Below, piece by piece: positions 1-64,000 of a stretch of 64,000 nt of DNA. Positions within the stretch are counted from its first letter, which is position 1. Every line of letters starts with the position of its first letter. The position numbers and the translations under genes were made by a program. Origin of the DNA: an uncultured Methanomassiliicoccales archaeon. Its GTDB lineage: Archaea > Thermoplasmatota > Thermoplasmata > Methanomassiliicoccales > Methanomethylophilaceae. The stretch spans positions 1,439 through 65,438 of the forward strand of contig CAZCMJ010000001.1 in the NCBI GenBank assembly GCA_964499845.1. The letters run 5' to 3'. Below the pieces are notes generated by a model, which saw nothing but the letters and a program-made list of their open reading frames with translations, made no database searches and was not told where the DNA came from.

Positions 1-564
1 CTCGAAGGAGGGGTATCCCTCCACGGTGGTTACGTACACATCCTTCCTGCCGGAGGTGATGAGCTTCATCTGGAGCTGGCTGTAGGTGGCGTTGGCATAG
101 TGTTCGGTGCCGTGTCCCATGAGGACGATCGCGGTCCTGTCCCCGATGTCCTCCGTCTCCTTCACTATGCCCGCGTCGACGGCATCCATGACCATGTCGT
201 AGTCCAGGTCGGTGGTGAGCAGGGGTTTGCCGAGGTATAGGTGTTCGATCCTGCCTTTGTATTGCTCCACGACGGATTCGACCTTCTCGAACTCCTCACC
301 GTTCATGATGTGGGTGGGCTGGACGATGACGGTCCTGAAACCATCGTTGACGAGTCTCTCCATGGCATCGCTGATGTAGTCTATCCTCTCGTTATCGCGT
401 TCCGCGAGTTTCCTGATGATCATCTTGCTGGTGAAGGCCCTCCTGACCTCCCAGTCCCTGTGATGATAGGCGATCAGTTCCTCGATCGCACCGATGGTCC
501 TGGCGCGGTTGTCGTTGTAGCTGGTCCCGAAACTGACCACGAGAATGGCTCTATCGTTGCTCAT
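1..564 (-). CDS. cbiK: sirohydrochlorin cobaltochelatase (CbiK-type), N-terminal part; C-terminus runs off the left window edge
   Basis: Own minus-strand translation from ATG 564-562: MSNDRAILVVSFGTSYNDNRARTIGAIEELIAYHHRDWEVRRAFTSKMIIRKL...MGHGTEH. It is open to position 1 and matches the CbiK VVSFGTSY N-terminus and second-half His motif. It is absent from the ORF track because no stop lies in the window. Confidence 0.75.
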   Translation of the reverse strand, partial: MSNDRAILVVSFGTSYNDNRARTIGAIEELIAYHHRDWEVRRAFTSKMIIRKLAERDNERIDYISDAMERLVNDGFRTVIVQPTHIMNGEEFEKVESVVEQYKGRIEHLYLGKPLLTTDLDYDMVMDAVDAGIVKETEDIGDRTAIVLMGHGTEHYANATYSQLQMKLITSGRKDVYVTTVEGYPSFE

Positions 565-700
565 GGATATCGGTTGGATGGATAATCCAGGATGTACATA
601 ACCTTGACCCTCACTTTGGGTTTATAAAAGACTCTGATGGGTGGGAAAGTGCCCGGAGCGGTCATGATACGGCCCCGGGGTATGGTTTCCAACGGACGGT

Positions 701-2119
701 TCAGAGACCTGCGTGTCTGATCCCGGTGTGGGTGGCGATGTCCCGATCGACCGTGCACAGGTCGTTCAGGGATAGGTCGTGGATGTCGTTGTGTCCGGAT
801 GCCCTGGCGAAGGTCCTGAGTTCCGATCCGATGGCGTTCAGATAGTTGGCGACCCTCTGTGCACCCGCCTCCACATCCAGGCGCATCTCCAGTTCGGGGT
901 CCTGGGTGGCGATGCCCAACGGGCACCTTCCGGAGTCGCATGCCCTGTACCTCTGACAGCCCAGTGCGATGAGGGGCCCCGATGCCATGGCGACCGCATC
1001 TGCACCCATGGCGACGGCCTTCATGACATCCCCGCCTGTGCGGAACCCTCCGGTGATCACAAGCTCCTGTGTCATCCCGTGGTCGTCCATGTACCTCCTG
1101 GCCCTTGCCAGGGCGTAAACGGTGGGGACGGAGCTGTTGTCCCTGAGGTACTTCGGTGATGAGCCCGTGGCCCCTCCCCTTCCGTCGATGGTGATGAAAT
1201 CGCAACCGGATCCCGCGATGAACTCCAGGTCCTCCTCGATGTGTCCCGCGGCTATCTTCACCCCTATGGGCTTCCCGTCGGTCTTGGACCTGAGCATGTC
1301 GACCATGGCCCTGAGGTCGTCGGAGGTCCTTATCTCCGGGAACGATGCGGGGCTGAGGATGTCCTCCCCTGCCCTCCTCCCCCTCATCATGGCTATGATG
1401 TCTGTGACCTTCTCGCCGGGGAGGTGTCCGCCCATGCCGGGTTTGGTTCCCTGGCCGATCTTGATCTCCACAGCATGGCAGTTCCTGAAGGTCTCGGATG
1501 TGGCGCTGTACCTGTTCGGGACGTACTCGTAGATGTATCTGTATGCGGAGTCCATCTCATCGCTGAGGACACCGCCCTCTCCGCTGCACATCGCCGTTCC
1601 GGCCATGGCGCTTCCCTTGGACAATGCGATCTTGGCCCTTCCGGAGAGTGCTCCGAAGCTCATGTGAGAGATGTACACGGGGGTCTCCAGGACCATGGGC
1701 TGTTTCGCATTCCTTCCGATCACCGTGCGGAGGCTGACCTCGTCCTTCTCCTCCAGCGGTTTGGATGCGAGCTGTGCTCCGAGGAAGAGGATATCTGTGA
1801 AATCAGGGACCGGTATGAGTGTCTCCATAGGTGCCCCCGGGCCCTTTCCGGTGTACGACATACTTCTGATCTCGTCGATGATGCCGTTGTCGTGCCTGAT
1901 GAATCTAGGGTCTATCTCGATCTGGACCTCATCCTTCATGTCGGGGACATCGCCCTCGGATGTGGGTTGGGCCATGTCTTCGTCCTCGATGAGCACGAAT
2001 TCCGATTTGGGAGAGCGGCAGACGGGGCAGTACCAATCGTCGGGGAGGTCCTCGAACCTCACACCTTCGATCTCCTCGTCGTAGATCTCTCCGCAGATCA
2101 TGCATCTGTATCTGGCCAT
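701..2119 (-). CDS. rubredoxin-domain fused to FMN-dependent glutamate synthase (GltB domain 2-like) protein
   Basis: 472-aa ORF. The N-terminus has CxxC...CPVC ([15 protein letters not shown]...[13 protein letters not shown]), a rubredoxin-like knuckle pair. The remainder carries GltS FMN-domain motifs ([33 protein letters not shown]). Confidence 0.8.
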
Positions 2120-2202
2120 GACCGTGCGAGTCGGTGCATGTTAAAAAGGCTGTCCCGGGAGCTTCGTATCGTCCGTTGTATTCTGGAAGGATAAGGATAA
2201 GG

Positions 2203-2490
2203 ATGTTTGCCGCGACGATGGATGATTTGCAGATGATCGATAGTGGTGAGGTCAATCCCGGGGACCCCAGGCCCCGTAGGTCCGCCGAGGATCTCAGGAA
2301 CGACATACTGACCATTCTGCGTGACAGGGGTGCCGTCTCCATGAGGGAGATCACCGACGCATTGGGTTATTCGAGGAACGCTCAGAACGTGTACCGGATG
2401 GTCCGTGACATGGTCTCCGAGGGCAGGGTCGAGTACACCATACCTGATAAGATAAGCAGTAGGAATCAGCGCATACGTCTGAAACTGTGA
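2203..2490 (+). CDS. small winged-helix DNA-binding protein (stand-alone wHTH)
   Basis: Track ORF 2134-2490. I chose ATG 2203 because it follows an AT-rich stretch. ILTILRDRGAVSMREITDALGYSRNAQNVYRMVRDMVSEGRVEYT looks like a wHTH of the type found at the C-termini of Fic or AlbA_2-type regulators. Confidence 0.5.
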   Translation: MFAATMDDLQMIDSGEVNPGDPRPRRSAEDLRNDILTILRDRGAVSMREITDALGYSRNAQNVYRMVRDMVSEGRVEYTIPDKISSRNQRIRLKL

Positions 2491-2532
2491 GAGATAAGGG
2501 GAAAGGGTTTCCGTGACCCGGGTTGACCGGGA

Positions 2533-2994
2533 TCACTCGAGTCCGTCGTCGAACTCGTCCATGAGGTCGACCATGAAGTCCTCGGGCTCCACCAGGAGGT
2601 CCTGGTCGTACACCTCGTTGAACACCCTTATCCCGAATGCACTTCCCTCGTACATGACGAAGGCGGTGACGGCATAGGGGGCCTCCCAATCCTCGTCGAG
2701 GATGGCGGTGTTGTGGTCGAAGATACGCTCCCTGGCCTCATCGGCCTTGTCCCCGAAGATCCCGTCCAGGGCATCGTCGGGCACATCCACGTAGAGCTCA
2801 TCCTCGTCTGTGTAGTCGTACTGTACGAGGACGACCTTCGCTCCGACATCCTTCGCGAACGCCTTCAGGTCCTCAAGGGTGTTGGCACCGAGGATGACGG
2901 GTGCCTCGAATTCGTCGAATGCCTCCGAGACCTCGTACACGGGGATGTCGAACTGTTCGGTGATCGCTTCTGTGACCAGGAATGTCTGCTCCAT
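2533..2994 (-). CDS. hypothetical, extremely acidic 153-aa protein
   Basis: Intact ORF with good GC3 bias. A TATA-like ATTTATACA lies ~25 nt upstream of the ATG on the minus strand. Very D/E-rich, with no recognisable motif. Confidence 0.55.
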   Translation of the reverse strand: MEQTFLVTEAITEQFDIPVYEVSEAFDEFEAPVILGANTLEDLKAFAKDVGAKVVLVQYDYTDEDELYVDVPDDALDGIFGDKADEARERIFDHNTAILDEDWEAPYAVTAFVMYEGSAFGIRVFNEVYDQDLLVEPEDFMVDLMDEFDDGLE

Positions 2995-3043
2995 ATCCCG
3001 TCATCCTCTGGGTTGTATAAATCGGTTGGAGTCCGTGGTTCGG

Positions 3044-4144
3044 TCAGAGTAGCTTGCGTGACTCTATGTACCTCTCGATCAGACTGTCCACGACCCTGGG
3101 GTCGTCGATGTCCTCACCGGATTCCCTGATCATCCTCGCCATGTCCGCTGCGGACCCAAGTTCGTAGTCGTGGTAGTCCTTGAAGTAGTATCCGTTCCTC
3201 ACGGCCCACTCGAATGGGAACAGGGATGCGCGGTCGAGGACGTATCTGTCGAAATGGGCCTCCATCTCCAAGGTGTTGATGACCTCCAGGAACTCGCCTA
3301 TGCTCCCCCTGTCGGGTTCCACATGGGGCAGTCCGAGGTCCGGATACTCCGCGGCGTAACTGTTCATGAACCCGGCCATGTTCTCCACTCCTGTGGGGGA
3401 CAGGTGGACGTAGCGTTTGGGCTCTATGGCGACGGATGTGGGGCTCACCAGCAGCGGTCTTCCGTTGGCCTTCTTGTTCTTGGCGCTCTTGGGGGCACGG
3501 TCCCTCACCAGGCGCACCTCCATGTCCTCCCTGTCGTACACCATGGGTCCATCGTGGAATGCGAGGACGTTGCCCATGATCGCTATCCTCACACCCTGGG
3601 GCAGGATGACCGCACCCTTGGGTCTCACACCCTGGACAGGCCACGACTCCAGGCTGGCGGTGACAGCATCCTCGTCGAAGTAGAGGTTTCCGCAGATCCT
3701 CATGGCCTCCTTGTGGTCCTTGCTCCCCGGTTCGTCGGCGGCATCCATCAGGGCGTAGAACCTGGCGATGTTCCCGCAGTCCTCGGGGGGACTCTCCCCG
3801 GACCAACCTGTGAGCAGGGCCCACGGAAGGTCGACATCGTCCCTGGGCTCCTCCCAGACTACGGTGATCCCCCACCCGTCTTTCATGTCATAGGTGTAGT
3901 GGATCTCGTCGCCGATGTGGTCCGTCAGGGGGACGAGGTCCTCGTCCTCTGCGTTCCCGTGTCCCTTGGGGCCGATCTTTCTATCCTTCACCATGAAGAC
4001 ATGGTCGTGGATGTCCGACCAGCTGAACACTGATTGTATCGTACTGTTGAGGTCGTTGAACGATGCGTTGCAGGGGATAGCGACTGTTCTGATTATGGAG
4101 GGGTAGCTTCCATCTATGGATATGCTCAATTGAAAGGAGGTCAT
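3044..4144 (-). CDS. pRiA4b ORF-3-like (MM3350-like) domain protein
   Basis: 366-aa ORF. The N-terminus (FQLSISIDGSYPSIIRTVAIPCNASFNDLNSTIQSVFSWSDIHDHVF...YTYDMKDGWGITVVWEE) fits the pRiA4_Orf3 pattern (L-x-V-x-L...P-x-IWR...L-x-x-LH...GW...HL-x-F...YxYDFGDxW). Confidence 0.6.
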   Translation of the reverse strand: MTSFQLSISIDGSYPSIIRTVAIPCNASFNDLNSTIQSVFSWSDIHDHVFMVKDRKIGPKGHGNAEDEDLVPLTDHIGDEIHYTYDMKDGWGITVVWEEPRDDVDLPWALLTGWSGESPPEDCGNIARFYALMDAADEPGSKDHKEAMRICGNLYFDEDAVTASLESWPVQGVRPKGAVILPQGVRIAIMGNVLAFHDGPMVYDREDMEVRLVRDRAPKSAKNKKANGRPLLVSPTSVAIEPKRYVHLSPTGVENMAGFMNSYAAEYPDLGLPHVEPDRGSIGEFLEVINTLEMEAHFDRYVLDRASLFPFEWAVRNGYYFKDYHDYELGSAADMARMIRESGEDIDDPRVVDSLIERYIESRKLL

Positions 4145-4441
4145 GTGATACCTCCATAATCATATACGTTTTTAATATCTCTTTGCCTATGGATACGGAT
4201 ATACGTTGCCGTATTGTATCTTCCATGAGCACAGTATGTTGAGACAATCTCCAATAACCATGTATTCCAGTGGTAAAAGGCATATCCGTCGCATCTGTCC
4301 GGAGATGCACCCTCTGTATCTTCCCATCCCATGGCGGGTGTCTCGCGGTATGGGTTTACAATTGTGGCCCCGTCGTATAGGGTCCGCTCCGTCAACGGCG
4401 TTGAGAATCATTATAAAAAGGGTCCGCACCTCGGTGTGTCC

Positions 4442-5404
4442 ATGACCTTCAAGTACGCAGACCTCGAGGACTCGATAGTGGATTCCGTCCGCAGGGGGGT
4501 GGAGGGACGCCGTGTGGGTGTCGCGTTCTCCGGGGGATTGGACTCCGGTCTCGTGTCCGCACTGGCCAAGGGGTTCGCCGAGAGCGTCCATCTGTACACA
4601 TGCGGGACCTCCAACGCCTTCGACGTGGTCATGGCCAGGGACCTGTCCGAGAGGCTCGGCCTTCCGTGGACGCATGTGCAGCTCACCAGGGGCAACATCG
4701 AGGGTTACGTGAGGGAGATCATCGCCGCCACGGGGATATCCGATCCGTTCACCGTTTCCTACGAACTGCAGCTGTTCAGCGTCTGCAAGGCCGCGGAGGA
4801 GGACATCATAGTGTCCGGACAGGGTTCCGACGAGTACTTCATGGGATGCGCCAAGTTCGTCGGGCAGACCAGGGAGAACTACGAGGTCCTCAGGGAGGCC
4901 AGTGTGGACCGTCTGCTGGATGTGTCCGTCCCCTGTGAGCTGAGCATCGCGGAGCACTTCGGTAAGACCATGGTGTACCCGTACATGGATCAGGAGGTTG
5001 TGTCCCGGATAGGCATGTTGGACCCGGAGGACCTGATCCCCAAGGATATGGATTCCAGGAAGTCGGTGCTCAAGGCCATCGCCGTGGATCTGGGGTACCC
5101 GGTGCTGGCGGAGAGGAAGAAGAAATCGTCACAGTACGGTTCCGGTACCACCGACCTCATAAGGGCGGTCGCCAGGGACAGGGGCATGATGTACAACGAG
5201 TACATCGCATCCGTCTACGACGAAGTGGTCAACGGGAAGCTCCCGGACAGCGGAAGGGGGTCTGTCATCAACGCAAGGGTGGATTCCGTCCTGAAGGTGG
5301 AGGCGGAGAGGGTCATAGCGGAATGCGGTTCCAACCCCTCGGCGGTCATGGACCTGGTATACAGGAGGATCGTCAGAGAGGGAGGTCTCGGATTCCTGAG
5401 GTGA
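4442..5404 (+). CDS. asparagine-synthetase-domain PP-loop ATP pyrophosphatase with C-terminal DinJ/RelB-like ribbon-helix-helix tail
   Basis: Track ORF 4331-5404; ATG 4442 lies ~25 nt after the TATA CATTATAAAAAG. PP-loop motif VAFSGGLDSG. The C-terminal INARVDSVLKVEAERVIAECGSNPSAVMDLVYRRIVREGGLGF resembles the DinJ antitoxin N-domain. Confidence 0.7.
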   Translation: MTFKYADLEDSIVDSVRRGVEGRRVGVAFSGGLDSGLVSALAKGFAESVHLYTCGTSNAFDVVMARDLSERLGLPWTHVQLTRGNIEGYVREIIAATGISDPFTVSYELQLFSVCKAAEEDIIVSGQGSDEYFMGCAKFVGQTRENYEVLREASVDRLLDVSVPCELSIAEHFGKTMVYPYMDQEVVSRIGMLDPEDLIPKDMDSRKSVLKAIAVDLGYPVLAERKKKSSQYGSGTTDLIRAVARDRGMMYNEYIASVYDEVVNGKLPDSGRGSVINARVDSVLKVEAERVIAECGSNPSAVMDLVYRRIVREGGLGFLR

Positions 5405-5513
5405 GGGTGTTCCCCGATCCACCTCATCCGGTACCGGTGCGGGGATCTCTGAACACCGTGCGATCCCGGAACATTGGTTATATAGGGTCGACAGGATTGC
5501 GACCGTGATACAC

Positions 5514-6326
5514 ATGACATCCGAATCATCCAACGTCAGAGTGGGACTTGTAGGCGCATGCGGAAGGATGGGACAGCTCATCATCAAGCGCGTGCTGGCC
5601 ACCGAGGGTATGGAGATCTCCTCCGCCTTCGACCTCGTGAACATCGGGAAGGACATCGGAGAGGTCGTCGGTGTCGGCAAGCTCGACGTCCCCGTCTCCG
5701 ACTCCAAGGATCTGGTCCAGGTCCTGAGGGATTCGAGGACCGATGTCCTCATCGACTTCACCATCGCACCCGCCACCGCCGTGAACGCCCCCCTCGCAGC
5801 ATCCGCAGGTGTCAACCTCATCATCGGAACCACTGGACTCACCCCCGAGCAGAAGGCAGACATCACCGAGGCGGTCAGGAGCAACAACGTGGCCGCCGTG
5901 ATATCGTCCAACTACTCCATCGGCGTAGGGGTCTTCTTCAAGCTCATCAGGGATGCCGCGAAGTACCTCGGCGACGAGTACGATGTGGAGATCATCGAAG
6001 CCCACCACAACCAGAAGAAGGATGCACCCAGCGGGACCGCCGTCACTGCGGCGGAGATCATCAGTGAGGCCATGGGCGGAAAGGACATGGTCTACGGGCG
6101 CCAGGGTGTCTGCCCTCGCGGGAAGGAGATCGGTATCCACGCCGTCAGGGGAGGGGACATCGTCGGTGACCACACCGTTATGTTCATCGGTAACTCCGAG
6201 AGGATCGAGGTCCGCCATCAGGCCCACTCCAGGGAGATCTTCGTGGGCGGGGCCGTCCTCGCTGCCAAGTGGGTCGTCTCCCAGGGGAAGGGGAAGGTCT
6301 ACGCCATGTCCGATGTCCTGAACTGA
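5514..6326 (+). CDS. dapB: 4-hydroxy-tetrahydrodipicolinate reductase
   Basis: VRVGLVGACGRMG NAD(P) loop, EAHHNQKKDAPSGTA catalytic motif and a GGDIVGDHTV motif. ATG 5514 lies ~30 nt after the TATA TTATATAG. Confidence 0.9.
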   Translation: MTSESSNVRVGLVGACGRMGQLIIKRVLATEGMEISSAFDLVNIGKDIGEVVGVGKLDVPVSDSKDLVQVLRDSRTDVLIDFTIAPATAVNAPLAASAGVNLIIGTTGLTPEQKADITEAVRSNNVAAVISSNYSIGVGVFFKLIRDAAKYLGDEYDVEIIEAHHNQKKDAPSGTAVTAAEIISEAMGGKDMVYGRQGVCPRGKEIGIHAVRGGDIVGDHTVMFIGNSERIEVRHQAHSREIFVGGAVLAAKWVVSQGKGKVYAMSDVLN

Positions 6327-6401
6327 GGACCATCGGAGACAATTGAAACGGGCCCGTCGGCGTTGTTTCGGCGGACCCTGTCTTATCCATGCGGCGATGT
6401 G

Positions 6402-6861
6402 GTGTTACTGTACCATGGTGGCGGTCCTGTGATCCTGGACATCTCTGAGACATTCGATCTCGGCAGGGATTCTACACCGTGACCGATCCAGAATGTGCCC
6501 CCGTCATGCCCGGATCATCTCTTCATATTCCGGGATCCATCCTGCCGTCTCCGTGTACGGGTTCGACGAAGATCCCGGGGACGGTCTCCGGATGCTGAGG
6601 TTCGGTTCCGCCGACGGCGATTGGTTGGACTTCGTCACCGGGAACCGCAAGGGTTCCGTCACGGACGGAGATTACGATATCTTGGTCGGCCCCATGGCTG
6701 ACGAGAGGGCTCGTTGTATCATACTGCTCTACAAGGATGGTGTTCTCGACAGGGAATAGGCCATAGAAACGCTGTACGGGATGGATCTTCCCGAGATGCA
6801 TGTCTTCGTGACGGAAAGTTCTCTCTCCCTTCTGGATCCCAGAGGTGTGCCCTATGGATGA
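6402..6861 (+). pseudogene. DUF3990-like gene, decayed (at least two frameshifts plus an in-frame TAG)
   Basis: Own translation. Frame 0 gives (V)LLYHGGGPVILDISETFDLGR then a stop. Frame +2 continues GFYTVTDPECA. Frame +1 (track ORF 6493-6759) gives LRMLRFGSADGDWLDFVTGNRKGSVTDGDYDILVGPMAD...DRE, then TAG at 6757-6759, then AIETLYGMDLPEMHVFVTESSLSLLDPRGV. Confidence 0.5.
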
Positions 6862-7054
6862 GGTGAGGTTTTCTACGGTCCTGGGCACGTTGATCGTACC
6901 GAATGCGGTCGGCATAATCATTGGTGGAATGGGTATGGGTGCCGAAGATGCTATCGGGGCGTTCTACCGTTCGGAGACCTATGCCATGCTGTCCGATCAG
7001 AGGTCTTCGGTCTGGCACCTCTCCCCTCGGACCATCTTCCGTATGTGGGAGTGA
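6854..7054 (+). CDS. small DUF3791-like protein (possibly also decaying)
   Basis: Track ORF 6845-7054, with an ATG at 6854. AIGAFYRSETYAMLSDQRSSVWHLSPRTIFRMWE resembles small proteins that accompany DUF3990 genes. Confidence 0.35.
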   Translation: MDEVRFSTVLGTLIVPNAVGIIIGGMGMGAEDAIGAFYRSETYAMLSDQRSSVWHLSPRTIFRMWE

Positions 7055-7064
7055 GGCAGGGTAT

Positions 7065-7315
7065 GTGCATATCGACATCCCCGATGGAGTGGATGCGGAC
7101 AGGAGAGTGACCTTCGCCATCCATTGCATAGAGTTGTACAGGAGGGCTCACGGTCGGATGGTGACGCGGTCATGGATGCCTTCATAGGCACCGGTGCTCT
7201 GGGCTACATCCTGGATGATCCGGAATCGTTCATCTCAGATGTCAGTGTCCGGCAATCCATACCGAATCAGGGTGTCGGGGCACATCCCATCCTGATATCA
7301 TTCATTCCTGCATAA
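7065..7315 (+). pseudogene. DUF3791-like gene with a frameshift near 7150-7160
   Basis: One frame reads ...VTFAIHCIELYRRAHG (track ORF 6921-7187). The family-like continuation SDGDAVMDAFIGTGALGYILDDPESF lies in the adjacent frame (track ORF 7124-7315). Confidence 0.4.
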
Positions 7316-7389
7316 GAGGGACTTTAGCTCCGTTGAAGTCATTACGCAATCATGTTGAAGGCGCAAACAGAGTGATGGTTGTATAATAA

Positions 7390-7466
7390 TGGAGCCGCCT
7401 CTGAGATTCGAACTCAGGACCTGCTGATTACAAGTCAGCCGCACTACCGGGCTATGCAAAGGCGGC
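7390..7466 (-). tRNA. tRNA-Thr (anticodon UGU), CCA encoded
   Basis: Hand-folded cloverleaf: acceptor GCCGCCT/AGGCGGC, anticodon arm GCTGA-CTTGTAA-TCAGC, T arm CTGAG-TTCGAAT-CTCAG, 3' TCCA. Confidence 0.85.
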
Positions 7467-7604
7467 AGGTAGTGAGTCTCCGTATCATGATCTTGTTTAT
7501 AATGCTTTTTCTCCGCACCTCGGTCGGAGGACCTTCGGACGATACATTTATTATAAGTGATGTGATGGGCACGCTCGTAACTTTACCATTTATGGTGATT
7601 TCAA

Positions 7605-8291
7605 ATGGCAGACGCTAAGAAGCTCATCCGCCTTAACTACAAGGCATACCTGGCAGACGCAGACGAGAAACTGTACGACACCACCGATGCAGAGGCCGCC
7701 AAAGAGGCAGGAATCTTCAACGAGAAGTACACCTACGCCCCCATGTCCTACATCGTGGGATCCAAGACCCTCTTCCCCGACCTCGAGGAGGCCATCGCCA
7801 ACGCCGAGATCGGAAAGGAGACCGAGGTCGTCATCCCCTGCGAGAACGCAGCCGGACCCAGGAACCCCAAGCTCATCGAGCTGTACCCCATCAAGGACTT
7901 CTACAAGCAGGAGATCAACCCCTACCCCGGAATGCCCGTCAACCTCGGCAACAGGAACGGTATCGTCCTCTCCGTCGGAGCCGGACGTGTGAAGGTCGAC
8001 TTCAACAACCAGCTCGCCGGACACGACCTCATGTACAGGTTCACCGTCGTCGAGGAGGTCACCGATGCAAAGGAGAAGGCCAAGGCAATCGTCGAGATCG
8101 CATTCGGCTCCTCCGAGGGATTCGACTTCGAGGTCGCTGACGACAAGGTCACCGTCATCGAGTCCGAGATCTGCAAGTTCCACCAGAACTGGGCTGTCGC
8201 CAAGTACAAGATCGTCACCGACCTCCGCGAGGCCTTCGGTGTCGCCCGTGTCGACTTCCTCCAGGTCTGGGACGCAGGCAAGAAGGAGTGA
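7605..8291 (+). CDS. FKBP-type peptidyl-prolyl cis-trans isomerase (long archaeal SlyD-like form)
   Basis: 228-aa ORF. FKBP core with an insert-in-flap (GRVKVDFNNQLAGHDLMYRFTVVEV) and a C-terminal extra domain. Confidence 0.8.
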   Translation: MADAKKLIRLNYKAYLADADEKLYDTTDAEAAKEAGIFNEKYTYAPMSYIVGSKTLFPDLEEAIANAEIGKETEVVIPCENAAGPRNPKLIELYPIKDFYKQEINPYPGMPVNLGNRNGIVLSVGAGRVKVDFNNQLAGHDLMYRFTVVEEVTDAKEKAKAIVEIAFGSSEGFDFEVADDKVTVIESEICKFHQNWAVAKYKIVTDLREAFGVARVDFLQVWDAGKKE

Positions 8292-8293
8292 TC

Positions 8294-8340
8294 CCGGGGT
8301 TCTCCCCGGACATCCAAACCCTTTCGGCCCTCACGGGCCG
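8294..8340. terminator. two GC hairpins between convergent genes (FKBP and Fic)
   Basis: CCGGGG-TTCT-CCCCGG at 8294-8309 and CGGCCC-TCAC-GGGCCG at 8325-8340, followed by CTTTCTC. Confidence 0.4.
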
Positions 8341-8365
8341 GACCTTTCTCATCCCCACTTTCTGA

Positions 8366-9496
8366 TCAGAGATCTTCCCTTTCGGAGATGGTCTCCCTGA
8401 GGTCCCTGAACGGATCCAGGAACACATACCTCATCGAGCGGGTGCGACCTTCTTTCACCAGGATGCCCCCGTCCACCAGTTCCTCCAATATCCTCTTGAC
8501 CTTGGAGCTGCCCAACACAGTCCATCCGGCCGCATCATTCACTGTGAACGGTCCGGACACCTTCGCCTTGGAGACGATGGCACGGGTGTTTTCATCCATG
8601 TCCTTGAGCAGGTCCTTTTCCGAGAAGGATTCCACCGCCTCCCTGTATGCACAGAGGAGGGATTCGGTGAAATAACCGATCAGCGGGGTGTAATTGCCTG
8701 TGAGGTCCGTATAGGACATCAGGTTGTAGTATGTGACCGGATCGGAGAGCATCTTCTCCTCGAACTTGCAGAGGTTGCAGCTCCTGAGCCCCTGTTGTTC
8801 CAGGAGTGTTTGGAAGAGCACCCTCCCGGTACGTCCATTCCCATCAAGGAACGGGTGTATGCTCTCGAACTCATGGAAGAACAATGTGGCCGTCACGATG
8901 TCCTCGAACGGCGACGAGTTCACATTCTCCATCAGGGAGGTCAGTTCATCCTGTACCGATGATGTGGGGCATGCGATGAAGTATTCCGTACCATCCGATC
9001 CTCTGACACAAACATCCCTTCTGCGGATGGTACCCGGTTCGATGTCCCCTACACCGGTCATCAGACGTCTGTGAACGTAAAGCACCGTTCCTTTGTCCCA
9101 TGGGAGGTCCAGTTTGTCACGGAACAGGAATCCCAGATGGTTCAGGATCTCCTGGCTGGGGCCGTTGGGACTTTCCCTCACCATGCCTGATGTGAATTCC
9201 GTCGCAAGGGTCCTGACCTCTTCCAATGTCATCCTGTTTCCCTCGATCCTTGTCGACCAATGGGTGTTGGAGGCATATGCATCCAGAACAAGGTCGCGAT
9301 AGTCGTTCTCATTGAGGAGGTATCCGCCCAATTCTGAATCCAACATGCGGATCTCTCTGAACATCCTCTTCAGTTCCGGGGTAAGGGACACCACGGGATA
9401 GAACGGCACCTTCCTCCTGTGTACGATGGGGAATCGTATGGGTCTGTACATCGAGTAGTCGCTTTTACCTTGTTTTTGAGGTATATTAGGATACAT
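8366..9496 (-). CDS. Fic-family protein (class II, internal inhibitory motif) with C-terminal wHTH
   Basis: Fic motif HPFLDGNGRTGR at nt 8822-8857. N-terminal S-x-x-x-E-G inhibitory motif STRIEG at nt 9239-9256. The C-terminus is wHTH-like. The start may instead be Met16 (nt 9451), given the TATA position. Confidence 0.85.
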   Translation of the reverse strand: MYPNIPQKQGKSDYSMYRPIRFPIVHRRKVPFYPVVSLTPELKRMFREIRMLDSELGGYLLNENDYRDLVLDAYASNTHWSTRIEGNRMTLEEVRTLATEFTSGMVRESPNGPSQEILNHLGFLFRDKLDLPWDKGTVLYVHRRLMTGVGDIEPGTIRRRDVCVRGSDGTEYFIACPTSSVQDELTSLMENVNSSPFEDIVTATLFFHEFESIHPFLDGNGRTGRVLFQTLLEQQGLRSCNLCKFEEKMLSDPVTYYNLMSYTDLTGNYTPLIGYFTESLLCAYREAVESFSEKDLLKDMDENTRAIVSKAKVSGPFTVNDAAGWTVLGSSKVKRILEELVDGGILVKEGRTRSMRYVFLDPFRDLRETISEREDL

Positions 9497-9526
9497 TTAT
9501 GACTCTTATATTTAAAATTATTCTGA

Positions 9527-9563
9527 TTAATGTATGTTGATATCTGATATTAACACATATTAA
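9527..9563. promoter_or_regulatory. 37-bp AT-rich imperfect palindrome between the 138-aa ORF stop and the Fic promoter
   Basis: TTAATGTATGTTGATATC-T-GATATTAACACATATTAA; 15 of 18 arm positions are complementary. It overlaps the TAA stop at 9560-9562 and lies just upstream of a TTTAAATATA TATA-like box for Fic. Confidence 0.4.
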
Positions 9564-9976
9564 TCCAAAATGATGGCCTCAACAGGCCCCTTCAGCAGCA
9601 GGTCCTCGGCATACCTCCGGAACCCTTCATCCCCGGGTTCACCGTGTACGGATATGCGGATGGTCCTGAGATTCACGGACTCCTTGTCCAAGGGTGTGTT
9701 GTGCCCGGCATCGGTGAACGACTGGAGTATGTTGGAGATGCGTTCCATGGCCTTCCTCATGGGCATGGAGAACTGGGCATCGGTCACGCTGGTGTGTACT
9801 TCCAATGTGTCGCACATCAGGATTTCCCCGATCAGTGGCGTGAGGTCATCGTCGATGGAGCACCTCCCCATACCATCGGAGATGCATCCGGCACATCCCA
9901 CGCATCTGCGCACCCTGCCGGTGACGCGGAAACCCTCATCCGAGGGGAGATCGGTCAGCACGAACCTGTGTTCCAT
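9560..9976 (-). CDS. hypothetical protein resembling an N-terminally truncated flavodoxin-fold (iron-sulfur flavoprotein / NADPH-FMN reductase-like) protein
   Basis: CVGCAGCISDGMGRCSIDDDLTPLIGEILMCDTLEVHTSV parallels the C-x-G-C-x-x-C...G-x-C-x-I-x-DD...aD-x-I segment of that family. The N-terminal FMN-loop region is missing. Confidence 0.4.
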   Translation of the reverse strand: MEHRFVLTDLPSDEGFRVTGRVRRCVGCAGCISDGMGRCSIDDDLTPLIGEILMCDTLEVHTSVTDAQFSMPMRKAMERISNILQSFTDAGHNTPLDKESVNLRTIRISVHGEPGDEGFRRYAEDLLLKGPVEAIILD

Positions 9977-10229
9977 GCTGACGGATGCCCATGTCGGTAT
10001 AAAGGGCTGCGGTCACTCGAAGAATGACAGGATGGTGTTGACCTCGGGGCTCTGTCTGTTGCGGTAGTCCCTGTGGCGGTCCGTTCTGCTGTCTGTCCTC
10101 ATATCCCTCAGATGCTGTCTGGGCAGGGGGATGAGCACGGTCTGCTGGTATGTCATCGCTTTCACTCCTGTCTCCGGCATGAACCTTCGACAGTCACTAT
10201 ATGGGCGAAGTAGTATAATTACTGCTGGC

Positions 10230-10283
10230 TGTAATGCCTGTAATGATTGTAATAAAGGTAGTACGGGTAATGTTTGTCATCGA
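10230..10283. repeat. six tandem 9-bp units, consensus KGTMRT-NNN
   Basis: TGTAATGCC TGTAATGAT TGTAATAAA GGTAGTACG GGTAATGTT TGTCATCGA, read directly from the sequence. The array lies between the stop of the 283-aa regulator gene and a TATA-like AATTATACTA on the minus strand. Confidence 0.55.
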
Positions 10284-10321
10284 AGGGGTTTGGTGCGGGC
10301 CTCTATGACCCGCATGGATCA

Positions 10322-11173
10322 TCACTCCTCCCTGAGGTCCTCCTCGATGGTGTCCGTGTGGAAGGTGTCGATGATGTTCAGACCCTCGGCGGTCAGGACG
10401 TACCTGTTCCTTAGGTCCTCCCTGGTGACCCAATCGTTGGCCACCCACTTGTTGATGAAGTCCCTCTGGTAATACACGGCCTCGGTCTGGCGCTGGGTGG
10501 ACTTCCTGTCGGGGTTGTCGGTGACGGTGTCCCTGAACCAGATGCCCTTGGCGTGGAGGGCGGCGATCATGTGACCGCTGGTGGTGGACTCCCCACGTTC
10601 GTTCTTGGCGTTGAGGATCCTGAGTCCCCTGACCAGGTGCCTCTCGGGGATGTCGATGGAGTAGCTGGGGAGGGTGCGGGGGTCGTAGGTGGACTTGGTG
10701 AGTCCAACGGGCTTCCCGTCGATGAAGTAGGTATCCTCGATCCTCTCCCTGTTCACGGTGTACTCCCTGCTGCCGACGGAGAAGGGTATGGTGCCGGGCA
10801 TCATCATGGATGCGATGGCGGATGCGGCCGCGTACTCGGAGGTTCCGGAGGAGATGTTAACGAAGATCTCGCAGGCCTCCTTGTTCTCGTCCATCTCCCT
10901 GCGGATGATCTCCAGGACGGTCCTGAGCATGGCGGTGAAGTCGCTGACCTTCTCGTTGTGCTCCACGACCTCGACCTTCCTGGGCGTGCCGCCGATGATC
11001 TCCAGGACCCTCTCGTAGAAGGAGTTGTAGATGTTGTCCGGCTGTTCCGGGTCCTTGACGTAGTGGATGATGTGGGCCTTGTTGATTTCGTAGTATTCGA
11101 TGGGGTCCGTGACCTTGGAGGTCTCGAACGTGACGCATGCGATCATGATCCTCTTCTTGCGACCGGATGACAT
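10322..11173 (-). CDS. CARF-like Rossmann domain plus C-terminal wHTH regulator (resembles HFX_2341/DUF6293-type archaeal regulators)
   Basis: 283-aa ORF. The N-terminal strand IMIACVTFETSK and VNISSGTSEY resemble the two CARF/Csa3 ligand-pocket motifs. The C-terminal ~90 aa is wHTH-like (HLVRGLRILNAK...YVLTAEGLNII). Confidence 0.6.
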   Translation of the reverse strand: MSSGRKKRIMIACVTFETSKVTDPIEYYEINKAHIIHYVKDPEQPDNIYNSFYERVLEIIGGTPRKVEVVEHNEKVSDFTAMLRTVLEIIRREMDENKEACEIFVNISSGTSEYAAASAIASMMMPGTIPFSVGSREYTVNRERIEDTYFIDGKPVGLTKSTYDPRTLPSYSIDIPERHLVRGLRILNAKNERGESTTSGHMIAALHAKGIWFRDTVTDNPDRKSTQRQTEAVYYQRDFINKWVANDWVTREDLRNRYVLTAEGLNIIDTFHTDTIEEDLREE

Positions 11174-11326
11174 GGGTGTTCACCTTCTGTTGGGGTTGCG
11201 AACGGGGTTTGGATATATAACATATATTTCAGATGATACATGTATTACATTGTAGGGTTATCCGATGGACTCAGAAGGTATCATCCTGGAAGGGGATACG
11301 GTGATGCCGGACAACAAGGTGCCCGG

Positions 11327-13204
11327 TCAGTGCCTTCCGATCCTTTCCCTGATGTGGTCGGACAGTGCCCTGTCGGTGCAGTACACGAAGCATCCCTTCA
11401 TGCCACGGGTCATCAGCACCCTGTAGGTGTTCTTGATGATGCGGTCCGCAATCAGGATCTGTTCCTCCTTGGAATGTTTCCTGAGTCCGTTGAGGGACTT
11501 GTCTGTCTTGGCACGTTTGGAGGCATCGGTGATGATGGTGTTGGTGGAAGGGTCGTATCCCATATCTGGACCTATTATGACACCGACATAGTCGAACTCC
11601 AATCCCTGACAGGTGTGGATGCAACCCGCTTCGTTCACGGAATCTGGGTCGATGGCCCAAGTGGTGGAGTTTCCAAGGTTCCAACTCATCCCGAATCCGT
11701 GTTCAGGTATGGTGATGTCATGGACCTTGCTGTCGTTCTTCCCATCGGGGATCCAGTTCCAGCAGTAACCGGCAACGATCCTGGACCTGTTGTCGACCTT
11801 GTTCCTCCTCTCGATCTCCGCCCTCATCTCGTTGGGGTCGTCGAAGACCCGTATGTCGTAATCGAATGATTCGTCGTATCCGAATGCAGCGGTCTCCCTG
11901 ACCTGGAGGAGGTTGTCCACCCATTCCAGATATCCATCGGAACCGGAGCATCTGAACTGGGAGTCCAGCTCCAGCTCCCTTATGTCGGCACCCTGTTCCA
12001 TTGCGAATCCGCGGATGACGTCCACCGTTCCGATGTCGTCGAGGGTGACCCTCTGGTCCTCGTCGATGAAGAACACGGACAGACGTGACGAACGGATGAT
12101 CTCCTTCACCTGGTTCTCGCCCATGTTCCTGTACAGTCCGCTCCTCTCGTTCAGTCTGTGGGCCTCGTCCACCAGGAGGACGTCGAACGCGTTCTCCGGA
12201 GCGGTTGTGAACTTCCCGGACCCCATGAAGAGGGCGTCGATGCGGCTCTTCCTCATGTTACCCTTGAGCCTGCAGTTGTAGATGTTGCGGGGTGCGGCGT
12301 TCTTGGTGACGTATGCGGCGGAGGAGCCGTCACCTATGAGGGTCGCCAGGATGTTCACCGCCAGGACGGTCTTGCCTGTACCGGGGCCTCCCTTGACGAT
12401 TATCGTCCTCTTGCGGCCTCCCCTGAGGGTGTTCCTGGCGGAGTCCAGGATCTCCTCGAAGACGATCTTCTGGGTGTCGATCATGACGAACTCCCTGTTC
12501 CCATCCATCATGGATGCGAGGACATCCTGCAGGGACCTGGAGGGCCTGAGCCTTCCACGGTCGATCATGAAGATGGTCTCCAGGTTGTCCCCTCTGCGGA
12601 TGATGTCCTCCAGGAACATCCTCAGTCTGTCCCCGTCCCTCTTGCGGAAGACGGGGGCGTCGGAGGTGTACCTGTCGTAGATGGGGTCGAGCAGCGGGTC
12701 CGGTGTACGTTCGAGGTAGTTGTGGAGGCATGCGCAGGGTTGGAGGACCACGTCATGGTCCTGGATGTCGGCGTTGAAGTCGCTGATGGCCATGGCATAG
12801 GACCATGCCTGGTATGAGGGGTGCGTGGTCTCATGGTCCCCTCCGTTGATGAAGGTCCTGACAACACCGTCCTTCCCGGGGACCATCTCCGCCCTCTCCC
12901 ACTGTTTGAGCTCCACGATGACGGCGGAGTTCCTGTCCTGTCCGTCGTAGCCTGAGATGATGAGGTCGACGCGCTTGGATGTGTATGGGATGTTGTACTC
13001 CACGGCTATGCCCACGTCGTCGGGGAGGGATGAGCTGGAGAGGATGGTGCCCATGTATCCGAGGGAGTTGGTCCATGCACGGACCTCCGATTGGGGTGTG
13101 CGGCGTCCGAAGCGCTCCTCTATGGCAGAACCTATCCTGTCCTCGAGCTCACCGTGGAGGATGTCCCCGATGAACTCGCCTTTGGTCCTGCTGTAGATGA
13201 TCAT
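11327..13204 (-). CDS. DUF2075-type nuclease-helicase (PD-(D/E)xK-like N-domain plus SF1 / Schlafen-helicase-like ATPase)
   Basis: 625 aa. E69...D80(LIISG)...E98-L-K100 at nt 12905-12999. Walker A GGPGTGKT at nt 12368-12391. Walker B LLVDEAHR. C-terminal HTCQGLEFDYVGVIIG and VLMTRGMKG motifs. Confidence 0.8.
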   Translation of the reverse strand: MIIYSRTKGEFIGDILHGELEDRIGSAIEERFGRRTPQSEVRAWTNSLGYMGTILSSSSLPDDVGIAVEYNIPYTSKRVDLIISGYDGQDRNSAVIVELKQWERAEMVPGKDGVVRTFINGGDHETTHPSYQAWSYAMAISDFNADIQDHDVVLQPCACLHNYLERTPDPLLDPIYDRYTSDAPVFRKRDGDRLRMFLEDIIRRGDNLETIFMIDRGRLRPSRSLQDVLASMMDGNREFVMIDTQKIVFEEILDSARNTLRGGRKRTIIVKGGPGTGKTVLAVNILATLIGDGSSAAYVTKNAAPRNIYNCRLKGNMRKSRIDALFMGSGKFTTAPENAFDVLLVDEAHRLNERSGLYRNMGENQVKEIIRSSRLSVFFIDEDQRVTLDDIGTVDVIRGFAMEQGADIRELELDSQFRCSGSDGYLEWVDNLLQVRETAAFGYDESFDYDIRVFDDPNEMRAEIERRNKVDNRSRIVAGYCWNWIPDGKNDSKVHDITIPEHGFGMSWNLGNSTTWAIDPDSVNEAGCIHTCQGLEFDYVGVIIGPDMGYDPSTNTIITDASKRAKTDKSLNGLRKHSKEEQILIADRIIKNTYRVLMTRGMKGCFVYCTDRALSDHIRERIGRH

Positions 13205-13470
13205 GAGGGGATTATAGAGTCATAGGAATGTAAAACCATATCGGAGGTTGTATCGTCATCGAGAGGGAAACGATCCGGACTCACAGATATTGGTCGATGA
13301 GGAGCGTCGCAGGTGTGATGCAGAGGTCGTCAGATTGACGAAGAGGATGGCGTCCGAGAGACAACCGCGTCGCAAGAGGGAGTTGTACGAGCGTATAGGG
13401 GAATTGATCGATATGCGTCCGTGATGTGGGGTCCGAGATGAGGTGATGTATTGATAATTCACCGTATTAT

Positions 13471-13619
13471 TTGAACTGTAACTTCAAATTTTACAGATAA
13501 AAAATTAGTATTTATAAATCTTATTGAGTAATTATGATAATATTTATTGAATGTTTAACGTTATTATGAATTGTCAAATATAATCTGAAAAAAATTGAAG
13601 TGCAACTTCAAAATTTACA
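13471..13619. repeat. two 25-bp direct repeats (22/25 identical) in a very AT-rich intergenic patch
   Basis: TTGAACTGTAACTTCAAATTTTACA at 13471-13495 and TTGAAGTGCAACTTCAAAATTTACA at 13595-13619. The second contains the perfect palindrome TTGAAGT-GCA-ACTTCAA and sits at the promoter of the ATPase gene. Confidence 0.6.
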
Positions 13620-13642
13620 TATACTCACTAATCCATCATCCA

Positions 13643-14878
13643 ATGATGATTTCGAGGACCATCATGGATTCGATCGAGGAGAGTCTAAGATTCAAACCTG
13701 TCACTCTCATCACCGGTGCCCGGCAGGTCGGTAAGACCACAATCTGCAAGATCATAGCCGAAAGACATGGATTCGGTTATGTATCTCTTGCTATCGGTTC
13801 GGACAGGGCTATGGCCCTGAGCGATCCGGAACTGTTTCTCCATCTCCATCCTGCTCCTGTGATCATCGACGAGGTCCAATATGCTCCGAAACTCTTCGAT
13901 GTGATAGAGGGGATAGTGGATGAGGAGAAATACAAGAAGGGGTCCAATGCAGGGATGTACATACTCACAGGCAGTCAGGTATACAGTCTGATGCGGGGAG
14001 TCACCCAATCGATGGCCGGCAGGGTCAGTATCATAGAGATGTCCCCCCTCAGCATAAGCGAGATTCTGGGTCGTGAGGAGAGGCCGTTCAAGGTCGACTT
14101 CGAGAATAACATCCATCGTGCCATGGGACACGTTCTGTCTGCGGGCGATGTGTACGGTATGATAGTCCGTGGAGGTTATCCCGAACTCTACAGTCAACCC
14201 GATATGAGGTCGACCAAATTCTATTCCGATTATGTGGACACATATATCGACCGTGATGTATCGGAGTTGATCAATCTCAAGGACAAGCTGAAGTTCAGGC
14301 AGTTCATGGAATATGTTGCATCGATTACCGGTCAGGAATTGGTCTATGACCATATATCCAGTGCTATAGGGGTAAGCATCCATACCGTTCAATCATGGTT
14401 GAGCATCCTCGTTTCAAGCGGTATCGTGCATCTGTTGCAACCGTATTATGAGAGGTCCAATGTGAAGCGGATAGTCAAACGTCCTAAGCTGTACTTCTGT
14501 GACACCGGATTGGCCTGTTATCTCGCCAAGGTCTTCGATCCGGACACGCTTCGTGTGGGGTATCTCGGAGGCCCTATGGTGGAGACATTCATAGTCAACG
14601 AGATCATGAAATCCTATTCAAACAACACTGAAGAGGCCGGATTCTACTACTACCGTGATTCGGAGAAATTCGAGGTGGATCTGTTGATCCTACGTGATGC
14701 AAAGTTGACACTCATCGAGTGTAAGGCAGGACGGGGATACGATCGGACAGATGTGAAGGCATTCTCGAGGCTGGAGAAATCGGATTATGACGTCGGGCCG
14801 TCCTGTCTCATCTGCCTGTCGGACCGTGCGTATCCGTTGACCCCAAATGTCTACGCGTTACCTATATCCTCGATATGA
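13643..14878 (+). CDS. AAA-family ATPase with C-terminal DUF4143-like domain
   Basis: Track ORF 13595-14878, which starts at TTG; ATG 13643 or 13664 is more likely. Walker A GARQVGKTT, Walker B VIIDEVQ, and a long C-terminal region typical of AAA_14/DUF4143 proteins. Confidence 0.8.
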   Translation: MMISRTIMDSIEESLRFKPVTLITGARQVGKTTICKIIAERHGFGYVSLAIGSDRAMALSDPELFLHLHPAPVIIDEVQYAPKLFDVIEGIVDEEKYKKGSNAGMYILTGSQVYSLMRGVTQSMAGRVSIIEMSPLSISEILGREERPFKVDFENNIHRAMGHVLSAGDVYGMIVRGGYPELYSQPDMRSTKFYSDYVDTYIDRDVSELINLKDKLKFRQFMEYVASITGQELVYDHISSAIGVSIHTVQSWLSILVSSGIVHLLQPYYERSNVKRIVKRPKLYFCDTGLACYLAKVFDPDTLRVGYLGGPMVETFIVNEIMKSYSNNTEEAGFYYYRDSEKFEVDLLILRDAKLTLIECKAGRGYDRTDVKAFSRLEKSDYDVGPSCLICLSDRAYPLTPNVYALPISSI

Positions 14879-14916
14879 TTTCCGAACCAAAAGTTCAGTT
14901 TTTGGACATTGATTTC

Positions 14917-14939
14917 AAATGTTCAAAATATGAACATTT
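14917..14939. promoter_or_regulatory. perfect 9-bp inverted repeat upstream of the second ATPase gene
   Basis: AAATGTTCA-AAATA-TGAACATTT, just upstream of the TATA GTTTATATACC (14946-14956) and the ATG at 14977. Confidence 0.45.
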
Positions 14940-14976
14940 CTATCCGTTTATATACCTATAACAACAACATCGTCGT

Positions 14977-16341
14977 ATGAGGGAATTCGTCGGAAGGGAG
15001 AGGGAGCTCTCCCGGCTGGAAGATATATGGAACGGGAGCGGAACAAGGGCCGTAGCGGTCTATGGGCGTCGCCGTATAGGCAAATCCGAACTGCTGAGGC
15101 GTTTTTGCTCTGATAAGCGTTCGGTCTACATCGAATGTGTCATGGGTTCCCTCGCCGACAACATCCACATCATCCACGGTGCCGTCTCCTCCCTGGACGG
15201 GACCGACAGGGATGAACCCGTCCACCTCAACGATGCATTGGCGGAGATCATCGGATGCTGCATGGGGGAGCGTACGGTCGTCGTATTCGACGAGGTCCCG
15301 TACCTCCTGGATGCCGCAGAGCATTTGGGATCCTCGTTACAGCACTTCGTGGATTCCATCGTCCGTGATACGGGATCGATGGTGATCGTCTGCGGATCGT
15401 CCATGTCGGTGATGAGGAGGGAGACCACGGACTATGACCGTCCGTTGTACGGTAGGTTCCCACAGAGGATGGAGGTGGGTCCCCTGTCCTTCAGGGAATG
15501 CCGTTCGTTCCATCCGAGGATGGACCCCGTCGATAATCTGAAGCTGTACCTCACACTGGACGGTGTCCCGAAGTTCCATCTCGACAGGGACACGTCCACC
15601 TATCGGGAGTACATCAAGAGGCATCTCCTGTCACCGGATGCGGACATGGCGGGTGAGGGGAAGGCGATGGTCATGGCCGAGTTCGCCCCCGCGGGGAGGT
15701 ACATGGCCGTCGTCAATGCCGTCTCCGATGGTGCGACGTCGCTGAAGACCATATCCGAACGTACGGGCATACAGCGCACCACATGCTCCAGATGTATAGA
15801 TGAGCTCGTCTCGGTCGGTATACTGGGAACGGTGGAACCTATGATGGGTGCCCCGAAGAGGTCGGTGTAAAGGATTGCCGACCCTATGATGGCATTCTGC
15901 CAGGGGGTTGTAAGGGAATCCAAGGCCTATAGGTTGAGGGGCCCGTCGGACATCTACGATGTGGTCTCGTCGAGGATCGACACCTTCCTCGGGATCAGAT
16001 TCCAGGACCATTGCAGACGGTATGTCGTCGACAACTGGGATTGCATGGCCGCGGGGTCGTGGTGGGGCCCTGATGATGAGGGCACAATCCGTGAGGTGGA
16101 TGTGGTGGCAACGGTGAAGGACGGTTCCTCGTCATACGCTCTTTTCGGAGAATGCAAGTTCCGCAGACTCAGTATGCCGCTGTCCGTCCACAGGGAGTTG
16201 GTTGATGATGTGTCCCTGATAAGGACGGATCTGACGAGACACTACATCCTGTTCTCGATATCGGGCTTCACCGATGAACTGGCTGAGGTGGCCGCGGACG
16301 ATGGTGTGGTGCTCATAGGGCCGGATGAACTTTTGGGCTGA
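14977..16341 (+). pseudogene. archaeal ATPase (Arch_ATPase-like) plus DUF234 gene split by an in-frame TAA
   Basis: Track ORFs 14977-15870 and 15886-16341 share a frame. FVGRERELSRL...VYGRRRIGKSEL is the ATPase N-terminus. TAA at 15868-15870 interrupts ...APKRSV*RIADPMMAFCQGVV, where family members usually read ...Y-x-I-x-D-P-x-x-x-F. Confidence 0.6.
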
Positions 16342-16441
16342 GGGTCGGGGTCTGTATCAGATCAAATACTCAACTCCATGATAAGGGCACAATCACAACA
16401 GATGAATCAATCGCAGGGATGATGATAGAGAAAAACAAAAA

Positions 16442-16519
16442 TGGCGAACAGGAGGGGATTCGAACCCCCGGCTTGCAGCTTAGGAGGCTGCCGCCATATC
16501 CAGGCTAGGCCACCTGTCC
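16442..16519 (-). tRNA. tRNA-Arg (anticodon CCU), CCA encoded
   Basis: Hand fold: acceptor GGACAGG/CCTGTTC (one G-U pair), anticodon arm GCAGC-CTCCTAA-GCTGC, T arm GGGGG-TTCGAAT-CCCCT, 3' GCCA. Confidence 0.8.
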
Positions 16520-17004
16520 GTCGAAATCCCTCTATAATCGCCTGGTATAAATAGATTGCGTAAGGTTTAGCCTCGATGAAATCATGATCTAAGGGGATTA
16601 GCTTCCAGCCTTCTTCAGATTGTTCCCGGTGCCGATCGGCATCGGGTCACTCGTCTCCGATCGTTGTTTTGGCAGATTCTTTATATATCATATCGCCATG
16701 TATGGGTAGGTGGATTTGGATATATATCAATAAATTGATTATAATCCAAATCCAACCGCGAAACAACAGAGAACGACGGGCGATCCGAATCCACCGAGCC
16801 GAAGAGGCGAAAAAAGGGGTTCTCTCCCAACAACTGAAACATACGGGGGAGGCCATCCGGGATGTGCCGCGGATGACGGAGAATGCTGATGGGAACAAGG
16901 AACATAAAATCGACGGAAGAAGGGCCAGGAAAGGCAAGAGGGCGGAGTACGCCCGCAAGCGCATCGGCGAAGCGGATCTGCTGTAACGTTACGTCCTTCT
17001 CCTG

Positions 17005-17461
17005 ATGGCCATCATGGAGCATCTCGGGATTCCCGAGTACCGCCATAGGAGGAGCAACCACCTGTTCAGCTACCGCGGGAAGATCGTCCTGCTGGTCCTG
17101 AGACAACGCCTCAGGCTCTCGTATCAGCAGTTCGTCAAGGACCTCCCCTCGTACAAGGGCGTCATCGACGCCCTTGGACTCATACACGTCCCCCATCACA
17201 CCACTCTGATAAGGTTCGCACAGACCGTGGACGAGCAGGACCTCGAAGCGGCGGTCTGCGCCTTCCAGCATTTCTGCAGGAAGGATTGCGTCCCAGCTGT
17301 GGACTGTACGGGGTTCAGCAACTTCCTGCGCTCGGCGCACTTCACCAAGCGCTGCGTGGACTTCGGCATCAGGACGGAGCCCGGATCCTTCACGAAGGGG
17401 TCGTATGCAGTGGACATCGACACCCATCCGATCGTATCCGCCCGCTATTCCGCCATCATGA
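17005..17461 (+). pseudogene. N-terminal fragment of a DDE transposase (IS5/IS4-superfamily-like), with the IS1634-like element abutting its 3' end
   Basis: The track ORF 17005-17559 is transposase-like only up to ...AVDCTGFSNF...KGSYAVDIDTHPIVSARYSAIM. Past 17462 the ORF reads into the inverted repeat of the neighbouring IS. No continuation is found after 19390. Confidence 0.5.
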
Positions 17462-19390
17462 TTGAAATTCCCGAACTTTCTCGTTACATCTGCCGAGGCC
17501 CGATGGGGCCACTCAGCCGCGATCGATCCCCTTGGGCGGCCCCACGTCGAACATCTTGAAGATCAGACGGTTGTCCCTCGTCGGCTCCGTCATCCTGCTC
17601 CACCCTTTGCCTTGGATCAGCTCGAGGTTGCTCAGGGATGCGAGGAGCATCCCCGGCGTCCTCTTCGAGAGGCCTCTGGGCTTCATATCGCTGCGGACCT
17701 TCCTGTCCGCCTCGTATTCGGACGATCTGCGGATCATCTCCATCTGCATGATCAGGGAGACCATCCGGATCAGGGTCCTTCCGCGTATCGCATCGCGGTC
17801 CCCGGACCGCGGCGTCCTGCCGTCGCCTTCGTTCTTGTCCTCGAGGAACGCGTCCTCGATGATGTCCCTGCAGGCATAGCAGTCCAGAACCTGTCTCCAA
17901 TCGCGGTTCCTCTCATGCGGCGTGATCATGATGAACACCCCCTTGCGATTGGCGTTGAAGGTGTGCGAATTCTGCTTGACGGTCACCTCCATGCCGTCCT
18001 CCCCCATCGTCCATTCCAGCATCCCGGCATAGGCTCCGGCCGACTTGGCGAACAGCTTGGCCGGATCGCGGGGTCTGCGCCCCTTGAGATCGCTGACGAT
18101 CCCGTTCAGGGCCACATCCATCCCTTCGGTTTCGCAGCCGGCGGCCCTCACGTCGCGGTATGCGAACACATCCAGATATCCGTCCGCGGACCCGTAGTCC
18201 CGATCGTCCTCGGACATCATGTCGTAACCGTCCGGATCCTCCCATACCGTGCTGCGTCTGGTCCTGTTCTCGTCCCTGTTCACGCGGATCCCGACCGTGG
18301 TCCGCAGGACGGTGTACGAGTGGCCGTCGTGAACGAACGTGTGCTCCACATCCCCGACGAACCTCAGAAGCGACGTCACTATGGATTTGACCACCGGGTT
18401 GTCGCCCATGACCATCGGCATGACGAAGTCCATGCCGTTGTCCAGGAGGTACATGGCGCCTCTGCATGATACGAATCCCCTGTCCATGACGAGGACCGCC
18501 CCGGCTCCGCCGAGGCGGACCACGTCGTCGACCATGCGTTGGAGAGTGGCGACATCGACGGTGGAACCTGGATACAGATAGAACATCAACGGATGTCCGA
18601 CCTTGTCCGTGACCAGTCCGAGATTCTGCTGCGGGAGCCTCATATGGTCCTTGTTGCGCCCCCATTCGGCATTGGAGTTCCTCGAGCTGTACGTGCTCTC
18701 CGACGTCAGATCGAAGATGTACTGGTCGTTCGCAGTCCCGATCCTCCTGCGGAAGAACTCGTCCAGACCCGAGAAGTCGGTCCCTATCCTCTTCGTCAGC
18801 TCCGACATCCTCTGCGATGAGAAGTCCGTATCCTCCGGCAGTCCGAGGAGTTGGGGCACGCAGCTCCTCTCCATCGTATCCTCGACGTGCATCAATGCCG
18901 CAGGACGGATCGTATAGGCCATGGCGACCGCCATGGCCATCGTCCCGTCCTTCGCTCCGAACGATTTGACGAGATCCTCGAGGATGCCGAGCCTCTCCTG
19001 TAGAGCCATCAGAAGATAGGCGTCTCCGAACCTCTTGCAGGATACCACCATGGGGACTTCTGCCTTCTCCGACTCCGTCTTCAACGGCCCGAACTCCCCC
19101 GTCTCCTCGTCGTAGAAGTACCCTTTCTTCGGCCTGAGCCTGCCGTCGACCATGACTCCCATGTATTCTGTATCTGCCACGGGGCCACGTTTTTCTTCGG
19201 AATAGTGCGAGGTGGACCGGTATACGTACTCCTTTCCGCCCTTTTTCACTATATACGGCTCAAGCATATACCAAGAATCTCGTTATAGTATTTAATGGGT
19301 TCGATTTATAAAAGAGCCCTGATTTTTTCGGCTTAGTATTTAAAAAAGATAACGAGAACTTGGCATACCAAGATTATTTGGGATTTTCAA
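17462..19390 (-). mobile_element. IS1634-like (IS4-superfamily) insertion sequence
   Basis: Imperfect terminal inverted repeats: TTGAAATTCCCGAACTTTCTCGTTA at 17462-17486 versus the reverse complement of 19366-19390, TTGAAAATCCCAAATAATCTTGGTA (17/25). They enclose one long transposase ORF. No target-site duplication was seen. Confidence 0.55.
17513..19267 (-). CDS. IS1634-family-like DDE transposase
   Basis: 584-aa ORF. DDE-type blocks (IFDLTSEST, LVMDRGFVS, YACRDIIEDAFLEDKNE) with the long D-to-E spacing typical of IS1634/IS4 elements. Confidence 0.8.
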   Translation of the reverse strand: MLEPYIVKKGGKEYVYRSTSHYSEEKRGPVADTEYMGVMVDGRLRPKKGYFYDEETGEFGPLKTESEKAEVPMVVSCKRFGDAYLLMALQERLGILEDLVKSFGAKDGTMAMAVAMAYTIRPAALMHVEDTMERSCVPQLLGLPEDTDFSSQRMSELTKRIGTDFSGLDEFFRRRIGTANDQYIFDLTSESTYSSRNSNAEWGRNKDHMRLPQQNLGLVTDKVGHPLMFYLYPGSTVDVATLQRMVDDVVRLGGAGAVLVMDRGFVSCRGAMYLLDNGMDFVMPMVMGDNPVVKSIVTSLLRFVGDVEHTFVHDGHSYTVLRTTVGIRVNRDENRTRRSTVWEDPDGYDMMSEDDRDYGSADGYLDVFAYRDVRAAGCETEGMDVALNGIVSDLKGRRPRDPAKLFAKSAGAYAGMLEWTMGEDGMEVTVKQNSHTFNANRKGVFIMITPHERNRDWRQVLDCYACRDIIEDAFLEDKNEGDGRTPRSGDRDAIRGRTLIRMVSLIMQMEMIRRSSEYEADRKVRSDMKPRGLSKRTPGMLLASLSNLELIQGKGWSRMTEPTRDNRLIFKMFDVGPPKGIDRG

Positions 19391-19481
19391 ACCAGTATGC
19401 ATAACGTTTGTTTCCATGTTCCTCGAAACGAAGTCCCATGGTCATGAATACATCTGATGGTTCTCAATCATATCTGTCTGA

Positions 19482-20364
19482 AGTAATGTTGGTCTCGGCA
19501 TCGATGTATTTGGTCACGTTATCGGGAAGTACGAAGTCAGGCCCCATGCGTACACCGGCAGGAAGAGGCCGATGTCCAACGACGTCATCGACAGGGTATA
19601 CGGACTCGCCAGGGAGACGGACAGATGGGATGTTCTCAGGGGATGCATGACGGCGATCCTCTGCTGCAGCCGCGGTCTGAGACCGCAGGAGGCACGCCAG
19701 CTTTACGCCGACGACATCGTCCTCATGGGCGACCGTTCCGTCGTGCATGTGGAGCACGTCAAGGATGAGGGCACCTGGGGAGAGCCCAGGAATGTTCCTG
19801 ATTATGGACGGTGTCGAGGACATCTTCAGGAAGTACCTCGGGATGAGGGTGGAGGTCCTCAGGGAACACGGGATCGAGAGCAGAGAGATGTTCCCTCCGC
19901 TGAAGGGGAATGTGGAGTTCTACTGCCAGCAGTCCTTCGGCAGGCTCAAGAAGGTCGTGGAGGACATCCGCGGGACGAGGTTCGAGCTCCGTTCCGGTCG
20001 CAGGGCATTCGGTCAGAGGCTCCTCGACAAGGGCAACCTGATCGAAGACGTCTCCGTGGCCATGGGCCACGCATCCACGAAGACCATCGAGGGGTACTAC
20101 GCACGCGGTCGCGAGGACATTGTCATGAACAGGATCTGTCGCGCGAGCGCGGTCAGGAGGTGTCCTGAGGCAGTTGGAAACGGGCCCATATGCATGGGGA
20201 AGGACTCGTCAAGAAACCTTCCTTATGCGTGGATTCAATCACCAAAAGTTGGCACAAATCGGAAAACAATAGCTTCAGAATCCAACTGTCTGGACAGAAG
20301 AGTGGGCCTACCCGGATTTGAACCGGGGTCAATGGCTCCCAAAGCCACAAGTATACCAAGCTAG
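19482..20364 (+). pseudogene. tyrosine recombinase/integrase remnant (N-terminally truncated, frameshift near 19790-19800)
   Basis: Frame 0 reads ...GLRPQEARQLYADDIVLMGDRSVVHVEHVKDEGTWGEPRNVP. Frame +1 (track ORF 19747-20364) continues IMDGVEDIFRKYL...LRSGRRAFGQRLL...AMGHASTKTIEGYY (R, H-x-x-R and Y catalytic signature). The ORF tail runs antisense into tRNA-Pro. Confidence 0.6.
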
Positions 20365-20375
20365 CCCATAGGCCC
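20303..20375 (-). tRNA. tRNA-Pro (anticodon UGG), no encoded CCA
   Basis: Acceptor GGGCCTA/TAGGCCC, anticodon arm GTGGC-TTTGGGA-GCCAT, T arm CCCGG-TTCAAAT-CCGGG. The D stem pairs weakly in my hand fold. TATA TTTTATAG lies upstream on the minus strand. Confidence 0.7.
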
Positions 20376-20436
20376 ACTGTAACGTCCAACGCTGATTTGC
20401 TATAAAACCGTGTGCCGTCCCGAATCGGTCGGGGCG

Positions 20437-21765
20437 TCATTCCCAGGGCATCTTCGGGACCAACAGGTCCGTGATCAGCAGGGGGTCGACGCATTCCAAC
20501 GTGCGGTCGTGGTCCAGGACCTCCATGGTGCCGATGTCCAGGTTCTTTCCGATGCCTGACATCGCGGCCTCTCCGCGGACCATCTCATCCGCCCTGGTAT
20601 AGGGCCTGTCGGCGATGACCATCCACACGCCGTCCTCGATGAAGGGTTCGCCGTTGGCGTTCCCCCTCCATTTGGACAGGAAGTTCTCCGAGGCCTTCAC
20701 CCATGCGGGAGGTCCCCTGTGCTTACGGGTCCTGGGCAGTGTGTCCCTCTCAAGTTCGAACACCACGGTCAATCTCTCGTCATCCATGGAATGCGTTGCA
20801 CGGAGCACCTCGAACGAGAACTCATCCAGCTTCCTCTCCAATGCGATCTGTGTCTTCCAGAGTTGGGAGAACAGACTGTCCTCGATGACTCCCGGCCTCC
20901 TGAACACGACGGACAACAATCTGGATCCGTGGACCGTTGCGATCCCGGAGAGCCCCTCCAAGGTCAGGGCCTCCCTGGCAGGTTTGAAGAAGAACCTCTC
21001 GTCGGGACATCTCAGGTATTCCGAGGCCGCATGGATGAACAGCGACATGGTGTCCAGGTGGACCGATGACGCCATGTTCCTGCGGGGGTCTACCGGATCG
21101 TAGACCACGAGGGGTGCCTTCATTGATGGCCCTCTGCCCTCGACCTCGATCACCGTTCCCTCCCTCCAGGACTGTGCCCCCTGTAGGACTCCGCGGAACG
21201 ACCCGTACCTGACCACAAGCACCTCGCAGAGGTATCCCGAGAATCCTCTGGAGTCCTGTTCGGCACCGTAGGTGCCTATGTTCTTCATGAACTTCTTGAG
21301 CAGGCGGACCTGGTCCCTCTGCTCCTGTGTGAGTGTTCTGCAGATGTATGCGGTGTGGAACGGTGTCCTGTCCACCGCACTCTGCAGTTTGTCTGTCGAT
21401 GAGAGGTGGTAGCAGGGTACCATGTCCACATCCAACCCCTCGAACACGCCCCTCGTGTAGGGATGTTCCGAGAACATGCGTTCCCCGTGGAGGATGTCCT
21501 CCCCCGCCTGCAGTCCGATCCTCTCCAACTCCCTCTTGGGGACGGATTCGGGGAACATCAGGAACAGGTCCAGGTCGGGGTTCGAAAGGAATGTCCCTTT
21601 GGAGAAGGACCCTGCGAACATTATGTCGATGTCGATGCCGTGGTCCAGTATGTACTCCTGGACGATGCTCTTCAGCCTGGCGGCCCTCTCGGATATCGAG
21701 AGTATCTCGTCCTCCGACGGGACGATCCTCCTCAGGACGGATTGCTCCAACGCATCGGCATCCAT
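20437..21765 (-). CDS. cca: CCA-adding tRNA nucleotidyltransferase (archaeal class I)
   Basis: Track ORF 20437-21852. ATG 21765 (MDADALEQ) avoids overlap with ilvB. The motif GSFSKGTFLSNPDLDLFLMF and the length of ~440 aa fit the family. Confidence 0.85.
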   Translation of the reverse strand: MDADALEQSVLRRIVPSEDEILSISERAARLKSIVQEYILDHGIDIDIMFAGSFSKGTFLSNPDLDLFLMFPESVPKRELERIGLQAGEDILHGERMFSEHPYTRGVFEGLDVDMVPCYHLSSTDKLQSAVDRTPFHTAYICRTLTQEQRDQVRLLKKFMKNIGTYGAEQDSRGFSGYLCEVLVVRYGSFRGVLQGAQSWREGTVIEVEGRGPSMKAPLVVYDPVDPRRNMASSVHLDTMSLFIHAASEYLRCPDERFFFKPAREALTLEGLSGIATVHGSRLLSVVFRRPGVIEDSLFSQLWKTQIALERKLDEFSFEVLRATHSMDDERLTVVFELERDTLPRTRKHRGPPAWVKASENFLSKWRGNANGEPFIEDGVWMVIADRPYTRADEMVRGEAAMSGIGKNLDIGTMEVLDHDRTLECVDPLLITDLLVPKMPWE

Positions 21766-21775
21766 GGTATCGACC

Positions 21776-23440
21776 TCAGAACGGACAGCGTCCCAGGACG
21801 GCGGGTGCGCTGGGGTCCGCGGGGAGCATGGGGAGGATGTCCTCGTTGACATCGACCCTGACCTCCACCAGACAGGTCCTTCCGCACTCCGTGGCCTCCT
21901 TCAGGGCATCGCCGATCTCGCCCGGCTTCTCCACCAGTATTCCCTTGGCACCGAAGGCCTCGGCCATCTTGACGAAGTCGGGTGTGGCGTCCAGCGTGGT
22001 CTGGCTGTACCTCTCGTTCCAGAAGAGCTTCTGCCACTGTCTGACCATTCCCAGGACACCGTTGTTGAGCAGCACTATCGTGACGGGCAGGTCCTCGGCC
22101 AGGGATGTGGCCACCTCCTGCATGACCATCTGGAACCCTCCGTCGCCGGTGATGGCGATGACATCCGATTCCGGCTTTGCCGCCTTGGCACCGATTGCCG
22201 CGGGCAGTCCGAAGCCCATGGTCCCGAAGGTACCTGATGAGAGGAACTGGCGGGGGTGTTCGAAGTCCAGGTGGTGCATGGCCCACATCTGGTTCTGTCC
22301 CACGTCGGTTGTGACTATTGTATCATTCCTGATGATCCTGTTCAGTTCGAACATGACCTTCTGGGGGAGGATCGGAGTGGCATCCATGTCCAGATTGCAC
22401 CTGCATCCCCTATGGAGCTCGAGTCCCCTGTCGGTCCATATCCTGTTGGGTGTGTATCCCTTCAGACCCTCCACGAGCATCCTGACCGCCCTGCGGGAGT
22501 CGCCCATGAGGTTGACGCTGTTGCGGAACTTGTGCTTCCCGAACTCGGTGGCGTCCACGTCGATGTGGATGACCCTGGCCTCGGTGTCCTGCATGCGGCT
22601 CTTGGCGCTCCAGGTCCTGTCGGAGAACCTGCTTCCGATGGAGATGACCAGGTCTGCCTCGTTCATGGCGACCTTGGCGCCCATCCTGCCGTGCATACCG
22701 AGGGTGCCCATGTTCAGGTCGTAGGAAGAGGGCACTATGCCTATTCCCATGAGTGTGACGTCCACCGGGGCCCTGAGGAGCTCGGCCAGTTCCCTGACCT
22801 CTCTGCAGGCGTTGATCGCCCCGCCTCCGACCAGGATCACAGGCCTCTTGGCCTCCCTGATCCATCTGATGGCCTGATCTATGCCCGAGAGGTCCTCGGG
22901 GATGGGTTTGACACCGTACTCCTCGTTCAGATACTCGGCGTCCACCTCGGATTTCATCTGGTCCACGGGCAGGTCGATGTGGACCGGTCCGGGTCTGCCC
23001 ATCTGGCAGATGTCCCATGCCTCTGTGATCGCATGGGGGAGCCTGTTGGAATCGAGGACACGGAAATTGTGTTTCGTGATCGGCATGAGGAGGCTGTAGG
23101 CGTCCACCTCCTGGAAGGCTCCCAGCCCCAGGGACCCGGTACCGACCTGTCCGGTCAGTGCGAGCATGGGGACGGAATCCGCGTATGCGGTGGCCACTCC
23201 GGTGATGAGGTTGGTGGCTCCGGGACCGCTTGTGGCGAGGCACACTCCGGGACGTCCGCTTGCACGGGCGTAACCGTCGGCCATGTGGGCTGCGCACTGT
23301 TCGTGGCGTACCAGGACGTGCCTGATGCTTGAGTCGTAGAGTTCGTCGTAGATGGGGATGACGCTTCCGCCGGGGTATCCGAACATCGTGTCGACGCCTT
23401 TCCTGTCGAGCATTGTGACCAGTGCTTTCGTGCCTTTCAT
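21776..23440 (-). CDS. ilvB: acetolactate synthase large subunit-like ThDP enzyme, copy 1
   Basis: 554 aa. GYPGGSVIPIYDEL, HEQCAAHMADGYA, GPGATNL and ITGDGGFQM...NNG (ThDP/Mg motif). It has its own TATA (TTTTATTATAAG) upstream. Confidence 0.85.
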   Translation of the reverse strand: MKGTKALVTMLDRKGVDTMFGYPGGSVIPIYDELYDSSIRHVLVRHEQCAAHMADGYARASGRPGVCLATSGPGATNLITGVATAYADSVPMLALTGQVGTGSLGLGAFQEVDAYSLLMPITKHNFRVLDSNRLPHAITEAWDICQMGRPGPVHIDLPVDQMKSEVDAEYLNEEYGVKPIPEDLSGIDQAIRWIREAKRPVILVGGGAINACREVRELAELLRAPVDVTLMGIGIVPSSYDLNMGTLGMHGRMGAKVAMNEADLVISIGSRFSDRTWSAKSRMQDTEARVIHIDVDATEFGKHKFRNSVNLMGDSRRAVRMLVEGLKGYTPNRIWTDRGLELHRGCRCNLDMDATPILPQKVMFELNRIIRNDTIVTTDVGQNQMWAMHHLDFEHPRQFLSSGTFGTMGFGLPAAIGAKAAKPESDVIAITGDGGFQMVMQEVATSLAEDLPVTIVLLNNGVLGMVRQWQKLFWNERYSQTTLDATPDFVKMAEAFGAKGILVEKPGEIGDALKEATECGRTCLVEVRVDVNEDILPMLPADPSAPAVLGRCPF

Positions 23441-23873
23441 GTTAATGCCTTCGTGTGCGCATTTGCTCTCTTATAATAAAAGTTCGGGAAAACGTTCACT
23501 GGCCACGGCGATGCATCGGACGGTAGAGGGGGAGCCTGTCGGTTCCGATGTTCTCTATGGTCCCGTCCTTCCTGAGTGCGGCCAGGTGGTGGCATCGGAG
23601 TATGTCTTCTTCCCATCGCCGCCCGTGGTCCCTGAGAAGTGGTCGAGGTGTCCCTCTTGGTTACCGCCCTGTACTGTGATGAATTCAATCCGTGGTCATT
23701 TAATCAATTCTTATTCAATCTTCACCCGGTCGACCGTTCCGGGCATTCTGAAAAAATCCTTGTGCATCACGCCTGATCATGGATGTCAATCCTTGGACCG
23801 AGGTGGTCTATCTGAGACGGTGATGTGGGAAAAGGAATGTCCCCGCCCCTGCGGACGGGGTTTGATATGTGTT

Positions 23874-25541
23874 TCAGAACGGGCAGTGGCCCTTGACCAT
23901 GGGGATGTCGGGGTTCGCCGGCAGCATGGGCAGGATCTCGATGTCCGGGTCGACCATGATCTCCACGACGGTCGTGACATCGTTGTCCATGGCCTGTCTG
24001 ATGGCATCGCCGATGTCGTCGGGCCTCTCCACGTGTATGCCCTTGCATCTGAATCCCTCTGCGACCTTGACGAAGTCGGGGTTGGCGCCCAGGGTGGTGG
24101 CGGAGTATCTCTCGTTCCAGAAGAGCTTCTGCATCTGTCTGACCATGCCCAGTGTGCCGTTGTTCAGCAGGACGACGGTGACCGGCAGGTCCTCCGCGAC
24201 GGATGTGGCCAGTTCCTGGACGACCATCTGGAGTCCGGCATCGCCGGTGATCGTGAGGACCTTCTTATCGGGCATCGCGGCCTTGGCACCGATCGCGGAC
24301 GGTAATCCGAAGCCCATGGTCCCGAACGTACCGGATGTGAGGAACTGACGGGGATGGCTGATGTTCAGGTGGTGCATGGCCCACATCTGGTTCTGTCCCA
24401 CATCGGTGGTGATGATCGTATCGTCGTCGATGATCCTGTTGATCTCGTACATTATCCTCTGAGGGGAGATGGGCACACAGTCCTTCCTCTGGTCGCAGAA
24501 GCATCTGTCCTTGACCTTCCTGGCGCGCTCCGTCCACTCCGCATAGGTGGGTGCGTTCCCTCCGATGGCGTCGATCAGGAGCCTGACGACCCTTGCGGCG
24601 TCCCCCTGGAGGTTCACCGACGGGCTGTGGTTGTGCTTGTCGAACTCCGTGGCGTCCACGTCGATGTGGATGACCCTTCCTTGGGGGTCGTCCATGCGGT
24701 CATGGGAGCTGTACGTCCTGTCGGAGAACCTGCTCCCGATGGATATGATGAGGTCGGCCTCCCTGCTCATGGTCAGTGCGGCCATCCTGCCGTGCATCCC
24801 GAGGGGTCCCATGTACATCTCGTAATCATACGGGACTATCCCGACGCCCATGAGGGTGGTGTCCACCGGTGCCCCCAGCAATCTGGCGAGCTCCATGACC
24901 TCCTCGGACGCGTCTATGGCGCCCCCTCCGACGAGGATGAGGGGCCTCTTGGCCTCCCTGATCCATCTGACGGCCTCGTTGAGTCTGGAGATGTCCTCCG
25001 TGAGGGGCTTGACACCGTACTTTTCGCCGATCAGCGAGACGTTGATCTCGGAGTTCATCTGGTCTATGGGCAGGTCGATGTGGACCGGCCCCCTGCGCCC
25101 CATCTGGCAGATGTCCCAAGCCTCGTGTATGGCGTGGGGCAGTCTGTTCACATCCAGGACACGGTAGCTGTGCTTCGTGACGGGCATCAGGAGACTGTAT
25201 GCGTCCACCTCCTGGAACGCCCCGAGGCCCAGGGACCCTGCGGCGACCTGTCCGGTCAGTGCGATCATGGGGACGGAGTCCGCATACGCGGTCGCGATAC
25301 CCGTGACGAGGTTGGTCGTACCGGGTCCGCTGGTGGCGAGGCACACTCCGGGCTGGTTCTTCGCACGTGCGTAACCGTCCGCCATATGGGCGGCGCATTG
25401 CTCGTGACGCACCAGCACATGCCTGATGGACGAGTCGAGGAGCTCGTCGTAGATGGAGATGACACTCCCTCCGGGATATCCGAAGATGGTGTCGACGCCC
25501 TTGTTCTCAAGCATACTCAGCAGTGCCTTCGTACCTTTCAT
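23874..25541 (-). CDS. ilvB: acetolactate synthase large subunit-like ThDP enzyme, copy 2 (tandem paralogue)
   Basis: 555 aa, collinear with copy 1 and roughly 70% identical by eye. It has its own TATA (GCTTATAAG). Confidence 0.85.
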   Translation of the reverse strand: MKGTKALLSMLENKGVDTIFGYPGGSVISIYDELLDSSIRHVLVRHEQCAAHMADGYARAKNQPGVCLATSGPGTTNLVTGIATAYADSVPMIALTGQVAAGSLGLGAFQEVDAYSLLMPVTKHSYRVLDVNRLPHAIHEAWDICQMGRRGPVHIDLPIDQMNSEINVSLIGEKYGVKPLTEDISRLNEAVRWIREAKRPLILVGGGAIDASEEVMELARLLGAPVDTTLMGVGIVPYDYEMYMGPLGMHGRMAALTMSREADLIISIGSRFSDRTYSSHDRMDDPQGRVIHIDVDATEFDKHNHSPSVNLQGDAARVVRLLIDAIGGNAPTYAEWTERARKVKDRCFCDQRKDCVPISPQRIMYEINRIIDDDTIITTDVGQNQMWAMHHLNISHPRQFLTSGTFGTMGFGLPSAIGAKAAMPDKKVLTITGDAGLQMVVQELATSVAEDLPVTVVLLNNGTLGMVRQMQKLFWNERYSATTLGANPDFVKVAEGFRCKGIHVERPDDIGDAIRQAMDNDVTTVVEIMVDPDIEILPMLPANPDIPMVKGHCPF

Positions 25542-25690
25542 TGCCGATACCTTCCGACGGAGGATTGTACGGACGTCTTATAAGCGTTGGCGGTGGGCCG
25601 GACATGATGTCCCATCGGGGGATGTACGGCGATGTCCTTCTGCCCATACTATTTTTTACTGGACGCCCATCGTGAGCTCAGGTTATTATC

Positions 25691-26713
25691 ATGGCGAAAA
25701 TCAGGGTTGGAGTAAACGGTTACGGAACCATCGGCAAGAGAGTGGCATCCGCGGTCGCGGCACAGGACGACATGGAGCTCGTCGGTGTCACCAAGACCAG
25801 GCCCAACTTCGAGGCACTCGCGGCACTTGCCAAGGGGTACGACCTCTACGTCCCCGAAGAGAGCGTTGAGGCCTTCAACGAGGCCGGAGTGAAGATCGCT
25901 GGAACTGTCAAGGACATGTACAAGAAGGTCGACATCGTCGTCGACTGCACACCCGGCAACGTCGGGGAGATGTACAAGGCCCAATACCAGGAGGCCGGTG
26001 TCAAGGCCATCTTCCAGGGTGGGGAGGACCACAGCCTCACGGGCATATCCTTCAACTCGACCGCCAACTACTCCGAGTCATGGGGCGCACAGTTGTCTCG
26101 TGTCGTCTCATGCAACACCACCGGACTCCTCAGGACCCTGAACCCCATCGACAAGAGGTTCAAGGTCGAGCAGGCGTTCGTCACCATCGTCAGGCGTGCC
26201 GCTGATCCCGGTGACAGCAAGAACGGACCCATCAACGGACTCGAGCCCTCCGTCAAGCTGCCTACCCACCACGGACCCGATGTGCAGAGCATCATGCCCT
26301 GGCTGAACATCAACACCATGGCGATCAAGGCCTCCACGACCCTCATGCACGTCCACACCGTCGTCGCACAGCTCGCCACCGAGACCACCACCCAGGAGAT
26401 CATCGACGTCCTGAGGGAGGCGCCCCGTGTCAGGCTCGTGAAGAGCAAGGACGGCATCAAGACCACCGCCCAGATCATGGAGCTGGCAAGGGACCTCGGA
26501 CGCGACAGGTCCGACATGTACGAGATCATCGTCTGGGAGGACGGTATCAAGGTCGTCGGCAACACACTGTACTACTACCAGGCCGTCCATCAGGAGTCCG
26601 ATGTCATCCCCGAGAACATCGACTGCATCAGGTCCATGTGCAAGGTCGAGCAGGATGCCGCCGCATCCGTCGCCAAGACCGATGCCGCGCTCGGCATCTC
26701 CAAGACACTCTGA
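25691..26713 (+). CDS. gap: glyceraldehyde-3-phosphate dehydrogenase, archaeal type II
   Basis: 340 aa. MAKIRVGVNGYGTIGKRVA, active-site VSCNTTGL, and an archaeal-type C-terminal half. Confidence 0.9.
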   Translation: MAKIRVGVNGYGTIGKRVASAVAAQDDMELVGVTKTRPNFEALAALAKGYDLYVPEESVEAFNEAGVKIAGTVKDMYKKVDIVVDCTPGNVGEMYKAQYQEAGVKAIFQGGEDHSLTGISFNSTANYSESWGAQLSRVVSCNTTGLLRTLNPIDKRFKVEQAFVTIVRRAADPGDSKNGPINGLEPSVKLPTHHGPDVQSIMPWLNINTMAIKASTTLMHVHTVVAQLATETTTQEIIDVLREAPRVRLVKSKDGIKTTAQIMELARDLGRDRSDMYEIIVWEDGIKVVGNTLYYYQAVHQESDVIPENIDCIRSMCKVEQDAAASVAKTDAALGISKTL

Positions 26714-26722
26714 GGTGGGAAC

Positions 26723-27955
26723 ACGTCCAAGGACTTCAACACCCTCGGTGACTTCGACTACAGGGGCAAGACCGTCCTCCTCAGAGTGGACATCAACTGT
26801 CCTCTGGACAAGACCGAGTTGAAGATCGTCAACGATTCCAGGATTAGGAGGATCGTCCCCACCGTCAGGGAACTCATGGGGAAGCAGGCCAAGGTCATCA
26901 TGCTGGCCCACCAGAGCAGGAAGGGCAAATGGGACTTCATCAATCTGGAGCAGCATGCGGAGCATCTCTCCAGGCACATCAACGCACCCGTCAGGTACGT
27001 CGACGATGTCCTCGGTGACGAGGCCATGAAGGCCATCTCCGAGGTCAGACCGGGTGAGGTCCTCCTCCTGGGCAACGTCAGGGCCATCGACAGCGAGACG
27101 GCCAAGGGCGACATGCTCATGCATGCCGAGGGCGAGATCGTTGAGAGGCTCGCACCCCTCATCGACTATTACGTGTGCGACGCGTTCGGTGCCGCCCACA
27201 GGTCCCAGTGCTCTCTGGTCGGATTCCCCGCCAAGGTGCCCTCCGCATCCGGCAGGCTGATGGCCAAGGAGATGTTCGCACTCAAGGCGATCTTCGAGAA
27301 CCCCCGCAGGCCCTCCGTTTTCATCCTCGGAGGGGCGAAGTTCGGTGATGCGTCGGAGATGATCGACCGTGTCCTCGGGAACGGCATGGCCGACACCGTC
27401 ATCCTCGTGGGACTCGCAGGCAACGCATACCTCCTCGCGAGAGGGGTCGACATCGGAGAGGCCAGCACCAAGGTCCTCCAGGACGAGCTCACACCCGAGA
27501 ACCTCCAGGCCGCCAAAGACATCCTGTCCAAGTACGGTCAGAGGGTCCTGCTCCCCGTCGATGTGGCGGTGGAGAGGGACGGGAAGAGGGTGTCCGTCAA
27601 CATCGGCGACCTGCCGAGCGACGAGCCCGCACTGGACATCGGTGATGATTCCGCGGAGAAGTTCAGGAAAGTCATCATGGCCTCCAAGACCTGCTTCATG
27701 TCCGGTCCCGCCGGTATGATCGAGAAGGAGGGATTCGAGATCGGCACCCGTATCCTCATGACCGCGATGGTCGACTCCGGCGGACAGTCCGTCATCGGAG
27801 GGGGACACACTGGCGGAGCGGCGGAGAGGTTCGACCTGGCCGACCGTTTCTCGTATGTGAGCACCGGAGGGGGAGCATTGGAGACCTTCCTCCTGGGAGA
27901 GCCCCTGCCCGTCATAGAGGCCCTCAAATACTCCATGGAGAAGTTCGGGGAGTGA
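26723..27955 (+). CDS. pgk: phosphoglycerate kinase (start uncertain: proposed non-canonical ACG; first canonical start is GTG 26786)
   Basis: Track ORF 26786-27955 begins inside the conserved N-terminal strand. The upstream in-frame codons encode SKDFNTLGDFDYRGKTVLLRVDINCPL, and GAGGTG (26712-26717) lies 5 nt before ACG 26723. Confidence 0.85.
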   Translation, partial: TSKDFNTLGDFDYRGKTVLLRVDINCPLDKTELKIVNDSRIRRIVPTVRELMGKQAKVIMLAHQSRKGKWDFINLEQHAEHLSRHINAPVRYVDDVLGDEAMKAISEVRPGEVLLLGNVRAIDSETAKGDMLMHAEGEIVERLAPLIDYYVCDAFGAAHRSQCSLVGFPAKVPSASGRLMAKEMFALKAIFENPRRPSVFILGGAKFGDASEMIDRVLGNGMADTVILVGLAGNAYLLARGVDIGEASTKVLQDELTPENLQAAKDILSKYGQRVLLPVDVAVERDGKRVSVNIGDLPSDEPALDIGDDSAEKFRKVIMASKTCFMSGPAGMIEKEGFEIGTRILMTAMVDSGGQSVIGGGHTGGAAERFDLADRFSYVSTGGGALETFLLGEPLPVIEALKYSMEKFGE

Positions 27956-27960
27956 ACCTT

Positions 27961-27975
27961 CGGGCCTATGGCCCG
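27961..27975 (+). terminator. GC hairpin after pgk
   Basis: CGGGCC-TAT-GGCCCG followed by TTTCCCC. Confidence 0.4.
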
Positions 27976-28018
27976 TTTCCCCTAAACCTTTAAATCAGGA
28001 TGTCAGGATGCGGTCGCG

Positions 28019-28390
28019 ATGGCAAAGAAAAAGAGACGCATAGTCGAGGAACCCGAAGAGGAGTACGAGTTCACCCCTACCGAGTTCAACGAGAGGGAGT
28101 TCATCCTCAAGGATATCTATGGATCCAAGGTCTTCGCAGTGGCGATGGTCCTCGGTCTGATCGTCGGGATCATCGGCGCGGTCATCATCGATTCCTGGGC
28201 ATCCAACTATGCCTGGGTCGTGTCCACGCTCGTCTCCTTTGCGGTCTGCTTCGGGATGAAGAGGATCCTTGAGGTCATGGGATTCAGGCCCGAGATGCTC
28301 GAGACCAAGTCGATGGTGGGTAACTACCTGCTCTATCTGACCCTGGCCCTCGGTGTGTGCATCGTCGGTGTCAACGCACCCTTTGCCTGA
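28019..28390 (+). CDS. small membrane protein (basic/acidic N-tail, three predicted TM helices)
   Basis: 123-aa ORF. MAKKKRRIVEEPEEEYEF is followed by hydrophobic stretches VFAVAMVLGLIVGIIGAVII, WVVSTLVSFAVCFG and YLLYLTLALGVCIVGV. Confidence 0.6.
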   Translation: MAKKKRRIVEEPEEEYEFTPTEFNEREFILKDIYGSKVFAVAMVLGLIVGIIGAVIIDSWASNYAWVVSTLVSFAVCFGMKRILEVMGFRPEMLETKSMVGNYLLYLTLALGVCIVGVNAPFA

Positions 28391-28431
28391 TCTGAAACTT
28401 CGATTCAAAATAATATGGGGCGGTGTGGTCC

Positions 28432-28989
28432 TCACACCAGTCCCCTTCTCCCCATCTCCTCTATGAGGAGTTTCACCGCGTTCCCCCTGTGGGAAACTTC
28501 ATTCTTCTCGTCCACGGGTATCTCCGCGAAGGTGCGTTCACCGTCATGGGTGAATATGGGGTCGAAACCGAATCCTCCCTCACCTGTCTCGGATTCCGTG
28601 ATGGTCCCGCGGCAGATTCCTGTGACAATGATCCTCTGACCGTCGATGTCGCATCCGATGCAGCATCTGAACTCAGCACCGCGGTCCTCGACACCCTCCA
28701 TGAGCCTGAGTATGCCCCTGTTTCCGATGGTTTTCTGGGCGTACGCCGACCACACGCCGGGGAATCCCTTCAGGGCATCGACGAACAGTCCCGAATCATC
28801 CACGATGAAGTTCCTGACGCCCTTCGATATGACCTCGTCCATCCCCTTGTCCACGACCTCCGCCAGGTCGGATGTCTGCACCTCGTCGTACGGGAGCCTG
28901 TAATGCTCCATCTCTATCCCCAGATGGTCGAACGACCTCTGATATTCGGCGACCTTTCCCGGATTGGATGTGATGACCTTGAGCTTCAT
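28432..28989 (-). CDS. rdgB: non-canonical purine NTP pyrophosphatase (HAM1/RdgB family)
   Basis: ATG 28989 (MKLKVITSNPGKVAEY...) lies inside track ORF 28432-29199. Motifs SNPGK, FGFDPIF, SHRGNA. It has an ATGA overlap with bud32. Confidence 0.85.
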   Translation of the reverse strand: MKLKVITSNPGKVAEYQRSFDHLGIEMEHYRLPYDEVQTSDLAEVVDKGMDEVISKGVRNFIVDDSGLFVDALKGFPGVWSAYAQKTIGNRGILRLMEGVEDRGAEFRCCIGCDIDGQRIIVTGICRGTITESETGEGGFGFDPIFTHDGERTFAEIPVDEKNEVSHRGNAVKLLIEEMGRRGLV

Positions 28990-29612
28990 GTGTACCTTCC
29001 CCTGTTCCTGATGTCCTCCACCTTCCTCCTCATGCGGTCCGGTTCGGGGATGTTGGCGTAGTACGAATCCATCATCGTCCCGAACGCATCTGTGAGTTCG
29101 GTGTGTGCGGATGTGAAGGCCCTCTCCAGGAGTCTGATGTCGACCCCTTTCTCCTCCAATCCTGCCTTGGTGCATCCCATCGAGAAATCGATCAGACACA
29201 GTTCACCGTCGCAGAGTATCATGTTGGACGTGGTCAGATCACCGTGGCAGATATCGGCCGAATGCAGTCTTGCCACCGTTTCCCCGACCATTCCGCAGAT
29301 CTCCGATGCCGACGAAGGTTCCGAGTCCAGGATGTCCTTCACGGACCTCCCGTCCAGATACTCCATGGTTATGGAGCACTCCTTCAGGTCGATGTCGTAG
29401 ATGCAGGGCGTCTTCACACCTGCTATGCGGGCCTCGTGGACGATCCTCGCCTCATTGCGCGTCCTCGATGAACGTATCCTGGAATCCAGCTCCGGATGCC
29501 TGTACGCCTTCGGCGGGCGTGTCTTGATCAGGGCCCTCCTTCCCAGGAAAGTTCCCTGGGTGATGGTGGCCTCCGCACCTCTGGTCATCTCGGGGGTATC
29601 TGTTTCCATCAA
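28986..29612 (-). CDS. bud32: KEOPS-complex Bud32-type small kinase
   Basis: 208 aa. GAEATI...RRALIKTRPPKAYRHPELD, catalytic HGDLTTSNMI and LIDFSMG. Confidence 0.8.
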   Translation of the reverse strand: MMETDTPEMTRGAEATITQGTFLGRRALIKTRPPKAYRHPELDSRIRSSRTRNEARIVHEARIAGVKTPCIYDIDLKECSITMEYLDGRSVKDILDSEPSSASEICGMVGETVARLHSADICHGDLTTSNMILCDGELCLIDFSMGCTKAGLEEKGVDIRLLERAFTSAHTELTDAFGTMMDSYYANIPEPDRMRRKVEDIRNRGRYT

Positions 29613-29761
29613 TGCACCGTCCTCTCCATGGTAACCCGATTATTTGTACCCCTTGCAGGTGCGGGGCGACAATCGGAGTGGAGTACGGTGTAACGGCGTG
29701 AAAACCCCCAGGGGGCATCCTTTACTGAATCTTTTTATCCACCTCGGACATTGGTCGGTAC

Positions 29762-30421
29762 GTGGATAGGATACCTTTGGGATGCTCCAAGTTCGACCGT
29801 CTCCTGGGAGGCGGGATCGAGAGCGGAAGCGTCACACTTCTGTACGGTGAGGCCGGGGCCGGGAAGACGAACGTCTGCCTCCAGCTTGCGCGCAATGTCG
29901 CCATAAACGGGAGCAAGGTGGCCTACATCGACACAGAGGGCCTGTCCTCGGACCGTCTCTCCCAGGTCTTCGCTGGTCATGAGGATGCCATGAGGAACCT
30001 CCTGATATTCCAGGTCCACAGTTTCGAGGAGCAGTCCGACAGGATAGACAAGATCGAGAAGCTCGCCGCGGTGGGTGCGATTTCCCTCGTCGTGATAGAT
30101 TCCCTCACCATGTTCTACCGTCTCAACCATGAGAACAACGCCATACGCAATGACTTCATCAGGCAGACCGAGGTCCTTCTGAACTCCGCACGTCAGTATG
30201 AGATCGCCGTCATGGTGACCTCTCAGGTCTATGCGAACCTTCAGAGCGGAGGGGTCGAGTTCCTCGGAGGCCATGCCCTCCATCACAACGCCAAGACGAT
30301 CGTACGTCTGGACAAGAGGAACGATGGGAAGCGTGTTGCGGTGATAATGAAACACCGGAGCCTCCCCGAGGGGAGGTCGGCGATGTACCGCATCACCGAG
30401 ACCGGCATTGAAGATATTTGA
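29762..30421 (+). CDS. radB: DNA repair and recombination protein RadB
   Basis: 219 aa with a GTG start. Walker A GEAGAGKT, Walker B LVVIDS, and the short RadA paralogue architecture. Confidence 0.85.
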   Translation: MDRIPLGCSKFDRLLGGGIESGSVTLLYGEAGAGKTNVCLQLARNVAINGSKVAYIDTEGLSSDRLSQVFAGHEDAMRNLLIFQVHSFEEQSDRIDKIEKLAAVGAISLVVIDSLTMFYRLNHENNAIRNDFIRQTEVLLNSARQYEIAVMVTSQVYANLQSGGVEFLGGHALHHNAKTIVRLDKRNDGKRVAVIMKHRSLPEGRSAMYRITETGIEDI

Positions 30422-30432
30422 GAAGGGGACGC

Positions 30433-31419
30433 TCAGACGTCCCTGTTTATGGCGAAGTTGGCCAGTGCGATCATGAACTCCTTATCCTCGCTCTCGGGCA
30501 GGGAGGAGATCTTCGCGATGGCGTTGTCCACTTTCTGTCTGGCGAGTCCCAGGGCGTAGTCGATGGAACCAGCCTCCTGGAGGATCTGCTTCGCACGGGC
30601 GCACTGCTCGTCGGTGGCATCCATGTTGCCGAGGATCCCCTTGAACTCCTCGAGGACCGCAGGGTCCTTTATGGACCTGATCGCGTGGGTGACCATGCAT
30701 GTGCACTTGCCCTTGCGGATGTCGTTCCCGACGGATTTCCCTGTCTTGGACTCATCACCGGCTATGCCGAGGTAGTCGTCGAACATCTGGAATCCCAGTC
30801 CGAGCTCCAGGGCGTACTCGTTGATCGCCTTCACGGTGTCGTCGTCGGCACCACCGATGATGGCACCTCCCGCGGCGGCCGCGGCGAACAGGACGCTGGT
30901 CTTCAGTTTGATGGTCTCTATGTAGACCTCCTCCGTGACGATCTGTCCCTCGTTGTTGACATCCATCTGCTGTCCGCGTGCCAGGTCCCAGACCGCATCG
31001 CTGACGTACTTCATGGCGGCCCTCATCCTGTCGGCGGGGACGTCCAGGCCACAGATGATCTGGTATGCCTTGGCGAACAGCGCATCCCCGGCGAGGACGG
31101 CGGTGGGCATTCCGTATCCCACGTGGATGGTGTCCATCCCCCTGCGTTTGGCATCACCGTCCATGAGGTCGTCGTGGATCAAGGTGAAGTTGTGGATGTA
31201 CTCCACGGCCACCGCCAGGGGGACGGCCTTGCTCCTGTCCCCTCCGACGGCACCGCAGCATGCGATGGCCATGGCGGGGCGCATCCTCTTCCCTCCGGCG
31301 TAGGGGTACTGCCTGGAGGCCTCCATGAGGTTGAAGGGTTCCTCATCACCTATGTAGCTCTTGATGGGTCCGTCGAGTTCGGCGGACATCTTCTTCAGAT
31401 ATTCTTTGGCGTCGATCAT
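30433..31419 (-). CDS. idsA: geranylgeranyl diphosphate synthase (trans-polyprenyl synthase)
   Basis: FARM motif IHDDLMD and SARM motif FQMFDDYLG. ATG 31419 forms an ATGA overlap with the fni stop; an alternative start lies at 31434. Confidence 0.85.
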   Translation of the reverse strand: MIDAKEYLKKMSAELDGPIKSYIGDEEPFNLMEASRQYPYAGGKRMRPAMAIACCGAVGGDRSKAVPLAVAVEYIHNFTLIHDDLMDGDAKRRGMDTIHVGYGMPTAVLAGDALFAKAYQIICGLDVPADRMRAAMKYVSDAVWDLARGQQMDVNNEGQIVTEEVYIETIKLKTSVLFAAAAAGGAIIGGADDDTVKAINEYALELGLGFQMFDDYLGIAGDESKTGKSVGNDIRKGKCTCMVTHAIRSIKDPAVLEEFKGILGNMDATDEQCARAKQILQEAGSIDYALGLARQKVDNAIAKISSLPESEDKEFMIALANFAINRDV

Positions 31420-32471
31420 AATTGGTCCATCCATTGTTTGGTCTCGCCGAGGACGACATGTCTCGCCTTTGACAGCTGGGAAATGTCCCTGCAGCCGGTG
31501 AGCAGCATGGCGGCCCTCAGTTCCTCCCTGATGATAGTGAGTTTCTCGATGACGGCCTCCGCGGATTGGGTGGCCTCTTTGAGTATGATGTTCGCGACCC
31601 CTGCGGACGATGCCCCCATGGCGATCGCCGCGGCCACGTGTATCCCGTCCAGGACTCCTCCGGACGCGATGAGCGGAAGTCCGCATCCCCTACACTGCCA
31701 GAGCGATACGGGTGAAGGTATGCCCCAGTCGAAGAACGTTTCCCCCATGCAGGTCCTGATGCTGTCCCCGGCATCCATGGCCCTGTAGAGCTCCACGGCG
31801 GAGAAGCTCGTTCCGCCCATCCCCGCGATGTCCAGTCCGCGTATGCCTATGCCCTTGAGGCGTTCGGCCACGTCGTCGGAGATGCCCGCACCGGTCTCCT
31901 TGACCATCACAGGGTACTCCCTGGCAAGGCTCCGTATGGCGTCGCGGCATCCTGCGGCGTTGGTGTCGCCCTCGGGCTGGACGACCTCCTGGAGGAAGTT
32001 CAGGTGGATGGCCACCAGGTCGGCACCGATGAGGTCCTTGGCCTGTCCGACCATCTCGGGTGTGAATCTGTCCTTGCTGTGCTGGTCCACCAGCTGGGGT
32101 GCGCCTACGTTCCCGATGACCAGGGGGACGTCGAAGTCCTTGATCACGGAGTAGCTCTCGGGGCAGACCCCGGTCACCCCAGCGCGCTCGCTCCCCACAC
32201 CCATTCCGATGCCCAGCTCGGCACAGGCCTCGGCTATGTTGGCGTTGATCTTCGTGGCCCCGGGGAATCCTCCGGTGATGGCGGTGACCACCAGGGGGAA
32301 CTCCAATCTCTTCCCGAAGAGGGTGCACGATGTGTCGATATCATCGGCGTCGATCTCGGGGAGGGCGTTGTGTACAAACCTTATGTCGTCCCAGTAGCAG
32401 TAGCCCGGGGCGATCCTCTCATCTTTGCAGATCCTTATGTGATCCGCTTTCCTGTCCTTTATGGGTGCCAT
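31416..32471 (-). CDS. fni: isopentenyl-diphosphate delta-isomerase, type 2 (FMN-dependent)
   Basis: MAPIKDRKADHI start at 32471. Motifs ITGG, ETGAG and GASSAG; TIM-barrel FMN family. Confidence 0.85.
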   Translation of the reverse strand: MAPIKDRKADHIRICKDERIAPGYCYWDDIRFVHNALPEIDADDIDTSCTLFGKRLEFPLVVTAITGGFPGATKINANIAEACAELGIGMGVGSERAGVTGVCPESYSVIKDFDVPLVIGNVGAPQLVDQHSKDRFTPEMVGQAKDLIGADLVAIHLNFLQEVVQPEGDTNAAGCRDAIRSLAREYPVMVKETGAGISDDVAERLKGIGIRGLDIAGMGGTSFSAVELYRAMDAGDSIRTCMGETFFDWGIPSPVSLWQCRGCGLPLIASGGVLDGIHVAAAIAMGASSAGVANIILKEATQSAEAVIEKLTIIREELRAAMLLTGCRDISQLSKARHVVLGETKQWMDQL

Positions 32472-32475
32472 AGAA

Positions 32476-33258
32476 TCACCTTCTGGCCACCGTGCACGGA
32501 ACATCCTCGCCCTTCAGCAGGGAGAGGAGCCTTCCGGGGACGGTACCGTTGACTAGAACGCAGTCGCGACCTCCATCACACATCCTCAACATCGACTCCA
32601 TCTTGCCACGGACCCCGCCCGTCACATCATCGACGGTGGATCCCGAGGAGATGTCATCCATGGTGCTGGGTGTGACCTCGGGGATGAGCTCCGCATCGGG
32701 GTCGGTCTTCGGGTCGGCGGTGTAGAGTCCGTCTATGTCGGAGACGAAGACTATGCGGTCCGGTTTGAATATGTCCGCCAGGACCTCCATGATCTGGTCC
32801 CCTGAGCATATACCGAATCCCTTCTTGCGGTCCATGACCACATCTCCGAAGAGGATGGGCATCACACCGATGTGGGCGAGTGCCTTGATGGCCTCGGTGT
32901 CGCTGACCACGAGTTTCCCGTCGTCCATGACGAAACACGATCCCGGGGGCACGGACACCGCGGGGATCCCGTTGGTGATGAGTTCCCTCACGACCATGGA
33001 GCTCAGTTCGCGGACGTCGTATTGGACCTGTGCGATGGCAGGTACCTGCGAGAAATCGATGAGGCCGTGCTGGAGTGCGTACTTCTTGGCGACGACGTGT
33101 CCGAAGGAGCCTGCACCGTGCACGACGATGGTCCCCTTTCCGGATTCGGCGATCTCCCTGCAGAGTCTCGAGACCTGCTCCCGGTTGAATGTCCTGTACT
33201 GGGATTTATCGGTGATAACGCTACCACCCAGTTTAATCAGCATCATCAGCGGTTGCAT
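32476..33258 (-). CDS. ipk: isopentenyl phosphate kinase
   Basis: 260 aa. [20 protein letters not shown] (amino-acid-kinase fold, IPK signature). First gene of the ipk-fni-idsA operon. Confidence 0.85.
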
Positions 33259-33371
33259 GGATTCTTTTTAGTTAAAGTGGTAGGTTCCATTTGCGGAGAT
33301 ACGCGCCTATGGGAACACCATAAGAGAATGAAGTAAGAATGGCCCGTATGGGCCATAAGGGAGGAATAAGT

Positions 33372-33496
33372 GGTAGACAGCGTGCCTGAGTTCCCGTACG
33401 CTTGCGCAATACAGTACAGACAGGTACGCGGGCGGGCTTTACTGCCGGGTTCGGAATGGGACCGGGTGTGACTCCGCCGCTATGGCCGTCTTACCA
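33372..33496 (-). rRNA. rrf: 5S rRNA (stand-alone)
   Basis: The minus-strand sequence GGTAAGACGGCCATAGCGGCGGAGTCACACCCGGTCCCATTCCGAACCCGGCAGTAAAGCCCGCC...GGGAACTCAGGCACGCTGTCTACC has the universal 5S loop-C/helix-III core. The ends pair as helix I. Confidence 0.8.
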
Positions 33497-33513
33497 AGAC
33501 TTGGCATACCTGC

Positions 33514-33530
33514 AAACTATATAATACTTT
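33514..33530 (-). promoter_or_regulatory. TATA box for 5S rRNA
   Basis: The minus strand reads AAAGTATTATATAGTTT, centred ~26 nt upstream of the inferred 5S 5' end. Confidence 0.4.
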
Positions 33531-33687
33531 CGTTCCAGCCAGTCTAAGACTGTCTCGAGGGTGTTCGGAAACCAGGATTCTATGGCCTGTTTCACCTCAA
33601 AAACGGTGTGAATGAGGTCGATCATATTGGAACATACGTCCGATTCACCATTTTCCTTAAGAATGGACCTCAGGATTCCGTTCCCAT

Positions 33688-34035
33688 ATGGCCATTTTCA
33701 AGAAGAGGGGAAAAGAGGATGCAAAGGCCACAGAGGAGGAGCCCGTGAAGAAGGCAACTCCCAAGAAGGATACGGAGAAGAAGGTCGCGCCTAAGGCCGG
33801 GAAGGAGGAGACCGAGGTCGCAGAGGACACTTCGAAGGCTCCTAAGAAGGTCTCGTATGTGGTCTGCACCCATCCCGACGGGGGTTGGCAGGTCAAGAAG
33901 ACCGGTTCCACCAAGGCGATCAGACGTTTCGACACCAAGGCAGAGGCGGATGCCTATGCGAAGAAGGTGGCATCCAACAACGGTGCCACAGTCATAAGGA
34001 AGAAGAAGGACGGTAAGATCCAGAAGAAATTGTGA
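33688..34035 (+). CDS. DUF2188-like small protein with lysine-rich N-terminal tail
   Basis: 115 aa. The C-terminal YVVCTHPDGGWQVKKTGSTKAIRRFDTKAEADAYAKKVASNNGATVIRKKKDGKIQ fits the DUF2188 pattern (GW-x-V-K...eA...A...h...DG-x-i). Confidence 0.6.
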   Translation: MAIFKKRGKEDAKATEEEPVKKATPKKDTEKKVAPKAGKEETEVAEDTSKAPKKVSYVVCTHPDGGWQVKKTGSTKAIRRFDTKAEADAYAKKVASNNGATVIRKKKDGKIQKKL

Positions 34036-34065
34036 TCATGGGGCCCAACGGGCCCTTCATGATCA
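34033..34065. terminator. long hairpin shared by the convergent genes DUF2188 and hypC
   Basis: TGATCATG-GGGCCC-AAC-GGGCCC-TT-CATGATCA. The arms overlap both stop codons. Confidence 0.4.
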
Positions 34066-34293
34066 ACAGAATTCGGTTTTATCACTGTCGAGGACCTCGT
34101 TCCAGAGCCTGATGGTCTCCTGAGCGTCCTCCTCATCCATCACCTGGATCGCGAATCCGGCGTGGACGACGGCCCAATCGCCGACATCGGCCTCGACCAT
34201 CGACAGGTTGGCCTGCCTGGTGACGCCTCCGAAATCGACATCGCCCATGTCTCCGTCGATCCTCACGATCTTCCCGGGGATTGCCAAACACAT
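34063..34293 (-). CDS. hypC: hydrogenase maturation chaperone HypC/HybG
   Basis: 76 aa with the diagnostic N-terminus MCLAIPGKIV. Confidence 0.85.
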   Translation of the reverse strand: MCLAIPGKIVRIDGDMGDVDFGGVTRQANLSMVEADVGDWAVVHAGFAIQVMDEEDAQETIRLWNEVLDSDKTEFC

Positions 34294-34297
34294 GTTA

Positions 34298-34675
34298 TCA
34301 CTCCGACATGATCTTCAGGATGGCCTCTGCGGGCTGTCCGTCCGTAGCGGTCAGTGCCTCCACCGCCTTCTCGCGGTCGCATCCGGTCTGTGACATGACG
34401 AGGTCCACATCCTCCGATGCGAACGTCACGACGGGTGCATCCTCTCCGGTGGCTCCGAGTTCCCTCACGGTCTCGACGCCGCTGATCTGATAGCTCTTGC
34501 TTCCGCCCATCTCGACACAGACGACATCGGCACCTCTGATGACGATCTCGTTGGTCTTGGTTCTGATGATGACCTCGGTGACGTCGTCGATGGAGGACTG
34601 TTTGATCCCCATCTTCTTCATCGCCTGCTTCATCTGACGGTCGTTCATTCTCATTCCGCCGGCCATGTTCGACAC
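34298..34675 (-). CDS. nac: nascent polypeptide-associated complex protein (archaeal NAC, NAC plus UBA domains)
   Basis: 125 aa. RQMKQAMKKMGIKQ, a NAC beta-barrel segment, and a C-terminal UBA-like REKAVEALTATDGQPAEAI. Confidence 0.85.
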   Translation of the reverse strand: MSNMAGGMRMNDRQMKQAMKKMGIKQSSIDDVTEVIIRTKTNEIVIRGADVVCVEMGGSKSYQISGVETVRELGATGEDAPVVTFASEDVDLVMSQTGCDREKAVEALTATDGQPAEAILKIMSE

Positions 34676-34693
34676 CTATCCTCTTTCCCTTCT

Positions 34694-35872
34694 TTAACTC
34701 AGCGATTTTCCGACCGCCTCGGTGAGCGCCCTCAGCACATCGTCCGCAGCGGCGATGTCGGGCACCCCTCCCTGGGAGAAGTCGGGTTTGCCTCCGCCCC
34801 TGCCCCCGAAGTCCTTCAGCACGGTTCCGAGGATGGCCTTGCAGTCCACCCTCTTGTCGCCGGATGCGAGCACCACGGACACCGTGTCCCCAACGGACAC
34901 GTATGCCGCGACACCGCTTTTGGATTTGGCCGATTCCGCCGCCTCGGTGATGACGGACCTGTCCGCCGCGGGGACCTTGGCCGAGAACACGGGGCATCCG
35001 TTGACATCCTCGGGCTGTACGGAGGAGAGGATGGTGCGGACCGCGTCCTTCAGCATCTTCCTGTCCATCTCCAGCTCATGCCTCATGTTGGCCACGGCAC
35101 GGGGTGAGTCCTCGGTCTTGCATCCGATCTCATCCACGATCTCCAACGCTATGGCGGCCAGGGCGTTGGCCGCATCCTTCGCCGCATCACCGACCTTGAA
35201 TTCTATCGTCACGCCGTCCTTCCCTGCGGAGACCTTGCGGTCCACCATCAGCATCTCCAGCTCGGAGGTCTCCATGACATGGACCCCGCTGCATGCGGAC
35301 AGGTCGATGTCACCGATGGCCACGACGGAGATCTGCTCCCCCTCGGGTATCCTGTCGAGTTTGATCCTGACGTTCTCCAGTTCGGGGTCGTCCCTGTCCA
35401 TGATGCTCTTGGTTACGGGGAGGTTGTCCCTGATCGCCTGATTGGCGAAGTCCACGGCCGCCCTGATCTGCTCCCAGGTCAGGTCGTGGTTGACTATGAC
35501 GTACTTGCTCTCCGGCGAGATGAAGATCTTGGTGATCTCCAGGTCGGGGCACTGCCTCTTCAGGGAACAGAACAGGAGGTGTTCCCCCGTGTGTCCCTGC
35601 ATCAGGTCGTAGCGTCTGTCCCAGTCCACGCTGCACCAGATCCTCTCACCGACCTTCAGGTCGTTCCCGGGTACGATGTGGACGATCTCGTCGCCTTTGT
35701 AATGGACGTCCGTCACCGCCTTTCCGCGTATGTATCCGGTGTCGCACACCTGTCCGCCCCCTCCGGGGTAGAATGCGGTGCAGTCAAGCACGACCTCGTC
35801 CCCCTCTGCGGAGACGACGTGTGCCTCGAACTCGAACGTGTATCCGTCGTGTCTGAAGATCTCGTCTGCCAT
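34694..35872 (-). CDS. alaX: alanyl-tRNA editing protein AlaX (long form)
   Basis: 392 aa. Zn-binding motifs HTGEHLL and CSGVHV; C-terminal DHHA1-like GGRGGGKPDFSQG. Confidence 0.8.
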   Translation of the reverse strand: MADEIFRHDGYTFEFEAHVVSAEGDEVVLDCTAFYPGGGGQVCDTGYIRGKAVTDVHYKGDEIVHIVPGNDLKVGERIWCSVDWDRRYDLMQGHTGEHLLFCSLKRQCPDLEITKIFISPESKYVIVNHDLTWEQIRAAVDFANQAIRDNLPVTKSIMDRDDPELENVRIKLDRIPEGEQISVVAIGDIDLSACSGVHVMETSELEMLMVDRKVSAGKDGVTIEFKVGDAAKDAANALAAIALEIVDEIGCKTEDSPRAVANMRHELEMDRKMLKDAVRTILSSVQPEDVNGCPVFSAKVPAADRSVITEAAESAKSKSGVAAYVSVGDTVSVVLASGDKRVDCKAILGTVLKDFGGRGGGKPDFSQGGVPDIAAADDVLRALTEAVGKSLS

Positions 35873-36001
35873 GTCGATCGCCTTTCCAATGGGTTCCCGA
35901 ACCGCACCGTCCGATAAATAACAGTGTGATGGGTCCGTTTCAGAGGTTTCCGACCAAGCTATTATACATCCTTAGCGGATTAGGCCCTTTCGGAGATTCA
36001 A

Positions 36002-36469
36002 ATGTCCTTGGAAGACTACGACGAACTGGACAAACGTATAATCGAACTGCTCTGCAGGTCCAGTCAGGGCTCGTACAGGCAGATCGCCAAACAGCTCAAC
36101 GTCCACCCCACCACACTCATACAGAGGGTCAAGAACCTGGAGTCGAAGGGTGTGATCCAGGGATACCGTGCGAGTGTCGATTACATGAAGCTCGGTTTCG
36201 AGTACATGGGCATGGTCAGCATCTATGCGGACAACGTGGTCTCCGTCCAGGACGAGATCGTCAACCTCCCGCAGGTGATATCCGTGTTCGACGTCACCGG
36301 GGAGAGCGACTGCATCGCATGGATCGCATGTGCGGACAGGGACGAGTTCTCCGCGGCGGTCAAGGCCATCAACGCCATAGACGGTGTGAAGAAGACCAAC
36401 ACCTCGGTGATACTCGACATCAAGAAGGACCCGTTCAGCTATATCCCGCCGATCCTTCCCGACGAATGA
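36002..36469 (+). CDS. Lrp/AsnC-family transcriptional regulator
   Basis: 155 aa. An N-terminal HTH (LDKRIIELLCRSSQGSYRQIAKQLNVHPTTLIQRVKNLESKGVI) followed by a RAM domain. Confidence 0.8.
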   Translation: MSLEDYDELDKRIIELLCRSSQGSYRQIAKQLNVHPTTLIQRVKNLESKGVIQGYRASVDYMKLGFEYMGMVSIYADNVVSVQDEIVNLPQVISVFDVTGESDCIAWIACADRDEFSAAVKAINAIDGVKKTNTSVILDIKKDPFSYIPPILPDE

Positions 36470-36566
36470 TGTCGGATCGCCGTCCGAGGGGGCCGTCAGC
36501 AGACCCTCGCCACCATTTTTATATACCCTCCTAAATAGCGTGCGATATAGTTATAGAGGCGCTCTT

Positions 36567-38387
36567 ATGAGAAGAACAAACACATGCGGTGAACTGAGGT
36601 CCGCCGACCTCGGTAAGAAGGTGTGTCTCCAGGGATGGGTCAGATTCTCCAGGGACCACGGAGGAGTCGCTTTCATCGACCTCGCTGACAGGTACGGAAT
36701 CACACAGATCGTCTTCGATCCCGAGGACCTCCCCGCAGGGACGGATGTCCAGCGCATCTCGGACATCATGAGGTCGTTCACCCGTGAGTCCGTCGTTTCC
36801 GTCGACGGTATCGTCAGGAAGAGGGTCGAGGGGACGGAGGACGGAAGGAACCCCACAGGGGAGATCGAGGTGCTCATCACCGACGCGGAGCTTCTGAACA
36901 GGTCCGCCGCACCGCCCTTCGAGCTGGGGGACCAGAAGGAGGGTGTCCTCCCCAACGAGGACGTCAGGATGAAGTACAGGTACCTGGACCTCAGGAGGAC
37001 CGAGATGATCCAGGCCATGGAGTTCAGGAGCAAGCTCGTCCACCTCGCCAGACAGTATCTAGAGAAGGACGGTTTCCTCGAGATCGAGACCCCCATCCTC
37101 GGAAGGTCCACACCCGAAGGGGCGAGGGACTACGTTGTCCCCTCTAGGGTCCACCCCGGAACGTTCTATGCGCTCCCCCAGTCCCCCCAGCAGTTCAAGC
37201 AGATGCTCATGGTCGCCAGCATGGACCGTTACTACCAGGTGGCCAGATGCTTCCGTGACGAGGACTCCAGGAAGGACAGGCAGCCCGAGTTCACCCAGCT
37301 GGACATCGAGATGTCATTCGTGGACATGAAGGACATCCAGGACATGATGGAGGGAATGGTCTCCTACATCTGGAAGGGACTTTACGGAGAGGAGCTCCAG
37401 ACTCCCTTCCCCCACATCGCCTACCGCGATGCCATGGAGAGGTTCGGATCCGACAAGCCCGACATGAGGTACGGACTCGAGTTCGTCAAGTTGACCGATG
37501 TTGTCAGGGACGCACCCTACAAGATCTTCCAGAACATCCTCGCAGAGGGCGGTATCGTCGCGGGAATGAACCTGAAGGCGGATGTCGCCGGTGAGAGGAT
37601 CGGAAGGAATGATGTGGACCGTTACATCCACTACGCGAAGAAGGTCGGACTCGGAGGACTCACCTGGATGAGGTGCGTCAACGGCAAGCTCGAGAGCAAC
37701 ATCGTGAAGTACTTCACACCTGAGATCCTCGAGAACATCAAGACCACCATGGGTGCAGAGGAGGGCGACCTCCTGTTCATCGTCGCCGGACCCTGGAAGG
37801 CCACCTATGAGAGCGCCGGATTCCTCAGGAAGAAGGTCGCAGAGGACCTGGACCTCGTCCCCAAGGATCAGTTCCAGTTCTTCTGGATGGACCAGTGCCC
37901 CATGTTCGAGGTCGATCCCGTCTCTGGCAAGTATGACGCGTTCCACCACCCCTTTGTCCTCCCCGAGAACGACCTGGATGACGATTACGTGGGCGGAGCA
38001 TGCTTCGACTTGTGTCTGAACGGCAACGAGCTCGGTTCCGGATCGCTGCGTATCCACGACCCTGAACTCCAGAAGGCCGTTTTCCACAAGCTCGGTATGG
38101 ATGATGAGAGGATCGAGAGGAGCTTCGGCTACTTCGTCGAGATGCTCACATACGGTGCACCTCCCCACGGAGGTATCGCCATCGGTATCGACAGGCTGTG
38201 CGCCATCCTTCTGAACAAGGAGACCATCAGAGAGGTCATCGCCTTCCCCAAGAACAAGAGGGCCGTGTCCCTGCTCGACGGTTCACCGTCCAAGATCGAT
38301 GACGAGAAGCTCGAGGAGCTCCAGATCATCTCCCTCGCAGGGGACCTCGACCTGGGCGACTTCGAGGATTCCGACGATTCGGAGTGA
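36567..38387 (+). CDS. aspS: aspartyl-tRNA synthetase, bacterial-type (with GAD insertion), acidic C-terminal tail
   Basis: ATG 36567 (MRRTNTCGELR...). ~606 aa, collinear with bacterial AspRS (QSPQQFKQMLM, FRDEDSRKDRQPEFTQLD, GGIAIGIDR). Confidence 0.9.
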   Translation: MRRTNTCGELRSADLGKKVCLQGWVRFSRDHGGVAFIDLADRYGITQIVFDPEDLPAGTDVQRISDIMRSFTRESVVSVDGIVRKRVEGTEDGRNPTGEIEVLITDAELLNRSAAPPFELGDQKEGVLPNEDVRMKYRYLDLRRTEMIQAMEFRSKLVHLARQYLEKDGFLEIETPILGRSTPEGARDYVVPSRVHPGTFYALPQSPQQFKQMLMVASMDRYYQVARCFRDEDSRKDRQPEFTQLDIEMSFVDMKDIQDMMEGMVSYIWKGLYGEELQTPFPHIAYRDAMERFGSDKPDMRYGLEFVKLTDVVRDAPYKIFQNILAEGGIVAGMNLKADVAGERIGRNDVDRYIHYAKKVGLGGLTWMRCVNGKLESNIVKYFTPEILENIKTTMGAEEGDLLFIVAGPWKATYESAGFLRKKVAEDLDLVPKDQFQFFWMDQCPMFEVDPVSGKYDAFHHPFVLPENDLDDDYVGGACFDLCLNGNELGSGSLRIHDPELQKAVFHKLGMDDERIERSFGYFVEMLTYGAPPHGGIAIGIDRLCAILLNKETIREVIAFPKNKRAVSLLDGSPSKIDDEKLEELQIISLAGDLDLGDFEDSDDSE

Positions 38388-38400
38388 TCCAAAACCAATT

Positions 38401-38420
38401 CCCACGGGGTCTCCCGTGGG
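38401..38420 (+). terminator. GC hairpin after aspS
   Basis: CCCACGGG-GTCT-CCCGTGGG followed by GTTTCTC. Confidence 0.4.
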
Positions 38421-38632
38421 GTTTCTCATATATTCCTAAAAAAGTTTAGGAATAGCTAAATATCACCGGTGCATGGTATCGTCCGTTACCATGATACTCG
38501 GCATAAAGGCAGCAAAGAAGAAGGGCAACCGCAAGGGGTGAACTTCGACCGACCGGGGGTCCCGTATCCTGGTCCCCGGCCGGATTCTTTCAATGAAATC
38601 GTTTCCCGACCCCGGAGGGTCGGTGTTTTGAA

Positions 38633-39970
38633 TCAGAATCTGGCTTCGATCAGCTTCTTGGTGGTCTCCACGACCTCTGCGGAGGAGTACTGTCCTCCGG
38701 ACTGCTTCATGACGAATCCTATGACCTTGTTGGCGGCCTTGTCGTTCTTCTGATAGTCTGCGATGATCCCGGGGTTCTCGTCAAGGTACTTCCCGATCAT
38801 GACCTCCAGGCCCTCGGAGGCCCCCTTGGCGGCCTCGGCGTCCACGCCGGTCATGAGGCATTTGATCTCGATGCCGCACTCGGTGTCGGTGATCTCCCCT
38901 GCGGCGAATCTCTTGATGACGGTGATGACCTCGGAGGCATCTCCGTTGCGCTCCTCCATGGCCTTCCAGTTGGCGCTGACGGGTCCGGCCACCCATTTGA
39001 TGGCGTTCTGCACGTCCACGTCCCTGGCAACGGTCTCGAAGGCCTCCGCAAGTCCAATGGATGTGGACACCAGCTGTTTGGCCATCTTCTGTTCGATACC
39101 GTACTGGTCCGCGAGTCTGAGCACCATCTTCTGGGGGCTCTCCTTGATCTTGATGGCATCGGCCATCTCCTTGATGTGGTACACCCCCAGGTCGGGCTCG
39201 TCGATGTATCCGTAGTCCGCCTCGAACTCCTTCTTCCTGACGGAGATGGTGACCCCTCTCTCCTCGTCGAAGCGCCTGGTCTCCCTGTCGATCTTGCCTC
39301 CGGCCCTGAGGATCTTGGTCTGCCTGACCATCTCGAACGTCAGTGCCCTCTCCACATTCTTCAGACCGGTGACGTTCTTGACCTCGCATCTCTCCTTACC
39401 GACCGAGATGTTGCAGTCACAGCGGATGCTCCTCTCGCCATCCCCGGGCAGGTCAATGACGTGCCTGATGTCGGCGATGAGCTGTCCGAGGAACTCCCTT
39501 GCCTCCGCAGGGGTGGCGATGTCGGGTTCCGTGACGATCTCCGCCAAGGGGATACCGGACCTGTTGTAGTCCACAAGGGACGACAGGTCCCCGACTCTCT
39601 TGGTCTTGCCCGGGTCCTCCTCGATGTGGATCCTGGTGATCCTGATGGGCTTCTTCCCGTTCAGATAGTAGACACCACCCTCTCCCACGGGGTTGTCGTA
39701 CTGCGTGATCTGGACGCTCTTGCACATGTCCGGATAGAAGTAGGTCTTCCTGGAGAACCAGGTGGTGTCGGCGACCTTGCATCCGAGCATCTTGGCGAGC
39801 ATTATCCCGTATTCGAGGACCTTCTTGTTCAGAACGGGTCTCGATCCCGGCATACCGAGGCATGTGGGGCACACGTGGGTGTTGGGTGCGGGGGCGTCCG
39901 TGGTGGGACAGGAGCAGAACATCTTCGACTTCGTGGGAAGCTGCACATGGATCTCCAATCCGATCTTCAT
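38633..39970 (-). CDS. gatB: Asp/Glu-tRNA amidotransferase subunit B
   Basis: MKIGLEIHVQLPTKSKMFCSC start at 39970, with an ATGA overlap with gatA. C-terminal YqeY-like domain. Confidence 0.9.
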   Translation of the reverse strand: MKIGLEIHVQLPTKSKMFCSCPTTDAPAPNTHVCPTCLGMPGSRPVLNKKVLEYGIMLAKMLGCKVADTTWFSRKTYFYPDMCKSVQITQYDNPVGEGGVYYLNGKKPIRITRIHIEEDPGKTKRVGDLSSLVDYNRSGIPLAEIVTEPDIATPAEAREFLGQLIADIRHVIDLPGDGERSIRCDCNISVGKERCEVKNVTGLKNVERALTFEMVRQTKILRAGGKIDRETRRFDEERGVTISVRKKEFEADYGYIDEPDLGVYHIKEMADAIKIKESPQKMVLRLADQYGIEQKMAKQLVSTSIGLAEAFETVARDVDVQNAIKWVAGPVSANWKAMEERNGDASEVITVIKRFAAGEITDTECGIEIKCLMTGVDAEAAKGASEGLEVMIGKYLDENPGIIADYQKNDKAANKVIGFVMKQSGGQYSSAEVVETTKKLIEARF

Positions 39971-41295
39971 GCTCCCACCTCCGGGGCCTTCATGTCGAAC
40001 TCCTTCTCCCAATCCTCCGCCATGGAGAACAGGACATCCTCGTTCCAGTGGTCCGCCACGAACTGCATCCCGATGGGCATACCGTCGGAGCCGTATCCGC
40101 AGGGGACGGACATGTGGGGCGTACCAGCGATATTGGCCGGAACGGTCAGGTAATCCGCCTTGTAGGAGTCCAGTGCGGACATCTTGGAGATGTCGTCGAA
40201 CCTGGGTGCGGTGAAGGGCATGGTGGGTGCAAGGACCGCGTCATGGTCCGCCAGGACCCTCTTGTAATCATCGATGACGACCTTCCTCACCTGCAGGGCC
40301 TTGGCATAGTACCTGTCCCTGAATCCGACCATCCTGGTGAACGTTCCGAGGAGGATCCTCCTCTTGGCCTCATCACCGAAGTACTGGGAACGGAAGGATG
40401 TGAAGTAGTCGTCGAACTTCAGCGACAGGTCCCCGTCCTGCTGTCCGTACCTCATACCGACGTACCTTGCGAGGTTCGTGGATGCCTCGGATGTGGCGAG
40501 GACGTAGTATGCGGGCATGGCGTACTTGAGGGAGGGCATGTCCACGTACTCGACATCAACTCCCATGCGGACCAGATTGTCTACAGCATCCTTGAAAGCG
40601 GACTCCACATCCTTGGAGAGTCCCTCGATACCCTCTTTGGGGATGGCGACGGACCTCATCCTCCTGTAATCCGTCCTGAACTCGGGCTGGACACAGGACG
40701 TGGGGTCCTTCTCATCCTTCCCGGCTATTATCTTCATATATTTCTTCAGGTCCGTGGCTTTCGCGGACAGGACACCGATCTTGTCAAGGGAGTTCCCGTA
40801 GTCGATGAGTCCGTACCTGGACACACGGCCGTATGTGGGTGCGATACCGTACACACCGCAGAAGCTCGCGGGACAGCAGATCGATCCGCCTGTGGACACT
40901 CCGAGGGACACGTGGTCCTCTATGACCGCCGCCGCGCATGCGGAACCTCCGGACGATCCTCCGCAGGCCCTCTCCAGGTCGTAGGGGTTCCTGGGGACCT
41001 CCAATCCCGAGTTGGTGGAGAATGTACCGAATCCGAACTCATCCATGTTGGTCTTCCCGATGAGCTTCCCTCCGGCATCCCTCATCTTCGCGATGGAGGT
41101 GGCGTCGAATGCGGGCCTGTATCCTATCAGGATCTTCGAACCGGAGCAGGTCTCCATATCCTTGGATGTGAGGTTGTCCTTCGCGGAGAACAGGAATCCT
41201 GCGCCGTCAGCCGATGTGTCGTCGGTCATGGCGTGGAACATGGAGTACTTCCCGTTGATCTCCTTCAGTTTGGACAGAACGGAATCCGCGCTCAT
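39967..41295 (-). CDS. gatA: Asp/Glu-tRNA amidotransferase subunit A (amidase)
   Basis: 442 aa. Amidase signature GGSSGGSACAAA and the Ser-cisSer-Lys family. Confidence 0.9.
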   Translation of the reverse strand: MSADSVLSKLKEINGKYSMFHAMTDDTSADGAGFLFSAKDNLTSKDMETCSGSKILIGYRPAFDATSIAKMRDAGGKLIGKTNMDEFGFGTFSTNSGLEVPRNPYDLERACGGSSGGSACAAAVIEDHVSLGVSTGGSICCPASFCGVYGIAPTYGRVSRYGLIDYGNSLDKIGVLSAKATDLKKYMKIIAGKDEKDPTSCVQPEFRTDYRRMRSVAIPKEGIEGLSKDVESAFKDAVDNLVRMGVDVEYVDMPSLKYAMPAYYVLATSEASTNLARYVGMRYGQQDGDLSLKFDDYFTSFRSQYFGDEAKRRILLGTFTRMVGFRDRYYAKALQVRKVVIDDYKRVLADHDAVLAPTMPFTAPRFDDISKMSALDSYKADYLTVPANIAGTPHMSVPCGYGSDGMPIGMQFVADHWNEDVLFSMAEDWEKEFDMKAPEVGA

Positions 41296-41564
41296 GACAG
41301 CCTCGGCCCCCTTACATATCCCTCATAGGTGTTCATGCCCCTGAGGAGCTGGTCCGGATCGATATCCATCCTGGGCTCATCGTCCCTGAGGACATCTGCG
41401 ACCTCTATGGGGTTGACGCCCCAGTTCTCGCAACCGGGTGCCTCGTCCAGGAGTTCGAAGTACGTGAGGATCTCGCTGAGGTCGCTGCTGTACCTGTCGA
41501 GCTCCTCCTCTGTCAGTTTGATGTGGGCCGCGCGTGCGACCCTCTCCACGGTTTGCCTGTCCAT
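41292..41564 (-). CDS. gatC: Asp/Glu-tRNA amidotransferase subunit C
   Basis: MDRQTVERVARAAHIKLTEEELDRYSSDLSEILTYFELLDE. It overlaps the gatA start by 4 nt. The track ORF begins 27 nt further upstream. Confidence 0.8.
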   Translation of the reverse strand: MDRQTVERVARAAHIKLTEEELDRYSSDLSEILTYFELLDEAPGCENWGVNPIEVADVLRDDEPRMDIDPDQLLRGMNTYEGYVRGPRLS

Positions 41565-41611
41565 GTTCAGACCTTCCCGTGGCGCTATCAAGTGGCTCTA
41601 TAAAAACGGTA

Positions 41612-42151
41612 TCAATCGGTTTTCCGAAGGAAAATCAGTCCGTAGAGTGTGACACAGGTGTCGGAGAATGCGAAGGGTATGCCCTGTCCGTTCAGGTATG
41701 ATTTCATATCCAGTCCCAGAGAGGACACGGATGGGACCAACATCTCGGGGAAACGGCAGGGTTCGGGGTATGCGCACACTCCGCAGTACCTGCAGGCTCC
41801 GTCGGCGAATCCCAGGCAGTCTATGTTGTTGCTTCTGAGTTCCACCATCATCATCCTGATGATCTTCTGCATCTCCAGGCCGGTGGCCTCCAGAACATCC
41901 TTGTCCTTCACATCGAGGCAGAATGTGCGGCTCACAAGGAGCACGTCGGAGCTGGATCCGTAGAGTTCCTCCGGGTCGATGTCCACACCCGGTGGGCAAC
42001 CCCAGTTGGTGCCGTAATTGCCGCACAGGTTCTCCTCGCACCTTCCGAGGCACGTGATCCTGTCATCCTCGCTGTACTCCGGGACACGGATGTCCCTGAT
42101 GGTGTAGTCCTCGAACGAGCGGACCGACAGAACGGCTTCCCAGGCTTCCAT
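41612..42151 (-). CDS. DUF2284-like predicted metal-binding protein
   Basis: Cys clusters CLGRCEENLCGNYGTNWGCPP and CRYCGVCAYPEPC. ATG 42151 was chosen because the longer track ORF would overlap the divergent TPR gene's promoter region. Confidence 0.65.
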   Translation of the reverse strand: MEAWEAVLSVRSFEDYTIRDIRVPEYSEDDRITCLGRCEENLCGNYGTNWGCPPGVDIDPEELYGSSSDVLLVSRTFCLDVKDKDVLEATGLEMQKIIRMMMVELRSNNIDCLGFADGACRYCGVCAYPEPCRFPEMLVPSVSSLGLDMKSYLNGQGIPFAFSDTCVTLYGLIFLRKTD

Positions 42152-42284
42152 AAGATAAAATTGTATTATCAACGTTAAAAAAGTACCTATCGTCCACTCG
42201 GCGGAACGGCATCCGTCGATGGTACATATCCCTATCGAAGCACCCGGTAAAAACTGTTTTAATACCCGTGACAATCCGACCGTT

Positions 42285-42797
42285 ATGGCAGAAGCGACAC
42301 CCGAGAAGAAACTCGCCACAGCGATGAAGGCGATGGACGAGGGCGATTTCAAGAAAGCGTACACCTCATTCAAGAAACTGGTGGCCGAGTTCCCCGAGAA
42401 CGCGGACTGCTGGTATTACAAGGCCGAGTGCGGCAACTATGCATCCGGTATGTTCGGTGCCAAGGTCGACACCGAGGAGATCATGGAGGCTTACAAGAAG
42501 GCCATCGAGCTCGATGGTGAGCGTGTGGACTACTACCAGTCCTACGGATCGTTCTGTATCTCCGTGAACAAGTACGATGAGGCCGAGAAGGCGTATTGCG
42601 AGGCCGCAGAGATGGACGAGTCCATGTCATCCTCCCTGTACTCCGAGTTCGCCATCGAGTTCTACAACAACGTCATGGCCAGCTACGGTGAGATCATGGA
42701 GGACCCCAAGGCCCGTGCACCCTACGGGAAGAAGGCCCTGGAGTACATGCTCAAGGCCCTGGACATGTCCTCTGAAGAGGCGAAATCCCTTCTCTGA
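42285..42797 (+). CDS. TPR-repeat protein
   Basis: Repeated A-x-x-x-F/Y-x-K-A-hydrophobic helical pairs (FKKAYTSFKKLVAEFPENADCWYYKAECG; EAYKKAIELDGERVDYYQSYG). ATG 42285 lies within track ORF 42219-42797. Confidence 0.6.
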   Translation: MAEATPEKKLATAMKAMDEGDFKKAYTSFKKLVAEFPENADCWYYKAECGNYASGMFGAKVDTEEIMEAYKKAIELDGERVDYYQSYGSFCISVNKYDEAEKAYCEAAEMDESMSSSLYSEFAIEFYNNVMASYGEIMEDPKARAPYGKKALEYMLKALDMSSEEAKSLL

Positions 42798-42900
42798 ATC
42801 ATTTTCAAGGGGGTTCGCCCCCACCTTCACCCTTATGCATCCCTCATCTTCTCTGACAGATTGCCGTGTGTTCATCTGTTGTTTATCCAGTTCCTATGAC

Positions 42901-43022
42901 TAGACAAATGTCTAATCGATTCTATTTTATACATTCGTTCAGCTACTAAACATCACTTTGAATCGATGAATTATTATAGATTAGACAAATGACCAATCAT
43001 TCCCAATTGAATTAGTCAAATG
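42901..43022 (+). promoter_or_regulatory. three copies of TAGWCAAATG around the amt-glnK TATA box (candidate nitrogen operator)
   Basis: TAGACAAATGTCTA (42901-42914, perfect palindrome TAGACA-AA-TGTCTA), TAGACAAATGACCA (42982-42995, directly after TATA TTATTATAGA) and TAGTCAAATG (43013-43022, overlapping the SD GGAGG). Confidence 0.45.
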
Positions 43023-43032
43023 GAGGATTAAG

Positions 43033-44358
43033 ATGAAGTTCGGAATGAAGGTGTTCATCGCAACAGTGTTCATCGCAACGGTCGTGCTGTCTTTGACCGT
43101 GTTCGCCGGGGATCCCGTCTCGGCCCGTCCCCTGGGGGAGGACCCTGCGGACTACGCGAATGTGTCATGGATCCTGATATGCTCGGCACTGGTGTTCATC
43201 ATGAGCCCCGGGGTCGCCCTGTTCTACGGCGGGATGTTGAGGAAGCAGAGTATGACATCTATGATCGCCCAGACGCTCTTCGCCATGGCCATCATGTCCG
43301 TCTCGTGGGTCGTCGTCGGTTACTCGTTGGCGTTCTCCGACGGGAACATGTTCGTCGGCGGTCTGGATCATGTCCTTCTCAGGGGAGTGGATGCTGATGT
43401 GATCGGCGGATATCCCGTTCCGGACCTGGAGTTCATGCTCTTCCAGATGATGTTCGCGATGATCACCGCGGTCATCGTCCTTGGAGCCTGTGCGGAGCGT
43501 ATGAAGTACACGGCCATCGTCTGGTTCCTGGCGGTGTGGTCGGTCCTGGTGTATGCACCCATGGCCCACATGGTCTGGGGCGGAGGGTTCCTGGAGAGCG
43601 GATTGCCGTTCGGCATGACCACGGTGGATTTTGCCGGGGGCACCGTCGTCCACATATGTGCCGGGGCCACGGGTCTGGCCTTGGTCACGTATCTGGGGAA
43701 GAGGAGCGACAAGGTCTCCAAGAGGTCCCACAGCATCCCGCTGACCTTCATGGGCTGTTTCCTGCTTTGGTTCGGATGGATCGGGTTCAACGGCGGTTCG
43801 GGTCTGGCGGCAGACGGGGTGGCGGTGAACGCCATAGTGGTCTCCCAGATCTCCGCAGTGTGCGCATTGGTGTCCTGGGCCGTCGTTCAGTACATGCATG
43901 TGGGCCGTGTGGGCGGTCTCGGTCTCATAGCAGGGGCCATCGCCGGATTGGTCGCCATAACTCCTGCCGCAGGATCCGTCGGTCCGACGGACGCCATCAT
44001 GATCGGTCTGGTCGGAGGTGTGGTCTGTTACTTCGGGGTAATCCTCATGAGGGGCAGGTCCGGGTTGGACGATGCCCTCGATGTGATGGGTGTCCACGGT
44101 ATCGGAGGGATATGGGGTGCGGTCGCCACGGGTCTGTTCGCCGATGCCGCGAGCGGAGGTCTGTTGTATTCGGGTGATTGGCATTTGATCGCGGGACAGT
44201 TGGTGGCCGTCGCGTTCACCCTTGTGTTCTGTTTCACCGTATCTTACATCATAGTACGGGTGCTGGGGAGGTTGATCGAAGGGGTCCGCATCTCGGAGGA
44301 TGAGGAGGCCATGGGTCAGGACATCGTCGAGCACGGTGAACCGGCCTATGTCATGTGA
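43033..44358 (+). CDS. amt: ammonium transporter
   Basis: 441 aa with multiple TM helices. Amt signatures DFAGGTVVH and GVHGIGGIWG. Confidence 0.9.
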   Translation: MKFGMKVFIATVFIATVVLSLTVFAGDPVSARPLGEDPADYANVSWILICSALVFIMSPGVALFYGGMLRKQSMTSMIAQTLFAMAIMSVSWVVVGYSLAFSDGNMFVGGLDHVLLRGVDADVIGGYPVPDLEFMLFQMMFAMITAVIVLGACAERMKYTAIVWFLAVWSVLVYAPMAHMVWGGGFLESGLPFGMTTVDFAGGTVVHICAGATGLALVTYLGKRSDKVSKRSHSIPLTFMGCFLLWFGWIGFNGGSGLAADGVAVNAIVVSQISAVCALVSWAVVQYMHVGRVGGLGLIAGAIAGLVAITPAAGSVGPTDAIMIGLVGGVVCYFGVILMRGRSGLDDALDVMGVHGIGGIWGAVATGLFADAASGGLLYSGDWHLIAGQLVAVAFTLVFCFTVSYIIVRVLGRLIEGVRISEDEEAMGQDIVEHGEPAYVM

Positions 44359-44367
44359 GGTGATGTC

Positions 44368-44688
44368 GTGAAGATGGTTGTGGCGGTGATAAGGCCGGAG
44401 AAGCTGCAGAATGTGAAGGATGCCCTCGCGGGGATTGGTGTCCGTGGGATGACGATCACCCACGTCACCGGCCGCGGGGAGCAGATGGGCCTGAGGTTCA
44501 CCAACAGGGTCGGTGAGTTCACCGTGGATGAGATCGAGAAGGTCAAGGTGGAGACGGTGGTGGAGGATGATCAGGTCGATACGGTGATCGATGTCATAAG
44601 GGAGGTCGCAGGCACAGGGCATCCCGGGGACGGGAGGATATTCGTGATCCTGGTGGAGAGGTCGGTGAGGATCAGGGCGGACGAATGA
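44368..44688 (+). CDS. glnK: P-II nitrogen regulatory protein
   Basis: 106 aa. MKMVVAVIRPEKLQNVKDALAGIGVRGMTITHVTGRGEQ (P-II fold and T-loop), immediately after amt. Confidence 0.9.
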   Translation: MKMVVAVIRPEKLQNVKDALAGIGVRGMTITHVTGRGEQMGLRFTNRVGEFTVDEIEKVKVETVVEDDQVDTVIDVIREVAGTGHPGDGRIFVILVERSVRIRADE

Positions 44689-44779
44689 GGTCCGGCACGG
44701 GGCCGATACAGCGATATCGGTCCCGGAAAACACCTTCTTCATCGGAATACGGTGATGATGACGGAATGATGAAAAAGGA

Positions 44780-44857
44780 TGGTAGCGAGGGGTCGATTTG
44801 AACGACCGATCTCCGGGTTATGAGCCCGACGGGATATCCTGGCTACCCCACCTCGCT
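44780..44857 (-). tRNA. initiator tRNA-Met (anticodon CAU), CCA encoded
   Basis: A1:U72 acceptor (AGCGAGG/CCTCGCT), anticodon arm TCGGG-CTCATAA-CCCGG with three consecutive G-C pairs, T arm GGTCG-TTCAAAT-CGACC. TATA TTTATATA lies upstream. Confidence 0.8.
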
Positions 44858-45257
44858 ATAAATGGTGCTAAGGTGGTCTTGTATATAAACATATCTGGAA
44901 ACCGAGTCATGACCGGACCATTCGGATCCAGAACTGTCTGCATCCATCGGTCGGATGCATGCGGTCACAGTTGCCTTCTGCTATGATGTAGGTGTCCCTG
45001 ACGCCCCATCCGATCGACAGATCCCCTCGGAAGGGGGACGGGGTTGATACAACGGGTGTCGGACAGAAGGTCATCACCGTTGCCGTTGTGGTGATCGCCA
45101 CCCCGACGGTCGTCATTCAGGACGGGAAGGCCGTCTTCGGGGGACACATCCGAACTACTTGATGGGTCCACGATCGATTCCGAGGCTATTCCAATGATTT
45201 CATCAAAATGAGGTCGGGGGTGCCCCATGGTATGGTGGGGTGACCCCTTCCGACCGT

Positions 45258-45590
45258 TCAGAAGAGTTTCTTGAGGAACATCAGGTCGTTGATGTTTCCT
45301 TTGACCTGGATCTTCTTGAGGACGTATGCCCTCATGGGTCTGAGTGTGCCGTCGATGAGCCCCTGGAGGTTCTCGGCGGTGGTGGTGACCGTCACATCGG
45401 CGTTCTCGAGGAGTTCGGGCTCGAAGTGGTGGATCCTCGAATCCTTGAGTTTGAGAGAGTACTTCTCATCCCCGAGGTCGAGGTTGAACGACTTCTCGAG
45501 GTGTTCAATCTCCTTCCTGATCTTCTCGTCCGATTCCATCTTGGCGTGGAATCTGTCGATGACGTGCTGAATCTCTGCCTGCATACTCAT
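45258..45590 (-). CDS. SCP2 (sterol-carrier-like) domain protein
   Basis: MSMQAEIQ start at 45590. The C-terminal ENLQGLIDGTLRPMRAYVLKKIQVKGNINDLMFLKKLF is the typical SCP2 end. Confidence 0.7.
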   Translation of the reverse strand: MSMQAEIQHVIDRFHAKMESDEKIRKEIEHLEKSFNLDLGDEKYSLKLKDSRIHHFEPELLENADVTVTTTAENLQGLIDGTLRPMRAYVLKKIQVKGNINDLMFLKKLF

Positions 45591-45594
45591 GATC

Positions 45595-46239
45595 TCACCA
45601 ATCACTGATCTTCGTGTTCGCCCTGGCAGAAAGCATCTTCCTGACCGGTTCCCATGAACATCTGACATGCTCCGGTGCCTTTCCGTTGTCCTTTATCCAT
45701 TGGGCGATGAAATCCATTGTGTAATGGTCGCTGGGGTAGCCGCTCCCTATGTTCACGTCGTACTCCCTGCGGATGTCGTCCAGCATCCTGTCCCTTGTCA
45801 CCTTTGCGACGATGGATGCAGCGGACACCACAGGGTAGGTGTCGTCCGCTTTATGCTTTGCGACAACGGTCACGTCGGGACCGAGGAGTTTGGACAGCCT
45901 CTCGGTGAATGACACCTCGTTCACGTCCGGACAATCCGCATACACGGCATCACGGGGTTGTGACGAGACCGCCTCGGCGAACATCCTGAGTTCGACCTCG
46001 TTCAGGGACATCTCCTCCCTGCGGGAGTCCACATCCGCGGCGGTGGCGATGACCACGTTCCAGTACGGGACGGATCCGGTGATCTCCTCGTACATGGCCT
46101 CGCGCCTCTTGGGTGTGAGCTTCTTGGAGTCCTTGACGCCTATGTCCCTCAGGACGGAATCGTCCTCCACGAACACAGTGCCGACCACGAGGGGTCCCAT
46201 GACGGATCCACGACCCGCCTCATCAACACCACAGAACAT
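45595..46239 (-). CDS. rnhB: ribonuclease HII
   Basis: 214 aa. MFCGVDEAGRGSVMGPLVV and DSKKLTPKRRE motifs. Confidence 0.9.
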   Translation of the reverse strand: MFCGVDEAGRGSVMGPLVVGTVFVEDDSVLRDIGVKDSKKLTPKRREAMYEEITGSVPYWNVVIATAADVDSRREEMSLNEVELRMFAEAVSSQPRDAVYADCPDVNEVSFTERLSKLLGPDVTVVAKHKADDTYPVVSAASIVAKVTRDRMLDDIRREYDVNIGSGYPSDHYTMDFIAQWIKDNGKAPEHVRCSWEPVRKMLSARANTKISDW

Positions 46240-46309
46240 GTGAAACCAACCAACGGGTTCCGTTGTAGATGTATATCATTTAAGATTGTTTTGTCATTCC
46301 ACCTTCTCA

Positions 46310-47197
46310 ATGACATTGAAATGCGATCTCCAGTACGGCAAAGGGGAGGCCGGGTACAAACTCACCCGCGTGGGTGTGAGGGGCGTACGCAAGCCCGTCC
46401 TCGTCAAGAGGGATGGTATCAACAGCACCCTCAACAACGCACTGAACTGCTCAATCGACATTTTCGTCGACCTTCCCGCGAGCCAGAAGGGGTCGCACAT
46501 GTCCAGGAACGTCGAGGTCCTCAACGAGGTCGTCAGCGAGAGTGTCTGCGAACCCATCACCGGATTGGAGGATATGGCCGCGAGCATGTGCAGGAAGCTC
46601 CTGGTCCATCACGAGTACGCACAGACCGCAGAGGTCAGCATCTCGGCCGAGTACTTCCGCAACTCCAAGACCCCCCTTGGGAGGGACACCTTCGAGATCT
46701 ACACCCTGATGGCCGGCGGTAGGATCCAGCGCGACGGACCCCTTGTGAAGAGGATTGGTGTGAAGGTCCTGGGCATGACCGCATGCCCCTGTGGACAGCA
46801 GACCGTCACTGAGATGCTGGAGTTCGAGGGGGACATGCCGGTGATGACGCACAATCAGAGGAATGTGTGCACACTGAACGTCACCCTCCCCGAGGACTGC
46901 AGCCTGGAGGCCGATGAGCTGATCGACTTGGTCCAGGATTCGTTCTCGTCACCCACGTTCGAGCTCCTCAAGAGGCCCGACGAGGGACAGGTGATCATCA
47001 ACGCCCACAGGAACACCAAGTTCGTGGAGGATGTGGTCAGGGGTGTCCTGAAGAGGTTCGTCGAGAGGTACACCGATCTTCCGGACGATGTTTACGTCGA
47101 TGTCCTCAGCGAGTCCGAGGAGTCCATCCACAAGCACAACGCATTCGCTGAGAGGGAGTCCACCCTCGGGGAGCTCCGTGCGGAGAACTCCAACTGA
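46310..47197 (+). CDS. mptA: GTP cyclohydrolase MptA (FolE2 family)
   Basis: LPASQKGSHMSRN, GMTACPC and MTHNQR motifs. ATG 46310 lies within the track ORF. Confidence 0.85.
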   Translation: MTLKCDLQYGKGEAGYKLTRVGVRGVRKPVLVKRDGINSTLNNALNCSIDIFVDLPASQKGSHMSRNVEVLNEVVSESVCEPITGLEDMAASMCRKLLVHHEYAQTAEVSISAEYFRNSKTPLGRDTFEIYTLMAGGRIQRDGPLVKRIGVKVLGMTACPCGQQTVTEMLEFEGDMPVMTHNQRNVCTLNVTLPEDCSLEADELIDLVQDSFSSPTFELLKRPDEGQVIINAHRNTKFVEDVVRGVLKRFVERYTDLPDDVYVDVLSESEESIHKHNAFAERESTLGELRAENSN

Positions 47198-47245
47198 AAC
47201 CCTGCGATCAGTTTTCTGAATGAAAAACGGGATCGGGAAGGAGGA

Positions 47246-48013
47246 TCACTCCTCCGACCCTATCCTCTCAAGTTTGACATCCATCACGGAGATGTCCGAG
47301 ACGTAGATGTCGTCGGGGCGGTCCAGATCGTCCAGGCATCCCACCCAGTACACGACCAGTCCGGGTCCGAACAGCTGCGTGTAGGGTACGAGCTGCTTCC
47401 TGGAGTTGAATCTGAACTCGGTGTTGTCCCCGAAGGATGCCTTGCTCTCGACCCAGTAGATCTTCTTGCCGTTGTAGATCACCGGCTCGTCCAGGAGGCA
47501 GTCGGGGGTCTTGGTGAACTCCGTCCCGCGGAGGTCGTTCTCCGTGCGGTATGTGATGCCCTGTCCGTCCAGCCACTGGTGGAGGAGGTCCTCTCCCCAG
47601 AGTCCGCGTTCCCTCTGCCTGTCGTTGGCATCGGGGGAGTAGACTATGTCGTTGGCGATCGCCTCACGCACCTCGGCGGCGGTCTCCTCGCTCTCGAGGA
47701 GGTCGGGATCGTTGATGTAGCTCCAGAACTCCTTCTTGGATGCTCCGTCCTCCAGGAAGATGAACATCGCCGTGAGGATCGGAGGGAACCTGTACTTCTC
47801 GGAGAGCTCCATGATGGACTTCCCTTTGCTCCACTCCTTCAGCATCCGAGGGGTGTTCTGCTTGACTACGTAGAACCTCTTCTTGACCTCCCTGCTGGTC
47901 TTCTGTGTGAACAGGGTGTCCAGGAGCCTCTCGTCGTATCTGTCGGCGAGGGCCCTGACGTCCTTGGCCGTCCTGAGGCTGTTGTAGAGTTCCTTGTACT
48001 CCTCGTACTTCAC
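47246..48013 (-). CDS. TPD-motif domain protein (CDIN1/C15orf41-like, restriction-endonuclease-like fold)
   Basis: 255 aa. An N-terminal helical region is followed by ...GTEFTKTPDCLLDEPVIYNGKKIYWVESKASFG (TPD motif followed by E-x-K). Confidence 0.6.
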   Translation of the reverse strand: MKYEEYKELYNSLRTAKDVRALADRYDERLLDTLFTQKTSREVKKRFYVVKQNTPRMLKEWSKGKSIMELSEKYRFPPILTAMFIFLEDGASKKEFWSYINDPDLLESEETAAEVREAIANDIVYSPDANDRQRERGLWGEDLLHQWLDGQGITYRTENDLRGTEFTKTPDCLLDEPVIYNGKKIYWVESKASFGDNTEFRFNSRKQLVPYTQLFGPGLVVYWVGCLDDLDRPDDIYVSDISVMDVKLERIGSEE

Positions 48014-48017
48014 CCTA

Positions 48018-49370
48018 TCACTGGCCGAGGTTCTTGCAGAGGTCCTCGACTGCGGAGATCACGACATCCCTCACCATGGATGTGGGGGGACAGTAGGCGT
48101 TCTCCGAGCGCATGAGGAAGTCCTCCGCGGTCATTCCGTTGATAGCTGCGGCGGTGAGCCAATCGATACGGCCCGTCGCCTCCTCGCCGGCAATGATCTG
48201 TGCACCGATGATCCTGTGCGTGGTCCTGTCGGCGAGCACCTTGACCCTGAGCTCCTTCCCGCCGGGGTAGTACCTGGCGCGGGTGAGTCCCTTGGCCTGT
48301 CCGGTGACGACGTCGATGCCGTACCAGGATGCGAGTCCGAGGGAGAGTCCGGTACCTGCAATCTGCTTGTCCCCGATGACGCTCACCCAAGGGCTTGCGA
48401 CGGGTCCGAAGAGCATCTTCTCCTGAGAGACCGCATTGTTCCCTGCGATACGTCCCTGCTTCACGGCGGTGGAGCCGAGTTGGCTCATGGTGGGGCCGGG
48501 CATGATGGCGGATTCGCACTGCACGAGGTCTCCGGCGACGTAGATATCGGGCACGAGGCGTCCCCTCCTGTAGGGCTGGAGTGTGGGGGACACCACCAGT
48601 GCGTTGAGGCATCCGATGTCGAATCCCAGTGCCTTGGGAATGTCCAGGTTGGCACGGATCCCGGTGGCGAAGACCATGACGTCGCAGGGGTACTCCTTCC
48701 CGTCTGCGGTGACGCTGGTGACCTTCCCGGTACCGTTGACAGCCTGTATGGGGGCTTTCATGACGAATTTGATGCCCTTCTCCTCGAGGTGGGCCTGGAT
48801 CTCGTCGGCCATGTCCTTGTCCGCGATACGAGGGATGACCTGGTCCATCATCTCGATGATCGTGACGTCCTTGCCCATTCCTCTGAGGGAGACGGCGAGC
48901 TCGAGTCCGATGACACCCGCACCTCCGATGATGACGTTCTGTGCACCCTCCAATGCGGCCTGGATCCTCTTGCCGTCCTGTATTGTCCTGACGATGAACA
49001 CGTTGCCCAGGTCGGCACCCTGGATCGGGGGCACGAAGACCCTTCCGCCGGTGGCGATGACCAATGAATCGTAACTGTAGCTCCTTCCGCCCGCGGTGAC
49101 CGTCTTGGCGGCCTCGTCCACGGACTCGACCTTCGTTCCGGTGTACACCTTTATCCCGCGCTCCTTCTCGTAGAAGTCGGGTGTGTGCATGACGATGTCG
49201 GTCCAGGCGCTCTTGCCCTCGATGCCCCAGGGGATGGCGCAGGGCGAGTATGCGATGTCCACATCCTCGGTGAACACGGTGACCTCGCATCCGGGGTCCT
49301 TCTCTTTAGCGGTGGAGGCCGCGGTCATTCCGGCGGCTCCCGATCCGATGACAATGATTGACTTAGCCAT
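48018..49370 (-). CDS. pyridine nucleotide-disulfide oxidoreductase (NADH oxidase / CoA-disulfide reductase family)
   Basis: MAKSIIVIGSGAAGMTAA FAD loop, redox Cys in YSPCAIP, and a second dinucleotide loop IIGGAGVIGLE. ATG 49370. Confidence 0.8.
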   Translation of the reverse strand: MAKSIIVIGSGAAGMTAASTAKEKDPGCEVTVFTEDVDIAYSPCAIPWGIEGKSAWTDIVMHTPDFYEKERGIKVYTGTKVESVDEAAKTVTAGGRSYSYDSLVIATGGRVFVPPIQGADLGNVFIVRTIQDGKRIQAALEGAQNVIIGGAGVIGLELAVSLRGMGKDVTIIEMMDQVIPRIADKDMADEIQAHLEEKGIKFVMKAPIQAVNGTGKVTSVTADGKEYPCDVMVFATGIRANLDIPKALGFDIGCLNALVVSPTLQPYRRGRLVPDIYVAGDLVQCESAIMPGPTMSQLGSTAVKQGRIAGNNAVSQEKMLFGPVASPWVSVIGDKQIAGTGLSLGLASWYGIDVVTGQAKGLTRARYYPGGKELRVKVLADRTTHRIIGAQIIAGEEATGRIDWLTAAAINGMTAEDFLMRSENAYCPPTSMVRDVVISAVEDLCKNLGQ

Positions 49371-49602
49371 GTGGCTTACCGATTTTCGAATAGGGGGGTT
49401 GGATAAATACATTGTCAGGTGCGTACGCGCGAGGTTTTAGGGGGCATCCGGAGGCCGTTCACACGGTCTGGCACATGGGGCGGTGCGCTCCTGTCCGGTA
49501 CGGATACGGGAGGTCATGTCCGCATTCCCCGGGACCCGCCCTCCACCCCCAAGAGCATTTATCCATGTTCGGGATACCAAACGCCATAGGAAGGTATCCA
49601 GG

Positions 49603-50595
49603 ATGAAGGAGAAACGTTCCCCGTCACAGCTCGAGGCCCTTTGGAAGGAGAGCGATATGGCGGACGGCGAGAAGGTCGACGCCATGGTCGTGATCATGCG
49701 CACCAACGGTTGCTGTTGGGTCAAGAGCGGAGGATGCACCATGTGCGGATACAGGGAGGCATCGCTCAGCAACGTCACGGAGGAAGACCTCTCCAAGCAG
49801 TTGGAGCAGGCCCTGTCTCGTTACAAGGGCGAGCCCTTCGTGAAGATCTACACGTCGGGGAGTTTCCTCGACGACAACGAGGTCCCGCCGGAGATGAGGA
49901 GGAGGATCCTGGACGCGTTCTCCGGATGCAGGCGCATCCTGTTCGAGAGCCGTCCCGAATTCATTACACCCGAGTCGGTCCGCGACCTGCCCAAGAACGT
50001 CACCGTGGCCCTGGGGCTCGAGAGCTCCGACCCCGAAGTGCTCAGGACATCGGTCCGCAAGGGGTTCACCCCCGACGACATCATGAGGGCCGGGACCCTG
50101 CTCAAGGAATCCGGACTGGGGGTGAGGACCTATCTGCTCCTGAAGCCCCCGTTCATGACGGAGGCCATGGCCATAGAGGACGCGGTCAGGTCCGCAAGGT
50201 TCGCCGCCCCCTTCTCCGACGAGATATCGATCAACCCCCTGAACGTCCAGAGGGCCACATACGTGGAGCGCCTCTGGAAGAGAGGGGAGTTCAGGTCCCC
50301 GTGGATCTGGTCCCTGGTGGAGGTGTTCAGGCAGCTGTCTGGCACAGTGGATGCGAGGCTCATGTCGTCACCCTCCGGAGGGGGCGCCATGAGAGGTGTC
50401 CACAACTGCGGCGAATGCGACAGGAAGGTCCTCGACGCCATAGAGAGCTTCAGCTTCACCCAGGACATCACCGACCTGGACATAACATGCAAGTGCACGG
50501 ACAGATGGGGCGCGTACCTCAGGTCCGAGACCCTCCTGGGATCCCCCGCGGACCTGGACAGGGACTTCGAAAACGAATTAGTTCTGAGGATGTGA
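49603..50595 (+). CDS. radical SAM protein of the archaeosine-biosynthesis RaSEA type
   Basis: ATG 49603. Atypical cluster NGCCWVKSGGCTMCGY, then KIYTSGSFLD and ESRPEF blocks. Confidence 0.7.
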   Translation: MKEKRSPSQLEALWKESDMADGEKVDAMVVIMRTNGCCWVKSGGCTMCGYREASLSNVTEEDLSKQLEQALSRYKGEPFVKIYTSGSFLDDNEVPPEMRRRILDAFSGCRRILFESRPEFITPESVRDLPKNVTVALGLESSDPEVLRTSVRKGFTPDDIMRAGTLLKESGLGVRTYLLLKPPFMTEAMAIEDAVRSARFAAPFSDEISINPLNVQRATYVERLWKRGEFRSPWIWSLVEVFRQLSGTVDARLMSSPSGGGAMRGVHNCGECDRKVLDAIESFSFTQDITDLDITCKCTDRWGAYLRSETLLGSPADLDRDFENELVLRM

Positions 50596-50599
50596 ACAC

Positions 50600-50923
50600 A
50601 TGGACTACGACATCAAGAAAGGATGGTACAAGAACATCGAGGGCGACCTCCTGGCACAGCTGATGCAGGAGGTCTTCGGAAACGTCACCGCCGAGGGCGA
50701 CCTGCTGGTCTCCTCTTACGGTGTCCTGGACCGCATCGAGGTCAAGATCCTCGCCAAGGACAAGATGGAGATCGTCACCGTCAACAAAGCCGGGGACGCC
50801 ACCGACGACGAGATCCTCGACAGCAAGAGGAGGCTCAACGCCTTTGCGGAGAAGGCCACCGGGTTCGACGCCAAGGCCCGTATGAAGAGGGCGCAGAAGA
50901 AGGCCAAGGAAGGCAAGCTCTGA
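50600..50923 (+). CDS. small conserved archaeal protein of unknown function (possibly DUF5611-like), basic C-tail
   Basis: 107-aa ORF with good coding bias, 4 nt after the radical SAM gene. Confidence 0.5.
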   Translation: MDYDIKKGWYKNIEGDLLAQLMQEVFGNVTAEGDLLVSSYGVLDRIEVKILAKDKMEIVTVNKAGDATDDEILDSKRRLNAFAEKATGFDAKARMKRAQKKAKEGKL

Positions 50924-50931
50924 TGACGGGT

Positions 50932-50968
50932 CCCGGGTACATCCCCGGGGCCTCTCTCAAACATTTTT
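50932..50968 (+). terminator. hairpin plus oligo-T after the small ORF
   Basis: CCCGGG-TACATC-CCCGGG (50932-50949), then a TTTTTT run at 50963-50968. Confidence 0.45.
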
Positions 50969-51212
50969 TACCCGCGTTTGTAATTAATAATAAGACGCGA
51001 GGGTAGTTTTAAATAGTATACCCGTATACGACCGAATTAGATTGGACATAATAGTGTCCGACCAGACGCACCGGGCAATGCGAAACGCAACCCATGTCCG
51101 TCCCGTATCCGTTAGATTCTGGGGACGATCGAGGCGTCACGGTCGGAGCATTAAGACGTTCGTCTGATAAATCGCGAGGTTAGCGAAGAGACCCTCGCAG
51201 GTATGTGTAAAT

Positions 51213-52211
51213 ATGCCGCAAAGAAGACGTCCCAAGAGAGGATCTAGGGCATACGGCCCTAGGAAGAGAGCACAGTCGCAGACGCCTAGGCTCGACTCGT
51301 GGCCCGAGATCAGCGGAGCCCCTAAAATCCAGGGATTCGCTGGTTACAAGGCCGGTATGACTCACGCGTTCGTCGTTGACAAGCGCGCCAAGAGCACCAC
51401 CTCCGGAATGGAGGTTCAGACCCCCGTGACCGTCGTCGAGGTTCCCCCGATGAAGGTCGCAGCGGTCAGATTCTACGAGAGCAGCATCGTCGGACTGAAG
51501 ACAGCGGGAGAGGTTTGGGCAAAGGATCTCGAGCCCCTTCTCGACAAGCGCCTCAACGTTCCCAAGAACCACGACGAAGCCTCCTTCGCAAGGTACGACG
51601 GTGTCGACATCGAGGATGTACGTGTCCTCGTGTACACCCAGCCCAAGCTGGTCTCCGGAGTCCCCAAGAAGGTCCCCGACCTCATGGAGCTCAGGATCGG
51701 AGGCGGAACCATCGACGAGAGGGTCGCATATGCAAAGCAGATCCTCGGAACCGAGGTCAACTTCACCGACTTCAGCGCCGAGGGAACCCTGATCGATGTC
51801 ATCGCAGTCACCAAAGGAAAGGGATTCCAGGGTGTCACCAAGCGCTGGGGTGTCAAGCTCCTGTCCCACAGGAACAGCAAGCACCGCCGCGGAATCGGTA
51901 ACCTTGGTCCCAAGAGACCCGGATACGTCAGGTCCACAGTGCCCGGATCCGGTCAGATGGGATACCACCAGAGGACCGAGTTCAACAAGAAGGTCATCAA
52001 GGTCGGAACCGAGGGTGCCGAGATCACCCCCAAGGGAGGATTCCTCAACTATGGAGAGGTCAGGAACACCTACGTCCTCATCCACGGATCCGTTCCCGGA
52101 CCCACCAAGAGGCTCATCAGGTTCAGAGATGCAACCAGACTCCCCAAGGGAGCAACAACCGAGGCAGTCGACGTCACCTATGTGTCGACCGAGTCCAAGC
52201 AGGGGGCATGA
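51213..52211 (+). CDS. rpl3: 50S ribosomal protein L3 (uL3)
   Basis: MPQRRRPKRGSRAYGPRKRA...FAGYKAGMTH; first gene of the cluster. Confidence 0.95.
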   Translation: MPQRRRPKRGSRAYGPRKRAQSQTPRLDSWPEISGAPKIQGFAGYKAGMTHAFVVDKRAKSTTSGMEVQTPVTVVEVPPMKVAAVRFYESSIVGLKTAGEVWAKDLEPLLDKRLNVPKNHDEASFARYDGVDIEDVRVLVYTQPKLVSGVPKKVPDLMELRIGGGTIDERVAYAKQILGTEVNFTDFSAEGTLIDVIAVTKGKGFQGVTKRWGVKLLSHRNSKHRRGIGNLGPKRPGYVRSTVPGSGQMGYHQRTEFNKKVIKVGTEGAEITPKGGFLNYGEVRNTYVLIHGSVPGPTKRLIRFRDATRLPKGATTEAVDVTYVSTESKQGA

Positions 52212-52216
52212 GTTAA

Positions 52217-52993
52217 ATGACAACCACAAATGTTTACGCAGTTAACGGAGGAGTCGCCGGAACCGTCGACGTCCCCGCAGCGTTCGCCACCCCCTACAGG
52301 CCTGACATCATCAAGAAAGCAGTCCTCGCAGCTGCCGCCAACAAGAGGCAGCCCTACGGACCCGCAGAGGGATCCGGAATGAGGCACTCTGTCAGCACCT
52401 GGGGTAAGGGACGCGGAACAGCCCGTGTCCAGAGGGTCCACGACGGCAGGAAGGCCACCGAGTCCCCCAACAACGTCTCCGGAAGGAGGGCACATCCCCC
52501 GCGCCCGGAGAGGATCTGGGCACAGAAAGTCAACAAGAAAGAGCTGAAGATCGCCCGCCAGTCCGCTCTCGCAGCAACAGCCTGCGCCGAGTGCGTCAAG
52601 GCCCGCGGACACCAGTTCGACGATTCCGTTTCCTTCCCCATCGTGGTCGAGGATGCATTCCAGGACATCGCAGCCACCTCCCAGGTGACCGAGGTCTTCG
52701 AGAAGATCGGAATCGGGTACGATATCGAGCGTGCCAAAGAGGGCCGCAAGATCCGCGCCGGAAGGGGAACCATGAGGAACAGGAAGTACCGCACCCCCGT
52801 CTCCGTGCTCATCGTCATCAAGGACGACGAGAGGTCCGCTGCCATCTTCAAGAGTGCAGCCAACATCCCCGGAGTCACCGTCGAGGAGATCAAGACGCTC
52901 AACACGAGCATCCTGGCACCCGGAGGAGACGCTGGAAGGCTGACAGTCTACACCAAGTCCGCTATCGATGCAATAGGAGGATGGACACAATGA
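52217..52993 (+). CDS. rpl4: 50S ribosomal protein L4 (uL4)
   Basis: 258 aa. GKGRGTARVQR and RAGRGTMRNRKY motifs; position after L3. Confidence 0.95.
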   Translation: MTTTNVYAVNGGVAGTVDVPAAFATPYRPDIIKKAVLAAAANKRQPYGPAEGSGMRHSVSTWGKGRGTARVQRVHDGRKATESPNNVSGRRAHPPRPERIWAQKVNKKELKIARQSALAATACAECVKARGHQFDDSVSFPIVVEDAFQDIAATSQVTEVFEKIGIGYDIERAKEGRKIRAGRGTMRNRKYRTPVSVLIVIKDDERSAAIFKSAANIPGVTVEEIKTLNTSILAPGGDAGRLTVYTKSAIDAIGGWTQ

Positions 52994-53271
52994 AGCAGAG
53001 CGACGTTCTCATCAGACCCTTCGTCACAGAGAAGTCCATGAACCACATGTCCGGAACCCCCACCCAGAAGTTCAAGGATGGAAACAAGATCGAGTTCATC
53101 GTCCACAGGAACGCTGACAAACAGATGATCAAGACCGTCTTCGAGGAGCGCTTCGAGGTCAAGGTCGAGAAGGTCTGGGTCAGAATCCAGAAGGACGGAA
53201 AGCACGCCATCATCAAGCTCGCAGAGGGATACTCTGCAGAGGATGTCGGAATGAGGGTCGGAGTCTTCTGA
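52990..53271 (+). CDS. rpl23: 50S ribosomal protein L23 (uL23)
   Basis: MKQSDVLIRPFVTEKSM... read from the tail of track ORF 52591-53271. ATGA overlap with the L4 stop; an alternative ATG lies at 52981. Confidence 0.9.
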   Translation: MKQSDVLIRPFVTEKSMNHMSGTPTQKFKDGNKIEFIVHRNADKQMIKTVFEERFEVKVEKVWVRIQKDGKHAIIKLAEGYSAEDVGMRVGVF

Positions 53272-53283
53272 AGGTGAGTGAAC

Positions 53284-53979
53284 ATGGGAAAAAGATTGAT
53301 CACACAGAGGAGGGGCCGCGGAACCTCTTTGTACCGCTCGCCCAGCCACAGGCACGTCGACGACGTCAGGCTCCCCGCCTTCAACGAGGGAACCGCTGTC
53401 ATCAAGGATCTGATCCAGGCACCTGGAAGGACATGCCCCCTTGCAGTTCTCGATGTCAACGGAAAGACAGACTACCAGCTCGCAGTCGAGGGAACCAAGG
53501 TCGGACAGACCATCGTCATCGGCGGAACCGAGGTCAGAGCAGGAAACATCACCAAGCTGGCCAAGATCCCTGAGGGAACCCTCATCAACAACGTCGAGGC
53601 AACACCCGGAGACGGCGGAAAGTTCGCCAAGGTCGCCGGAGCCTCCGCAACGGTCGTTTCCAGAGGAGACAAGGTCATGGTCCTCATGCCCTCCGGAGAG
53701 ATCAAGGAGTTCAACCCCAACTGCCGCGCCGCAATCGGTGTCGTCGCAGGTGGAGGAAGGGGCGACAAGCCTCTCGCAAAAGCTGGAAAGAACGTTCTGA
53801 CACTCAGGTCCAGGTCCACCGCCCCCTTCAAGACGAAGGGAGTTGCAATGAACCCTGTCGACCACCCCCACGGAGGAGGAAGCCACGCCCACGTCGGAGG
53901 ACCCAACTGTCAGAAGAGAACCGCATCGCCCGGTCAGAAGGTAGGATTCCTGCCTCCTAAGAAGAAAGTTAAGAAGTGA
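53284..53979 (+). CDS. rpl2: 50S ribosomal protein L2 (uL2)
   Basis: MGKRLITQRRGRG...HPHGGG. SD AAGGTGAG lies upstream. Confidence 0.95.
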   Translation: MGKRLITQRRGRGTSLYRSPSHRHVDDVRLPAFNEGTAVIKDLIQAPGRTCPLAVLDVNGKTDYQLAVEGTKVGQTIVIGGTEVRAGNITKLAKIPEGTLINNVEATPGDGGKFAKVAGASATVVSRGDKVMVLMPSGEIKEFNPNCRAAIGVVAGGGRGDKPLAKAGKNVLTLRSRSTAPFKTKGVAMNPVDHPHGGGSHAHVGGPNCQKRTASPGQKVGFLPPKKKVKK

Positions 53980-53984
53980 TTGCA

Positions 53985-54446
53985 ATGGCAAAGAAGATTA
54001 TTGCAGGATCGGCAAAAGCCTCGAGGAGGAAGTCCAGGAAGAAGGCGTCGGCAATCCAGGCAAGGAGGAAGAAGGAGTTCCTCTACCGTGGATTCACGCT
54101 TGAGGAGCTTCAGGCAATGCCCTTCGAAGAGGTACTCGGACTCCTGCCCTCCAGGGCAAGAAGGACCTACCTCCGCGGTCTGAACTACGAGCAGCAGCTC
54201 CTGTTCGACAAACTGAAGGATGCCACCGAGCCCGTTAGGACCCACCGCAGAGACCTGCCCATCATCCCCGCATTCGTGGGAAAGACCGTCAGCATCTACA
54301 ACGGTCGCGAGTTCAAAGACGTAGAGATCAAGCCCGAGATGATCGGTTGCTTCCTCGGAGAGTTCGCTCTCACCAGGAAGGCGCCCCAGCACTCCGGACC
54401 CGGAGTCGGTGCAACCAGGTCCTCGAAGTTCATGCCGCTCAAGTGA
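53985..54446 (+). CDS. rps19: 30S ribosomal protein S19 (uS19)
   Basis: ...VRTHRRDLPIIPAFVGKTVSIYNGREF...GEFA-x-TRK. ATG 53985 lies within the track ORF. Confidence 0.9.
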   Translation: MAKKIIAGSAKASRRKSRKKASAIQARRKKEFLYRGFTLEELQAMPFEEVLGLLPSRARRTYLRGLNYEQQLLFDKLKDATEPVRTHRRDLPIIPAFVGKTVSIYNGREFKDVEIKPEMIGCFLGEFALTRKAPQHSGPGVGATRSSKFMPLK

Positions 54447-54456
54447 GGTGTAAGAC

Positions 54457-54906
54457 ATGGTTTCAGGATATACAGCAGTTGCCGACCCCGACACCACCGC
54501 GAAGGCACTTGGAAAGGAGATGCCCGTCTCCCCCAAGTTCGCCCGCGAGGTAGCCGGAATGATCCGCGGAATGAAAGTCGAGACCGCACAGAAGGCACTC
54601 GAGGACGTCATCGACAAGAAGAGGGCAGTCCCCCTCAAGAGATACAACAAGCGTGTCTCCCACAAGGCCGGTGTCGGTCCCGGAAGATACCCCGTCAAGG
54701 CCGCAAAGGCCATCCTGGGTGTCCTCAACAGCGCCGCATCCAACGCCGAGTACAAGGGACTCGATGTCTCCAACATGGCAATCGCCACGATCTCCGTCTC
54801 CAGGGGACGCGTCATCCCCGGGCACATGCCCAGGGCACACGGACGTGCCACCCAGTGGAACCAGGAGACCGTCAACGTCGAGGTCATCATAGAGGAGGTT
54901 GAGTGA
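54457..54906 (+). CDS. rpl22: 50S ribosomal protein L22 (uL22)
   Basis: 149 aa; SPKFAREVAGMIRGMKVETA. SD GAGGTG lies 6 nt upstream. Confidence 0.95.
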   Translation: MVSGYTAVADPDTTAKALGKEMPVSPKFAREVAGMIRGMKVETAQKALEDVIDKKRAVPLKRYNKRVSHKAGVGPGRYPVKAAKAILGVLNSAASNAEYKGLDVSNMAIATISVSRGRVIPGHMPRAHGRATQWNQETVNVEVIIEEVE

Positions 54907-54907
54907 A

Positions 54908-55597
54908 ATGGCATCAGAGAGAAAATTCGTCGCTGAGAACGTCCGCAGGGTCCTCCTCAAAGAGTACCTGATGAAGGAGGTCAGCCGTGCGGGATTCGGA
55001 GGACTCGACGTCCAGAGGACCCCCATGGGAACCCGCGTCGTCCTCACCACAGAGAGGCCCGGACTCGTCATCGGAAGGCGTGGTCAGACCATCAAGAACC
55101 TGACAGCCGTCATCGAGGACCGCTTCGGATTCGAGAACCCCCAGATCGAGGTTCAGGAGGTCCAGAACGCAAGCCTCAACGCACAGATCATGGCCGAGAA
55201 GCTGGCCTTCTCCCTCGAGAGGGGCTGGCACTTCCGCAGAGCAGGACACTCCACGGTCCGCAGGATCATGGATGCCGGAGCCCGCGGATGCCACATCATC
55301 GTCGCCGGTAAGCTCACCGGACAGAGGCACAGGACCGAGAAGTTCAAAGAGGGTAACATCAAGTTCTGCGGTGAGACCAAGGACAACTTCATGGACCACG
55401 GATACGCGGTCGCGAAGCTGAAGATGGGAGTCATCGGAGTCACAGTCGAGATCATGTCCAAGGACGCCAAGATGCCCGCTGACATCAGCGTCCTGAACAA
55501 GACCGAGGCCGCGGCAGTCATGCCCGACCTCTTCGCCGCCCCCGCCGAGGCCGCACCCGCAGCCGACGCAGAGGCACCCGCCGAGGAGGGACAGTGA
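54908..55597 (+). CDS. rps3: 30S ribosomal protein S3 (uS3)
   Basis: A KH-domain N-terminus (ERKFVAENVRRVLLKEYL) and an Ala/Pro-rich C-tail. Confidence 0.95.
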   Translation: MASERKFVAENVRRVLLKEYLMKEVSRAGFGGLDVQRTPMGTRVVLTTERPGLVIGRRGQTIKNLTAVIEDRFGFENPQIEVQEVQNASLNAQIMAEKLAFSLERGWHFRRAGHSTVRRIMDAGARGCHIIVAGKLTGQRHRTEKFKEGNIKFCGETKDNFMDHGYAVAKLKMGVIGVTVEIMSKDAKMPADISVLNKTEAAAVMPDLFAAPAEAAPAADAEAPAEEGQ

Positions 55598-55800
55598 TGG
55601 CCGCACTGAAGACCGCAGACATCAGGAACATGAGCGTCGAGGAGCGCAACCAGAAACTGAAAGAGCTCCGCGACGAGCTGATGCACGAGAGGGGAGTCTC
55701 CGCCATGGGCGGTGCCCCTTCCAGCCCCGGTGCCATCCGTGCACTCAGGCTGAACATCGCACGCATCCTGACCGTCCAGAAGGAGGAGGAAGAGATCTGA
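55597..55800 (+). CDS. rpl29: 50S ribosomal protein L29 (uL29)
   Basis: MAALKTADIRNMSVEERNQKLKELRDEL. It overlaps the S3 stop. Confidence 0.9.
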   Translation: MAALKTADIRNMSVEERNQKLKELRDELMHERGVSAMGGAPSSPGAIRALRLNIARILTVQKEEEEI

Positions 55801-56099
55801 TGGCTGAGATCTGCCCTGTATGTGGATTGCCTAAGGAGCTCTGCATGTGCGAGGAGATCGCACGCGAGCAGCAGACCGTGAGGATCTCTATCGACAGCCG
55901 CAGGTACGGGAAGACCGTCACAGTGATCGACGGTATCGATGAGAATGACATCGATATCGGGGATCTCGCAAAGCAGCTGAAGAACAAATGCGCCGCCGGC
56001 GGAACATGCAAGGACGGACGCATCGAACTCCAGGGAGACCATAAGAAAAGAGTGAAGGTCGTCCTGGAGGAAATGGGATTCCGCACAGAGGTAAGATGA
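55800..56099 (+). CDS. sui1: translation initiation factor aSUI1 (eIF1 homologue)
   Basis: 99 aa. A Zn-knuckle CPVCGLPKELCMC followed by the SUI1 fold (RRYGKTVTVIDGI). Confidence 0.9.
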   Translation: MAEICPVCGLPKELCMCEEIAREQQTVRISIDSRRYGKTVTVIDGIDENDIDIGDLAKQLKNKCAAGGTCKDGRIELQGDHKKRVKVVLEEMGFRTEVR

Positions 56100-56350
56100 A
56101 AGACACTCTCTTCATCAGAACTGAACTCATTGGCTTGGACGTGGAAGTGCTGTCTGCACCATACTCGGAGGTATCCGGTAGGGTGGTCGACGAGACGAAG
56201 AACACGTTTACCATCGAATCGGCCGGAACTGAGAGAATGGTACCCAAACCAGGCAATGTGTTCAGGTTCGCATATGAAGGCAGAACCATAGACATCATCG
56301 GATCAGAGATACTGCACCGACCAGAGGACAGAATCAAGAAGGTTAGGTGA
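56096..56350 (+). CDS. rnp1: RNase P protein component 1 (Rpp29/Pop4)
   Basis: 84 aa. LIGLDVEVLSAPYSEVSGRVVDETKNTFTIES; position between SUI1 and S17. Confidence 0.85.
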   Translation: MKDTLFIRTELIGLDVEVLSAPYSEVSGRVVDETKNTFTIESAGTERMVPKPGNVFRFAYEGRTIDIIGSEILHRPEDRIKKVR

Positions 56351-56355
56351 ATATA

Positions 56356-56688
56356 ATGACAGCAGAAATCAAAGACATCGGAATCGACGTCGTCCCTCCC
56401 ACCCTGGAGTGCAATGACCCCAACTGCCCGTTCCACGGCAGCCTCCCGGTCAGGGGACAGACGATCGACGGAGTGGTTGCAACCGTCAAGATGAACAAGA
56501 CAGTCGTCGTCGAGCGCAACTACCTCAAGTATCAGCACAAGTACGAGAGATACGAGAAAAGGAGCAGCAGGTATTCCGCACACGCACCCTCATGCCTCGG
56601 CCTCAAGGTCGGCGACAGGGTCAGGATCGCAGAGTGCCGCCCCCTCTCCAAGACCGTGTCCTTCGTAGTCATCGAGAAGAAGGAGTGA
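56356..56688 (+). CDS. rps17: 30S ribosomal protein S17 (uS17)
   Basis: CNDPNCPFHGSLPVRGQ...VRIAECRPLSKT. ATG 56356; a GTG at 56347 is also possible. Confidence 0.9.
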   Translation: MTAEIKDIGIDVVPPTLECNDPNCPFHGSLPVRGQTIDGVVATVKMNKTVVVERNYLKYQHKYERYEKRSSRYSAHAPSCLGLKVGDRVRIAECRPLSKTVSFVVIEKKE

Positions 56689-56693
56689 TTCAG

Positions 56694-57092
56694 ATGAAGG
56701 GAATTGCGGGAAACCAGACAAGAGGACTTCAGAACGGATCCCAGCTCGATGTCATCGACAACACCGGAGCGAAGGTCATCGAGATCATCACCGTCCCCGG
56801 CTACCACGGAGTTGCCAGGAGGGTCCCCTCCGCAGGAGTGGGAGACCTCGTCATCGCCTCCGTCAAGAAGGGAACACCCCAGATGAGGAGACAGATCGTC
56901 TTCGCCGTCATCGTCCGCCAGAGGCGCCCCATGAGGAGGCCCGACGGAACCATGGTCTACTTCGAGGACAACGCGGCGGTCATCACCACCGAGACCGGAG
57001 AGACCAAGGGAACAGACATCAAAGGCCCCGTCGCAAGGGAGGCAGCCGAGAGGTGGCCCCGTGTGTCCGCGACAGCCAACACCATCGTGTGA
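56694..57092 (+). CDS. rpl14: 50S ribosomal protein L14 (uL14)
   Basis: MKGIAGNQTRGLQNGSQLDVIDNTGAK... read from the tail of track ORF 56592-57092. Confidence 0.95.
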   Translation: MKGIAGNQTRGLQNGSQLDVIDNTGAKVIEIITVPGYHGVARRVPSAGVGDLVIASVKKGTPQMRRQIVFAVIVRQRRPMRRPDGTMVYFEDNAAVITTETGETKGTDIKGPVAREAAERWPRVSATANTIV

Positions 57093-57095
57093 GGT

Positions 57096-57476
57096 ATGAA
57101 AATGGCAAGCAGCAAAGCAAGGGTCCAGAGGAAGAACCAGGCCAACGCATCCGCACACGTCAAGAGGAAGATGCTCTCCGCACACCTGAGCAACGAGCTC
57201 CGTGAGAAATACGGGGTCCGCAGCGCAAGGGTCTGCAAGGGAGACACCGTCATCGTCGTCCGCGGAAACCAGGACATCAAGAACATCGAGGGAAAGGTCC
57301 TCGAGGTCTACACCAAGACCGGTCGCGTCTCCATCGAGGGAGTCACGATCAACCAGGCGGACGGAACCGCCACCGAGCGCCCCGTCCACGCATCCAACCT
57401 CGTGATCACCAAGCTGAACACCGAGGACCCCTGGAGGGTGGATGCCCTGTCCAAGAAAAAGGAGGCTAAAGAATGA
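57096..57476 (+). CDS. rpl24: 50S ribosomal protein L24 (uL24)
   Basis: 126 aa with KOW motif VCKGDTVIVVRG. Confidence 0.95.
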   Translation: MKMASSKARVQRKNQANASAHVKRKMLSAHLSNELREKYGVRSARVCKGDTVIVVRGNQDIKNIEGKVLEVYTKTGRVSIEGVTINQADGTATERPVHASNLVITKLNTEDPWRVDALSKKKEAKE

Positions 57477-58180
57477 GCGACCACATGAAGAGACTGGCAG
57501 CACCTAGGTCCTGGCCCCTCAAGAGGAAGGTAAGCATCTGGGTCACCAAGCAGTCTGCCGGAGCACACTCCATCGAGGACTCAATGTCCGCCGTCACCGT
57601 CCTCAGGGACATGGTCGGAGCATGTGACACCGCCAGAGAGGCTAAGAGAATCATCGGAAACCGTGAGATGTTCGTCGACGGCAAGGCCGTCAAGAACCCC
57701 AAGGCCCCCGTCGGATTCATGGATGTCATCAGCATCCCCAAGATGAACCTGAACTACAGGATGCTCATCACCGACAAGGGAAAGCTCACACTCGTCCCCA
57801 TCGCAGCTGATGAGGCAGCCTGGGAACTCTGCAAGATCATGGACAAGACCATCGTGAAGGGCGGAAAGTTCCAGCTGAACCTCAGCGGCGGCAGGAACAT
57901 CCTGCTCGACAAGAACGACTACAAGTGCGGAGACTCCCTGAAGGTCGCCTTCGAGGGACAGGCCATCATGGACCACTACGCACTCGTAGCCGGCAACACC
58001 GTCCTGATCAAGGAGGGAGCACACAGCGGAAGCATCAAGACCGTCAAAGAGGTCGAGGTCGTCCGCGGATCCGCACCCAACCTTGTGATCTTCACCGACG
58101 GAACCCAGACCATCGTGGACAACTGCTTCGTCATCGGAGCGGAGAAGTCCGCGATCACCCTCCCGGAGGCTTCCGAATGA
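57473..58180 (+). CDS. rps4e: 30S ribosomal protein S4e (eS4)
   Basis: 235 aa. HMKRLAAPRSWPLKRK; ATGA overlap with L24. Confidence 0.95.
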   Translation: MSDHMKRLAAPRSWPLKRKVSIWVTKQSAGAHSIEDSMSAVTVLRDMVGACDTAREAKRIIGNREMFVDGKAVKNPKAPVGFMDVISIPKMNLNYRMLITDKGKLTLVPIAADEAAWELCKIMDKTIVKGGKFQLNLSGGRNILLDKNDYKCGDSLKVAFEGQAIMDHYALVAGNTVLIKEGAHSGSIKTVKEVEVVRGSAPNLVIFTDGTQTIVDNCFVIGAEKSAITLPEASE

Positions 58181-58686
58181 GCGGAATGAGAGACCTCCAC
58201 GTGGAGAAGGTCGTCGTCAACATCGGTGTCGGAGAGGCCGGTGAGAGGCTCGTCAAGGCCGAGAAGGTCCTCGAGATGGTCACCGGACAGAAGCCCGTCG
58301 AGACGATCTCCAAGACCGTCAACAGGGACCTCGGAATACGTCAGGGCATGCCCCTCGGATGCAAGGTCACCCTCAGGGGAGACGTTGCCGAGGATTTCGT
58401 CAGGAAGGCACTTGTCATCAGGGAGATGCGCGTCCCCGTGTACTCCTTCGATCCCGAGGGAAACATGTCCTTCGGAATCTCCGATTACACCGACTTCGAG
58501 GGTATGAAATACGACCCCGAAATCGGAATCTTCGGAATGGACATCAGTGTCGTCCTCAGGAGGCCCGGAAACAGGGTCACCCAGAGGGCACTCCTAAGAA
58601 GGAGGGTCCCCAAGTCCCACCGCGTCTGCCGCGATGAGGCAATCCAGTACATGAAAGACAAATTTGAGGTTGAGGTGGTCGAATGA
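58177..58686 (+). CDS. rpl5: 50S ribosomal protein L5 (uL5)
   Basis: [22 protein letters not shown]... read from the tail of track ORF 57925-58686. ATGA overlap with S4e. Confidence 0.95.
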
Positions 58687-58829
58687 AGCCCAAGAAGCAG
58701 TTCGGAAGATCTGTCGGCTGCACCCGTTGCGGACGCAGGAGAGGAATCATCAGGAGGTACGGGATGCACCTGTGCCGCCAGTGCTTCAGGGATATGGCTC
58801 CCGAGCTCGGATTCAAGAAGTATTCGTGA
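58683..58829 (+). CDS. rps14: 30S ribosomal protein S14 (uS14, Zn-type)
   Basis: Own translation: [48 protein letters not shown]. Too short for the ORF track; ATGA overlap with L5. Confidence 0.9.
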
Positions 58830-58839
58830 GGTGTCATAA

Positions 58840-59229
58840 ATGCAGAGCGATCCACTCAATGACGCAATGTGCGTTATCAAGAATGCAGCCCTCAACGGAA
58901 AGAGCGAGTGCATCATCCAGCCCTCCTCCAAACTCATCGGCCGCGTGCTGAAGGTTATGCAGGACAAAGGATATATTAGCCAGTTCGAGTACGTCGAGGA
59001 CGGAAAGGCCGGAAAATTCCGCGTCATGCTCGACGGAGCGATCAATGACTGCGGAGTAATCAAACCCAGGTATTCCGTCAAGGTGACGGATGTCGAGAAG
59101 TTCGAGGCGAGGTTCCTCCCCGCACAGGACTTCGGACTCCTCATCATGACGACCACCGCCGGAGTCATCACGCAGGACCGTGCCAAAGAGCTCGGTATCG
59201 GCGGAAAACTGCTGGCATATGTTTACTGA
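58840..59229 (+). CDS. rps8: 30S ribosomal protein S8 (uS8)
   Basis: 129 aa; MQSDPLNDAMCVIKNAALNGK. SD GAGGTG lies 6 nt upstream. Confidence 0.95.
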   Translation: MQSDPLNDAMCVIKNAALNGKSECIIQPSSKLIGRVLKVMQDKGYISQFEYVEDGKAGKFRVMLDGAINDCGVIKPRYSVKVTDVEKFEARFLPAQDFGLLIMTTTAGVITQDRAKELGIGGKLLAYVY

Positions 59230-59238
59230 GGAATATAG

Positions 59239-59790
59239 ATGACAATAGCAGGGAAAATCGAAAGCACCATCGCTATACCCGGTGCAGTGTCCGTGTCCTA
59301 CGATGCAGGCACTTTGAAGGTCACAGGACCTAAGGGAGAATTGAGCAGAAACTTCGCGCACCCTAACATAGTTATTGCCGTCGGTGAAGGAGAAGTCAGC
59401 GTAAGCTGCGAGTACCCGAGGATCAAGGACAAGGCTATGGTCGGAACCTACGTCGCCCACATCAACAACATGGTGAAGGGAGTCACAGAGGGTTTCACCT
59501 ACCACCTGAAGATCGTGTTCTCCCACTTCCCGATGAAAGTTACCGTCAAGGGTGACCGCGTTGAGATCAACAACTACATGGGAGGACATGCACCCCGTTA
59601 TGCTAACATCATGAAGGGATGCACAGTCAAAGTCAACGGAGCCGATGTCACAGTGGACGGTATCGACATCGAGGCCTGCGGACAGACTGCAGCCAACCTC
59701 GAGAGGGCGACCTCCAGGCTCGGATTCGACAAGAGGACCTTCCAGGACGGAATCTACATCGTCCAGAAATCGCACAAGGTGAAAGAATGA
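59239..59790 (+). CDS. rpl6: 50S ribosomal protein L6 (uL6)
   Basis: 183 aa with two L6 repeats; position after S8. Confidence 0.95.
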   Translation: MTIAGKIESTIAIPGAVSVSYDAGTLKVTGPKGELSRNFAHPNIVIAVGEGEVSVSCEYPRIKDKAMVGTYVAHINNMVKGVTEGFTYHLKIVFSHFPMKVTVKGDRVEINNYMGGHAPRYANIMKGCTVKVNGADVTVDGIDIEACGQTAANLERATSRLGFDKRTFQDGIYIVQKSHKVKE

Positions 59791-60449
59791 CCGTGAAAGC
59801 ACTCACAGACCTCCAGGGTCTGAAAGACAAGAATGTCGAGGAGCTCGCCGGTATCGGTATCACATCCGTTCCCGAGCTCGCCGAGGCGATCAACGACGAT
59901 GCGAAGGTCAAAGAGGTCATCAAGGTACTCTCTGGAGTCGGACCCAAGACAGTCGCCGCATGGAAGACCGCCCTTGCAGAGGAAGACGTCGCAGACGCCG
60001 CCCCCGCAGACGCAGTCGTTGTCGAGGCATCCGAGCAGGAGTACGTCGTCAAGGCGAAGCCCGAGCTCGATGACGAGACCGCAGACGCACTCGCCAAGAG
60101 GGCCATGATCTCCGGAAGGAGACCCGCCTTCAAGAGACAGGAGTGGTTCAGATACTCCAAGCTCGGCGAGAAGTGGAGAAAGCCCAAGGGTATCCACTCC
60201 AAGATGAAGAGACAGCTCAAGAGGCGCCCCCCGATGGTGGACGTGGGATTCCGCGGACCCGTCGCAGCAAGGGACCTGCACCCCTCCGGATTCGAAGAGG
60301 TGCTCGTCTACAACGTGGACGGACTCGAGGGCATCGACCCCAAGAAGCAGGCGGTCCGTATCGGCGGAACCGTCGGAACGAAGAAGAGGATGGCAATCGA
60401 GGACAGGGCCGACGAGCTCGGTATCAGGGTCCTCAACAGGATGGTGTGA
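59787..60449 (+). CDS. rpl32e: 50S ribosomal protein L32e (eL32) with ~110-aa N-terminal helix-hairpin-helix-like extension
   Basis: Core RRPAFKRQEWFRYSKLGEKWRKPKGIHSKMKRQ. The N-terminal extension contains GIGITSVPEL and GVGPKTVAAW. ATGA overlap with L6. Confidence 0.9.
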   Translation: MTVKALTDLQGLKDKNVEELAGIGITSVPELAEAINDDAKVKEVIKVLSGVGPKTVAAWKTALAEEDVADAAPADAVVVEASEQEYVVKAKPELDDETADALAKRAMISGRRPAFKRQEWFRYSKLGEKWRKPKGIHSKMKRQLKRRPPMVDVGFRGPVAARDLHPSGFEEVLVYNVDGLEGIDPKKQAVRIGGTVGTKKRMAIEDRADELGIRVLNRMV

Positions 60450-60451
60450 CC

Positions 60452-60910
60452 ATGGCAGACCTGAGAAACCAGAGAAGGATGGCCGCAGAGGTCCTGAAAT
60501 GCGGCGAGAACAGGGTTTGGATGAACCCCGACAGACTCGACGAGGTCGAGGAGTGCATCACCCGCGCTGACATCCGTACAGCAGTTGCGTCCGGCCTCAT
60601 CAAGGCAAAGGCGAAGAACGGAACCTCCAAGGGAAGGATCAGATACGTCGCCGGCCAGAAGGCCAACGGAAAGAGGAAGGGACCCGGATCCAGGAAGGGT
60701 ACCGCCAACGCCCGTGTCCGCGACAAGGAGCGCTGGATGGCCACCATCAGGCCCATCCGTGCAGAGCTCAAGGCCCTGAGGGCTGATGGAAAGATCACAC
60801 CCTCCGTGTACAGGCTCTACTACAGGAAGGCCAAGGGAGGACTCTTCAAGTCCCGCAGGCACCTTAGGCAGCATATGATCGCTGCCGGACACCTCAAGGA
60901 GGAGATCTGA
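60452..60910 (+). CDS. rpl19e: 50S ribosomal protein L19e (eL19)
   Basis: MADLRNQRRMAAEVLKCGENRVWMNP... read from the tail of track ORF 60143-60910. Confidence 0.95.
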   Translation: MADLRNQRRMAAEVLKCGENRVWMNPDRLDEVEECITRADIRTAVASGLIKAKAKNGTSKGRIRYVAGQKANGKRKGPGSRKGTANARVRDKERWMATIRPIRAELKALRADGKITPSVYRLYYRKAKGGLFKSRRHLRQHMIAAGHLKEEI

Positions 60911-61410
60911 TGGCAACAGGACCTAGATACAAAGTCGCGTTCCGCAGAAGAAGAGAGAACCGCACAGACTACTACGCCCGCCGCAAGCTCCTCGCAGCGA
61001 GGGAGGCCAGGGCTATCGTCAGGAGATCCAACAAGAACGTCACCATCCAGTTCGCAGAGTTCGGAATGGAGGGAGACAAGGTCCTCGCAGCAGCGAGCAC
61101 CAGGGAGCTGAAGGCCCTCGGATGGGAGTATTCCTGCTCCTCCGTCCCTGCAGCATACCTCGTCGGATACCTTGCCGGAAAGAAAGCAATCAAAGCAGGA
61201 ATCGAGTACGCAGTCCTGGACATCGGAATGCAGACCGTGAAGTACGGCGGAGTCCTCTTCGCCACCGTCGCGGGAATGACCGATGCGGGACTCGAGGTCC
61301 CCCACGGAGAGGATGTCCTCCCCGATGAGGACAGGATCCTCGGAAAGCACATCGACGAAGGCATCGAGGCTGCAGTGAACAGCCTCAAAGAGAAGATGGA
61401 GGCTGAGTAA
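60910..61410 (+). CDS. rpl18: 50S ribosomal protein L18 (uL18)
   Basis: 166 aa. GPRYKVAFRRRRENRTDYYARRKL. Confidence 0.95.
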   Translation: MATGPRYKVAFRRRRENRTDYYARRKLLAAREARAIVRRSNKNVTIQFAEFGMEGDKVLAAASTRELKALGWEYSCSSVPAAYLVGYLAGKKAIKAGIEYAVLDIGMQTVKYGGVLFATVAGMTDAGLEVPHGEDVLPDEDRILGKHIDEGIEAAVNSLKEKMEAE

Positions 61411-61411
61411 A

Positions 61412-62092
61412 ATGGCTGACTGGGTCCCCAAGACAAGACTCGGACAGATGGTCCTCAACGGTGAGATCACCACCATGAGCGACGCACTGGCAACCAAACT
61501 GCCCCTCCGTGAGCCCGAGATCGTGGACATCCTCCTCCCCGACCTTAAAGACGAGGTCATCGACCTCAACATGGTCCAGAGGATGACCGATTCCGGTAGG
61601 AGGGTCAGGTTCGCCGTCACTTGCATCGTCGGAAACGGCGATGGATTCATCGGAATCGGAAGAGCAAAAGGAAAGGAAGTCGGACCTTCCATCAAGAAGG
61701 CCATCGACAACGCGAAACTCAACATGATCGAGATCAAGAGAGGATGCGGATCCTGGCAGTGCGGATGCGGCCAGCCCCACAGCCTCCCCTTCGAGGTCAC
61801 CGGATCCACCGGATCCGTCACCGTCAGCCTGAAACCCGCACCCCGCGGAGTGTCCCTGGCTGTCGGAGATGTCGCCAAGAGTCTTCTGACCCTTGCCGGT
61901 GTCCGTGACGCATGGGGTTTCGCCAGAGGAAACACCAAGACCAAGGTCAACTACGCAATGGCTACCTTCGAGGCACTCAAGATGACCTCCCGTATGAGGG
62001 TCACCGATGAGCAGGTCAAGAGCCTGAACATCGTCTCCGGACCCACGGGGATCAACTATGCCGAGACCGATGCCGAAGCCCAGGAGGAGTGA
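61412..62092 (+). CDS. rps5: 30S ribosomal protein S5 (uS5)
   Basis: 226 aa. MVQRMTDSGRRVRFAVTCIVGNGDGFIGIGRAK. Confidence 0.95.
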   Translation: MADWVPKTRLGQMVLNGEITTMSDALATKLPLREPEIVDILLPDLKDEVIDLNMVQRMTDSGRRVRFAVTCIVGNGDGFIGIGRAKGKEVGPSIKKAIDNAKLNMIEIKRGCGSWQCGCGQPHSLPFEVTGSTGSVTVSLKPAPRGVSLAVGDVAKSLLTLAGVRDAWGFARGNTKTKVNYAMATFEALKMTSRMRVTDEQVKSLNIVSGPTGINYAETDAEAQEE

Positions 62093-62094
62093 AG

Positions 62095-62559
62095 ATGGCA
62101 TACGCAGTTATCCGTGTCCGTGGACAGCCCGATGTCAACCGTGACATCGAGTACACCATGGGACTCCTGGGACTCACCAGGGTCAACCACTGTGTCGTCG
62201 TCCCCGAGAACGCTTCGACCAAGGGAATGCTCCAGGTCGTCAAGGACTACTGTACCTGGGGAGAGGTCGATGAGGCCACACTCACCGCGATGATCCGCGC
62301 CCGCGGAAAGCTCGCTGGTGACAAGGACATCACCGACGACTACCTCAAGGAGAAGTCCGAGTTCGCAACCGTCGACGAGATGGCCAAGGCCATCATTGAG
62401 AACAACTACAAGATGAAGGATGTCGAGGCTGCCAAGCCCGTCTTCCGCCTGCACCCTCCCGTGAAGGGATACGAGGGCAACAAGCGCTCGTACCAGAACG
62501 GAGGAGCACTCGGATACAGGGGAGCAGCCATCAACGACCTCATCAACAGGATGCTCTGA
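62095..62559 (+). CDS. rpl30: 50S ribosomal protein L30 (uL30)
   Basis: MAYAVIRVRGQPDVNRDIEYTMGLLGLTRVNH. Confidence 0.95.
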   Translation: MAYAVIRVRGQPDVNRDIEYTMGLLGLTRVNHCVVVPENASTKGMLQVVKDYCTWGEVDEATLTAMIRARGKLAGDKDITDDYLKEKSEFATVDEMAKAIIENNYKMKDVEAAKPVFRLHPPVKGYEGNKRSYQNGGALGYRGAAINDLINRML

Positions 62560-62569
62560 GGTGTGAAGG

Positions 62570-62992
62570 ATGCCTAGCAGAACAAAGAAATTCAGGGGAT
62601 ACAGGACCCACGGACGTGGAAAGAAATCCGGACGTGGAGCAGGTATCATCGGCGGACATGGTCAGGCTGGACTGGGAAAGACCGGAAGGATCGGTATGCT
62701 GAAGTACGACAGGGACCACTTCGGTCGCCACGGCTTCAAGAGACCCCAGTGCATGGTCGAGGCCAACCGCACCCTCAACGTCGGAGAGCTCGGCGAGCAG
62801 GTCGAGAGGTTCGTTTCGATGGGATTCGCCTCCAAAGAGGGTGACGTCTACAACGTCAACCTCACCGAGGCAGGCATCGACAAACTCCTCGGCAGCGGTA
62901 ACATCGACATCAAGGTCAATGTGACCGTCGCAGACGCCTCCGAGAAGGCCCGTTCGAAGATCGAGGCCATCGGCGGAACCGTCGTCGAGTGA
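62570..62992 (+). CDS. rpl15: 50S ribosomal protein L15 (uL15)
   Basis: 140 aa; MPSRTKKFRGYRTHGRGKKSGRGAG. SD GAGGTG lies 6 nt upstream. Confidence 0.95.
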   Translation: MPSRTKKFRGYRTHGRGKKSGRGAGIIGGHGQAGLGKTGRIGMLKYDRDHFGRHGFKRPQCMVEANRTLNVGELGEQVERFVSMGFASKEGDVYNVNLTEAGIDKLLGSGNIDIKVNVTVADASEKARSKIEAIGGTVVE

Positions 62993-63013
62993 ACGTATCG
63001 AGAGGTAGATTGG

Positions 63014-64000
63014 GATGGAAGAAACACCTAGCCTGTTGTACAAGGTCAAACCCCTGTCCGACAGGCTCCCCTCCGTCAAGAGGCCTGAAGGCCACGTGCA
63101 CTTCAGGACCAAAATGATGTGGGTCATAGTCGTGTTGGTCGTCTATTTCGTGATGACCAATGTGTATCTCTACGGTTTGGACCAGTCCGAATCGTTGGAT
63201 CTGTTCGCACAATATAGAACCATCATGGCAGGAGCTTCCGGATCGCTACTGCAACTCGGTATCGGACCGATCGTCACAGCTTCGATCATAATGCAGCTGT
63301 TCGTCGGTGCAAAAATCATCAAACTGGACCTTGGGAAGCGCGAGGACAAGGCATGCTACCAGTCAGTGCTCAAACTGCTGGTCATCGTCATGATCCTGTT
63401 CGAGGCTGTCCCCCAGGTATTCGGATACCTGGTCCCCTCGAGTGCGGCCACTGACCTCCTCGGTGGGGCCGGTGCCAAACTCCTGCTGATAGCTCAGCTC
63501 TTCGCAGGGTCCTACATCATCTTCATGATGGATGAGGTGGTGTCTAAGTGGGGTATCGGAAGCGGTATCTCACTGTTCATCGCCGCAGGTGTGGCGCAGG
63601 CGCTGTTCACCGGAGCCCTTAACTGGAATCCGATCGACATCAACTCCGCCATGAGCTTGGAGAATCCGCCCGGAGGAACCATCCCCCGTGCGCTGTACTA
63701 TGTCTTCACCATGTCGCCCGAACAGATGGCGCAGGGTGGATACGAGAGCCTGTTCCTGGGTTCACCCAACCCCATGATCGCGTTGGTGGGTACGCTGGTG
63801 ATCTTCGCCATCGTCGCCTATCTGGAGTCGACACGTATCGAACTCCCCCTGTCACACGGGAACGCAAGGGGTGCAAGGGGTCGCTACCCGATCAAGCTGA
63901 TGTACGCAAGCAACATCCCTGTCATCCTGATGTCCGCACTGCTCGCTATCGTGAGCATGACCGCCCTGCTGCTGTACAGCAACGACTTCCTCAGCGGTAT
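63014..64000 (+). CDS. secY: preprotein translocase subunit SecY (N-terminal ~329 codons; continues past the right window edge)
   Basis: Own translation from ATG 63014: MEETPSLLYKVKPLSDRLPSVKRPEGHVHFRTKMMWVIVVLVVYFVMTNV...LQLGIGPIVTASIIMQLF. The frame is open to position 64000, and the gene follows L15. Confidence 0.9.

Follow-up and report, generated by a model that had tools for sequence, protein, structure and literature searches.

The 64-kb window analysed here (the whole stretch of 64,000 nucleotides, from an uncultured Methanomassiliicoccales archaeon) carries two neighbouring genes on the minus strand, one for a 625-aa nuclease–helicase (11327..13204) and one for a 283-aa protein with a CARF domain and a winged helix (10322..11173), and it raises the question of whether a ligand-sensing regulator is coupled to a nuclease–helicase effector at this locus. 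Both ORFs agree in coordinates and strand with the first-pass annotation that proposed this coupling, and the 153-nt spacer between them (11174-11326) contains an AT-rich, TATA-like element, in keeping with the separate promoter claimed for the 283-aa gene. The island context described there is equally real, comprising a Fic-domain gene, an AAA_14/DUF4143 ATPase gene (13595-14878, plus strand, Pfam), an ATPase_2 gene with a separate DUF234 ORF (14977-16341, plus strand, Pfam), an ORF with a weak Pfam match to DDE transposases (17513-19267) and a weakly matching integrase C-terminal fragment that adjoins tRNA-Pro (19747-20364). TRF detected no CRISPR-like array in the 64 kb, and no cas gene or cyclase was found among about 45 ORFs scanned with Pfam, a set that comprised the larger ORFs window-wide, most of those in 2.5-20.4 kb and several alternative-frame ORFs; within this scope, the absence of all three, as first noticed, holds.

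The helicase domain of the 625-aa protein occupies aa 265-611 and matches Pfam PF09848 (DUF2075/SLFN group 3) with an E-value of 7.8e-105, which settles the DUF2075/Schlafen assignment made from its motifs. This SF1 helicase/ATPase core (11372..12412, minus strand) contains Walker A (GGPGTGKT, 12368-12391), Walker B (LLVDEAHR), HTCQGLEFDYVGVIIG and VLMTRGMKG; the Walker A, Walker B and Q/R motifs are intact and invariant in homologues, as are the core residues G275, T276, G277, K278, E347, D381 and Q416. The preceding aa 1-255 (12440..13204, minus strand) form a restriction-endonuclease-like domain. A PD-(D/E)xK-like signature had been read here in E69, D80, E98 and K100, whose codons lie inside 12905-13000, and this reading has proved sound, since no variation is seen at these four positions, or at R78, W102, H128, P129, Q132 and Y136, among 53-64 homologues of 30-50% identity, and since E69, D80 and E98/K100 stand on consecutive strands (65-71, 78-86 and 92-100) of a beta-beta-beta core that AF2 models with confidence (pLDDT 93.5). 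Structural matches are weak: many PD-(D/E)xK nucleases occur among the top-ranked Foldseek matches, with no significant PDB match for the fold (best E 0.03), and the matches of homologues to PDDEXK_9, NERD and Tox-REase-9 are all subthreshold. Judged by residue conservation and predicted fold, the N-terminal domain is PD-(D/E)xK-like and restriction-endonuclease-like. More than 8000 full-length homologues of the protein were found, and a search with the N-domain returned 1772 cluster representatives at E<=1e-3; among the 150 matches listed, nearly all align from or near their own N-terminus.

Fusions of a PD-(D/E)xK nuclease to an SF1 helicase are known in Dna2 and AddAB-type repair enzymes, and the PADLOC matches of the 625-aa protein (PDC-S41, AbiO and Nhi) are all partial, two points in favour of an enzyme that serves cellular DNA repair or replication restart and has no role in defence. 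However, the distribution of the helicase gene is patchy and its location varies even among close relatives. Moreover, full-length identities of 47-50% extend across domains of life, to Halomonas, Methanosphaera, Halalkalicoccus and Hymenobacter plasmid-record genes and to a Microcystis phage gene, and the recurring neighbours of the family are Cas9, Cas12a, Fic/SoFic and PDC-S01/S27-type ATPases. Close homologues elsewhere adjoin Cas9, Fic, DUF4143, ATPase_2/DUF234 or a Cas4-like gene, one helicase locus adjoins both cas9 and cas1, and the architecture is identical to that of Nhi and Nhi-like proteins, which have been validated by experiment. A housekeeping function in repair is unlikely on this evidence. 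By its domain layout and the spread of its homologues, the 625-aa gene is instead classed as a stand-alone, horizontally mobile nuclease–helicase with Nhi/Nhi-like architecture. By analogy with Nhi, the enzyme would translocate on or unwind foreign (viral or plasmid) DNA intermediates at the expense of ATP, and its N-terminal nuclease would cleave in concert with helicase motion, acting as a single-gene defence.

The 283-aa protein matches Pfam HFX_2341_N (PF19810) with its N-domain (aa 8-137, E 7e-15, 55.9 bits against a cut-off of 30), DUF6293_C (PF22665) with its C-domain (aa 168-270, E 8e-7, 29.8 bits against a cut-off of 27) and, over its full length, the PADLOC CARF3 model PDLC01878 (E 1.4e-100). 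In its AF2 model (pLDDT 88.9) the C-domain is rich in helices and includes a beta hairpin at 249-260, and the best 48 Foldseek matches of this model in the PDB are all CARF proteins, Csa3 included, with a probability that never falls below 0.92 and is 1.0 in most cases. Homologues keep the pocket loops VTFE17T and N106-x-S108-x-G110-xxE113 unchanged or almost unchanged. The CARF-like N-domain and C-terminal winged helix suggested at the outset are confirmed by these profiles and folds, and the protein is, as far as profiles and predicted structure can tell, a genuine CARF–wHTH regulator of the HFX_2341/Crr (DUF6293, CARF3) family. The accompanying view of it as an orphan sensor is true of this locus, but it does not set the locus apart, this being a known trait of HFX_2341/Crr proteins as a family (PMC11434293).

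The CARF–wHTH build, the conserved loop motifs and a whole-length match to Csa3 bound to cA4 (6wxq, 2wte) would also suit a Csa3-like regulator that is linked to type III CRISPR and answers cyclic oligoadenylate from a Cas10 encoded elsewhere. Against this, neither cas10 nor a cyclase or CRISPR array appeared in the searches of the 64 kb, and, in a non-systematic look at neighbouring genes, adjacency to a cas gene was noticed just in L070 of the 75 CARF loci. The cas gene in L070 is cas12a, and Cas12a makes no cOA. Furthermore, HFX_2341 is found in CRISPR-negative species, and Haloferax mediterranei has no Cas10-type cyclase (PMC11434293). A fixed, vertically inherited position also suits a housekeeping regulator better, and a type III-linked role is therefore improbable.

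This position emerges from the 75 CARF loci, which were recovered from Methanomassiliicoccales species representatives (GTDB), a few of them in bins labelled bacterial. Gene order in Methanomassiliicoccales is fixed as tRNA-Arg, CARF–wHTH, a small basic ORF, a 138-aa ORF and FKBP26. The ancestral upstream neighbour, tRNA-Arg(CCT), lies at 16442..16519 (minus strand) in the window. Downstream, the small basic ORF (10013..10180, minus strand, 47-55 aa, likely start at 10156) is called as a 47-49-aa gene in loci L001-L005, L007 and L009, and its protein alignment contains 16 invariant residues. The 138-aa ORF (9560..9976, minus strand) has a CxxCxxC...C motif, and its homologues adjoin the CARF gene in about 38 of the 75 loci (tblastn); no Pfam family was found for either ORF. 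The synteny is anchored by the gene for an FKBP26-type peptidyl-prolyl isomerase (7605..8291, plus strand; Pfam FKBP26_IF in the neighbour tables), which adjoins the CARF gene in about 50 of the 75 loci. With this lineage-wide conservation and the vertical signal of the tRNA-Arg and FKBP26 synteny, the CARF gene is apparently a conserved, vertically inherited chromosomal gene. The block has been interrupted in the window by a SoFic-like Fic-domain gene (8366..9496, minus strand; Pfam Fic E 2e-17, PADLOC SoFic E 2e-36). The segment that spans it (8340-9685) has no counterpart in L005, and the Fic gene is, on this comparison, an insertion separate from the one that brought the helicase and the second in the block.

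The CARF promoter carries an array of four 9-nt units, TGTAATACA TGTATCATC TGAAATATA TGTTATATA (11214..11249, minus strand), which abuts and overlaps its TATA-like element. A second array of three TGTAAT units with 9-nt spacing (10230..10256, plus strand) runs in the opposite orientation just upstream of the TATA-like element in the small-ORF promoter. The repeat pattern has three matches in the window, where 0.12 would be expected, and all three are at the CARF locus; of 150 matches in 1.13 Mb, 127 lie close to CARF genes, no more than 200 bp upstream or 250 bp downstream. The 6-mer is enriched in orthologous CARF promoters (27 of 46, with 3.6 expected), although such figures overstate independence because the loci are related by descent. 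Array orientation is fixed relative to CARF genes over 84 loci, the downstream array being present in 50 of them and always oriented as in the window, and units are spaced by multiples of 9 nt in 96% of cases downstream and 76% upstream. The arrays are operator-like, and we infer that they are candidate sites of the 283-aa regulator; their presence at two promoters would suit a repressor or global regulator. A CARF–wHTH dimer would bind a small, presumably nucleotide-type ligand in the CARF pocket and thereby change the occupancy of TGT(A/T)AT hexamer arrays with 9-bp spacing, with the result that the protein would regulate its own gene and a small local regulon (the small-ORF/138-aa unit), possibly with distant targets as well, as in Haloferax. 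In a sequence-level test, no TGTWAY array was found upstream of the helicase gene (13205-13600), even with one mismatch allowed.

Comparison with relatives also explains why the helicase lies beside this regulator. Homology to L005 stops at 11249 and restarts at 16437 (blastn), and the stretch 11250-16436 is extra; window segments 10352-11249 and 16437-16561 are contiguous in L005 and L006, about 130 nt apart (blastn), and the helicase is absent at the corresponding position from L001-L006. In 48 of 51 related Methanomassiliicoccales loci, the distance from the upstream tRNA-Arg to the CARF gene is 106-364 bp, as against 5269 bp in the window. Since the CARF gene directly adjoins tRNA-Arg in relatives, the helicase belongs to an insertion of about 5.2 kb (11250..16441), bounded by the CARF promoter on one side and the 3' end of tRNA-Arg on the other, that also contains the DUF4143 ATPase and the ATPase_2 gene with DUF234. 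No flanking att repeat or integrase was found at the insertion borders. A phage-type integrase stands beside tRNA-Arg in L005, and this tRNA gene is likely an integration hotspot. The two genes are thus neighbours in the window because a mobile island landed beside a conserved regulator gene.

The pair seldom travels together. A DUF2075 gene occurs near the CARF gene in two of the 75 CARF-centred GTDB loci (0.98 Mb), one of which is from the same species as the window, and a CARF gene occurs near the helicase in one of 80 helicase-centred metagenome loci (0.92 Mb), where it lies 3.7 kb off with four opposite-strand genes between. The contexts of co-occurrence are the window lineage, L070 and L095. 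Within the window lineage (the window, L009/L010, L012 and, at a distance, L007), the genes are adjacent and co-directional in L012 as in the window, separated by a YhcG gene in L009, and divergent in L007, where the tRNA lies between them and the distance is 4.7 kb. In L070, beside cas12a, a CARF paralogue is followed by tightly spaced, co-directional GIY-YIG, DUF2075 and PD-(D/E)xK-DUF2075 genes, and in L095 both genes lie within about 4 kb. Co-occurrence in more than one context means that a loose functional or island-level association may exist. The proposed coupling of a ligand-sensing regulator to a nuclease–helicase effector fails, however, because the genes are not syntenic elsewhere; it is also countered by the origin of the adjacency in the tRNA-Arg insertion and by a helicase promoter that lacks the repeats of the CARF locus. 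No shared regulation was seen at the level of sequence, the CARF gene keeping its own conserved promoter.

With a probability of roughly 80%, we therefore regard these as two genes of independent function whose proximity is secondary, a conserved CARF regulator and a nuclease–helicase of a mobile island, and not as a two-gene module. According to a more speculative alternative, which we consider very unlikely, the HFX_2341/Crr regulators of Methanomassiliicoccales would be sentinels at the tRNA-Arg hotspot that sense a nucleotide second messenger other than that of type III systems and, via TGTAAT arrays with 9-bp spacing, control the small basic protein and possibly, in trans, newly arrived island genes such as DUF2075 nuclease–helicases; the repeated co-location in the window lineage, in L070 by cas12a and in L095 would then be a real but loose link and not chance. 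That a nucleotide signal, sensed by the CARF–wHTH protein, makes it turn on the neighbouring nuclease–helicase in a two-gene defence or stress module is, despite the instances of proximity just listed and the altered cas gene expression on deletion and overexpression of HFX_2341 (PMC11434293), hardly credible and largely refuted by the synteny data, given that gene order, orientation and intervening genes vary in every case and that the helicase family is overwhelmingly found in organisms without the HFX_2341-type CARF family.

Had the proposed coupling held, the pair would have represented a new defence system under CARF control that works without CRISPR, and the evidence is against it. Both genes are of known kinds and juxtaposed secondarily, which makes the locus a classic example of how a mobile gene of defence type lands beside a conserved regulator. 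For the PD-(D/E)xK-DUF2075 subfamily, which is very large and spans domains of life, the invariant residues are now defined for mutagenesis.

Among known systems, Nhi and Nhi-like proteins are single-gene defences that join an N-terminal nuclease to DUF2075 (bioRxiv 10.1101/776245, 10.1101/2022.05.11.491447). Like Nhi (S. epidermidis SERP2475), Nhi-like (Millman et al. 2022), AbiO and PDC-S41, the 625-aa protein has an N-terminal PD-(D/E)xK-type nuclease and a DUF2075 SF1 helicase joined in one chain of about 600-650 aa, and the genes of all of them lie in variable or defence islands. In contrast, it matches the Nhi and AbiO profiles of PADLOC at the ATPase core alone (aa 237-392, E 2e-11 to 2e-14), with aa 238-387 aligned to positions 180-302 of the 470 in the Nhi profile (E 2.3e-11) and no full-length match to either; its N-domain has no detectable sequence similarity to theirs, and PDC-S41 matches mainly its C-terminal part. 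Group 3 Schlafen proteins (SLFN5/11/13) share a C-terminal helicase of family PF09848, but the likeness is confined to the ATPase domain, and domain context and biology differ. The N-terminal nuclease core of Schlafen proteins has a different fold from the N-domain of the 625-aa protein.

As for the regulator, Csa3/Csa3a of Saccharolobus has the same fold and domain order (Foldseek E 8e-5 to 2e-4, probability 1.0, about 270 columns) and, by analogy, the same expected logic, in which ligand binding by the CARF dimer would control DNA binding. Csa3 responds to type III cA4 and lies inside CRISPR-cas loci, whereas the 283-aa gene is not cas-linked, has tRNA-Arg and FKBP26 as conserved neighbours and encodes a protein of about 12% sequence identity to Csa3 in a separate CARF clade. 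A counterpart from its own family is HFX_2341/Crr of Haloferax mediterranei (PF19810 + PF22665, PADLOC CARF3), a vertically inherited global repressor for which the authors of the sole experimental study have called for ChIP-seq (PMC11434293). The two share an N-terminal CARF domain, a C-terminal winged helix, a chromosomal location with lineage-wide conservation, no CRISPR linkage and no cognate cyclase nearby. They differ in host, Methanomassiliicoccales as opposed to haloarchaea, and the 283-aa gene is so distantly related to the haloarchaeal prototype that the kinship is visible just at profile level. Finally, a candidate operator (TGTWAT, 9-bp spacing) and a local gene block, neither of them reported for Crr, accompany the gene here, and these arrays with the downstream small ORF offer the HFX_2341/Crr family a concrete candidate operator and target in a second archaeal lineage.

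An ORF scan recovers the 625-aa ORF (11327-13204, minus strand) and the 283-aa ORF (10322-11173, minus strand) at the positions that the first-pass annotation had assigned to them. The features it had quoted are likewise present, namely GGPGTGKT at 12368-12391, E69, D80, E98, and K100 encoded within 12905-13000, and, in the 153-nt spacer ahead of the 283-aa gene, an AT-rich TATA-like element. That annotation had joined the two genes into one defence module, with a ligand-sensing regulator coupled to a nuclease-helicase effector. The explanation favored here, with a probability of about 0.8, is that a mobile stand-alone nuclease-helicase inserted at a tRNA-Arg hotspot bordering a conserved CARF regulator. 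According to this explanation, a horizontally mobile, Nhi-like nuclease-helicase would have arrived together with two archaeal ATPase genes on the 3' side of tRNA-Arg, an integration hotspot that would border a Crr-type CARF regulator by chance, and this regulator would keep a promoter, operator-like arrays, and a local regulon of its own.

The window is archaeal, with a G+C content of ~58%, and its nearest relatives are Methanomassiliicoccales / Methanomethylophilaceae MAGs. Only the region at ~8.3-20.4 kb, bounded by tRNA-Thr and tRNA-Pro, is variable, and it carries a weak DDE-transposase ORF as well as a weak integrase fragment adjoining tRNA-Pro. The rest consists of housekeeping genes, including glutamate synthase, the CCA-adding enzyme, two acetolactate-synthase-type genes, GAPDH, PGK, AspRS, GatA/GatB, an ammonium transporter, GTP cyclohydrolase, and 5S rRNA; a ribosomal-protein operon also begins there, scanned as far as L3 (51213-52211). 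An ORF at 43165-44742 (minus strand) is spurious, the true gene at this site being the ammonium transporter on the plus strand.

The CARF/wHTH assignment of the 283-aa protein is correct, as Pfam, PADLOC, fold, and loop evidence agree. HFX_2341_N and DUF6293_C score 55.9 and 29.8 bits (cut-offs 30 and 27, respectively), the PADLOC profile 'CARF3', a label taken from profile names alone, matches end to end (E = 1.4e-100), and Csm6 and Csx1 CARF models match more weakly. In a Foldseek search with the AF2 model (pLDDT 88.9), the first 48 PDB matches are, in an unbroken run, CARF proteins (Csm6, Csa3, Cdn1, Cam1, Card1, Can2, ring nucleases, and Cad1), with E values down to 4e-5 and probabilities that are mostly 1.0 and never below 0.92. 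Moreover, 36-45 homologues of 26-81% identity show little or no variation in the loop that follows beta1 (VTFE17T) and in the one that follows beta4 (N106-x-S108-x-G110-xxE113). The protein had also been regarded as an orphan sensor, and neither a CRISPR-like array nor a cas gene or cyclase occurs among the scanned ORFs of the 64-kb window; this condition is nevertheless not new. Work on HFX_2341 ('Crr') of Haloferax mediterranei, the prototype of this family, describes a global repressor that is inherited vertically and whose ligand is undefined; it occurs in CRISPR-negative species too, and the H. mediterranei genome lacks a Cas10-type cyclase (PMC11434293); the orphan CARF is, therefore, already known for the HFX_2341/Crr family. 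Csa3, which also combines CARF and wHTH domains, aligns with the 283-aa model over ~270 alignment columns, a likeness that would suit a Csa3-like regulator answering type III cOA that a distant Cas10 would supply. This alternative is unlikely, and no type III system was found in any locus examined.

The nuclease-helicase reading of the 625-aa protein is accepted on the strength of its helicase domain (SLFN-g3_helicase, DUF2075, aa 265-611, E = 7.8e-105), the invariant residues of the N-domain, and a confident AF2 core, with fold matches that are weak. The first 255 residues match no Pfam family. A HMMER search of the full library with the N-domain returned 1772 cluster representatives at E<=1e-3, and in almost all of the 150 listed the match begins at or near the protein's own N-terminus; many of these proteins measure ~590-800 aa, while many shorter ones are probably fragments. 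In alignments of 53-64 proteins with 30-50% identity, E69, R78, D80, E98, K100, W102, H128, P129, Q132, and Y136 are invariant, and the helicase residues of Walker A, Walker B, and the Q/R motifs do not vary either; the acidic/lysine triad proposed for the N-domain is thus conserved in homologues. The N-domain model (pLDDT 93.5, pTM 0.90) places E69, D80, and E98/K100 on consecutive strands (65-71, 78-86, and 92-100) after a long helix, a predicted layout that is the canonical restriction-endonuclease core. Foldseek gave no significant PDB match for this model (best E 0.03), although the weak top-ranked matches include many PD-(D/E)xK enzymes (Card1, EcoO109I, BstEII, MspJI, Exo5, HamA, Can2, and Shedu), and several homologues show subthreshold matches to PDDEXK_9, NERD, and Tox-REase-9. 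A PDB sequence search with the 625-aa and 283-aa proteins gave only P-loop-level or spurious matches. The 625-aa subfamily is very large (>8000 matches), and its full-length identity of 47-50% to genes from a Microcystis phage and from bacterial as well as archaeal plasmid records points to horizontal mobility. Close helicase homologues are sited elsewhere, with Cas9/Cas1, Fic, DUF4143, ATPase_2/DUF234, or a Cas4-like gene as neighbors. A role of the helicase in repair rather than in defence would be compatible with the same domains and is considered improbable beside such neighbors. Upstream of the helicase start, ~250 nt of sequence that is not AT-rich (13205-13460) precede a divergent AT-rich promoter region and contain no convincing ORF; the matching spacer measures only 152 bp in L009, a related locus.

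Comparison by blastn with L005 and L006, relatives that have no helicase at this site, shows that the segments 10352-11249 and 16437-16561 (tRNA-Arg) of the window lie only ~130 nt apart there, so that 11250-16436 is an insertion carrying the helicase, a DUF4143 ATPase, and an ATPase_2 with DUF234. Of the 51 loci with a tRNA-Arg detected, 48 have it 106-364 bp upstream of the CARF gene and the other three 616, 1902, and 2741 bp away, versus 5269 bp in the window. An att-type repeat of the tRNA-Arg 3' end was sought at the island border, and the sole match, 15 nt with two mismatches (13199-13213 versus 16446-16460), overlaps the helicase start and was treated as chance. The ORF at 16681-17427 was also rejected as kin of the tRNA-Arg-side integrase of L005, there being no meaningful similarity (E 0.033). 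Within the insertion, a 29-nt AT-rich element, TTGAACTGTAACTTCAAATTTTACAGATA, recurs at 13471-13499, 13595-13623, and 14902-14930 (plus strand), the other copies being 86% and 69% identical; it precedes or coincides with the start of the DUF4143 ATPase gene and also precedes the ATPase_2 gene, and may be a promoter or regulatory element common to both. ATPase_2 (with a wHTH, 14977-15870) and DUF234 (15886-16341) are two adjoining plus-strand ORFs in the window and one ~468-aa protein in the relatives L088 and L089; in the window genome a split or pseudogenised gene is probable. A second insertion (8340-9685, blastn versus relatives) holds a SoFic-like Fic gene (8366-9496, minus strand) between a 138-aa ORF and FKBP26 and is strain-specific relative to L005, as is another insertion with a PRiA4_ORF3-like gene at 3044-4144 (minus strand). 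Fic genes also stand beside helicase homologues in L087, L089, and five of 80 metagenome loci.

The two genes are not a pair. Beside CARF homologues of 64% and 75% identity there is no helicase, and the conserved block comprises CARF-wHTH, a 47-49-aa ORF, in L005 a ~140-aa ORF, and then FKBP26 on the opposite strand. Among 75 loci centred on the CARF gene and drawn from GTDB species representatives (0.98 Mb), a DUF2075 gene of any kind occurs in two, L012, which is the same species as the window, and L070; of 80 metagenome loci centred on the helicase (0.92 Mb, G+C 26-61%), only L095 has an HFX_2341-type gene, separated from the helicase by 3.7 kb and four genes on the opposite strand. Even within the window's own lineage the arrangement varies, with a YhcG nuclease gene between CARF gene and helicase in L009/L010, and both genes divergent and 4.7 kb apart, with tRNA-Arg between them, in L007. 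The first-pass annotation had made its module depend on synteny in other genomes, and the scarce synteny together with the insertion decides this point against it. The sole tight CARF-DUF2075 arrangement beyond the window's species is a defence-type cluster in L070 (7123-14654, Methanomassiliicoccaceae UBA328), where a CARF paralogue (42% identical) adjoins cas12a, the latter on the opposite strand to the rest, and is followed by co-directional, tightly spaced GIY-YIG, DUF2075 (431 aa), and PD-(D/E)xK-DUF2075 (628 aa) genes. This one case leaves a little doubt, and a true regulator-effector module of CARF and helicase is very improbable. Separately, cas9 and cas1 lie directly beside a helicase homologue in L088 (1-4749), on a contig with Methanomethylophilaceae-like neighbor genes (DapB, DUF1638, and PAP2); together with the cas12a of L070, this indicates that class 2 CRISPR systems occur near such islands.

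The conserved neighbors of the CARF gene are, instead, a small basic ORF, the 138-aa ORF with a CxxCxxC...C motif, and FKBP26. The small ORF (10013-10180, minus strand, likely start 10156) has 16 invariant residues among five orthologues; it encodes 47-55 aa, is arginine-rich (M.YQQTVLIPLPRQ...NTILSFFD/E), matches no Pfam family, and follows the CARF gene in many relatives. Since the Rfam matches in the window are four tRNAs and the 5S rRNA, and nothing else, the conserved stretch that follows the CARF gene is not a known RNA. Aligning promoters revealed arrays of TGT(A/T)AT hexamers with 9-nt spacing: four units at 11249-11214 (minus strand) extend into the CARF promoter's TATA-like element, and three inverted units at 10230-10256 (plus strand) lie just upstream of the small-ORF TATA-like element, so that this ORF sits behind one TGTAAT array. 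The 64 kb contain TGTWAYNNNTGTW three times, versus 0.12 expected, always at those two arrays, and the helicase upstream region holds no array site even with one mismatch allowed. Arrays also flank CARF genes across L001-L086. Of 150 pattern matches across 84 loci (1.13 Mb), 127 lie close to the CARF gene, either <=200 bp upstream and then always oriented as the gene, or <=250 bp downstream and then always inverted; hexamers are spaced by multiples of 9 nt in 96% of the downstream and 76% of the upstream cases, and TGTAAT is found in 27 of 46 non-redundant upstream regions versus 3.6 expected, figures that overstate independence as the loci are akin by descent. The promoter sequence around the repeats aligns poorly, which indicates selection on the TGT(A/T)AT repeats, as judged from sequence. 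The most economical reading is that the arrays are a candidate operator of the CARF-wHTH protein, which would imply autoregulation and control of the small-ORF/138-aa unit.

The CARF gene and the nuclease-helicase each belong to already known kinds. The value left lies, for a CARF regulator family that is uncharacterised, in a candidate operator and target and, for a very large nuclease-helicase subfamily, in defined putative catalytic residues. Nhi and Nhi-like proteins, whose single-gene anti-phage action has been shown experimentally (bioRxiv 10.1101/776245, 10.1101/2022.05.11.491447), have the same architecture as the 625-aa protein. In PADLOC, however, the match to the Nhi and AbiO profiles is confined to its ATPase core, and that to the PDC-S41 profile falls mainly in its C-terminal part. 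These partial matches place it outside the Nhi, AbiO, and PDC-S41 families and relate it to them at the architecture/superfamily level; on profile evidence, it is thus a relative of Nhi-type proteins and not a family member.
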